64,000 bases of DNA from Laetmonice hystrix (GCA_965235115.1 OZ249438.1:13206001-13270000), one strand, 5' to 3'. Shown: positions 1-64,000, numbered from the stretch's first letter. Notes: a model not told the origin generated them from the letters alone. Translations and numbers: made by a program.

Positions 1-492
1 TATAATCGTACGACAGTTGTCCTCACACTACACGATTTGCTGCGTTTTCCTACGATAACTTCCTATGACACGATAACACAAAGTGTTGGGAAGTTTCTGG
101 TCATGTCACCTGGAAAATGGAACGAGCAGGGTGGGAAAATGAGGTGCGCGTGCAGAGAGTTTAATATGTGCGATACGACAAGAAACCCACCGATTTCCTA
201 CAATAGGGCAGCGATTCTCCAAGATTTTTCACAGCACGATTTTTGTCTACGACAGGACAAGACGGGTGTTCTCACACATTACGATTTTCTACGACACGAC
301 AGGAAAAACTGTCGTGCGAGAAAAAAATTGTCAACATGTTGAAAACCCCACGACACGTCCTGTAGGATCATGTTGGCCAACCTCTCAGACTTTCCGATAA
401 CCACCGACAACACACGAAAATTGGTTTTGTCTTGTCGTATCTCACACATTCTTGTCGTATCGTAAGAAAATCGTGTAGTGTGAGGCAGGCTT
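1..492 (+). mobile_element. Harbinger-like MITE family A (5'-truncated by the window edge)
   Basis: Right end tcgtgtagtgtgaggcaggct|tta; same family at 32287-32842, 32851-33200, 34441-34666 and 42200-42722. Confidence 0.7.
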
Positions 493-3381
493 TACTCGTT
501 AGAATTGTTCTAGAACCTTTTGGTAGGTAGGGACTGTTACTTTAAGTATAAGTTTCACAAGCTGGTAGGATGGCCGTAATCAACTTTAGCGAAGAGTTCT
601 GAAATTCTAGTGTGATACTCGCCTGGGTCTCTGCCTAAAATTGTAAGCTTTCAAAAGTTTCTGTACGTAATGCATCAGGATTAGAACTTCATTCGTGTTA
701 AGAAATATGCCAAGAAGGTTTCATAAAACTATTATGCTCTGGGAACCGAACTAATGTAACGTCTTAATCATGTCCCTGTGATCTTATCACATGGTAACTT
801 TTCGTTCTCCCTTACCGTTGGCCCGTAGCCTTGACATTCTTCCTGTGGGTTCATCTGTGTTGTTTGCCTGAGTGTGTTACATACCATTTTCCGTTTCGCT
901 GTCCCTGCTATTGCTGTGGCAATCTGTTTATAAACGGTACCCGTCACGCCTGCCACATTTCCGCCGTCTTTGTTTCACCACATATTGGGAGGGGTGCCTT
1001 GAGTCTGTCATCTCTCTACGTTTTCATTCATATTGCCTATCTGCCATCCAGTACTCTGGCCAGAGTTGTATAGTGCCCTGCGCTCTATAACACGAGTGGC
1101 TAAGCTACTAAGGCCATACTATAGAGTATACACGGGAGACGTGGTATGAGAATAATATTATAACATCCCGGATATGAGCAAGTGGGCCACCGTTATTTTC
1201 GCGTCGGAAAGAAGTGTACTCTATATAGCATCATCTTCGTAATGGACCAAGTCCGTATTGACCATTGTACGTACGTATAGAGAGACATAGTCTCAGTCTC
1301 GGCAGCGTTGAACAACTTAGTCCGCCTACTTTTTTATTATTTTTTTTACTTGATGTAATTCTCCTAGCAGCCAGGTTGGGACCGTTCTGGTTTTCTGAAT
1401 TGATTTCTGGCCCGTCCTTTCCTCTCAGCGCCTGATAAGGGAGTTACGATAGCTCAGAGAGAGTTGTGATGGATGGCAGCCGGACAGCGTGTTAAATGTG
1501 GCCGTGAACGATATGGTCGGCCTGATGATAATGTGCCGTTCACCCGGAGACTACGCAGGGGTCGCTGAGAAACGGACCCCGGAGATAATAAATTATGCTT
1601 GCCAAATAATCTTTCCTCAAGATAACGATACGGTTTGGTTTGATGTGCATTATATATATGGTCTTCATATTACGAAGGGTGCTGCTAGCGAAACGTTTTT
1701 TTGTTATCGCTTTCGCCTCCAGTAGATCGAGTCCCGATTTCATATACTACTTAGGTATTTTTCAAAAACGTAATATGAGTTTTTACGCAGTTAAAATGAG
1801 CCGGCATCTGCTTCTGTCCCATCAGCATTTTCTAATGGGATGACGCAGGGCGTACTTAAACTGAATGGCTTTATCTGTCGATATTGTGAGGAGTGCCTCG
1901 CAAGAATAGAAATGTACACCATTGTTGTCCCAGTATATACGCTGACAGGACAACATGGAGAGGTCGGATGGCTTACCTATAGGGTAACGTGACCTAGATA
2001 TGTGATAAGACTGTGATAAACGGGATCTAGTCTTGTAGTCGTTGTTGCACATGGTTTGCCTGTATAGCAGATTCTTGACGTCTGCACGACGTGTCATTGG
2101 ACCCATATTATGAATTCGTGTGCTCGGCACAGAACTTGAGCATTGTAGGGTTGGCGCTTTTGATACAACGTCAGATTTGGAACCCCTATTAGGATAGGAT
2201 GTATATGTCTTGTTAGCAAGTTTAATTTAGCAGTACTGAGGCAATATTGGCGGACGTTCAACGGTCTTTTTCAGGAGTTGCTATTAATTTTGAAGACTAC
2301 GTTAAATTTGGTTTTGTATATAGGCAGAATCTACGTCATATCTCGCTAATGTGGAAGCAGGGTTGTAACCTTCACAAGGTTTTGCTGAATTTGAAGGTTT
2401 GCTGTTTGGTGGTTGGTTGGATGTTTCCATGGTGACGACTCGGAGACATTTATATCTTTCCGAATCATGGAGCGAAAAAAAGTCTTTAGCCGCCTGGGCT
2501 GAGACATGAGCAGCGTTAGTGCGACATCACCGAATCGAACCGTTTTTGTCCATTTCTCTCTCTCTGTGTCCCTCCGAGTGAAGCGAACCCCATTCACAGC
2601 GTGTTTTTGTTCGCTCCATCAAACTGCGATCTCAGTCTCAGACTGAGGAATCATTTCACGACCTGGGAGCTTGTGTGCAAAAAAAAGTTTCCCTTTAGAT
2701 CGAGTTCCGAACCTCTCAGCGAAATCGAAGCAAATCGTCGTCTGCTCTCGGGAATATCGATGTCGTATAAAAGGTTCCAAGTAAAGTGCAGTCCATAGCA
2801 GCAGGTGTCGGCCAGGCTTGGATACTGGGTTTTATTTGATTGTATTTTGGGGGGACTTAAAGGATTATTTCAACACGTGCTTGGAATGGAAAGATATGGA
2901 AAAAGCGAGCGGGGTGATTACATAATATTATCTACTGCCCGTTTCGTTGTATGCGTGATTCGCATCGCAAGGCAGACCGACCTGAGAACGTGCGATCTTC
3001 TGAGATTGATCACTTGAGAGCCGAGGTTCATTGAATCCGCACTCTTTATGAGATAAAACACGCTCAGGGTTGTATTGAGAGTCCAGCCCTGGACCGGCGC
3101 TGGTTATTGCTGGGTTTTGTGAGGAAGAATTGCACAGATTGTTAGAAGAAAAAGCTGAGGGGTGGTCCCAGGCGCTGCCAACATGCCCCAACATTGGACA
3201 TTGCTTGGACCGCTTCTATTGACTGCGACGCCAATACCGTGTTCTTGTGGAAGTGTTACTTTAGCCTGTCAATAAATCCAAGGCGGATGGTTGCATATCT
3301 GACTGGATTGATGTCGGATTCTGGACACCGACATCGTTCGGAAAAATACCGAATGTACGTTCGCTGAGTTGAGAGGGTTAA

Positions 3382-3585
3382 GGGCCTGATCCACTAAGGC
3401 GATTTTCGTTGCGACGTCCATGCGATTTTGACCCTTTTATTTTACCCTGAGTTTGATATTAAAGGATGGACCCCATTTCCTGAAACGGAGAAGGCCAGTC
3501 AGGAAAGATTTCAGAGGGAAATTCCACCATTAAATCAAAAATCGCATGGCCGTCGCAAGGGGAATGGCCTGAGTGGATAGGGCCC
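3382..3585. mobile_element. GGGCC-ended MITE
   Basis: Imperfect TIR gggcctgatccactaaggc / gcctgagtggatagggccc with an internal inverted aaatcgcatgg segment. Confidence 0.55.
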
Positions 3586-4108
3586 AGCGTTTCCTTAGAG
3601 AACTCGCCGTATATCAGTGAGCTGTCGTTCCTTAAAACGGCTTCTGTCAGTAGGAGCTTGGTTAGTAGACGCTGGAACCTTTACAAAGACATCCCCCCTC
3701 TCCATCTCCTTTGCGGCTTATAAATGATTTCTCCAGTAGGCACTCCATCTGCAGAGGAGCCCGACACACCTAGTCGGGAGGGGGGGGGGGGGGTCCCAAT
3801 CTAGTTTGAGCTGGAGTGTATATGGTGGGTGTTTGGGGTATCGTCCCGCGCTGACGCCTTTAATATACAGACACTGGGCGTTCAGCGCCACGTGTTGTAG
3901 TAGTTGTTGAACAGTAGAGAGAGAGAGACAGACAGAGAGTGAGGCCCAGGGCGTCACAGCAGCGGCAGACAACCCTCACACACTGCGCGCTCCCTTCCCT
4001 CAGTGTCTTCCTCCAACTCTCCCCCTTCCCCGCACTCTACCGTCAATTGTCGACATGAAATTACCTCTCATCGCCAACCCGCTGACTTGCTGTCTTCATT
4101 CATTGCAG

Positions 4109-4145
4109 TGAGATCGACGAGGAGACAGGCATGTCGGATATCCAG
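4109..4145 (+). CDS. Calpain 37-nt exon at the end of domain III (xEIDEETGMSDIQ), phase 2 to 0
   Basis: cattgcag|TGAGATCGAC...ATCCAG|gtattg. The acidic EIDEE motif is typical of the calpain C2L/linker junction. Contains an in-frame ATG at 4131. Confidence 0.75.
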
Positions 4146-7100
4146 GTATTGTAACGTGCATTTTTATATTTTTGTCATCTTACGGGATCTTTGGGTTAAT
4201 GATGAGGGGTAGATCAGTTTTGGGGGGTGTATGTGTGTGTGTCTCTATACCCAGGTGCTAGAGTAGAAGCCGGTCGACATGTCGACGTTGTCTATCGCTC
4301 ACGCTGTCGTAGTTGCTATAGTCACCGGCCTCTAAAAGGTTTTAACCAGGCCGTCAAACCAGCATGAAGAGAGCACGGGGCTAGATTCACATTCACGAAT
4401 CACATTCAGTCCACTTTTTTTTGTTTCGACTGCTGTTATCGTTCTGTCGCTCTGTCTGTCATATATAGTGTCTGTCTCCAGTGATCCGTCCCCCTGTCCG
4501 TCTTATATAGTGTGTGTCTCCAGTGATCCGTCCCCCTGTCCGTCATATATAGTGTCTGTCTCCAGTGATCCGTCCCCCTGTCCGTCTTATATAGTGTCTG
4601 TCTCCAGTGATCCGTCCCCCTGTCCGTCTTATATAGTGTATGTCTCCAGTGATCCGTCCCCCTGTCCGTCTTATATAGTGTCTGTCTCCAGTGATCCGTC
4701 CCCCTGTCCGTCTTATATAGTGTCTGTCTCCAGTGATCCGCCCCCTGTCCGTCTTATATAGTGCCTGTCTCCAGTGATCCGTCCCCCTGTCCGTCTTATA
4801 TAGTGTCTGTCTCCAGTGATCCGTCCCCCTGTCCGTCTTATATAGTTTCTGTCTCCAGTGATCCGCCCCCTGTCCGTCTTATAGTGTGTGTCTCCAGTGA
4901 TCCGTCCCCTGTCCGTCTTATATAGTGTCTGTGTCCAGTGATCCGCCCCCTGTCCGTCTTATAGTGTGTGTCTCCAGTGATCCGTCCCCCTGTCCGTCTT
5001 ATATAGTGTATGTCTCCAGTGATCCGTCCCCCTGTCCGTCTTATATAGTGTCTGTCTCCAGTGATCCGACCCCTGTCCGTCTTATATAGTGTCTGTCTCC
5101 AGTGATCCGTCCCCCTGTCCGTCTTATATAGTGTCTCCGGTTGCATGTAGTGCCCGGTCTCTGCCACGGTTAAGCTGAGTGTCATCGATTACATCCAGGA
5201 ACAATACATTGATCTCATCACAAGAAACAGTACCATACCATATACATATATATACTACCCACCCTTCCGTTATCAATGAGAAGTTTGTACACCCTCTCTC
5301 GCCCCTTTTGTGGTGGGGCCAAGGATCGGTCATGTTGAACCGTGCCGTCATTCAATTAAAAGATACCTTGGACCTCGAATTTTATAACTTGTCCCGTTGC
5401 TGCCAGAATTCCACACACCCGTGTATGCGGGTGTCGGCCTATTGGTAAAATTATTTTGAAATTTGAAACTATTCCTGACAATACTAACAATAAACAATGC
5501 CCTTGTTCACTTTTGTATTACTGGAAAGTTTTCATTAAATCCTCGGTCAGATTGACACAATGACATGCGGGCATAATGGACACATGCAGGCATTTAGCCA
5601 GGCTGATCAGAAAATTGTAATTTATAAATATGAAATCGGTTGTGCGTCATTTTAGCATGTGGAAATTGGTAAGCAATTGTTTTCCACACGATTTCGTAAT
5701 TATTTAAGCACAATTCTTTGTGTAATACAAATTTTATATATATCAATACTCGCTGACACACCTATATTGTCAGACTACATGAAGACTACATTCAGTTACC
5801 ATCAAAAGACGAAGAAACAAACATAGCATCCCTAATAAGGAAACCCGACACGCTCCGGCATGTTCCCGGATGTAAATGCATCCTGGCATGCGCAGTAACC
5901 CCTGTATGTTGTCCGAACGCCAGAATGTTCTTTTGTCACGTTATGACGTCACGTTTGGTCGCGTCATTCAATCCAAACATGCGACAAAACAAGCGCATCA
6001 CGTTATCGTTATCTTTATGTTATTTATAGAACACCAAGGGGGACCACAGCACAGGGAAAACAGGGAAATTTGAAGAAATCTACAAAATGCAGGGGGAAAA
6101 CAGGGGGAATTAGGCGAATTCTAAAGGACATCGAATTATTGGATCAAATGGTGTTGGTTTGATTCAAGACGGTTGCCATATTTGATGAAAACGCCGATTA
6201 GCAGACTGACAGATCATAGGGAAAATTCATCGCAGTAGAGGGAAAACACAGGGAATTTGAGAATGTAATTTGTGTGGGTACCCTTAACATCGTCTCTCAC
6301 CGGTGTGAACGGTGGAAAAAAACACTTTTTCGTAAGGGAAATTCTTGGCATGAATATCCATACGATAAATTTCCGTTTTGGCGTAGCTGAATCTCTAACT
6401 AAGTACAAGTCGAGCATGAAATTCCACTCCAAGCTACCAATGTTTACGGTTGCCGCTATAACTATTAACCATTGTCTGCTATTTAAAGCGAGCGTGCTGT
6501 GATCCCTTGCCGTGAATCATTATGAGAATCATATCGCAATCTGATAGCTTCTGATTGTTCTGATTTCTTTATCTATGAAACTTCTGTTCTCCGGTTTCAT
6601 TGTATCTCTAACAGACACTCTTGGATTTTGTTTTTTTTCGTAGTGCCTGTTTGCATGCATGCGTTTTGAGCTTTGTTTTTTTTCCACTGTTTGGTCGTTT
6701 TAGCGCAAGCAGACCCCTTTCGTACCTGAGCCTCACTTTGGTTTGCCGTCACGCATGCTTGGTCAGCATGACAACCGTCCTCTCAACATCCCGGGCTATC
6801 GACCTGTAAGTACCCAAGGTCACCGCCAGGTGGTGTCCGTGGAGCTCTCTCCGAGGGGAGGGGTTTTTTATTGGACTTTCCGGGCTCTAACCATGGAACT
6901 GTTCCCTTACTAACTGTGGTACTGCCCTGCTTAACACTCATAATCCTTGCTAGATTGACAGTTGTATAGAATGTATTGTTGTATATATTATATTTCGCTT
7001 GAATTGCGTCGTTATTTTTAAAGGTGGTTAACTATTTGAACGTGGTGTTGGGAGGGTGGGGGTATCAAAGTATACCCAACGGTGTAGTTAATCTCTGGTC

Positions 7101-10100
7101 TTTATCGCGGACCTGGCGCTAGGCTCGTGTGCTGGACCAGTGCTAGCTGATATTGAGCTGGTACTGCAGTGTGTCTTGCTCCGGCTCGGTGGTAGTTCAT
7201 CTGTAAAGAAAGGAGAAAACACAGTCTTTGATGTAGAAAAAGGGCCGGGGTAGGCACTGTCTGGGTAGTCGTCACAAACACGTGACTGGTTGCGGCCAAT
7301 TATATTCTCTGTGACATAAAATGTGTATTTAAACTCGGATAAATATAAGGTTAAAACATTTTCATTCCGATAACGAATATTTTCACTACATTCTCAATCC
7401 TTGGCACAAACGGGCTTCCGTAGATATTGCCAACGTTTCATGTGAACGCTGCAACATGATCGCATTGATTCTGGTTGGACGATGGCGCCGGCATTCAAAT
7501 CCGAAATCGAGGCTGCTTCTCGATTTCAGCGTTTCTTGCCTGTCTAGCGGCATGGCGGAAACGTGGCATTATTCCCAGGGCATTGGGAATTCACAGATTG
7601 CGTTTGTGTTACTGATTAAAGGTGCGTGCAGAATTGTAATGTAAACCGGGTAGATCTTCTAACGACCTGGAATGGGGAGGGGAGTGGAGGACAGGGCCCG
7701 TTTTTTTTTGTTTACTTCTCCACCGTGAGCAAGGGTGAGCTGAGCTGAGCAAGGGTGAGCATAAGCTCATTCTCACCGTTTTCGCGTTTTTTTGGGGGTT
7801 GCTTTTTTCCATGAGGCGTGCTCATGGTGAGCAAGCTCGCGGAAAAACGCCCCAAAAAACGAAAACAGTGAGCAAAACGGTGAGCACGAGCTTCCGGTCA
7901 CCCTTGCTCAGCTCCGCTCACCCTTGCTCACGGTGGAAAAGTAAACACAAAAAAACCGGCCCCAGATGTAGCGTGTGGTTAGAGGTTAAGTAAAGTTGAC
8001 TTGATTTCGACAAGAGATGTTCCACAATACAGTCAGTACGGTTGTCTGTATGTGTGTGTGTGGGTGAGTGTGTGGGTGTGGGTGTGTTGTTAAGGATGTG
8101 TGAACCGTCCCTGCGTGAATGCGTGGTAGAGTATACGTGTGATTATAATTACAAGATGCCTATGTATAGGCTACGTCAGTAACTGTATATTGTTTTCTGC
8201 GTTCCATGTAGGTGGTAGAGTTGAAAGACGACGATGATGGTCGGGTAAGAACGACAATGCTCTGACCATGCTCTGATAAACTCTTGACCTTAACCCTGAC
8301 CTTCATAGGGCGCCTAAGTATGTCACGAGAATTCAAGAGATTTCGCGTTGTCGGGACAAGGAGCAGATAGCCTCGCTGGTTTAACATTGCGATGGCCATA
8401 GGGAACAGTGACAGTCAACTTTAAAATATTTTCATTCTGCAGTGAAGTCGCTGTTAATATTTAAACGTTACAATACATGATGGCTGGCATGTTTACTCTG
8501 GGATAAAGTTTGTTTTATAGTTTAGAAAGTTAGATTGTGAATATACGGGCTGGTTTTTGTAAGCCTGTCGGCCCTGTCAATGCTAATCCTATGGGAAATT
8601 TTTTGACGTCACAATCGCATGGCGCACGTTTGGTGCTATCGCGAGCTGGTTTGAGGCTATTTAACGTCATTTGCATAACCAGGTCACGAGACTTAGGCGC
8701 CCTATTGACCTTCATTCGCGTCTCTCAATGAAAGGGTCATTCCTCAACTTCTCATTCTACTCAGATAAAATATTTGACCTTTAACCTCCATGAATAATCT
8801 GGTTACTGTGACGGACAAGGTGATACGTTTTTAATTACTGGCTTTTGCTCCCATACCTTGTGAGAACACACCCTGTCTTGACTTGATATCACTCTAATTA
8901 TAGTAATTAAGTTAATTACTAGACGTACCAGAACTGGAAATTCTTTTCTGGTGTCGGCTACACATCCTTAGTAAGTTTATTAATGGACAAAACCAAGCTA
9001 CGTGTAGCAAACCGACATCGCTAATCCAAAAATTATCTCACCCAAGAACCTAATATTTCTAAAAATGATCTGCTGGTTTTTTTTTAAATATTTGCTTTGA
9101 AATTTTGATGAGTTTGCAAATTAATAATGTTCCTGCCAAGCATTTGAGCACGTTGTTTGGCTGATCGTTGGCCTGGAATACTGGCAATCAATTGCTTCTG
9201 ATAGGTCATCTACATTTTTACCCACAGTGATTTGATTTCGGTAATGAGATTACGAGGCATTTTGATAGAACACGTCACATGCCGTTTTCCATGTGATGTA
9301 TTGTATAATGAGTTTGACGACGCTTCCCGTTTTGATTTACAACCAGTTTCCCCACGTGCATGTCGTAGAGTATTTATTGGCTAACAGTAGCAGAGTCATC
9401 AAAAGTATCTAAAATATCCTGACAATGGATGCTAGTGCGTAAGTTGTTTTGCGAGTCGACGTTAAATCTGAGACCAGTGTAATATTTGGTGCAGACTTAC
9501 TTGTAAATGTTTTACATTGTAAATTTCAATGTTAAGTGATGTAAAGTGTGCAAAGTTGTGAAGGATGACGTGTGAGATGAAATCTATCGTGACCTATTTT
9601 CCTTTTCCGTTTCCTTTTCCACAAAGCCTTACTCACGACGCAATTTGTTGAATTTATCTTTCAGCTTGATTTGTTTGTTAATTAACATGTTTCACTTGTT
9701 GTTGAAATACTAAATCTGATGTCATTTTATTTTATTTGATGCAATGAACGTTATTTATTAATGTGCAGGGCTCGTGTTGGTCAGTGTTTGTCTTCCAGGA
9801 ACGAACGTTACGTCATTTTGCAGCAAAAACGTTACGTCATTTTGCAGCAAAAACGTTACGTCATTTCTCCCACCCCAAGCTATGATGACGACCGCGGTGG
9901 CGCCAAGGGCCGAGGAGGCCACTACTATGTCATCGGTGGTGGCGATGGGGGTGGTGGTCACAAGGGCGGTGGTGGTCACAAGGGCGGTGGTGGTCACAGG
10001 GGCGGTGGTGGTCACAAGGGCGGTGGCGGTATTGGATTTGAAGATTTTGGAGGAGGCGGCGGAGGTTATGGTGGTGGTGGCGGGTTTGGTGGCTTCGGAG

Positions 10101-13100
10101 GCGGCGGTGGCGGGTATGGTGGCTTCGGAGGCGGCGGTGGCGGGTTTGGTGGCTTCGGGTCCAGGTCCCATTTCGACACGGATTTCTTTTCAAGAGACTT
10201 TTCAGGCTTTATCTTCCAGGTAATTTCCCTTTCGCAAAACCAGTACAGTAAACCAAACAGACAAGGGAAGTGAGGTTTAAAACACAAGCAATCAGTGTAG
10301 TGTGTTTGACATATTACATGGAAGCATTTAAACCACTCTCCATGATGGACAATTTTCACTGGGTTATATTTATTTAAGGGCGATTATTTTTAACAGTGCA
10401 TTACGCAGTCGGCCGGAAGAGTTGTTTTCCTGACATTCTTCATTTAAAAAATAATTTGTCTTGTTTGAGAATAGACCGCATATTGCAGTCTATAGAGCGT
10501 TTGTGAAAACCGTAATTCATCGATTTCTATTAGAGGCAATGAAATTACGGATAAAAGGAGAGCCTTCTTTATACCTAACATCTGATTAAGAAAACAGAAA
10601 ACATGGAGGCCGTCACGTAATTATTGGAGGCCGTCACGTAATTATTGGAGGCCGTCACGTAATTATTGGAGGCCATCACGTAATTATTAGAGGCCATCAC
10701 GTAATTATTACAGGCCGTCACGTAATTATTGGAGGCTGTCACGTAATTATTGGAGGCCGTCACGTAATTTTTGGAGGCCATCACGTAATTATTGGAGGCC
10801 GTCACGTAATTATTGGAGGCCATCACGTAATTATTAGAGGCCGCTATGTACAATAATGTCCCTTCATTTTGTGTTATGGCACGAACGGGCTTCCTTAATT
10901 TTAGGAGAAATATGTCCGAAAGTCTCCGGGTTGCCTTGTCCAGTATTTAGATTTTCAAAATGCAGTATCTGATTATGTGCCGGTTGCAGGAACCCCCTGG
11001 GCCCGAGGCGGTCGAGGAGGGTATGAGACCAGTTGTGAGTACACAACTGTACTACAAGCCACATCGCTTGACAGACACTGCCATACTTACAAGTTGTATG
11101 TCTTGAAAGCATTGCGCCGACTGGCTTGATCTTGAACCTGCCGCGCTGGGGCCCACTTATCAACATCCTGTACGCCCTGTATATTCTGTTGCTGTGAAAC
11201 AATATGGCAGTTGGCCGGTTGCAAGAACATTTTGTGAAGTTAATCCCAAGAATGGCTTAACTTACTAACTAGCTTAGATGTAAGGTTGGGTATGGTTGGT
11301 AGTCATGTTTAACTGGATTCTATTGTGCTTGGGGAACGAAGTAAAGGCCAGCTTCCAAAAAAGACAAAAGGCTAAAAAAATTCTGACTTTCTGGTAACTG
11401 GGAAGAGGCGTAAATCTAAGGATTTGGTTAATCTCGAGACTAACTACATCCTTGGATCCGGCCAACAGTTGATACAGTAATTCTACTAAAACCGTATTCA
11501 TGGGAATTTAACAGACGTTTACTGGTTTCAGAAACCCGTTTCATGGCAACAGAAACGGGCTAGACAAGATTTCAAAGTTCAAACCAAAAAAAAAAAAAAT
11601 CAAAAGTTGAGACAGATAATTGGGCCCACCCTGTACCTCCGTGACGTTTTGGTTCCATCCGTCACTCAACCAACCAGCTATAGCATGAATTATACGATTT
11701 AATCTCACCGCACCCCCTCCCAGTATACTTCACAATAATCCTGTCTCCAATCCACCGTCTAATCCACCCACCTATCGGGCTATGTACATAATCTATCGCT
11801 AAACCCCTTAAGGCGATGCAGGAGTGTGAAGATTGCACTATCAGTGATCTCCTGAAGTGTTTGGTGTCGCAATATTTTACCGCCAGCGGCGAGGCAGCTG
11901 GCGAGGCATGATTCTGCGCATCTGCCGTTTTGTATACTTGGGGCCCCATTGTTGTTTTTTTTATATATATATTGATTAACATTGTCTTGGCAGGTGAGTG
12001 AGCTTGATGAGTTTCCTGCTAACTCAACGTTACGCCATTGGAGCTTTTGAACTGTTTGTGCTTTAGGGTCAGCCTCAGCACAAATGTGAGTAACGTGTTC
12101 ACAAAAAAGGAATGAAAAAGTTTGCGCCAATTTGGAAGTGTGAAAAGCGGGAAGATTAAATGGTATATTTAATGAATTACTAGAACAATGGTACTGATAC
12201 CGGTGGAGTATAATAGAGTTTTATGATATGTTTAAGCAGTTTTTTGCTGCAAAATGTACATAATATGAGTAACATCTTTATTGCAGTCATTAATGTCGGG
12301 TATAATTAATAGATATTAATGGTAATATGTAAATTACGTATTCATCTATATCGCACAATGCAGGGAGACGGTATAGCTTTCTGATTGCCTGACTTCAAGA
12401 ACAGCCAAACCTTTCATCAGCGCATCTCGATCTACTATAATGTATAAAGAATTTTCCGAACCCCAATCTGAGACATCGCTCCAATTCCAAGAACAGCGAC
12501 GTTCCCTATACATTCTCCTTTGACGAGAACAGTATTAATCCGCGCACTGATGATAAAGCAACATCCAGAGATTCGTACGGTGTTGTACTTCTGGGCCACC
12601 GTATAGAGTTGGGCTATTGTTGAAGTGAGGTATTCCATTATTGTTTCCATCTTGTGCCGTGTTTGACTCAAGTCTGTGTGGTCCACTGCAGAACGAGCCT
12701 CTACTGACTGCGATACACGTCGTAAGTAGAGTCGCCAGGCTGCAGACCAGCTCTGCTTTATCTTGGGTTCATTTGTGACCCTATATTAAAGACCCCGTAT
12801 AGCACAATGTCGTCGGGCCGACGTCGGTCCACTGGTGGCGAAGTTTGGCCGGGGTCATAATCCAGTTGCCGATTGAAAATTCCGACTGGTCGTTCGGCTG
12901 TTAAATGTAAAAGTTCCTAATACTACGTGCTCATGTACGCACCACAGGCCATGGTGGCTCGGAGATGGCCCAGCGACGGTGTGCTAAAGGATTCATCGTT
13001 GCTATATCAAAGTCACCTCCATCAAATTAATTGTTGTTTGCGAATTTTCTTTTTCTTGCAGTGCTACATAATTAACAGTTCGTGGACAGCAGATTTTCTA

Positions 13101-16100
13101 CTAATACCCCAGCAAGCATCAGTTAATATCCCGTTTCTTGTACACAGCCGTGACATTTCCAGACACTTTATTTCTTTTCTTAATTTTTTGCTTCCATCCG
13201 TTTTAAAAGCTGGCTTGCGTTACATTTGCATGCCTTCGCTTGCAGGCCGGAATTAAAAGAATATACGGAAAAATTAGAAAAAGAAATGTAAGATGTAGGA
13301 TTATCAAGAACAGTGGTAATTGATCGTGTACTTAAAGATACGATGCCCTCAAAGTACATTCAGTACTTTAGTAAAGAGTGCAATCAGGTATTTGTATTTG
13401 TCACCAATAAGTGCAATGCGACTTGAAAATTAGGAAGAGTTAAAAACCTGGTTGTTTTGTCGGTGTGAGCCATTAGGTGAAAAAACCAGCTTAGTCCTGT
13501 CGTTGAGAGAGTAATTAATATTAAAATTCATGAGGGGGGGACTGGATTTTACGTTTTGCAATGGTTTCAGGTTAGTTATTTTTCAAAATTATTACAAATC
13601 GAGGTCCAGTTTGCATTGGTTGAATGTTTGGCTTATATTACAAAGTCGTACCATTCTGTTGTGTTCAGCTTTTCACCGTCATATTCAGTTGAGACGCTGA
13701 TTCCTAGCGTTTTCATATTTTGTTTCACTGATTTGCTTGGTTCTTCCGCCCAAGGCACACTGCCAGCATGTCTTTAAGTTTAAGTTGACATTTTTCAAGT
13801 AAAGTTACCTGGTTGAATTCAATATCTGGCGCTGGTGTTGCTGGGGACCAGTCGAATGATAGCAACGTACATTTTAAGTGAAACATGTTCAGACAGTCGA
13901 ACATACGAAAGTAGATAACTGGATAACGGCGATTTTACTAAATTTAAAGCGATCAGAAATAGGAAATATCGATTTAAACGTTCCACTATGGCTACTAGAA
14001 GCTAGGACAATTGGAATGGGGTTAAAATACAGTGGCGTATCCAGAAATTTTTTAAGGGGGGGTATCCGAAGTTTAGGTACTTCAGAGATGGCCATTAGGC
14101 CATGGTTCTCTGGGAAATTTAAAAAAAGACATGAAATAATGCAATCTCCAGACATCTTGTGTGGAAATATTTCCTTTGGTTAAACTAATGCATTTTACAT
14201 CCCCTTTTTTACCAAAATGTTCTTAATATAGTAATTCTTTTAAGGGGGGGGGGGGGTCCGGAATACTTGGGAACCCCCTTGGATACGCCACTGAAATAGG
14301 TCATGCTGAGGGCAAAATTTAGGGGTTTATTATTTGCCACGTTTTGATCTTGTGGTTTATTTGCCGATCATTGTTTTCTCTAAACTCTCAGGCTCCAACA
14401 GGGGAGACGACGGTGGTGCCTGTTGTGAGTACAAGGTTTTACTTTTAAACGATCTCAAATATTAAAGGTGTTTCTTTTCTCCGTACACGTCTATATTTCT
14501 TTTTCAGTAAACACGTTGGAGTAAATGTAAGATTAATACTTTCCACACAGAACGAGAAGAAGTTGAAAACAAAGGAAAAAAATTCGGATGTGTTTATAAA
14601 CAATGTTATTGTCCTTACTGTGCGAAAATGGAATGTTTGTAAATGTTTCTTTTTGCCAATCCATTTTGTGTTTTTAACATGGTGTTTAAAACTAGAGTGA
14701 TGTAAGCTGATGCTTGTAATGTCCATGTGGTAGGAATTGTCACGTTTTCCCATTGGACCTCCAGGTTTCAGAACGTCTGACAACGAAATATAAAGTGAGT
14801 ACGCTCTGGCCCGCCCCCTGGTGACCAGTGTTGGCGTCACAACACCCCCTGCGTCTTTTAGCTGACACATATTGTAAACACGTTGTTTTCAGCGAAGTTT
14901 GTTCCGTTTTCTTGCATTGCTATAGAACCCGGTGAACGGCCTTATTAAGAGAGGCACCGACGCAAAAGAATGCAAGCTTGGAGAACCTTTCTCGGAGTTT
15001 GCAAGGCTAGCTAGCACATGTTGGGTTTGTGGCTATGACGGACTTGGGATTTCTTGTATAGCTGTGATTATTCTAAACCTTTGAATCTGAAATGCTTTTT
15101 GAAAATCATTTGATTTCCTAACAATACTAAAACAAAATCCACCCGCGTGTTTTCTTGGGAAAACGATGTACACAAAAGCCTGTGAATGTGCTTTCCTCGA
15201 ACATTGCACTTGCACGCAGGCGTTTTTATCCTGGTTTGGTCTAAGTGATTGAGCTCTTGCTCAAGTGTAGTTTTGTAGTAAATATCCGCGTGGAAAAGAG
15301 ACGGTCAACTGATTTCAAACTATTGGTTTCAAGTAAGACTGGATAAAGCTCGTACATCGGACAATAGTTGCGCTTGCGCTGTTGATATTGGCAGCTACTA
15401 AAACACTTGCTAATTGAACATCGTGTGAGACTTAACGATTTTCCTTGCAGCCCCCAGTGTTAGCCGATATTTTTGTCGTATTTTAATCTAGCCAGTGCCA
15501 AACCGTGGATAACCTACTGGAGATCGATGTGTGAAGATCAAACTCGTCGGATCAAGGGATTAACATTCTTTTACACTTCCTAAATTGGTGATAATCTGTC
15601 AATGCCAGCAAGTGAGGATGGGTTGTAGGTTACCGTCAATACGTTCTAAGGTATCGGGAGGAGGAATTAGTAATGTCGTCAGTGGAGATACAGGGTGTGC
15701 CAATATGTCCACGCCAAGCCAGGCAACATAAGAATCTATGTTCCCCCGGATCCCGCTGGGGAATCTTCCTACATGAAAAACAGTCTTTATTTTATCAAAA
15801 TCAGTCAAGCGAATCAAAAGTTATGCCATTTTTAGTGCAGCAAAGTCACACCCTAGTTTGTTAACTAGATCTCATTATCTGGCAGCTAGAACTGGTCACT
15901 GTAAAAAGAGACAAATACTTTGCTCCACCAAAAAAGTACAACTATTTTGTTGCTTGACTGATTTTAATGAATTAAAGACTATTTTTCATGTAAGAATTTC
16001 ACTATCAGGATGGGGGGGGGACATAGGTTCTGAAATTGCCTAGTTTGGCCTGGACTTTTTTTTTGGCGGACACCCTGTATTATTGGGACGAGTTTTGTAG

Positions 16101-19100
16101 TAGATTTTCTTATTTGATCTACGTACCTAATTTCCTTCTTGGTCGATAGTTTCTCTGTCCGCTGTCTCTGTTCTTTTCTTCGCCCTATCCTATATTATCT
16201 GTTAATCACGATTTATGAAAGTGGCAAGCAATGAAGTGAAACCATGTGAATAATTGAGTATAGGATTGGTTAGATGGTGTGTGGTTGTGGTTGGTATGTA
16301 TGCGAGGATGAGATTTGTGGAGATATAATTATAAATGTGAAGTGTCGGAATGGATGTGTGGTACTATTTTGTGTAGCGGTCTCGGAAAGGGTGTTATGCG
16401 TGATGTATAATATATATCAGTGCGCCAGGGATGAATGCTTATAAATGGGGTGTTATAATAGTGGTGCCACGACATTGTAATGGCGCTGAAACGATTCATG
16501 GTAACGCATGCATTGTCTGGCCATGACGGATCACTGCGGGGGGCAAGGTCCGCGAGCCCCCTTCGTTTGGAGAGATTATACCACTTATTTCGCGATATTA
16601 TTTTTGACGGTGTGAGGTAAATGGAAAAAAAACGAGAGCAACGTCTCTGAGAGAAGATGAACATTGATATGCTAGGTAGAGTCGTGTGTGGGCAGAGTGG
16701 ACCCAAACTTGAGATTGGACAGGTCGGATGGCTGGGAGTCGGGCTCGAGTGTAATGCACACTCCCTTGAGCGTGCAATATATTCTTGTCCAGGGCGCCAG
16801 AGTTATCAGAGGTCCTGCGTTTCCACCGTCGGCAACTGTGCAATATTAGGCAGGGCTTTTTATGATAGTAGTATATGCAATTGGGATTTATTGTCGGGCT
16901 GTGTATACGTCGAGGGCCAATTTTTCACGTTTTGAAGGTGGCCCGTTTTTGGCCAGACAGCGGGGGTAGAGATTAGGTATTAAAGGTGAAATGTCACGCG
17001 GACAGGTCAGTGACTCGATCGGGAGTTGACATTTCCAAGGCGCTTAGCCTTGCTAACGACCGGCCTTGGAAAGTGATTTATTTATACCCCCAACCAACAC
17101 CTTAAAAAATGGAACTCGGCGACTACGTTGAAAGATACACTAACTGTAAATGTACATATTATACTCTAAGCTATAGGCCTATAACTTAGACAGTTTCCGC
17201 TTAGACTGGCATCATACATTTGTAACTGTCCCATGAACTAATTTGTAGAAAGCCACTAACAAGGCACCTGTCGGCCAATACTCGAGCAAACTTAAAGCAT
17301 TTATCGTCGCTGAGTGGTGAATTCATTGCAAGACCGTCAGTGGCTAACGTACGTCGGGTTGCTATGGTTACAGCCGACGGCGGAGTTAACCGAAGATGAC
17401 GTCAGACAGGATCGCGACATGCGCGAGGCGTTCAAGAAAATCGCCGGGGAAGATATGGAGATCGACGCCTACGAACTGCAAGACATTCTGAATGCTGCCT
17501 TCATGAAAGGTAATGGCTCTTATTTGTCATTTTCTTTATTTTTTATTTTATTTTTTATTATTATTACTAAATCGGACCCCTTTTCAATGGAAATTTGGAA
17601 AGTTAATCTTACATGTTCAGGGAGCCTTGACGATTTACCTTTTGAAATCACTAACCCTTATTTATTGTTTTAAAAGAGCGCAGGTGTGCCCTGTTTGCCG
17701 TTTTCTTGGTTTTTAATCCCCCTGTAATCGTCCCATGACATGGCATGAAACATGTTTGAAATTTGACTTTTGGATGACCGTTTTTATTCTGTTAGAATGC
17801 GCATTTTGTATGGATTAACCCACTTTGTTGACTTTTTTTTTAAATCGTCATTTTGAGGATGGTGAATGAGAATGTAAAAAAAATCCTCACTGTTGATGCT
17901 TTGAGTTTCCAGCCAACGCATTTGATAGCATTTTGACAAATATTACTAATGGCAAAAGAAGTCCGCATATACCAATGAATATTTTCCCCCTTCAAAGTTG
18001 AATTGTAGCTATGTCTTTTTGGGTCTTTTTTGTACTATGACCTTTGAAGTATTTATACAGTTTTTGACTATCTCTCTCCTATCCACTTAATGTACATAAA
18101 AAAACGTTTATTGATTTCATATTTGACGATCAGTCAGTCTTGAAAGAATCTAAAATAAGAACAGTAAAATTGAAGACCCCATACATGTATATTAATGAGT
18201 AATCAGTCTGTAATAATTGTCCCTCATCCAAGCTATTTGTGTTGGTTCCCAGTGTTTAAGACTTGTCGTCATCGAGCGGCAGTTTTTTCTTACAGTTAAC
18301 AGTCACTCGGGCAGCTTACAAACAGGCTGTCATTGATCTATCCATGTCTGCCTTCTGTATGTCACTTTGTAATCAGACCACAGGGCCGGATCCAGGTGGT
18401 CCGACCCCCCCCCCCCCTCCTTTGCGTCTATTTTCCTTCAAATACACCTTCTTGACTTGACTTTTTCCCCTCAGAATTCCGTGATAGTCTTCCCTTTTAC
18501 ACCCCCCCCCCTTTCAAAATCCTGGATCCGACTCTGATTGCCCGTATCTTGTGTTCACCGCACAGCAGGCTACTGGTCCCACAATGTTTCACATAGTCTC
18601 ATCAAATTGTTTATATATGTACATTCGGACTCGACAAGGGTTTGCCCACACATTATCAACCTTCATGTGTTACGTAAGGTCAAAAGGTCGAGTAGAATTC
18701 AAAACACCCATTTGATCATTTTTATCTTCTTTTTGTTCGCTTTTATTTTATTTTTAGAGTGCTACAGATATCACAATTAACATGAAATTTTGTACCAGAT
18801 CCCGATGATATTTGTACTTTGTCGTTCTGTAAAGGAACAGTTGTTGTACAACAACGTGAACTGTCTGTAATCCGTGATAAAAATGACCAGTTCCCGTGCA
18901 CACGTCACTTCCGGTTTTCGGACAAGAGCAGTCGGGAGCAAGACTGCGACGTGGCGCGTGATTCAAATTTCCAATATTTTTACAAAGTGTTACTTTCTGA
19001 GAGAATTTATCAGAAAAACCTATCCCGGACACGTCTACAACTCACAGTGATCTCTCTAGATCAGTAAAGGTGCCTATGTGATGTCTGTAGCACTTTAAAT

Positions 19101-22100
19101 ACTGTATATTCTGTATATTTATTTTGCACTTTGAAAAATAAAATTTTGAATTTGTAAAAAAAAACTCGATTACATAACTGACCTGCTGACACAGCACGGA
19201 GGGTAGCTAATGTTGGATAAGCAGATTATCTAAACCAAAGGGATCTTTTAATGGACAAATACAGTGCACTCTGCTTTAATTTGACAAACTTTAGAACGTG
19301 TGATAATTGCAAGAAAAAAAAACCTGGCAGAGTGCCAGGAGATAAACGGATGTTTTCACGTCTTCAAGCGACCTTTTGGTTTTCCCCCCTGCACCGCTCG
19401 CCCACAGTTCCCGGCGTGGAGTTGTCACTAATTTGTCATGGTGTTTTTCATGTGGCTCTACCGACAGCAAGAGGTAAAATTTGTGTGTTTGCATCGGAGG
19501 AAGGACGCTGCCTAGCTTTCCCATGCTGCCCCGCAGACAGACCACTAACACCACCTTGCGGCCAGCGGTGGAAGCTGTGGCTAGCGTTTGGGAATGCAAC
19601 GGCACTTTTGATTGGTTCCCGTCACTGGCTTTATGCTCGCGTTGCTTGATATATAAACGTATATCGTGATGAGCATTATTATTTGAATCACTGTATCTGG
19701 TATATAGTGTTTATTACTAATGTTAGTCAACGTCTTTATTTGTTCCCTTTTCCCTACTGTCACTGGGCTTGTTGCATGCGGGGGTATAAGATATAAAATA
19801 ATATAACAATAGGCCTATATTATATCATATAGGCCCATAAATCATTATACACTCGAAGACAGTCAGCAAATGTAAAATTTGGGAAAGATTGGGGAGGCTC
19901 CTACCCGCAAATTGTGCTTGTAGGTCGTCCCAAAGTGTACATCTTGTCCCAAAGTTTTAGGCCAAGCCATTAAAAAGATGAGGTGCAACCTAAACTTTAC
20001 ATTTCAAACCCGTCATATGCTGCTGCTGCCTGCACGAAGGCAGCTGTGCCTGTGTTGACTGTTGGGTCCCTGTAACCGTATGTGCAGTACATGTTTGGGG
20101 GCTCCTTAAAATTGTAGAATTATAAAATGCAGATTATTTGGTTTATAGTCAGCAGTAAAAAGTAAAAACATTTTGGGTATGACGAAAGAGTTTCAGCATA
20201 CTACGGACCGCTTTGAGCTTTCTGGAAATGCAAACGTATTGAACTGTTATTTTATTGGAACCAAATTTGATATTCCTTACATCTTTTTATACACTGTTCA
20301 CATAAATTCTTTACCTATTTGTTTTTCGAAATTACATCACAGCGTATACTTTTTCCTAGACGTGCTTCATATAATGATATACCACTATGCTCTTTTAGAA
20401 ATTCACAGTACGTCATCAAGTCTAGCATTCCCATTGCTTTCTTTCAATCTTTCTTACAGTAAGCAAAGCAAATACGCAAAATTCACAGCATTCTTTAGTC
20501 CTGTGTTCTGTAATGTAGGACTCTTAAAGGATATGCTGTCATGTAGGACTCTTAAAGGATATATCTGCTGTCATGTAGGACTCTTAAAGGATAAATCTGC
20601 TGTCATGTAGGACTCTTAAAGGATACATCTGCCCGTCTGTGTTTTGATATCATTAGCCGCTGTTTTCTTTAGGGACTGTGACAGTAACGTAAGGATTGAC
20701 ACATAAGGGAAAGTGATCCGCGCCCTGGGCATGGCATGGTGTGGTATAATTAATGAAATCTATATTTAGAGGCACACGTGATATTCAGGGGGGAGGGTTG
20801 GTGATACGATTTGTGTCATTCTGTCCCTGCCCGCCTATAGGAGAGAAACGCATGAATTACTGTTTGTTTTTTAATATATCGATTGCTTCAGTGGTAAGAA
20901 GTTTTAGATCTAAGCAAACATTTGTCGATAATCTTGAAAGAGAGTCAGTGCGACGTTTATATATAGAACCTATGTACTGATATATATTAGAAGTTTGACC
21001 GTGAGAATTTGCATGTTGACCGTCAGGCAGAACTGTTGGGTCGTGTGTATTACGATTTGATGTCGTTAGACAGATGTAAAGTACTTGGGACGTCTTGGAG
21101 TTATACATTGTAGCTGTGGCGATGTCCCCTTAGAATCCCCCCGCCCCCGCTGCACCCGTTGACCTCTCTGTGACCTGACGTCAAGTCTCGACACTGTACA
21201 TCGCTTTATTCCTCCGTGGAGAAATCGAACGATATTAGGGATAGCGGCTAGGGTTAGCGACAGGTTGGAGTGTGGTAGAGAATTGAAGAAATTTCCATGG
21301 AGGCCACAAGCCAGGGCCTAGTTCCTAACAACTTAAGATCTTGCTTAACGCTCCGATTGGCTGGTCTAAACAGAGCAGCCAATCAGTAGCGTTAAGCATA
21401 GACTTAAGCAAAATCTTCAGTTTTTAGGAACTGGGCCCAGGCCCCGGTTTTTAGTTCGTCATTCGTAAGACTGGAATTTTAAGACTGACTTGCGTTATGG
21501 TCTCTCATTGGCTAACTTCATTTGAAGGACCAATCAGAAGCTCTGAAACAAGAGTTCAGTCTTAAGATTTGAATCTTAAGACTCGGTTTGCAAACTTAAA
21601 ACCAGGGCCAGGTGTCGAGCGTTGATCGCAGGTCACTGTGTGAATCGTTCTGTCTACTCCCAGTGATGGCCATGCCTTTGGGTGCCTTAGGCACTGGTCG
21701 CCATTATGACCTATGAACTGAGGTCATTACTGGAGGATTGTGACCTGGTCCGAAAATGTTTTGTTTTTGTGTATATTTTTATAACCTGCCGTATAGACCT
21801 ACATACCTGTAACTGTAGCTATGCGGGTACAGTAGTCTGTTGGTACAGAAAGTGTTCATACACCGCAGATACCTAGAATTCTCTATATTGGCTACTGCCT
21901 GGTTAGGGTAACGTGTAAATAACATTTTAATATGTATGAAAAATAACATTTTAATATGTACTCGGAAAGCATGCAACACACAGGGATAAATCACCTAGGA
22001 TTGAATGTATGGGTATCGGGCACGCACGTCACTAAATAATTAATAAAAGAACAATTGCAGCCGACCCCCCACCACCACCACCAAAAAAAAAAAATGAGCG

Positions 22101-25100
22101 CGTTCTCTGAGCGGAAGTTCCCAGTAGTGAGCATCTCGTGACGTCATGGCTGGAGGAGCAGCGCAGTACCCCCAACAACACCGTCCCCTCCTTCCTCCCC
22201 TCCGCCCCTCCCCCCCGCCCAGCCCAAGCCCTAACAACGTACTCCACATATAGAGATGACAGCATGTGGCTACATACAGATAGTGCTAACAGTTAGAATC
22301 ACTAACAGGACACTCGGCAATCGTTCCAATGCCAACCATCAGCACTTAATATCGGAGTGCTTAAGTGCTTTTTTTGCAATAGAAATAATAATGGAACAAG
22401 TATGATGAATTTAGCGCACTGCGCTCGAGAAATGTGAAATGATTGGAGATACTGCAGCCAGTGGCTGTGACATTTATTCAATTTACATCCAGGAAATTTC
22501 TCAGTATATTTCCAAAATGTCTGTGTGGTTTGATGGTTGGAATGGAATCTTCATTTACTAAGCCATATTTGTACAGAGAGTAGCAATGAAGTAGTCTTGA
22601 GAAATATATTTAAAGCACACAGGAGGAATTGAAACACCACCTCTAGACATAGTGCGGAGATGCGGACTATAGTCGCCCACCCTGACATTCGATGTTGTGT
22701 AGGCCTAATAAATTATTATTCCTTTTTTTCACTTCGAACTTTTAGAAAATCTGGGAAACCAAAAAAAGGGGGACGTTATATGAATGTCTGTTTGTTTTAA
22801 AATTGAAAATATTCTGGAATTATTCCCGTAAACGATATCGAATTTTCTGTACTTACATTTAATTTTTGATTGCATTCCTAAGGCATATCTACCTACTCAT
22901 ACATGTAATCTAACTTTAAGACATAGCCTCATTCAGTAATATAACAGTGAATGTTAGGACATCAGTATAGTTTCACATATTTACGTCGAAGCCGAGTAAA
23001 AAATCTAATGACTACTTGCTAATGGCAAACTCAACTATGTCTGCCCTGACCATTGCGAATTCAGTGGGAAGTTTTCTTGGTGTACTGTATGTTTTGTTCT
23101 TCACGACGCAGCGTCACCATGCACGGTGCGGTGGCACCTCAGTGCCCCCTATCGGCAGGTACCCGTACCATGGTGAGTTTGGGGCCGTACCTAAGGGGCG
23201 AGCGTTGATTGTGGTTTCATGTCGTTTTGCAGAATTCAGGTTTGATGGATTCAGTGCGGAGACGTGTCGCAGCATGGTGGCCATGATGGATGTATCCTTG
23301 TACCGTTAGAAGGGGAAAAGGTTTTAAGAAGTCTTGTTTAGTTCCTCTTTCGTTTTAAATTAAAGAAGCACCGTCTAAACTTCGCACGTGCCCCAAAAGA
23401 TTTACAGGACCAGTGTATTCGTGTCGTCAGTTTGTTTCAAAATGCTTTGATCTGACCTTCAACGCCGTGCTTGTCTTGACCTTGCTGTGCCCTCATGCTG
23501 AAGTCGTAGTCCAGTGGATCCATAATTTTGTCCCAGTGTCCCATTCCAACCCTTCATTAGAGTTAAACCTTAACTCGGACACAGATGGATCGGTCAGGTA
23601 GACTGGGATACGATGAGTTCAAGAAACTATGGGACGACCTACGTCTGTGGAAGGTATGTCAGGCGACGAGTAACACCAGGGAATACCGGTACAGAAAGGG
23701 GTTCATGGAGGGGGGGGGGGGTATGACAGAGGCCAGCTGAGTGGTGGAATGGGTTCCGTCGCCTATGAGGAAGGACTCCTGATAGTGTTCCAGTAGATTC
23801 ATGTACATACGATATCATATAGACTGCACTTCTAAATCTTGGTTGTTCCTCAATAGAAAACGTCTCCAGAACATGAACACAACCTATATCATATGTCGTA
23901 CTGAATCAATTACTTGTTTATTAATTTATCCTATTAAATTCACTGATTGTACATTAATAGATTAGGGACATGTCCTGATTTGGGATACATTTTCCGTTTC
24001 AGAGCGTTTTCAAGCAGTTTGACAAGGACAAGAGCGGAAACTTCAACAGTTACGAACTTCGCCAGGCCTTCCATGCTTCAGGTACGATCGACTTACTCCC
24101 AGATATACTTATCCTGGGCTAACCCTCAGTCAGGGCTACGCTTTATTATTTTTTTTAAATTTTCCAAGTTCCATGATTTCATGCCAAGCTAAACCTGCTC
24201 CCCACCCCCTTTTGCCTTGAAGATGGCCTTGGATGCCGACATGGCGTAAAAACCGCCATTTCTCACTCACTCGCGTGCCCTTGTTGCGTTAGTCTCTCTA
24301 ATGCGGGATTTCCACCGGACGCGAGCGAGCGATTTGTTTTGGTGCGCACGCTCGCGTCAAAAGTAGAAATCGTTGAAGTGATTGCAGTAATTTCCACCAG
24401 ACGCAAGCGCGGCATGATGTGTGCGCACGCGTCTGGTGGAAATTACTGCAATCACTTCAAAGATTTCTACTTTTGACGAGAGCGTGCGCACCAAAACAAA
24501 TCGCTCGCTCGCGTCCGGTGGAAATCCCGCATTAAGATAATCTGAAGACTATACAAATAATATTTAATGCCGCCTACATCTAATAGATGGTATTACGCAA
24601 TATATACAGTGCACTTAAACTAAGTAAGAGTTAGAGGCCACACGAGCCGTGACTGACGCGAACAGTAAACCTACAAGGACCTGGCACCCATTACCGAATA
24701 CATTGTAATTGTTTTACCAACTACTAAACAGGTTTTAGCGTCAGCAACGCAACGTTCAACGCCCTGGCACAGCGCTACAGCCACCGGGACGGCCGCATCT
24801 ACTTCGATGACTACATTCACTGCACTGCCCGTCTCCGGACCATGTTTGGTGAGAACATCTTCTCAGGGTCAGGAGAAATTGAGGGAATTTGATGTTATGA
24901 CCACTGAGTTTTTATCTTTGCTCACATCTAAGGTGTGTTTTCATGGCCCGTGGCAATCTTCAGTTTAACGTTTCTGCATGGCCCATTTAAATTGTTTCGT
25001 TTTGTGAGTGCCGTTTCAAAGTGGTACTTGTTGTATTCAGATATCTTCAAGGAGACTGACGAGGCTCGGACGGGCAAGGCGGCCTTCTCCCTGGATCAGG

Positions 25101-25502
25101 TCAGTCAGATCCTGTTACGCAGAAAGAATATGTAAATCTTCATTATGTAAAGAAGTTCTTGAAATGTCAGGGAAAGTCACGCAGTTTCGTCAAATGTAGG
25201 AGAAAATGAGTGAAAGCCAGAGAAGCTACGGATCAAGTTTCTCTAGTCCGGTCCAAGCTGTCGGAAAACGGAACATGTGGGGTCACGGATCTTGAATGAC
25301 AACAACCCATGTCTTGGTCATTTGTGTACTGGATACGGACAAGAAGGAGAGACCAGGAAAAGGAATCAGTTTTCTAATGTAGATAGAACCAGAAATATGG
25401 GAAAACAAACTTGTGAACCGCACTCATCTTGTCCATTCGTGAACATGACACTAATGATACATTTTGATGTTACAGTTCATCCAAACAACGATGTATTCGT
25501 AA
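4109..25502 (+). CDS. Classical calpain large subunit, 3' part (C2L-domain end, linker, penta-EF-hand domain); 5' exons outside window
   Basis: Core exons 4109-4145, 17374-17509, 23233-23291, 23585-23653, 24003-24081, 24732-24848, 25041-25099 and 25476-25502 all have AG/GT ends and join in frame: EIDEETGMSDIQ|PTAELTEDDVRQDRDMREAFKKIAGEDMEIDAYELQDILNAAFMK|EFRFDGFSAETCRSMVAMMD|MDRSGRLGYDEFKKLWDDLRLWK|SVFKQFDKDKSGNFNSYELRQAFHAS|GFSVSNATFNALAQRYSHRDGRIYFDDYIHCTARLRTMF|DIFKETDEARTGKAAFSLDQ|FIQTTMYS*. Exon sizes 69/79/117/59 match those I recall for vertebrate calpain PEF exons. Confidence 0.93.
4461..5136. repeat. 42-bp minisatellite, about 16 copies
   Basis: Unit tatatagtgtctgtctccagtgatccgtccccctgtccgtct. 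Confidence 0.95.
6704..6805 (+). CDS. Calpain linker cassette exon, 102 nt (RKQTPFVPEPHFGLPSRMLGQHDNRPLNIPGYRP)
   Basis: T-rich tract ending gtcgttttag| ... CGACCT|gtaagt; length divisible by 3; no stop in phase 0. Confidence 0.65.
7694..7962. mobile_element. Palindromic GGGCC-ended MITE, CAG flanks (Harbinger-like CWG TSD)
   Basis: Long imperfect inverted arms (tttactt..ccaccgtgagcaagggtgagc / gctcacccttgctcacggtgg..aagtaaa). Confidence 0.7.
8212..8244 (+). CDS. Calpain linker microexon, 33 nt (VVELKDDDDGR)
   Basis: tgttttctgcgttccatgtag| ... GGTCGG|gtaaga; phase 0/0, open. Confidence 0.65.
8932..8970 (+). CDS. Possible calpain linker microexon, 39 nt (NWKFFSGVGYTSL)
   Basis: gtaccag| ... 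TCCTTA|gtaagt; phase 0/0, open, but weak polypyrimidine tract. Confidence 0.35.
9848..10219 (+). CDS. Gly-rich cassette exon, 372 nt / 124 aa (QKRYVISPTPSYDDDRGG...(GGGGHK)n...GGFGG...FDTDFFSRDFSGFIFQ)
   Basis: Strong donor ATCTTCCAG|gtaatt at 10219/10220 in phase 0 of the Gly-rich ORF. In-frame acceptors cattttgcag| at 9823/9824 and 9847/9848. The exact 5' end is uncertain (phase-2 acceptors also exist at 9768, 9798 and 9879). Confidence 0.7.
10604..10843. repeat. 21-bp minisatellite, about 11 copies
   Basis: Unit ggaggccgtcacgtaattatt. Confidence 0.95.
10990..11034 (+). CDS. Calpain linker microexon, 45 nt (EPPGPEAVEEGMRPV)
   Basis: gtgccggttgcag| ... CCAGTT|gtgagt; phase 0/0, open. Confidence 0.6.
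12692..12721 (+). CDS. Calpain linker microexon, 30 nt (NEPLLTAIHV)
   Basis: ggtccactgcag| ... CACGTC|gtaagt; phase 0/0, open. Confidence 0.6.
14030..14293. mobile_element. MITE with 14-bp TIR CAGTGGCGTATCCA (hAT-like ends)
   Basis: cagtggcgtatcca ... tggatacgccactg; no clear TSD. Confidence 0.65.
14392..14424 (+). CDS. Calpain linker microexon, 33 nt (APTGETTVVPV)
   Basis: tgttttctctaaactctcag| ... CCTGTT|gtgagt; phase 0/0, open. Confidence 0.7.
14765..14794 (+). CDS. Calpain linker microexon, 30 nt (VSERLTTKYK)
   Basis: cacgttttcccattggacctccag| ... TATAAA|gtgagt; phase 0/0, open. Confidence 0.6.
15451..15477 (+). CDS. Possible calpain linker microexon, 27 nt (PPVLADIFV)
   Basis: Strong acceptor cttaacgattttccttgcag| but weak donor |gtattt. 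Confidence 0.25.
17374..17509 (+). CDS. Calpain PEF exon (EF1)
   Basis: ttacag|CCGACG...ATGAAAG|gtaatg; AFKKIAGEDMEIDAYELQDILN is the calpain EF1 motif. Confidence 0.93.
18381..18536. mobile_element. Short MITE with CAGGGCCGGATCCAGG-type TIR
   Basis: cagggccggatccagg ... cctggatccgactctg, with poly-C internal tracts. Confidence 0.55.
18758..19094. mobile_element. TTAA-type (Kolobok-like) MITE
   Basis: 18-bp TIR agtgctacagatatcaca / tgtgatgtctgtagcact; flanks ttag / ttaa. Confidence 0.7.
20512..20630. repeat. About 30-bp tandem repeat, about 4 copies
   Basis: Core gctgtcatgtaggactcttaaaggata. Confidence 0.85.
21314..21610. mobile_element. Two adjacent GGCC-ended palindromic MITEs
   Basis: gggcctagttcctaa...ttaggaactgggccc (21314-21438), then gccccggttttta...caaacttaaaaccagggcc; the second family recurs at 60452-60562. 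Confidence 0.7.
23233..23291 (+). CDS. Calpain PEF exon (DGFSAETCRSMVAMMD)
   Basis: ttttgcag| ... GAT|gtatcc; phase 1 to 0. Confidence 0.93.
23585..23653 (+). CDS. Calpain PEF exon (EF2, 69 nt)
   Basis: gacacag|ATGGATCGG...TGGAAG|gtatgt. Confidence 0.93.
24003..24081 (+). CDS. Calpain PEF exon (EF3, 79 nt)
   Basis: ccgtttcag|AGCGTT...TTCAG|gtacga; FDKDKSGNFNSYEL EF loop. Confidence 0.93.
24205..24272 (+). mobile_element. Possible SINE 3' tail fragment
   Basis: ggatgccgacatggcgtaaaaaccgccatttctcactcactc resembles invertebrate SINE tails ending in (CACT)n; from recall only. Confidence 0.25.
24299..24534. mobile_element. Near-perfect fold-back MITE (Harbinger-like, TAA/TTA flanks) in a calpain intron
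   Basis: taatgcgggatttccaccggacgcg... / ...cgcgtccggtggaaatcccgcatta; arms of about 110 bp with few mismatches. Confidence 0.85.
24732..24848 (+). CDS. Calpain PEF exon (EF4, 117 nt)
   Basis: ctaaacag|GTTTTAGC...ATGTTTG|gtgaga; RYSHRDGRIYFDDYI. Confidence 0.93.
25041..25099 (+). CDS. Calpain PEF exon (EF5, 59 nt)
   Basis: gtattcag|ATATCTTC...GATCAG|gtcagt. Confidence 0.92.
25476..25502 (+). CDS. Calpain last coding exon (FIQTTMYS*)
   Basis: gatgttacag|TTCATCCAAACAACGATGTATTCGTAA; resembles the calpain C-terminal WLxLTMYS* motif. Confidence 0.88.
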   Translation, partial: FIQTTMYS

Positions 25503-26107
25503 AGAAGTCGAGCAGAACTCTTACCTATGGTCAGACGGAACCAAAGAGGAACAACAACTACAAAGTAACATTGTCCCACCGTGCCCCACAATACAGACTC
25601 CACGCTTTGAGGTGAATCTGAAGTCGGCAAGAAGTTGGCTACAACGTCGCGTACAAGTGACACTACTCTTAAAACGCCTAGGAGACTACACGTCTATACA
25701 AAAGATTATGACTTATACCAACTCTTGCAGACATAGGACTTACATTTCCACACATTATCATCAGAGCACTGATAATGTAACTAGTCAGGTAGTCCTTTTT
25801 CTTGACTTGTTTTCACGTAGACAAGTTGCCACTTGGCTTCTAATGAGAGGCGTTGCCAAAACAAATATATACCAAACCTTCACCCTCAGAGTTGCTGTCA
25901 TACCCTTTCGACAGCAGTGGAACCCCCCGTAGGACTCAGCCCTTGTTTTGGGATAAATATCTTTATTCAGCGCAGGGCGGAATGGTTTTTTGTTTTTGTT
26001 GGAAATCCGAAAAGTCAGAGAGGCAGTGTGTAGTAGTGCCCGGGCCAAGTCTGGCTCTCGGTGGGTTTGGCAATACATGTTTACATATAGGCTACCAACG
26101 GAATTGG

Positions 26108-26290
26108 CCGAAACGGGCATTTGTCCGAAACGGGCATTTGCCCAGAACAGGCATTTGTCCAAAACGGGCACTTGACCAAACCGAACATTTTGTCCAAAAC
26201 GGTCATTTGTCCGAAACGGCCATATGTCCAAAACGGGCATTTGATCAAAAAGGACATTTTGACCAAAACGGGCATTTGTCCAAAACGGGT
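26108..26290. repeat. Degenerate 17-bp tandem repeat, about 10 copies
   Basis: Unit aaacgggcatttgtcc(g/a). Confidence 0.85.
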
Positions 26291-28330
26291 TGCCCACATG
26301 CCAGATGTAAACTCCACGGTGACGGTAACTTGGGGGTGAAGATGCGGGCAGCTACAGTCACACTCTGCGCAGTGTGACCTGTTACTTAACGACCTTTGAC
26401 CTTGAATCTTGCCCTTGAACTCTCCCAAACCTGTGATAACGATGATAGTCAGCAAACGTTTTTCCCGGTAGAAAAATAAAGGCCTGCTCGTAAGTTAGCA
26501 GAGAACTGTTCTTAGGTCCGTATCGTAGGTGATTTGGTACTTAGATATCGTTCTTATATTAAAATGTCGCATTGCTAGTTATATCTGAGGGCGCATGCGC
26601 ACTGAGCAACTATGCCTTGTGACGCCGAGCAGACGATACGGAAAGGTGCTGCAACACGTAAACTCTCAGTAGAAACTAAAACTTTCACGCTTTCGTAACA
26701 GAGGTGGGATTTACTCTTTGATATTATACCAAGTGTATTACAATCTTCACGTTTTTGACGGCTATTCCTGAATTGTTTTTTTTTGCTTTGGGCCAATGAA
26801 ATGTAAGGCGGATGCCCGGATGTACATGTGTTTAGCCGGCTTAAATTATTCAACGCTTCCCCATCGTTCTAAGTCTGCTGGGGATTGTAAATTACAGAAG
26901 CAGGGTATGAGATAAGAAAGAGTCCATGAATTTCACTCCATTTCTAAGCACTTTGTTGGTGGATATTATATTTCAAGAGTTATTTACAGGATATAGAGCC
27001 GATATCATAAAGTCGTTAAGAAAGGAAGAATAATTTTAGCAGCGATGATAAATTTTCTTCAAACACCTCTCCGGGACTTTTTTCTTTCTTTCTTCTAAAT
27101 GAAGAAATTAAAGGTAGAGTGCCTTTTCTACATTTCGGTTTAAAAGGAGTGTTATTACATCATATAGGCCTACTTGTGCGGCCAAGTTACATCTTTGCAT
27201 GTCTTTGCATGATATTATTACATATATGTGTAAATAGTAACATTTGGAGTTGATCTGACAACTATGACGTTGATTAGGAGCGGAGCAGGACCATCATGCG
27301 AGGCATTTAATGTCAACAATATTTGACACGGAAAGGTCAGCCGTTTTGAAAAAGAATCGACATGCCCGCGTGGATGGTGCTGCCCCCTTGCGGTAACTGC
27401 CTTAACTAGTATCTCTTAACGTTATTGCTTATCTCAGTACCTGCAGTTGTAACGGATACTATGTGTTCTGTTACTTATACAGTATGAACACACAACAGTA
27501 TACCAAAGAACGGGTGGGAAATCTATTTAAGATGTTTGTTTAGTTATAGAAAGCTTGAACATGACGTTTTTAAAGATAAGACGTTCTTGTGTTGTTTTAA
27601 AGTTGTGTACTGTATAATATGTAATCTTGACTTGCCATCTCTGATGTAACGTTGTACATACACAACAGAGAACTTGACCATTGGAAATAATGTAAGTTAC
27701 AACATTGAATGTACTTGTTTACACGTTCCTCTGTATCCACCAGACATTTCTACTATTGCGCGTATTATACAGTGAATTACTCCCATAGCAAACCATGCTA
27801 GTTAAAAAGGGAGGGTATTTTAACGTCCATTTGAAACTTTCTTTATTTTTCAGAGTCAGTTTCGAAACTACTTAATTACTTACGCATGGATTCTCATAAA
27901 TTGGAAGTTTGACGTCCGCAAATTTGGTATTAAAAATATTATGTATATCTTCAGGGATATTAGTGCATGTTTTAGGCGTGATATGTAAAACGTGTTGTAT
28001 ATTAATTAGCGTAAGTGTGGTGTTAGATACTTGCCTGTCTACTGAAAAAAAACGGCTTGAAGATTGTTGAGAAAGACCGAGTCTAGATATAACAATTTAC
28101 GGGTTTTATATACAATATGGCGCGAAGATTTGGCAGGTGGATTAGTTTAGTAACAGCGTCATTTATTTCATCAAGGTCGTATTTTGTTGTATCCAGACAG
28201 TGGAGAAAACTCTATGCTTGCAGGTTCCACGATTATTCAGTATTGATCACTGTAAGCGAATTGGATTCGAAGTAAGTTTTTGTTTGCGGTTGTTAAAAGT
28301 CAGTAGGCCTATCAGCTTGTTCCTGACCTC

Positions 28331-28336
28331 AATAAA
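28331..28336 (+). terminator. Candidate poly(A) signal for calpain (alternative at 26475-26480)
   Basis: AATAAA at the end of a long AT-rich stretch downstream of the stop codon. Confidence 0.3.
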
Positions 28337-28552
28337 AAAAGTTGTATTATATGGTATTGGGAACGGTTTTTTTTAGGAGTGGGTGGGTGAATTATCGTTA
28401 CCAAGCGTTCTAAGCGTTAAATGTTTAAACGTTATTCAGACAAATTACCTTTGTAGACACAAATTCAATTAAATCGAAGCTACAGTTGAGTTTGTGTTAG
28501 AGATTTTTTTCTTTTCATCAGGATAAATGTGTCCATGGAATAGTCGTTCTGC

Positions 28553-29419
28553 ACACACCGTTGATACAACTGTTGCTGGGAGTGGCTGACAGTAGCGTTC
28601 CCAGTAACCTTCACCCTGAATATGACCACACACCATTGATACAACCGTTGCTGGGAGTGGCTAACAATAGCGTTCCCAGTAACCTTACGGTGAATATGAC
28701 CACACACCATTGATACAACCGTTGCTGGGAGTGGCTAACAATAGCGTTCCCAGTAACCTTACGGTGAATATGACCACACACCATTGATACAACCGTTGTT
28801 GGGAGTGGCTAACAGTAGCGTTCTCAGTAACCTTGACGGTGAATACGACCACACACCATTGATACCTTCACGGTGAATATGACCACACACCATTGATACA
28901 ACCGTTGTTGGGAGTGGCTAACAGTAGCGTTCTCAGTAACCTTCACGGTGAATACGACCACACACCATTGATACCTTCACGGTGAATACGACCACACACC
29001 ATTGATACCTTCACGGTGAATACGACCACACACCATTGATACAACCGTTGCTGGGAGTGGCTAACAGTAGCGTTCTCAGTAACCTTCACTGTGAATATGA
29101 CCACACACCATTGATACCTTCACGGTGAATATGACCACACACCATTGATACAACCGTTGCTGGGAGTGGCTAACAGTAGCGTTCTCAGTAACCTTCACTG
29201 TGAATATGACCACACACCATTGATACCTTCACGGTGAATATGACCACACACCATTGATACAACCGTTGCTGGGAGTGGCTAACAGTAGCGTTCTCAGTAA
29301 CCTTCACGGTGAATACGACCACACACCATTGATACCTTCACGGTGAATATGACCACACACCATTGATACAACCGTTGCTAGGAGTGGCTCACAGTAGCGT
29401 TCTCAGTAACCTTCACGGT
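28553..29419. repeat. Compound satellite of 75-bp (A) and 34-bp (B) units
   Basis: A=gaatatgaccacacaccattgatacaaccgttgctgggagtggctaacagtagcgttctcagtaaccttcacggt; B=A with a 41-bp internal deletion. Confidence 0.95.
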
Positions 29420-29468
29420 GATTATAAATAAGAATCACTCCGACGAAAACCTGGTTTATGACAATGGT

Positions 29469-29474
29469 TTTATT
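29469..29474 (-). terminator. Candidate poly(A) signal for the multicopper oxidase
   Basis: AATAAA on the minus strand about 670 nt downstream of the stop at 30141. Confidence 0.3.
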
Positions 29475-29920
29475 TATAATCGAGACCCGACACCAGCTCT
29501 TGCGTAGATGACCGTAATTATTGGCACGTTGTATAATATCGAAGGGCAAAATGAGCAAAGAATATAAAATAACTACACATTGTAAGTGAAATAATCGTCT
29601 TTCTTTAGGTCCAAGATTCACATTGAGCACTCGATCCCTCGCTATAGGCGATAGTTCAAATACACATTGTACATGCCCTGTAGACCGTAAAATTGTTATA
29701 TTTTATATTTGAAAATCGCGAAAGGCAAAGTCAATGCATATGTATAATACAACTTGTGTATACTATAATGTACTAGTTGTAAATTAACTGCAAGCTTTGC
29801 CAGGAAAGCATGTAGATGTATACCTTACGGGACGCGCACTCGGAAAATGTCCACAAAGTTGAGGTTACCCTTGTATAGCTTGGTTGATAGAGAACCCCCC
29901 CCCCCCCTCCCGTTTGGCCC

Positions 29921-30113
29921 CTATTTCGACCTCTCCTCCTCTAAGATCCCTGATTCGACCTCCCCCTGTTTCGACCTCTCCTCCGCTAAGACCCCTAATT
30001 CGACCTCCCCTCTGACCCCCGATTCGACCTCTCCTCTGACCCCTGATTCGACCTCCCCTCTGACCCCTGATTCGACCTTCCCTCTGACCCCTGATTCGAC
30101 CTCCCCTCTGACC
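29921..30113. repeat. 24-bp minisatellite in the MCO 3' UTR
   Basis: Unit attcgacctcccctctgacccctg. Confidence 0.9.
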
Positions 30114-30140
30114 ACTGAGTCCTCTGGTTGTAAGCCCTGA

Positions 30141-30283
30141 TTAAGAGTGAATCTTTGAACGCTTGGTCGTCCGTCTGCAGCACACGTAGCAGAATATTGG
30201 GATAATGGCGGCGACCATCCCAGCCAGAACCAAACCGACAGCTCCACCAATCAGATCGATCGTCCGTAACGTTATGTGATCCT
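30141..30283 (-). CDS. MCO exon 4 (transmembrane helix and short basic cytoplasmic tail)
   Basis: ctgttttacag|AG GAT CAC...; EDHITLRTIDLIGGAVGLVLAGMVAAIIPIFCYVCCRRTTKRSKIHS*; phase matches the exon 3 donor. Confidence 0.85.
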
Positions 30284-33200
30284 CTGTAAAACAGCCAGCC
30301 ATAAAGGGTTTTCATTGAGGGACAGTAGAGACGAAAACATATCAACAGAACTTAGAGATAATCACCCGAAAAAATGAAAAAAAAGATGGGTATAAAATTA
30401 CTCGAACTTCCTCCGCTTGAAATCCTTGGAATCGTTCCATTTTGAAATAACCCGAAATCAAGAATAATTATTTAGTTATATTATGTAATTCTGCATTAGC
30501 GGAATTATTGCTCGACCTGCTTAACCTTATCCAGAATGAAAGAAACCATAGGCTGAAAATGACCGGAGACGGCATATTTAGAAAAGTGTGTTAGAAAGCA
30601 CATTACATTGTAAGACGGTCAGAAAGAACGGTCTTAATTGTTGTTCCTTACCTGATGGTAAACACTGCATGTTGGTGACTTTGCTCCCTGTCTTCTCAGC
30701 AGGAGACTTGTCAATCAACGCGTTGAGTGCCGCGGCGTCGCCTATCTTGTGGCCCAGGTTTCCCGGACCGAAGTAGTACCTCCGAAAAAGTTCGTTGTAA
30801 TCATTGAACTGTTTCTGTGACATGTCGAAGGAGTAACAGGTCGGGAAGTCGGCCGGGGGCGGAGGATAGTACCCGGGGGCCTCGTTAAAGAGCATGGTCA
30901 TGCCCCCTTCGAGGTGGTGGTTCATGTGACAGTGGACAAGCCAGTAACCCGGGTTGGTGGCTTTGAACCTGACGACGACGTAGGCGCGCGCAGGAAGCCA
31001 CACAGTGTCCTTGATGACGGGGCGATGGTCCTCCATATGTGGGGCCAAGTCGTCGCGCCATCGCGTCGTCAGGCAGAGCGATCCGTCGTCGTCGCACACG
31101 ACGTCCTTGTTAAAGCCCGTGTAGTGGCCCGTCGTCGTATTCTGCAAAGCGAAGCCCATTTTGGTGACGGCGAAACTGTGACCGTGAATGTGCATCGGGT
31201 GAGGTCCTGCTTTCCAGATGGGCTGGAGGTTGCTCATGACAACCTGAATGGTTTTGTTGAAGACGAGTTTGACTGTGTTGGTGCACCTGCACCCTTTGGT
31301 GTTGTCCCGACAAGCCTTGTTGCAGGATATCTGCACGGCGTCCCGTTGGAACAAGGGTGCCGTGGGTGGGACGAATTTTCTGGCGTTGATGGACGTCCCA
31401 ACGCCGTGGTAGCCGATGTTGATGAAAATCTCTTGGACGTCCTTGTCCTCGATGCCATACGTAGAGTCTGTGAGTTGAGGGTCCTGTGCAGATTCGAGTT
31501 CTGTGATAGGTATGCAGTCGGTGTAAAAGGAGTCGGGGTATGCTATGAAAGGACAGTTTATGGCGCGGCATCTTTTGGAAGCCGTGCACGGTTTTGGCGT
31601 TGTCGTCGGGTCAACGTCGCCTGACAGCGGTTCGTATGCCAGCACCGCGTTCACCTCGTGATCAGGCGTCCCGCGTCTGACGTCATAGGGTGAGCGGGCC
31701 CGCACCCAATACCGATCTACAGGCTGATTGGCTATTATCTCAAAATCGAACCTTTCGCCAGGCGAAACCAGAATAAAATCAGCCTCCACTGGAATGATGT
31801 CGTAGCCGTCAGTCGCCACCACGCGGAGTCGATGCCAGTCGATCGAGACCCGCAGCGAATACTCAGCACCGACGTTGATCATGCGGAACCTGTACGTCTC
31901 CCCAGATTTGACGTTGTACGTCGTCAGCGGGAAGGGTTGCCCTTTAAAGCGCCCTCGACCATTAATGAGACCAGCTATCCACATGGTGCCGGCGACCGGC
32001 GTGTTGTCCACAGCGTAGTCGCGAAGGATGCGAGCCGAGAAGATGTTGTCCCCGTCGCCGACGTCCTCCTTGTCAATACTGCTGGTACTTACGATTTCAA
32101 TGATGCCACCATCGTCGTGGTACCAGTCGCTGGCCAGCATCGGGAATTCTGTCAGTTTCGGCGGCTTCCTATGTACGACGAAGATTCCTTCATGTAGAGG
32201 ATAGAATAATAATTATTGTCAAATGGCTGGGTGATGGTCAACGGACATAATTTGTGAAATCGGAACTGATTGGACATAGGTACATGGGTCATCACACTAC
32301 ACGATTTTGGGCTGCGAATGTGTAGGACACGATTTCCTGTCGTCTCTCAAGTTTTCGTGTTGTGAATAATCGTATGACAAGTGTCCTCACACTACACGAT
32401 TTGCAGCGAATTCTTACAACAACTTCCTACGACACGATAAGATAAAGTGTTGGCGGGAAGTTTCTGGCCATTTGACCTGGAAAATGAGGTGCGCACACAG
32501 AGAGTTTAAATGTGCAATATGACAAGAAAACCACCGATTTCCTACAATAGGGCAGCGATTCGCCAAGATTTTTCACGACACGAATTTTTGTCTACGACAG
32601 GACAAGACGGGTGTTCTCACACATGATGATTTCCTACGACACGACAAGAAAAACTGTGATGCCAGAAAGCATTTTCAACATGTGGAAAACCCCACGACAT
32701 GTCAAGTGTCGTGTAGAATCGTGTCGGCCAACCTCTCAGACTTTACGATAACCACCGACAACACACGCAAATTTGTTTTGTCTTGTCGTATCTCATATAT
32801 TCTTGTCGCATCGTAAGAAAATCGTGTAGTGTGAGGCAGGCTTTAAGATTTCGTGTTATGTTTAATCGTACGACACTTGTCCTCACACTACACGATTTGC
32901 TGCATTTTCCTAAGATAACTTCCTACGACGCGATAAGACAAAGTGTTGGCGGGAAGTTTCTAGTCATGTGACCTGGAAAATGGAACGGCGCGCAAAGAGT
33001 TAAATGTGCGCTACGACAAGAAAACCGCTGATTTCCAATAGGGCAGTGATTCTCCAGTGTTCTCACACATTACGATTTCTGACAACACCACAAGAAAAAC
33101 TGTCGTGCGAGAAAAAAATTTTCAACATGTTGAAAACCCCACAACACGTCGAGACAGATTCGTGTCATGTAGAATCGTGTTGGCCAACCTCTCAGACTTT

Positions 33201-36200
33201 GAGATCTAGAAGAGAGTGTTGTTTAGTGACTAGAGCAAGACCTGGGCCTGGTTCACAAACAAAGTCAAGTCAATTTTAATTGACTTGAAGTCAATTTTAC
33301 TTGAATCTGATTGGTTAAAATGTATTTCAAGTTAATTAAAATTGACTTGGACTTTGTTTGTGAACCGGGCCCGGAAGTGTTGTGAAACTGTGGATTATCG
33401 CTGTGGGATTACAAAAGCTGTCATATTTGGGCATTGAGCCGTGTAGGCTTACAGTTACAAGTCTTCAATTCGTGTGCTGGTGAAGTGTTGGTGACATCAG
33501 TGAAGGACTATTCCTGGAGTATCTGAACGTGTGCTGTGGACATTGTGATTGTGAAATCGACGGAGAAAACCAACTGGAACATTAATTGAACTCTCACTTG
33601 GATTTACATGTGAATCGGGAACGTTCTGGAATCACAGACAGGACAATAGACCACAATAGACGGTAGGAACCTTTCGGAAGGTAAAACACTGAGTTTTGTG
33701 ATTGTGAAGCAGACCATATTTTGTCATCATTGTGTAACTTAGACGGAGTATCGTCCCCAGTGTAGGGACGGACAGCGTTAACGCGCAAAACCCTACCTCC
33801 TATGTCAATCACTCGCTGTGCAAAATCCATCGTAACCACTGCCAGTTGAGGTGTCAATTCTAACGCAGCCCATCTTCTGTTCCTCTGCTGCACACTCTGC
33901 TGCTGAAATTTCGAATCGCGCTGGTTCACTGCCGTTAGCTGCCATACTGTTTGTTCTACTGCGCATGTTCAAAACATGCAGACAGGGCGACCAGCAGGGG
34001 AGCATTCATTATTCTAGACCAAACAGCAATTCCTCCATTATGGCGCCAAACTAAATAGCCAACGTGTGATATGACTGCTCCCTTCGTAAGCTTGACCCCG
34101 GATGTGGGTTTACAGAAATGGCGCCGGTTGTAAGACTATGGAAAGTGGTCGCTTGGTTTGGAAAATGGGCCGAATCTGTTGCTTAGAGGAACACCAAGTA
34201 AGTTCATTGGGCTCAGTAGCTGAAGGTAAAGGCAATCTTTTATTTGAAGTGTTGGAAGAGGTGCGGAAGCACATTCATTCTGCGCTAGAACGTTTGGTCT
34301 CGTAGCCCGTTCGCTAGAAGATAGGCCGTACACACGTACGGCCTATGTTAGAGGCTATGTGTAACTGTGAGGATTCATTAAATTGTTAAAATTAAATTCT
34401 GGTGTTTGTCATCTACTGCCGTTGGCTACGTAACAACACATAAACTCTCTGCACGCGCACCTTATTTTCCAGGTCAAATGACCAGAAACTTCCCGCCAAC
34501 ACTTTATCTTATCGTGTTGTAGGAAGTTATCATAAGAAATCGCCGCAAAGCGTGTAGTGTGAGGACACCTGTCGTACGATGATTCAGAACACGAAAACTT
34601 GAGACACGACAGGAAATCGTGCCCTACACATTTGCAGCCCAAAATCGTGTAGTGTGAGGCAGGCTTGAGAAAATCATGTAGTGTGAACCAGGCTATGCGA
34701 GTTACGCAAGCCTACGATTCCTTACGCGGTCTAAAGCCTGATTTGATTGGTCAGTTATCATCTGATGGTGCTGCCCCCTAGGTTTTTGGGTTTGCTTTAG
34801 ACCTTCCGCGCTCTTCCGAGTGCTTACAAACTCTTTATGCATCTTCCGATATGTTACGCGAGGCCACGCACCATGCACTCTTCCGATAATATCTAACATT
34901 TTTGATCTGCTCGTAAGGAGGTCCCGAGAGGGCTCTGGCACTCGTAAGACGTCCGAAACCTTCGGAACACTCGTGAACGCTCGTAATGATTGATTAACTT
35001 AAAATGCTTGCGTGTATTCCCCATTTGGATTTTTTCCTCGGAAGAGCTCGTAAGACCGCGCAAGGGATGAATCGGAAGCATCGCAACGCAAGTGGATCAC
35101 GTCCATAATCCTACGACCATGTAAGACCTACCCACGACTATGACTGAAGGAGGATGGGCGCGAGGGGATAGGATAAGCTGAAATGTCACCTTTTTTTCGA
35201 AATGTTTGCCATCTCAAAAAGATCCAATAAAAATAGACACCACAGGTCTATACAAGCCGGATAGAAGGCCACGTAAGCAGGGTATAATTATAAGACTGAA
35301 GACCTTGCCACGACTATGTTCGGTCGCGGGACTATACAAGACCTTAAAGTGGCATCGTACGTAATTTCGAAAATAAAACACTTACCTGTCACCCACAGCA
35401 ACCTACTGACATACATGTGAAGAAACACTGTTGCTGCAGTACTGCAGTATGATGATCTTTGTTAACTAGGATTTGGACCGAAGCTACAACATGATAATTA
35501 GCAGGAGTTTGAATTTGCCTCCGCTCTCCCAAAGGGGCGCTGCAAATTACTTCAGGTATCGCTCCACCATATTTGATCATCATCATACGCTTGCTTTGTA
35601 AATATGCCTCTGAGCGCTTTTAAGCGACGAAAGTCATTGTATGCAACAGCCAACAGAATCAGCTAAAAAGCTGAGAAAGAAGAAGTTGGACAGAAGACGT
35701 GACAGTGCTCGTGGCATTGAAATAGATCGGTGCATGGCCTCTAAACCCCACGCTCCGACTAGTCGGAGCGTCACCTGAAACTGTGAGAGTCACTGAAACT
35801 CAGCGTGAGAATTCCGCTGTTATACGGTTATCCAAAATGGCCAAGCGGTTCGAAGGTAGAGCGTTAGATTGCAACGGAGCCAGCTGAGCGTTTTCACATT
35901 ACATTTGGTTGGTCTCACTTCAATTTATTTGAGTTTTACATGTGACACTAAGCTGCTTTATATGGCAGGGTGTCGATATTACAGGTTTTAAAAACAATGT
36001 GCCTTTAAGGACTAGTCTCAAAACTTTGGGACCAGTCTGAACGGATTGCATGGTTAGGAAGCCCCTCGAAGAACCTCACCAGATTGGCCCATAAACCTCC
36101 GGACGGAACAATCTGTAAAGACTGACTGAAAGCTGGGCCTCTGGAACAATGCTTAAAAAAAACTAGGAGAAACCCCGACCACATTGACTGCGAGGCCTTT

Positions 36201-39200
36201 AGTCACAATCCGATCAGATTGGATAAGAAACCTCAGAAGACCCCAGAGCAACCTTTCGTCCTGATTGGCTGAGAAGACCCCAGGGCAACCCGCCGTCCTG
36301 ATTGGCTGAGAAGACCCCAGAGCAACCCACGGTCTTGATTGGCCGAGAAGACCCCAGAGCAACCCTCTGTCCTGATTGGCCGAGAAGACCCCAGAGCAAC
36401 CCTCCGTCCTGATTGGCTGAGCAGACCCCCAGAGCAACCCTCCGTCCTGATTGGCTGAGCAGACCCCCAGAGCAACCCTCCGTCCTGATTGGCTGAGCAG
36501 ACCCCCAGAGCAACCCTCCGTCCTGATTGGCTGAGCAGACCCCCAGAGCAACCCTCCGTCCTGATTGGCTGAGCAGACCCCCAGAGCAACCCTCCGTCCT
36601 GACTGGCTGAGAAGACCCCAGAGCAACCCTCCGTCCTGATTGGCTGAGAAGACCCCCAGAGCAACCCTCCGTCCTGATTGGCTGAGCAGACCCCCAGAGC
36701 AACCCTCCGTCCTGATTGGCTGAGCAGACCCCCAGAGCAACCCTCCGTTCTGACTGGCTGAGAAGACCCCAGAGCAACCCTTGGCTGATAAGTTGCCATA
36801 CCGTAGAGTCCGTCGGTCAACTGCCCCGTCACGTGGGAGTGGTACCAGTGAGTGCCCGCTGGTTCGGCCGTGAACCGGTAGGTGAGGCTCTGCTGGGGGT
36901 CGATGGGACACTGAGTAACCCGGGGCACTCCATCCATCCAAGGACTGCCCTTCTGAGTGATTCCGTGCCAGTGGACCGTCATTCCTTGCCGACTCATCTT
37001 GTTCGTCACCTTCACAATCACCTACCAGGGATCAAGGAAATCAAGGTTCAGGTCACCAAGACAACACAAGGAAATCAACGTCCTGTCCCACGTTAAAGGG
37101 GCATATTATGAGGAAACGTGAAAAATCGGTATTTCAAAGAACTTTTGCTGTTTTCATCAAGAGATCCTTCATTAATATTGCTTGGTAAACAAAGACAGAC
37201 TTATCAGTTTCATTTTGTGTGAGAAATCGAAGTTTATGAAGCTCCCTTGCCTGCTTCTCTGCCGATTTCGTAAAATATTTTTTGGGTGGCATTCTGATGC
37301 CGGACGATCAAGTGCAACTGCTGAATTGTTTACAACTAAGCGAAGCACGTGACTAATCACATGCAGAGAGTGCACACGCAGGATGTGACACAGTATGCAA
37401 TTACACGGGTTGATGGGAGGTTGTCTATAGCAAATTATGGCGGGAGATGTGCTATCGGGAGAAATCTATAGGTTTGGTCGTATAGAATCTACTTGTGCTG
37501 CATACGCAGCGAAAACACGTCGGAGGACAAAATGCTGTGGTAGGATTATTTACTTGGATCCCTAGTACACGATCATGTTGGATAATTGCCGGAAATCCTC
37601 CAAAACGTGTTTTATAGCATGCCCCTTTAATGACCAAAACATTTTCTGATATTACAGGCGTTTGGTTGCTGTGTACTTGTAGACTGCAAGGACTGAATTA
37701 TAGAATACACATGTAGTTAATTTCTGTAATTTTTTAAAGACAATTAAACAAGAGAATATAGAAATGACAAAAATATCCTAATTATCTATAAACATGTTTT
37801 TTTATAGTCCATGGCATTAGGAAATGGGAATCTTATTCGTGCACGATAGGGGTTATCTCCTCATTTCAAAGAGATAATACCGTTATGTATTGATTTAAAC
37901 GATGTGCATCACTTTTGTTTTATAAAATAAAATTATCGCTTGGAAAAATCTAACCACGTTTGTTTTAAAGGGGCATATTTGGGGAAACGTGAAAAATCGG
38001 TATTTCAAAGAACTTTTGCTGTTTTCATCAAGAGACCCTTCATTAATATTACTTGGTCAACAAAGACAGACTTATCAGTTTCATTTTGTGTAAGAAATCG
38101 AAGTTTATGAAGCTCCCTTGCCCGCTTTTCTGCCGATTTCGTAAAATATTTTTTGGGTGGCATTCTGATGCCGGACGATCGAGTGCAACTGCTGAATTGT
38201 TTACAACTAAGCGAAGCACGTGACTAAGCACATGCAGAGAGTGCACACGCAGGATGTGACACAGTATGCAATTACACGGGTTGATGGGAGGTTGTCTATA
38301 GCAAATTATGGCGGGAGATGTGCTATCGGGAGAAATCTATAGGTTTGGTCGTATAGAATCTACTTGTGCTGCATACGCAGCGAAAACACGTCGGGGGACA
38401 AAATGCTGTGGTAGGAATATTTACTTGGGGCCCTAGTACACGTTCATGTTGGATAATTGCCGGAAATCCTCCAAAACGTGTTTCATAGCATGCCCCTTTA
38501 AAGGTGCTATTCGTCTCGCACAGAATGGCATTTCTCCTATCATACATTGTGCACATAGTACGAGAAAAAATTCCTACCGATACCATTGGCCTGATAAACC
38601 TTCTATTAGTTTGTGTGCAGCATTTGAAACCTATCTCGGTGCGCACCGAGATAGAGCCATTTCCTATGGTGGGGCGTGTCAGGGTCTCCACAGGCCTTCT
38701 GAGAGAACCCCATTTGTGCCGTTATCCATGAAAAATTTTGATTTCCTTTGTTGTGAATCTATTTCCATGATAGGTTGGATCACATAAACGTCAACAAAAT
38801 TAAAAATAAAAAAATTGAATTTTTGTTCACGAATAGCACCTTTAAGACAGTAAACGCATGCATCATCTCCTGACTATACCAGCCGCACCTGTATATGTTA
38901 TTTAGTCTGTGTACTCACATCTTGTCACATACATGTAAATAAGTACATAGAGATTTTTAAGTTCTACAAAGGAGCTACGGCTGACCTATCTTCAAGGCGT
39001 TGCGCTCCACCAAGCTGGCGCTAACATATGCGTCGCTGGCACTAGACAGACGGGGTGGGGGGGGGGGGTTGTCTGGCCGGGTTGTAGTTGTTGATGTTGG
39101 GTCTATAAGGTAGTTCGAGCACAGTGCGTGTATACATAGCAGTTCTGTGTCCCGCAGTTCGTTTTAGGAAACTTTACTTTGATGTCTTATTGTATAAAAG

Positions 39201-39991
39201 ACGAAATGGGCATAGGGATTTTTTTTAAATGGGACCGGGAATATGGCATGTTCATGCACTGGCACTGGAAGATATTCAAAGTTGCATGGGAAGATAAGGG
39301 GGGGGGGGAGATTATATCAAATCAGAGAGGGCCAATGAGAAGGTGCGATTTAGACGCACTTATATACAGAAATATTTGTTCACGTTGAGTGAGGGTTGCT
39401 ATCTGGCAATAACATTTAATGTCAACGGCCATGCACCTATATTCATTAGCATCATGGCTACGACAGAGTCGTAGGCCTACATTTTAGTGTGATTCGTAGA
39501 TTACGCTCTACGTCCATTTCAGCCCTAAGACGTCCTAAAATCCTTCAATACACCTACCCTGCCCTCCCCCCAATCAGACCAAGTTTCTGCCCCCGCCCCT
39601 GTAGCATTGATCCTTGTAGGCCTACAGACCAGAGACCTACCTCAGCGCCTTCCATGACTTCGATGGCCGGTCCCGGGAACTGGTCGTTGATGGTGATAAT
39701 GTTCCGGCGATAACCATCTGCAGTGATCACCTCGGAAGCGTTGACGTACGTGCCGATGATCGGGTCGGGAGGCCGACGTTTGGTGTTAGCGATCACCTGC
39801 AGTCGTCGACCGTTCAGCCCGACGCTGTAACCGACGTTTTTCGGTGTCTTGTACACCATCGTGCTCGCGCCGCGAACGACGAAGTCGTACTTGCAGACAG
39901 GTGTAACGCAAACTTCCGACGAGGATAGGTCTATGAGGATGATGAGAAATGCCGCGAAAACTGGCGCGAAACGTCCACGACGTTCCGTCAT
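30141..39991 (-). CDS. Laccase-like multicopper oxidase (3-domain MCO), type I membrane protein, about 749 aa, 4 exons
   Basis: Exons 39991-39641 (351 nt), 37021-36802 (220), 32187-30652 (1536) and 30283-30141 (143) join in frame (2250 nt). Signal peptide MTERRGRFAPVFAAFLIILIDLSSS. All four MCO copper motifs are present: TVHWHG, WYHSH, HPMHIHGH, WLVHCHMNHHLEGGM (axial Met). C-terminal TM IGGAVGLVLAGMVAAIIPIFCYVCC followed by RRTTKR. Confidence 0.92.
30652..32187 (-). CDS. MCO exon 3 (cupredoxin domains 2 and 3, 1536 nt)
   Basis: catgaag|GAATCTTC...CCATCAG|gtaagg; overlaps the provided 520-aa ORF. Confidence 0.93.
32287..33200 (+). mobile_element. MITE family A, one near-full copy plus an adjacent partial copy
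   Basis: High similarity to 1-492; about 22-bp TIR (a)agcctgcctcacactacacga; TTA/TAA flank. Confidence 0.75.
33245..33372. mobile_element. Palindromic GGGCC-ended MITE
   Basis: gggcctggttcacaaacaaagtc ... gactttgtttgtgaaccgggccc. Confidence 0.75.
34441..34694 (-). mobile_element. MITE family A, left half in reverse orientation with a duplicated terminus
   Basis: Reverse complement of 32287-32520; ends tcgtgtagtgtgaggcaggctt. Confidence 0.7.
34697..35340. repeat. Interspersed repeat; the segment 35149-35295 recurs at 40165-40310
   Basis: Shared ggaggatgggcgcgaggggataggataagctgaaatgtcacc...gccacgtaagcag block. Confidence 0.55.
36232..36790. repeat. 37/38-bp minisatellite, about 14 copies, directly after the MCO exon 2 donor
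   Basis: Unit cagagcaaccctccgtcctgattggctgag(a/c)agacccc(c). Confidence 0.95.
36802..37021 (-). CDS. MCO exon 2 (HWH and HSH motifs)
   Basis: ggtag|GTGATTGTG...CTCTACG|gtatgg; VIVKVTNKMSRQGMTVHWHG...WYHSHVTGQLTDGLYG. Confidence 0.92.
37097..37626. mobile_element. TTAA Kolobok-like MITE family B, copy 1
   Basis: ttaa|aggggcat ... atgcccct|ttaa; highly similar to 37969-38497. Confidence 0.8.
37969..38497. mobile_element. TTAA Kolobok-like MITE family B, copy 2
   Basis: ttaa|aggggcat ... atgcccct|ttaa. Confidence 0.8.
38502..38841. mobile_element. TTAA Kolobok-like MITE family C, sharing a TTAA with family B copy 2
   Basis: 13-bp TIR aggtgctattcgt / acgaatagcacct; TTAA at 38498-38501 and 38842-38845. 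Confidence 0.8.
39641..39991 (-). CDS. MCO exon 1 (signal peptide and start of cupredoxin domain 1)
   Basis: ATG at 39991; ...ITINDQFPGPAIEVMEGAE|gtag. Confidence 0.9.
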
Positions 39992-40657
39992 TTTGACTGA
40001 GGAGCAGACGACTGCCAGACGCTGAGATCAGTCCGCGACGCTCCGAGGCAGACGATAATCTGACGACACTTGGGAACTGGTTGTGAATACAGCGCAAACA
40101 ACAGTCATGAATGGACGTGCCCAGTGTGAGTTGGTCGGGTCGTTTGTGTGCGACCCAACTTGGAGGAGGATGGGCGCGAGGGGATAGGATAAGCTGAAAT
40201 GTCACCTTTTTCGAAATGTTTGTCATCTCAAAAAGATCAAATAAAAAGAGACACCACAGGTCTATACAAGCCGGATAGAAGGCCACGTAAGCAGTTTATA
40301 ATTATAGGACCTTATCTATAGTCGGCCGAATCTTCACTCTCATCGATTTGCACACATTTCATCTTTTCTCATTCTACGCTCTGCTAAAGAAATTCAAAGG
40401 TTTAAAGCTGGGGATGTTTATTTAGTGAATGGAAAGGACTTGGACGTCACCAGATCCTGACAACAATGATATGGAGGTGAATGTTATTGAGAAGCGTAGC
40501 CTATACTAATGTCACAATCTCAGTTTTTCTCTGTGGAATGACGCTTGAGTGGACTTACGTAAAGGTGAGGAGGTTCCGTTTCTGCTTGTGCAAAGTTCAA
40601 TGTCGTGATGCTATAGTGATGCTATACCATTCAATAGAATCTAAGCGCTATAATTAA

Positions 40658-41106
40658 AGGGATGGAAAACACACACGGCAAATACGCGGTTCGTAGACCA
40701 AATGGAACACCAGCACTTACCTCAGGGCAATAAATGCCACAATTACTTTGTTTGAATGAAGTAACGTGTAACTGCCCGATGTGTGACGCCGCTGGTTCTG
40801 ACCTGGACCTGCTTGTGTGTTCATCACCTCGGACGTTTACAAACGTTGGGACTCCAAACATCGTGAAGACAAGGTCTGTGAGCAGAGTAACATGTAATGT
40901 TACGTAATATGCCGTGGTGTGCAGCATTCGGCTCTGATGAACACACAAGCAGGTCAAGGTCAGAACCAGCGGCGTCACACATCGGGCAGTTACACGTTAT
41001 AATTACTTCATTCAGACAACGTAATTGTGGCATGTATTGCCCTGAGGTAAATGCTGGTGTTCCATTTGGTCTACGAAACCTTATTTGCCGTGTATTTTCC
41101 ATCCCT
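40658..41106. mobile_element. TTAA fold-back element with about 170-bp inverted arms
   Basis: ttaa|agggatggaaaa...gtgtgttcatc / gatgaacacac...ttttccatccct|ttaa. Confidence 0.85.
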
Positions 41107-41889
41107 TTAAAAAGGGGCCTAAATATCGTTTGGAAAGATGAAGCAGCTATATTATGTATAGTTATTTATCGACAGAATTACAAAGCCCATCCGAGCTCCA
41201 CGAAGTGTGCCTTCTTGCATCTTAATCCGCCGTTGGTAAATTTCAAACGTTGTCACCTCAGTTATTGAAAAAGGCGTTCTTTGTCCACCCCCGTCTTTCG
41301 TTTCTATGCAGTGCAGGACAATGACCTTTATTGGAAGTTTCTGGTAATACTCGGCATTCTACGCGTCTCTCAGCATCGTGATGTTCTGTTTACTTTACTC
41401 GACTTTTTTTTAACATAGACTATAAGTCTGGTATTTATCCCTGCTGCCTTTAGGGTCAAGGATCCTTCTGCGCAAATAAAAACTGCTGCATCGGCGTAAC
41501 GTCAGGGACGAGATCCGTGCGTATAACAAAGCAGCATGTGGGTTTACCACTTTTTTGTACTTCAGCTGAGAACTTGATAGAGCTTTACAAGTGCAGGGGG
41601 GTCACATGGTCGGCCCGTTCTAGACATTTAGGTCGTTCGTGCATTAATGTATTCCTACTTTATCAAAACATTTCGTCGGTCTAAACAATTTCTACAAAAT
41701 GTGCGGAAATTTCATCACACTATATAGTGATAATCTATATATTGTAGGCTCACAATGAGAGGGGCTACATTTGGAATTAGTTTTCTATATATTTGCAGCA
41801 AGAGAAAGTGTTTGCTTGTCGCCCCCCAAGTCCTACCTGCCTCTCCCCAAATTTCTTCCTACCCCCAGTGTCAGCCACCTTCCCCTGCC

Positions 41890-42020
41890 TCTGCTCACTC
41901 GGTCATTCACTCACTCAACCCATTCACTCACTCAACCCATTAACTCAGTCATTCCCTCACTCATTCCATTCACTCATTCAACCCATTCACTCACTCATTT
42001 CCTCACTCATTCCATTCCTT
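41890..42020. repeat. Low-complexity (TCAC/ATTC)-rich degenerate repeat
   Basis: tcattcactcactcaacccattcac repeated imperfectly. Confidence 0.6.
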
Positions 42021-42199
42021 ATCTCAGCAGACACCGCTAGGAGAAGACCTATTATATCGAGGCCGAGGTCGGTCGTATATCTAGGCCTTCTCCCCCCCCC
42101 CCCCCCCACCGACCGTTTGGTGCTGGCAAACACTTCCAACCCGAGAGATCCTTTGTAATATTCTAAAGGTGATGCCGGTATGTATACAGTACGCGTCCC

Positions 42200-42722
42200 A
42201 AGCCTATACTTCACACGTCTACACGATCTTCTAACGGCACGACAAGAATATGTGAGATACGACAAGACAGAACAAATTTCCTTGTGTTGTCGGTGTTATA
42301 TCGCGTCGGTTGGCCGAACGATTGTACACGGCACGAATCTGTCTTGGCGTATCGTGGGGGGTTCGGTCGTTTTTCTTGTCGTGTCGTAGAAAATCGTAAT
42401 GTGTGAGAAGGTCCTGCCTTGTCGTGTAGTAGACAAAAATGTGTCGGGAAGAATCGGTGCATATCGTATAGGAAACGGGTGGTTTTCGTGTCGTAGCTCT
42501 TCTGTGCGCGCACCTCATGTCCCCCTAGCTCATGCCATTTTCCAGGTCAAATGACCAGAAACTTCCGCCAACACTTTGTCTTATCGTGTTGTAGGAAGTT
42601 ATCGTAAGAAATCGCAGCAAATCGTGTAGCGTGAGGACAACTGTCGTACGATTATTCACAACAGAAACTTGAGACACGACAGGAAATCGTGTCCTACACA
42701 TTCGCAGCCCAAAATGCAGGCT
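42200..42722 (-). mobile_element. MITE family A, reverse orientation, degenerate ends
   Basis: Reverse complement of the 32287-32842 copy. Confidence 0.7.
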
Positions 42723-42752
42723 TAACTCGTAGGCCTACACCCCTCACCCAAC

Positions 42753-44216
42753 CAGGGATGAAAGTGGCCAGCTGTAAAATTTCCTGAAATCCTGACCGGG
42801 GGGGGGGGGGGGGGGAGCGGCGGGGGCCAATGTCCATAATTAATATTTGTTCATGCGCACATCCAAGGCTTACCCCCCCCCCCCCCTTAAAAAAAGTCAG
42901 GCTAGGAACAGCAGACAATCATGATCCGATAAGGCCTCCTAGCTATTATATATTATAGGGCCTAGCCCTCAGTATTTAGTCGCCACCCCCCCCCCCCCCA
43001 CCCCCCCCCCCTCAACCCCCCACCCCTGCAAATTTGCTGGATAGACTCCATCACTCATCAGTCCATGCCCCTGTTCAAGGCTGTTGCTTGCCTGTCACTC
43101 AGTGCATGTCAACCTCTGCCTGGCTCTGCCGTCTCTCTCCAACATTGGAATCCAGTCGGCTTTTAGCGTCCAAAATGCAACCGATTACGTTGTCAAACAG
43201 CTTCCATGTGTTAGACTGACCACACAGGCTGTCCATCAGTCTTGACCCTCAGCAGTCACGACCCTCAGCGGCTCTCAGCCAAGCAACACAGGCTGCTGAG
43301 TCGAGTGGTTCAGCCCGTGTGTCCATGTGCCACTCATGTTGTTGTGAAAATTGTCACTTCCGGTCTTATCAGGACACCTGCACTGATCGACAAATGTAAT
43401 GAAAAGTCCTGACAACCCCAAAACTTCAGTGAAAACCACTTACGTAATGCCACTATCCTCAAATTTATATGCAAGAACACATTATGAGAACTTACTGACA
43501 TATATACTAGGCAGATTCATAGAACTAAATTGACCCAGTTTCCTGTGAGGAGTGACATTGTGAGGGTGCATAGTTCGTCAGCCTAATCACTATCACCAAC
43601 GCCGGGACTAGACAGACCGGTCTGTCTATACTATAGTCTCGTTCACTAAGTGAGCGCTCAGGCAAAACTAGCGCATGGATATGGCATAATGGCAAGCCTG
43701 AATCAACGGGCTTCGCAGCTGCCTGACCATCAATTTTGCCTGAAGTCATTACCTGAGGTGAGTCGCTCTCACCACAGCGACACGGGGCCGTGCCTGCCAG
43801 ACGGGACAGACGCCACCGCGTGCCGGTAGAAGTCAGCCCACGCGGGCCGGTCTATGTGAGCGATGTCACCACAGCTACAGGGACCAGCACCCCCGGCAGA
43901 CCGGCCTATGCACGGTGGCACCCGTGACACTGAACGGGTTTGAGACACTCTAATATCCCCATCTATAAACGAACTTTGGCAGGTAGAGATATATTGAGCT
44001 GCATGGTGTTAAAAAACGTCCTGGAAGGGGATATTGTTTCATTTGATATTAATTGCCCACCACACAGTCCAGGGCAATACTTAGCCTTGGCTTAGGCCTA
44101 CCTCTTTTGCCTATAGATCTAGGCCTACTTCCTTTTTTGGGTGTTATTTCTTGGGGGGGGGGGGATTTTTTCAAATTTCCTGATTTCAGGAAATTTCCTG
44201 AAAACTTTCATCCCTG
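42753..44216. mobile_element. Non-autonomous hAT element, 1464 bp
   Basis: 13-bp TIR CAGGGATGAAAGT / ACTTTCATCCCTG and perfect 8-bp TSD CACCCAAC (42745-42752, 44217-44224); no transposase ORF. Confidence 0.9.
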
Positions 44217-44899
44217 CACCCAACATACACATAGGCCTAAACACTACCAGCACTGTGATGGCTAGAGCCTATACCTGTGGGAGCCTGAGTCAGCATAAGA
44301 TTGTTTGTTTTTATGACGTCCTGTCCGCAACCCTCGGTCCCCTTTAACAAGTTTTTCACATTTTATTTTGTATTTACATTTTTTCCGTAAAGATGATTTT
44401 GTCACGAATAGACCTCGGCCAAACCGGAATAACTGGAATTAATGGAGTTACTTTTCCAAAACTCTTCGGCAAATACATAGAAAGTTGTTTTTTCTTTTGG
44501 GGGGTGGGGGTGGGGGGTATTGGTGATAGTGTTGAATCGAATGAATGCCCTCGAGTAGGCCTAACCTAGGCCTACTTTATTAAAACACAACGTCGCAAAT
44601 AGAAATGTCGAGGTCCTATATGCGTGCGGCCAAATCATTCCAGTTAACACATACTCCTAATGTCTAATTGTAGGAAGGCCTTTTATACCTGACCAATTTA
44701 TATTTCACCCGGTCTCGGCGTCGCCTCACACCAACGCCTGGGTGACGGGCAACAGGGTCGTAATGCGGCAGCGCCTCCTAACGGGACTTTGGCGAAACTA
44801 GGCCTACAATCTGTGAAGGGATGCCTAATTTCATGATCACTTCAGTTTTCCCTACTTGACATGTGATTTTTAAACTATAACGGCGTTGGTGAGGCTTAA

Positions 44900-45253
44900 A
44901 GGGAATAGAAAAGTTCAAACTATCAATATAAGGGTGTTCAGCATGAACAAGCTTGTTCTTACCTACAATTCTGTGATTATCTGATCTTTAATAAAGGAAT
45001 AATCAACCGAAATGTAGAGACATTCTCCCGCTGGCTTTGTCCATTTGTTTGCCCTATTTGGCCCTTATCTCAATCTATTAATAGATATAGCTCCCGCTGT
45101 CTCGCGTGGGAAATAGCGAATGACCCGGGCGGTATTTTTAAAAAGTCGCTGCTGACAGTGTTCCACTTATCGGTGTGACCTTAAACACTTTATAGGCCTA
45201 TATGGTGTTACTGGTGGTAAAAGGTACTTTAGTGAGGAACTTTTCTATTCCCT
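44900..45253. mobile_element. TTAA Kolobok-like MITE
   Basis: 17-bp TIR agggaatagaaaagttc / gaacttttctattccct; flanks ttaa / ttga. Confidence 0.8.
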
Positions 45254-45257
45254 TTGA

Positions 45258-46754
45258 AGATCATATTTCACGCTTTTAAAACCTGGATGACTATAAACTC
45301 TGACCCTGATTGTAACAGTCCCCGATTGTTTCAGTCTGACTACATTTAGAAGTTTCCTGTAAAAGCGACTTTTATAACCCATCGCGTTTCAGATTGCAAC
45401 TGGGTCATGACGTCAAAAGTGCCACCAGCAGCAGCAGCCGCCCTGGCATCAGTTGGTTCTCTATAGGCTTTATGCTTGGCTCAACTTGGCTGTCACCCCC
45501 TTACCTCGTTTATTTTTTGTTCTACCACAAATTTTTGAGTTTACCGCGATGGTTTCTTGTGCTTCAATTGGCTGCAGCAATATAGGTCGTCGTCTAGAAG
45601 AAGTTTTTTTTCAAATTTCCCGAGGATCCAAAGCTCGGCAAAGTGTGGATAGAGAAATGTAAGCGTGCGGCATGGACACCAACATCTTACTCCAGACTGT
45701 GCTCAGATCACTTTGGCTCGCAAGGGATGCATTCTCAGTTGATCCACTAGTTCTAAAGTCAGTTGGCTTCAAGCCTGGAAAAATCTACTTGATAAAGGAT
45801 GCTGTGCCAACCATCTTCACGTTTGCACAGAAGAATCCGAGACCCAGACGAAATCTGGCCCAACGAAAGCGCCAGAATTTCGAGGTAAAAGCTTATCATC
45901 ATACAGGATGTAGCTGTCTCAGTCAGTCAGGTTAGGCCTACACGGCGTTTGCCTGGTCAATAGTAAATCATTTAGGCAGGGCCCCGAAAGCTACATACCA
46001 GTAAATATATTATGAGGATGGAATGTTATTTGTTTGATGTATATTAGAATTAAACACCGCCCGTATGCACCCATGTTTTCTGGCCAGGAAGGGCACGCAT
46101 ATCACCTGTGTGTGTGTAGTGGGACGGAGCACTCAGCGGAGGACCGAGCACTCACTGCTGCCTGCTGCCCTCAGCGGGGTCAGTGTGTCACACCCCTCCC
46201 TGTCCCAGGGGAAATTCCCTGGTACTCGTAGACCTAATAGAAGCACTAGATTAGCTTATAGAATAACCTGTAGTATCCAAGATAAATCGAAATACAGTTA
46301 GTAGTCCTCTATGGTGACTCTGCCTTTATAGCACGCAGCCGAGACACCAGCTTCCCCAGTCGATTGACTCGATTCAGAAAAATTGTTCTCTTCTTGTACA
46401 TGATTGTGGGGCCTACATGGCTCATACATATATATCCCTGAATATGTAAGCTCAGATCAACCGTACCGTCTAGGCCTGTCTCATCGTTACTGGACATTTT
46501 CCAAGCTGTGTCAGTGTGTGTTACCAGCTCCAACAACAAGCCCAGGCCACTTTTGACGTCACACCGCCGCCTAGCAGCGTACATGTGAAAATCAGCTGCG
46601 ATGTGGGCCTCTTCGGAACGCGTTATATTTTCAGAAATCACATAAAAACAATTTTTCCGAGCTTGCAACTGAATAAACAGTAAAAATACATGGATATCTA
46701 ATCACCAGCACGTTGAAAACCCTAAAATAATGAGAAAAGGGTGCAATATGATCT
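45258..46754 (+). mobile_element. Kolobok-like deletion derivative carrying a THAP remnant
   Basis: TIR agatcatatttcac / gtgcaatatgatct (13/14 match); flanks ttga / ttaa; contains the THAP exon at 45549-45884. Confidence 0.7.
45549..45884 (+). pseudogene. Frameshifted THAP zinc-finger domain exon inside a TTAA transposon
   Basis: MVSCASIGCSN...(frameshift)FKFPEDPKLGKVWIEKCKRAAWTPTSYSRLCSDHF(frameshift)...LIKDAVPTIF: C2CH ligands plus the AVPTIF box; two frameshifts; ends at a GAG|gtaaaa donor. Confidence 0.8.
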
Positions 46755-48004
46755 TTAATAGACTGACCGGTTCTACACAAACGCTAGATGGCAGTCATGG
46801 GTTAATTTTAGTTTAACGTTATAACGCCAGGCGGCAGCAAAGAGGCTCCCTGTCATGCTTCCCGCCAGTAACTGTAGAGATCTAGGCAGTATACCACTAC
46901 CAGGTCCGTAAGTTTAGCCTAAACTTGCTGGCCTGCACGTGTGCAGGATTTTTCGCAAGGGGGGCCCGGGGTCGACACGTTAACAAAGCCTCACATCAGG
47001 AGCGCCGAAGGCCTAGACCATTAGATCTGTATCAGCCTATAAAAATAATTGCATGGGGGGCTCTGAGCAGAGGGCCGGGTTTCGACCCCCAAACCCCCTC
47101 CCCAGTTGCTGGGGGCAGATAATATATGTTCAGAAGGACACCCTGATCACAGGTTGTTTTGGGTGTGTGTAGCCTATCTATAGGCCTATAGCTGTAAACA
47201 CCCCCGGCCCCGAACCATGAAATAAATTCATGGCCTATGCCTATGGACAGCCTATGATCAAGGCTCCCCACCACACTATTTCTTTAACCCCCTGCATCAC
47301 CCTCTGGCTGCCCTACTGAAGGGTGTAGCCGGGGGGGGGGGGGTCCGGGTTGCCCGGAACCACCCCCCTCCCCCAAAAAAGCTTAAAAAAATAACTAAAT
47401 AGATCTATGAATTACTAATATTATGGTTGGGAACCCCCCAACCCCCCGCCATCTCAGTTGGACACCCCCCCCCCCCCATTATCTGAGTTCTGCCTACACC
47501 CTGCCAGTGCTCACAGGGAATTCCCGCCATTAAAAAAGGGCACTGCTCGTAAAAAGGCATGCAGTTTTTTGTGTGTGTGGTTTTTTTTTTTTTTTTTTTG
47601 TTTTTTTTTTTTTTGGGGGGGGGGGCTGTATACATGTAGTTCTGTTAGGTATTAAAAGAAAACAATTCTTGATTAAATGCCTATGACCACATCTATGCTA
47701 AGACTATAGGCATTGGGGGCACGTGACTCCCCCCCCCCCCCCCCCATCACCCCCTCCGGCAACAACCCCTCTGGAATGTATCCGCCCCTGATTAACTTCA
47801 CGTGACTTTCTATCTGGGTCTTTGTCTGGGTAGGCTCGAGCAACAACAGAGTAAAATCGAGAAAATGATAAATAAATCTGAATAGATTTTTATAACATTG
47901 GGGGGAAAAGAAAAGAAAATTAGCATCGCGACACCTGACGCTACGGACGCCGCCATGTTGCAGGTGCCCGTTGTCGTGATTGGTCAAAGCCAGATACCAC
48001 GTGA

Positions 48005-63972
<15,968 letters not shown>

Positions 63973-64000
63973 GTAAGGAATTGTTCGATTTCTCCAGTTT

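Follow-up and report, generated by a model that had tools for sequence, protein, structure and literature searches.

The 13.2-kb phase-0 interval (4146-17373) between the exons at 4109-4145 and 17374-17509 of a Laetmonice hystrix calpain gene very likely holds a modular array of phase-0, frame-neutral exons that can be included or skipped, building a variable linker between the C2-like (C2L) and penta-EF-hand (PEF) domains. Positions refer to the window, the whole stretch of 64,000 nucleotides that was analysed, and all candidate exons lie within the interval. A preliminary description of the window had proposed such a modular cassette linker and regarded it as novel. The modular architecture is upheld by RNA for exon A, by counterparts of exons B, D, E and F in related worms and by the architecture of mollusc genes; the novelty is not.

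Host gene and candidate exons

Judged by homology, the host gene encodes the large subunit of a classical, PEF-containing calpain, with a catalytic core, a C2-like domain and a penta-EF-hand domain. The exon L005:9344-9601 matches Peptidase_C2 (PF00648, E = 4e-40) and contains GDCW, the Cys-containing motif of the catalytic core, and calpain-B-like proteins align along the whole exon chain (tblastn). With P0064, P0113 and P0013 as tblastn queries, the C2L exons (window -7944 to -2551) are followed collinearly by five PEF exons (17374-24848), and the last exon, at 25476, gives the C-terminal end FIQTTMYS. Among the homologues compared, mollusc calpain-B-like proteins match best (55-61% identical over 13-15 exons), and the motif of the last C2L-side exon (the E exon) and the first PEF exon (PEF1) are common to the host gene and mollusc calpain-B-like genes. 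This best match and shared layout suggest that the host gene is orthologous to the mollusc genes with cassettes. Counterparts of the E exon occur in related worms (L009:~17986-18020 and L010:2770-2805) and in scallop (L013:38056-38091). The PEF1 peptides of the host gene and L010 are 78% identical, and the closest relative by PEF1 is P0151, 91% identical in that exon. The features of the interval and its borders are as follows.

4109-4145, + strand: C2L-side last exon (E exon), EIDEETGMSDIQ; its gtattg donor opens the phase-0 interval; frame verified
6653-6770, + strand: cluster of GCATG (Rbfox-type motif) at 6653, 6657, 6753 and 6766, two upstream of and two inside exon A
6704-6805, + strand: exon A, Pro-rich, 102 nt, 34 aa; RNA-confirmed exon
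8212-8244, + strand: microexon B, VVELKDDDDGR, 33 nt; probably real
8932-8970, + strand: weak candidate, 39 nt; borders and frame confirmed only
9848-10219, + strand: Gly-rich low-complexity exon, 372 nt, 124 aa, acceptor ttgcag, donor gtaat; plausible cassette
10990-11034, + strand: microexon C, ending in RPV, 45 nt, single copy; plausible
12692-12721, + strand: microexon D, 30 nt, single copy; probably real
13246-13287, + strand: weak candidate beyond the earlier list, 42 nt, basic; from an objective scan for site pairs, no other support
14392-14424, + strand: microexon E, ending in VPV, 33 nt, single copy; probably real
14765-14794, + strand: microexon F, 30 nt, single copy; probably real
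15451-15477, + strand: weak candidate, 27 nt, poor donor gtattt; borders and frame check only
17374-17509, + strand: first penta-EF-hand exon (PEF1); its acceptor closes the phase-0 interval

All borders were rechecked. As described earlier, each of the six short segments (A to F) is preceded by YAG and followed by GTRAG, measures a multiple of 3 and reads without a stop in phase 0; for the Gly exon, too, the borders, the divisibility by 3 and the open phase 0 were confirmed. All seven segments thus have the frame neutrality that characterises cassettes, with one phase at both borders and a stop-free stretch of a multiple of 3 between them. Together they would add 215 amino acids, a sum that we recomputed and confirmed. 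Exon A occurs once in the genome, and the depth of DNA run X1 over B is at the single-copy level. Because C, D, E and F are single copy as well, a transposon origin of these four is ruled out. In the Gly exon, a 24-nt tandem duplication creates a second in-frame acceptor at 9824, and repeats within the exon recur with periods of 18 and 30 nt; all three lengths are multiples of 3.

Transcript evidence and chance expectation

Read contigs from public runs of the same sample were placed on 6660-12659, a range that covers A, B, the Gly exon and C. Run X4 is not recorded as RNA; it was judged RNA-derived from its small size and then from a spliced contig. This contig (2358 nt, depth 116) places on 6702-6805 only, the rest flanking as loose ends, and these ends begin, beside exon A, with the last 30 nt of exon 4109-4145 on one side and the first 30 nt of exon 17374 on the other. 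The splice joins are 4145 to 6704 and 6805 to 17374, so that the borders predicted for exon A are those used in the RNA, and X1, the DNA run, is collinear with the genome at the same place. By joining 4109-4145, 6704-6805 and 17374, the contig establishes exon A as real and places it in an abundant transcript. The contig does not stem from a processed retrocopy, since exon A is single copy. The observed order is E exon, A, PEF1, with B, Gly and C absent from that contig; exon A could be constitutive, as only the A-including transcript was observed. In this one RNA run no X4 contig fell on B, the Gly exon or C within 6660-12659, rare variants being prone to drop out of contigs. For the weak candidate 8932-8970, we found neither an X4 contig in the same range nor a clear counterpart. 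Other X4 contigs, at 7734-7822, 8322-8705 and about 11211, represent transcribed high-copy repeats and not calpain exons.

It might be argued that only exon A is real, that the interval is two introns, and that B, C, D, E, F and Gly are chance in-frame, open AG...GT pseudo-exons, a reading that we consider unlikely. First-order Markov simulations of the intron, run with the loose splice-site, length and frame criteria of the preliminary description, yield 5.4 +/- 2.4 segments in an intron of such size. The real intron has 11 on its + strand (P about 0.02) and 2 on its - strand; chance would account for about half of the segments satisfying these criteria. The lengths of all strong-acceptor and GTRAG-donor pairs in the intron fall into the three classes modulo 3 as 21/18/23, without enrichment, which, like the lack of X4 contigs on B, Gly and C and the weak peptide similarity to the microexons of relatives, agrees with a chance origin. 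GTRAGTA donors, however, number 6 in the intron where 1.9 are expected (P about 0.02), and five of the six adjoin listed candidates. Taken by itself, the sequence pattern exceeds chance only modestly, and the verdict on the array rests on RNA and orthologues.

Counterparts in related worms

Exons show 74-84% nucleotide identity with those of related worms and introns are unalignable; therefore, conserved blocks inside the interval are informative. The orthologous intervals, whose comparison had been suggested earlier, speak for the array and against chance pseudo-exons. Microexon B has a counterpart with the same splice borders at L010:6042-6071, encoding VVEIKDRRGR and flanked immediately by AG and gtgaga, although the match on the peptide alone has E = 0.4. 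Just upstream of PEF1, L010 has three microexons with canonical splice sites (8069-8098, 8437-8469 and 8580-8609; 30, 33 and 30 nt), a trio conserved in L011 at 80-87% identity and thus clearly constrained between the two worms. D, E and F (30, 33 and 30 nt) equal this trio in size and order. E corresponds to L010 8437-8469 and L011 8003-8035 in size, position and terminal Pro-Val codons, and F to L010 8580-8609 and its L011 counterpart in size and position, with Glu at position 3 and Tyr at position 9 in common. As peptides, D, E and F show low similarity to these proposed counterparts, and the support lies in size, order and terminal codons. C ends in CCAGTT followed by gtgagtac, a 3' end matched by those of E, L010 8437-8469 and a 72-nt scallop cassette.

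L010 also has a 471-nt in-frame, P/G/Y-rich low-complexity exon (3442-3912) that is comparable to the 372-nt Gly exon. It precedes the B counterpart, whereas the Gly exon follows B in Laetmonice hystrix, and because of this difference in order one-to-one orthology of the two long exons is doubtful. A protein search with the reading frame of the Gly exon was swamped by low-complexity candidates and found no homologue. No counterpart of exon A was found in L010, L011 or L009, the last of which offers 3 kb of interval, ending short of PEF1, with no match to any of A to F. A 'PPPHFG' match to exon A in L011 is not an exon.

Cassettes in mollusc orthologues

Mollusc RefSeq (Gnomon) models annotated as calpain-B-like, calpain-9-like or calpain-A-like have the same layout of E exon, cassette array and PEF1. 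The scallop (Mizuhopecten yessoensis) gene has five phase-0 cassettes of 63, 72, 54, 15 and 147 nt in a 14.8-kb interval, and its 18 RefSeq isoforms (X1-X18) give 15 distinct linkers. Isoform numbers reach X29 in Ostrea edulis, the oyster orthologue, and X22 in Crassostrea virginica. In these models the isoforms differ exactly in the C2L-PEF linker, by modules, and such use of arrays by orthologues again argues against chance pseudo-exons in Laetmonice hystrix. The models are automatic, however, and not a described system, and most mollusc cassette sequences are unalignable with those of Laetmonice hystrix. Similarities include a weak match of C to the scallop linker, one scallop cassette whose final Pro-Val codons are those of C and E, and the D|E junction peptide TAIHV|AP, which resembles TPIHVAP of the Babylonia linker.

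A described case comes from Aplysia californica, whose AplCCal1 has three splice cassettes (a, b and c; 14, 4 and 5 aa) between C2L and PEF (Hastings et al. 2017, PLoS One 12:e0186646, PMC5650170). They were cloned from nervous-system cDNA and their use was treated as potentially independent, with up to 16 variants including an alternative N-terminus; no functional difference between insert variants was reported (PMC5650170). This mollusc has three cassettes, compared with seven or more candidates in the annelid Laetmonice hystrix, and the AplCCal1 paper contains neither a long low-complexity exon nor an analysis of an array at the genomic or comparative level (PMC5650170). Our literature search for calpain with microexon or with oyster returned nothing on the present array. 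The earlier suggestion of novelty, that no calpain array this large was known to have been described, fails in view of the three AplCCal1 cassettes (PMC5650170) and the up to 29 oyster RefSeq isoforms: the Laetmonice hystrix array is an annelid case of a design already known from a sea slug and from mollusc gene models. With the E exon, cassette array and PEF1 layout shared by related worms and molluscs, the arrangement probably predates Laetmonice hystrix.

The glycine-rich exon and vertebrate calpains

In vertebrates, calpain-3 (p94) is a classical calpain whose C2L-PEF boundary carries the alternatively spliced insert IS2. IS2 consists of two exons, not an array, and is specific to the vertebrate muscle paralogue; no sequence similarity was found between it and the Laetmonice hystrix segments, and it probably arose independently.

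Domain V of CAPNS1, the vertebrate calpain small subunit, and the Gly/Pro-rich N-terminal tails of other PEF proteins place a Gly-rich, hydrophobic low-complexity block directly before PEF, and the Gly exon would likewise put a Gly-rich block N-terminal to PEF. Unlike in CAPNS1, the block would here be an optional exon inside a large subunit, and low-complexity sequence cannot show homology. The resemblance in composition to domain V lends some weight to the proposal that the Gly segment begins a small-subunit-like product (Gly-rich domain plus PEF, with an internal start) or belongs to a nested glycine-rich gene, as does its stop-free frame (9740-10270), which has an in-frame ATG and a stop 51 nt past the proposed donor. 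We nonetheless judge a product of this kind to be quite improbable. No RNA contig covers the segment in either reading. Its acceptor is good and duplicated, its donor is a GT, its length is a multiple of 3 and its Gly frame coincides with calpain phase 0. In the same interval L010 has its own symmetric, in-frame 471-nt exon, and mollusc isoforms hold such inserts within the full-length large subunit: in the orthologues of Mya, Ruditapes and Sinanodonta, linker inserts span about 230-260 aa. These mollusc inserts are G/P/Y/Q-rich, whereas the Laetmonice hystrix block is nearly pure Gly with His, Lys and Phe. A ladybird isoform has a similar low-complexity block, but it ends without a PEF domain.

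One could go further and regard an optional Gly-rich exon before PEF as an old feature of classical calpains and the evolutionary source of vertebrate small-subunit domain V, the small subunit being the 3' half of the large-subunit gene (low-complexity cassette plus PEF). We give this idea very little credence; if it were true, the invertebrate large subunit would supply the domain V function to itself, isoform by isoform.

Proposed working of the linker

In the modular array that we favour, the 13.2-kb interval is not one intron, and the spliceosome could include or skip each frame-neutral exon. Every exon included would add 10 to 124 residues to an unstructured linker between the C2-like and the Ca2+-binding PEF domains, and the reading frame of the calpain domains would be undisturbed by any inclusion. 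Besides A, we regard B, D, E and F as real cassettes, whereas the Gly exon and C count as likely. Exons B to F would then be used in Laetmonice hystrix, exon choice may be independent, which would allow the 128 combinations counted earlier, and may be tissue-regulated, and the partners, localisation or domain coupling of the calpain might depend on linker length and composition (acidic B, Pro-rich A, the Gly-rich block).

Target cleavage by calpains responds to Ca2+, and coupling between the PEF domain and the protease core is central to their control. Because the array is common to Laetmonice hystrix, related worms and molluscs at this very coupling point, a variable linker in the classical calpains of lophotrochozoans is probably ancient and selected rather than a product of noisy annotation. 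The linker variants that it would provide naturally, be they acidic, Pro-rich, basic or Gly-rich and of low complexity, could bear on Ca2+ sensitivity, dimerisation, association with membranes or condensates, and the choice of substrates. For annotation, the "13-kb intron" should be modelled as several introns, with exon A in the main transcript.

Splicing-regulator motifs

The regulator motifs noted earlier are present: B (8212) is preceded by TGC at a distance of 14 nt, C (10990) at distances of 12 and 5 nt, and two overlapping copies of TGCATG lie 47-51 nt upstream of 6704. GCATG occurs 20 times in the whole intron where 11 are expected, and its cluster at exon A (GCAUG in the transcript) is the only statistically notable regulator motif, with a putative function in splicing. 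Srrm (eMIC)-dependent neural microexons measure about 3-51 nt, a range that includes B, C, D, E and F (30-45 nt), and have a UGC motif near the 3' splice site on its upstream side; TGC is found within 15 nt upstream of B, C and D and not of E or F, a motif too short for significance.

Host gene and candidate linker exons

The gene containing the interval 4146-17373 is a classical calpain. The gene structure was read from the window and the 50 kb before it (negative positions lie upstream of the window start). Exons between -34876 and -2551 code for the protease core of the calpain and its C2-like (C2L) domain, and exons between 17374 and 25502 for the penta-EF-hand (PEF) domain and the C-terminus FIQTTMYS. 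The catalytic exon matched Peptidase_C2 at 4e-40, and identity to the compared mollusc "calpain-B-like" proteins was 55-61%. Phase 0 of the interval is fixed by the last C2L-side exon, here the E-exon (4109-4145, EIDEETGMSDIQ), and the first PEF exon, PEF1 (17374-17509). We re-read 3900-18000 of the window and checked every candidate by script.

Candidate segments between the E-exon and PEF1
6704-6805, + strand, segment A, 102 nt
8212-8244, + strand, segment B, 33 nt, encodes VVELKDDDDGR
9848-10219, + strand, segment Gly, 372 nt
10990-11034, + strand, segment C, 45 nt
12692-12721, + strand, segment D, 30 nt
14392-14424, + strand, segment E, 33 nt
14765-14794, + strand, segment F, 30 nt

The script bore out the preliminary description, which had proposed these seven segments (the six short ones with these borders, the Gly exon by its length), in frame, open in phase 0 and totalling 215 aa. 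All seven have YAG before, GT after and a length divisible by 3, the donor being GTRAG in the six short ones, and the TGC and TGCATG motifs lie where they had been placed. Segments C, D, E and F each occur once in this genome, and the Gly exon has a second in-frame acceptor at 9824, arising from a 24-nt tandem duplication. The surrounding intron also carries two minisatellites (4452-5136, 42-nt units, 16.5 copies; 10604-10843, 21-nt units, 11.4 copies).

Chance expectation

First-order Markov simulations of the interval served as the null. The + strand has 10 GTRAGT sites and the - strand 4; GTRAGTA is present 6 times against 1.9 simulated (P about 0.02), with five of the six flanking candidates. 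On the + strand, 11 donors have an in-frame, stop-free YAG 27-105 nt upstream, where the simulations gave 5.4 +/- 2.4 (P about 0.02); the - strand has 2 such donors. Over all pairs of strong acceptors and GTRAG donors, lengths showed no mod-3 enrichment (21/18/23). The pattern is above chance, but only modestly; about half of the segments of this donor-YAG type could be accidents, and other evidence was therefore needed.

Exon A in RNA

None of the runs carries an RNA label on its record. Run X4 was made from the sample that also gave the DNA runs. Its contigs total only 59 million letters, it holds 94% of the 3' UTR words, and it is not among the listed holders of the intron-rich stretch 9800-15799, which together suggested RNA. 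We aligned X4 and the DNA run X1 to 6660-12659, covering A, B, Gly and C. One X4 contig (2358 nt, depth 116) matches the genome in this stretch only at 6702-6805; the match is preceded by the last 30 letters of exon 4109-4145 and followed by the first 30 letters of the exon at 17374. X1 is collinear with the genome across exon A, and a retrocopy is excluded because exon A is single copy. An abundant transcript therefore joins the E-exon, A and PEF1, and A is a real exon whose borders are exactly those predicted beforehand; its use as a cassette is putative.

No X4 contig fell on B, Gly or C within 6660-12659; such contigs demonstrate presence, not absence. The remaining X4 pieces in this stretch are high-copy repeats (7680-7960, 8305-8705 and about 11211-11420; word depth in the X1 DNA as high as 280,000), all transcribed in X4 and one with long inverted, MITE-like arms. 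At position 6759 in exon A, the X4 contig has C where the genome and the same-sample DNA contig have T (Leu to Pro). ADAR-type editing is ruled out since the change is T-to-C, and the C is probably the other allele, dropped from the DNA contigs.

Conservation among related worms

Protein searches with the catalytic exon and the PEF1 reading frame led to three related-worm contigs, L009 (ERZ26052449 ctg77398), L010 and L011, all from ENA metagenome assemblies. Their calpain exons share 74-84% nucleotide identity with L. hystrix and their introns are unalignable, so that conservation of a block within the interval carries weight.

Linker features of contig L010
2770-2805, E-exon
3442-3912, P/G/Y-rich exon, 471 nt, phase 0, stop-free
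6042-6071, B counterpart, 30 nt, VVEIKDRRGR, AG directly before and gtgaga directly after
8069-8098, first microexon of trio, 30 nt
8437-8469, second microexon of trio, 33 nt
8580-8609, third microexon of trio, 30 nt
about 10030, PEF1

The exon at 6042-6071 is the counterpart of B. The L010 trio is 80-87% identical to that of L011, with canonical sites kept amid unalignable intron. D, E and F repeat its sizes and order (30, 33 and 30 nt) as the last cassettes ahead of PEF1, and both E and its counterpart end in Pro-Val codons followed by GTRAGT. Apart from the Pro-Val end, the peptides of D, E and F have low similarity to those of the trio. In another species, a transcript contig (L012, Logan) has a 39-nt microexon spliced to PEF1.

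That A is the sole real exon, the other segments being chance, is improbable. The strongly favoured reading is a conserved set of frame-neutral cassette exons in which four or more of the seven segments are true exons. B is very probably a true exon; D, E and F are each likely; the weak candidates 8932-8970, 13246-13287 and 15451-15477 are unlikely to be exons.

A further block, conserved between L010 (7191-7234) and L011 (6914-6956), starts at a GTGAGTAC donor and covers roughly the first 40 nt of the intron. The preceding 15 nt are not conserved; from this alignment, the block may be an intronic splicing element beside a 15-nt microexon.

Mollusc linkers and the published system

With oyster protein P0064 as query, we retrieved long series of isoforms for the orthologue in molluscs (Ostrea edulis up to X29, Crassostrea virginica up to X22, Mizuhopecten yessoensis X1-X18, and Haliotis, Biomphalaria, Mytilus and others). 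Extracted linkers diverge by whole modules directly after the E[ML]DEETG..Q exon. Scallop has five modules (21, 24, 18, 5 and 49 aa), which its 18 isoforms combine in 15 different ways; in its genome (L013) the modules are separate phase-0 exons of 63, 72, 54, 15 and 147 nt within a 14.8-kb E-exon-PEF1 interval. The 72-nt exon ends in CCAGTT followed by GT, as do C and the L010 counterpart of E.

At the same place, isoforms of Mya, Ruditapes and Sinanodonta have low-complexity, G/P/Y/Q-rich inserts of about 230-260 aa. In a ladybird calpain-A-like isoform, C2L is followed by a tail rich in Gly, Tyr and Pro. The Gly segment might instead be an internal-start, small-subunit-like product or a nested gene, a reading that is very improbable and that no data favour over a cassette. 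As cassettes, Gly and C are each somewhat more plausible as true exons than as accidents.

Such an array is already known from Aplysia AplCCal1, from whose nervous-system cDNA three splice cassettes (14, 4 and 5 aa) located between C2L and PEF were cloned, for which up to 16 possible variants were noted and insert variants were reported without functional difference (Hastings et al. 2017, PMC5650170), and from RefSeq models. Our literature search found no paper giving a comparative description of the calpain linker array. New here are an annelid member with one RNA-proven exon, array parts apparently common to worms (B, and the trio of 30, 33 and 30 nt, one exon of which ends in Pro-Val), an apparent resemblance of that exon to a mollusc cassette, and a candidate long low-complexity exon in a nearly pure Gly version. 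Regulation and function we infer: the array would determine how long the disordered C2L-PEF linker is and what its chemical character is, and among regulatory signals only the four GCATG motifs in 6653-6770, around and inside exon A, stand out.

Other features of the locus

Oyster isoforms P0183-P0248 also vary in the last C2L segment (LLRIFTEKANETNE versus LLRLYTEQCAHSHE), a pattern suggestive of mutually exclusive exons immediately before the linker array. In L. hystrix, a tandem array with a 139-nt period at L006:8410-9016 (window -31590 to -30984) holds 4.4 copies of the catalytic-Cys exon's 5' part (GDCWLLAA...SFRD, with acceptor-like and GTGAGT donor-like flanks). It lies 11 kb upstream of the real exon; one further copy stands directly before that exon (L005:9194-9343, window about -20806 to -20657). 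A related-worm protein, P0002, has three copies of the same kind. Decoy or pseudo-exons are one possible reading of these copies, and alternative exons another. The next + strand gene (48000-64000) encodes a many-exon EMAP-like (EML) WD-repeat protein, in which two successive similar exon series suggest a tandem pair or one long multi-repeat EML.
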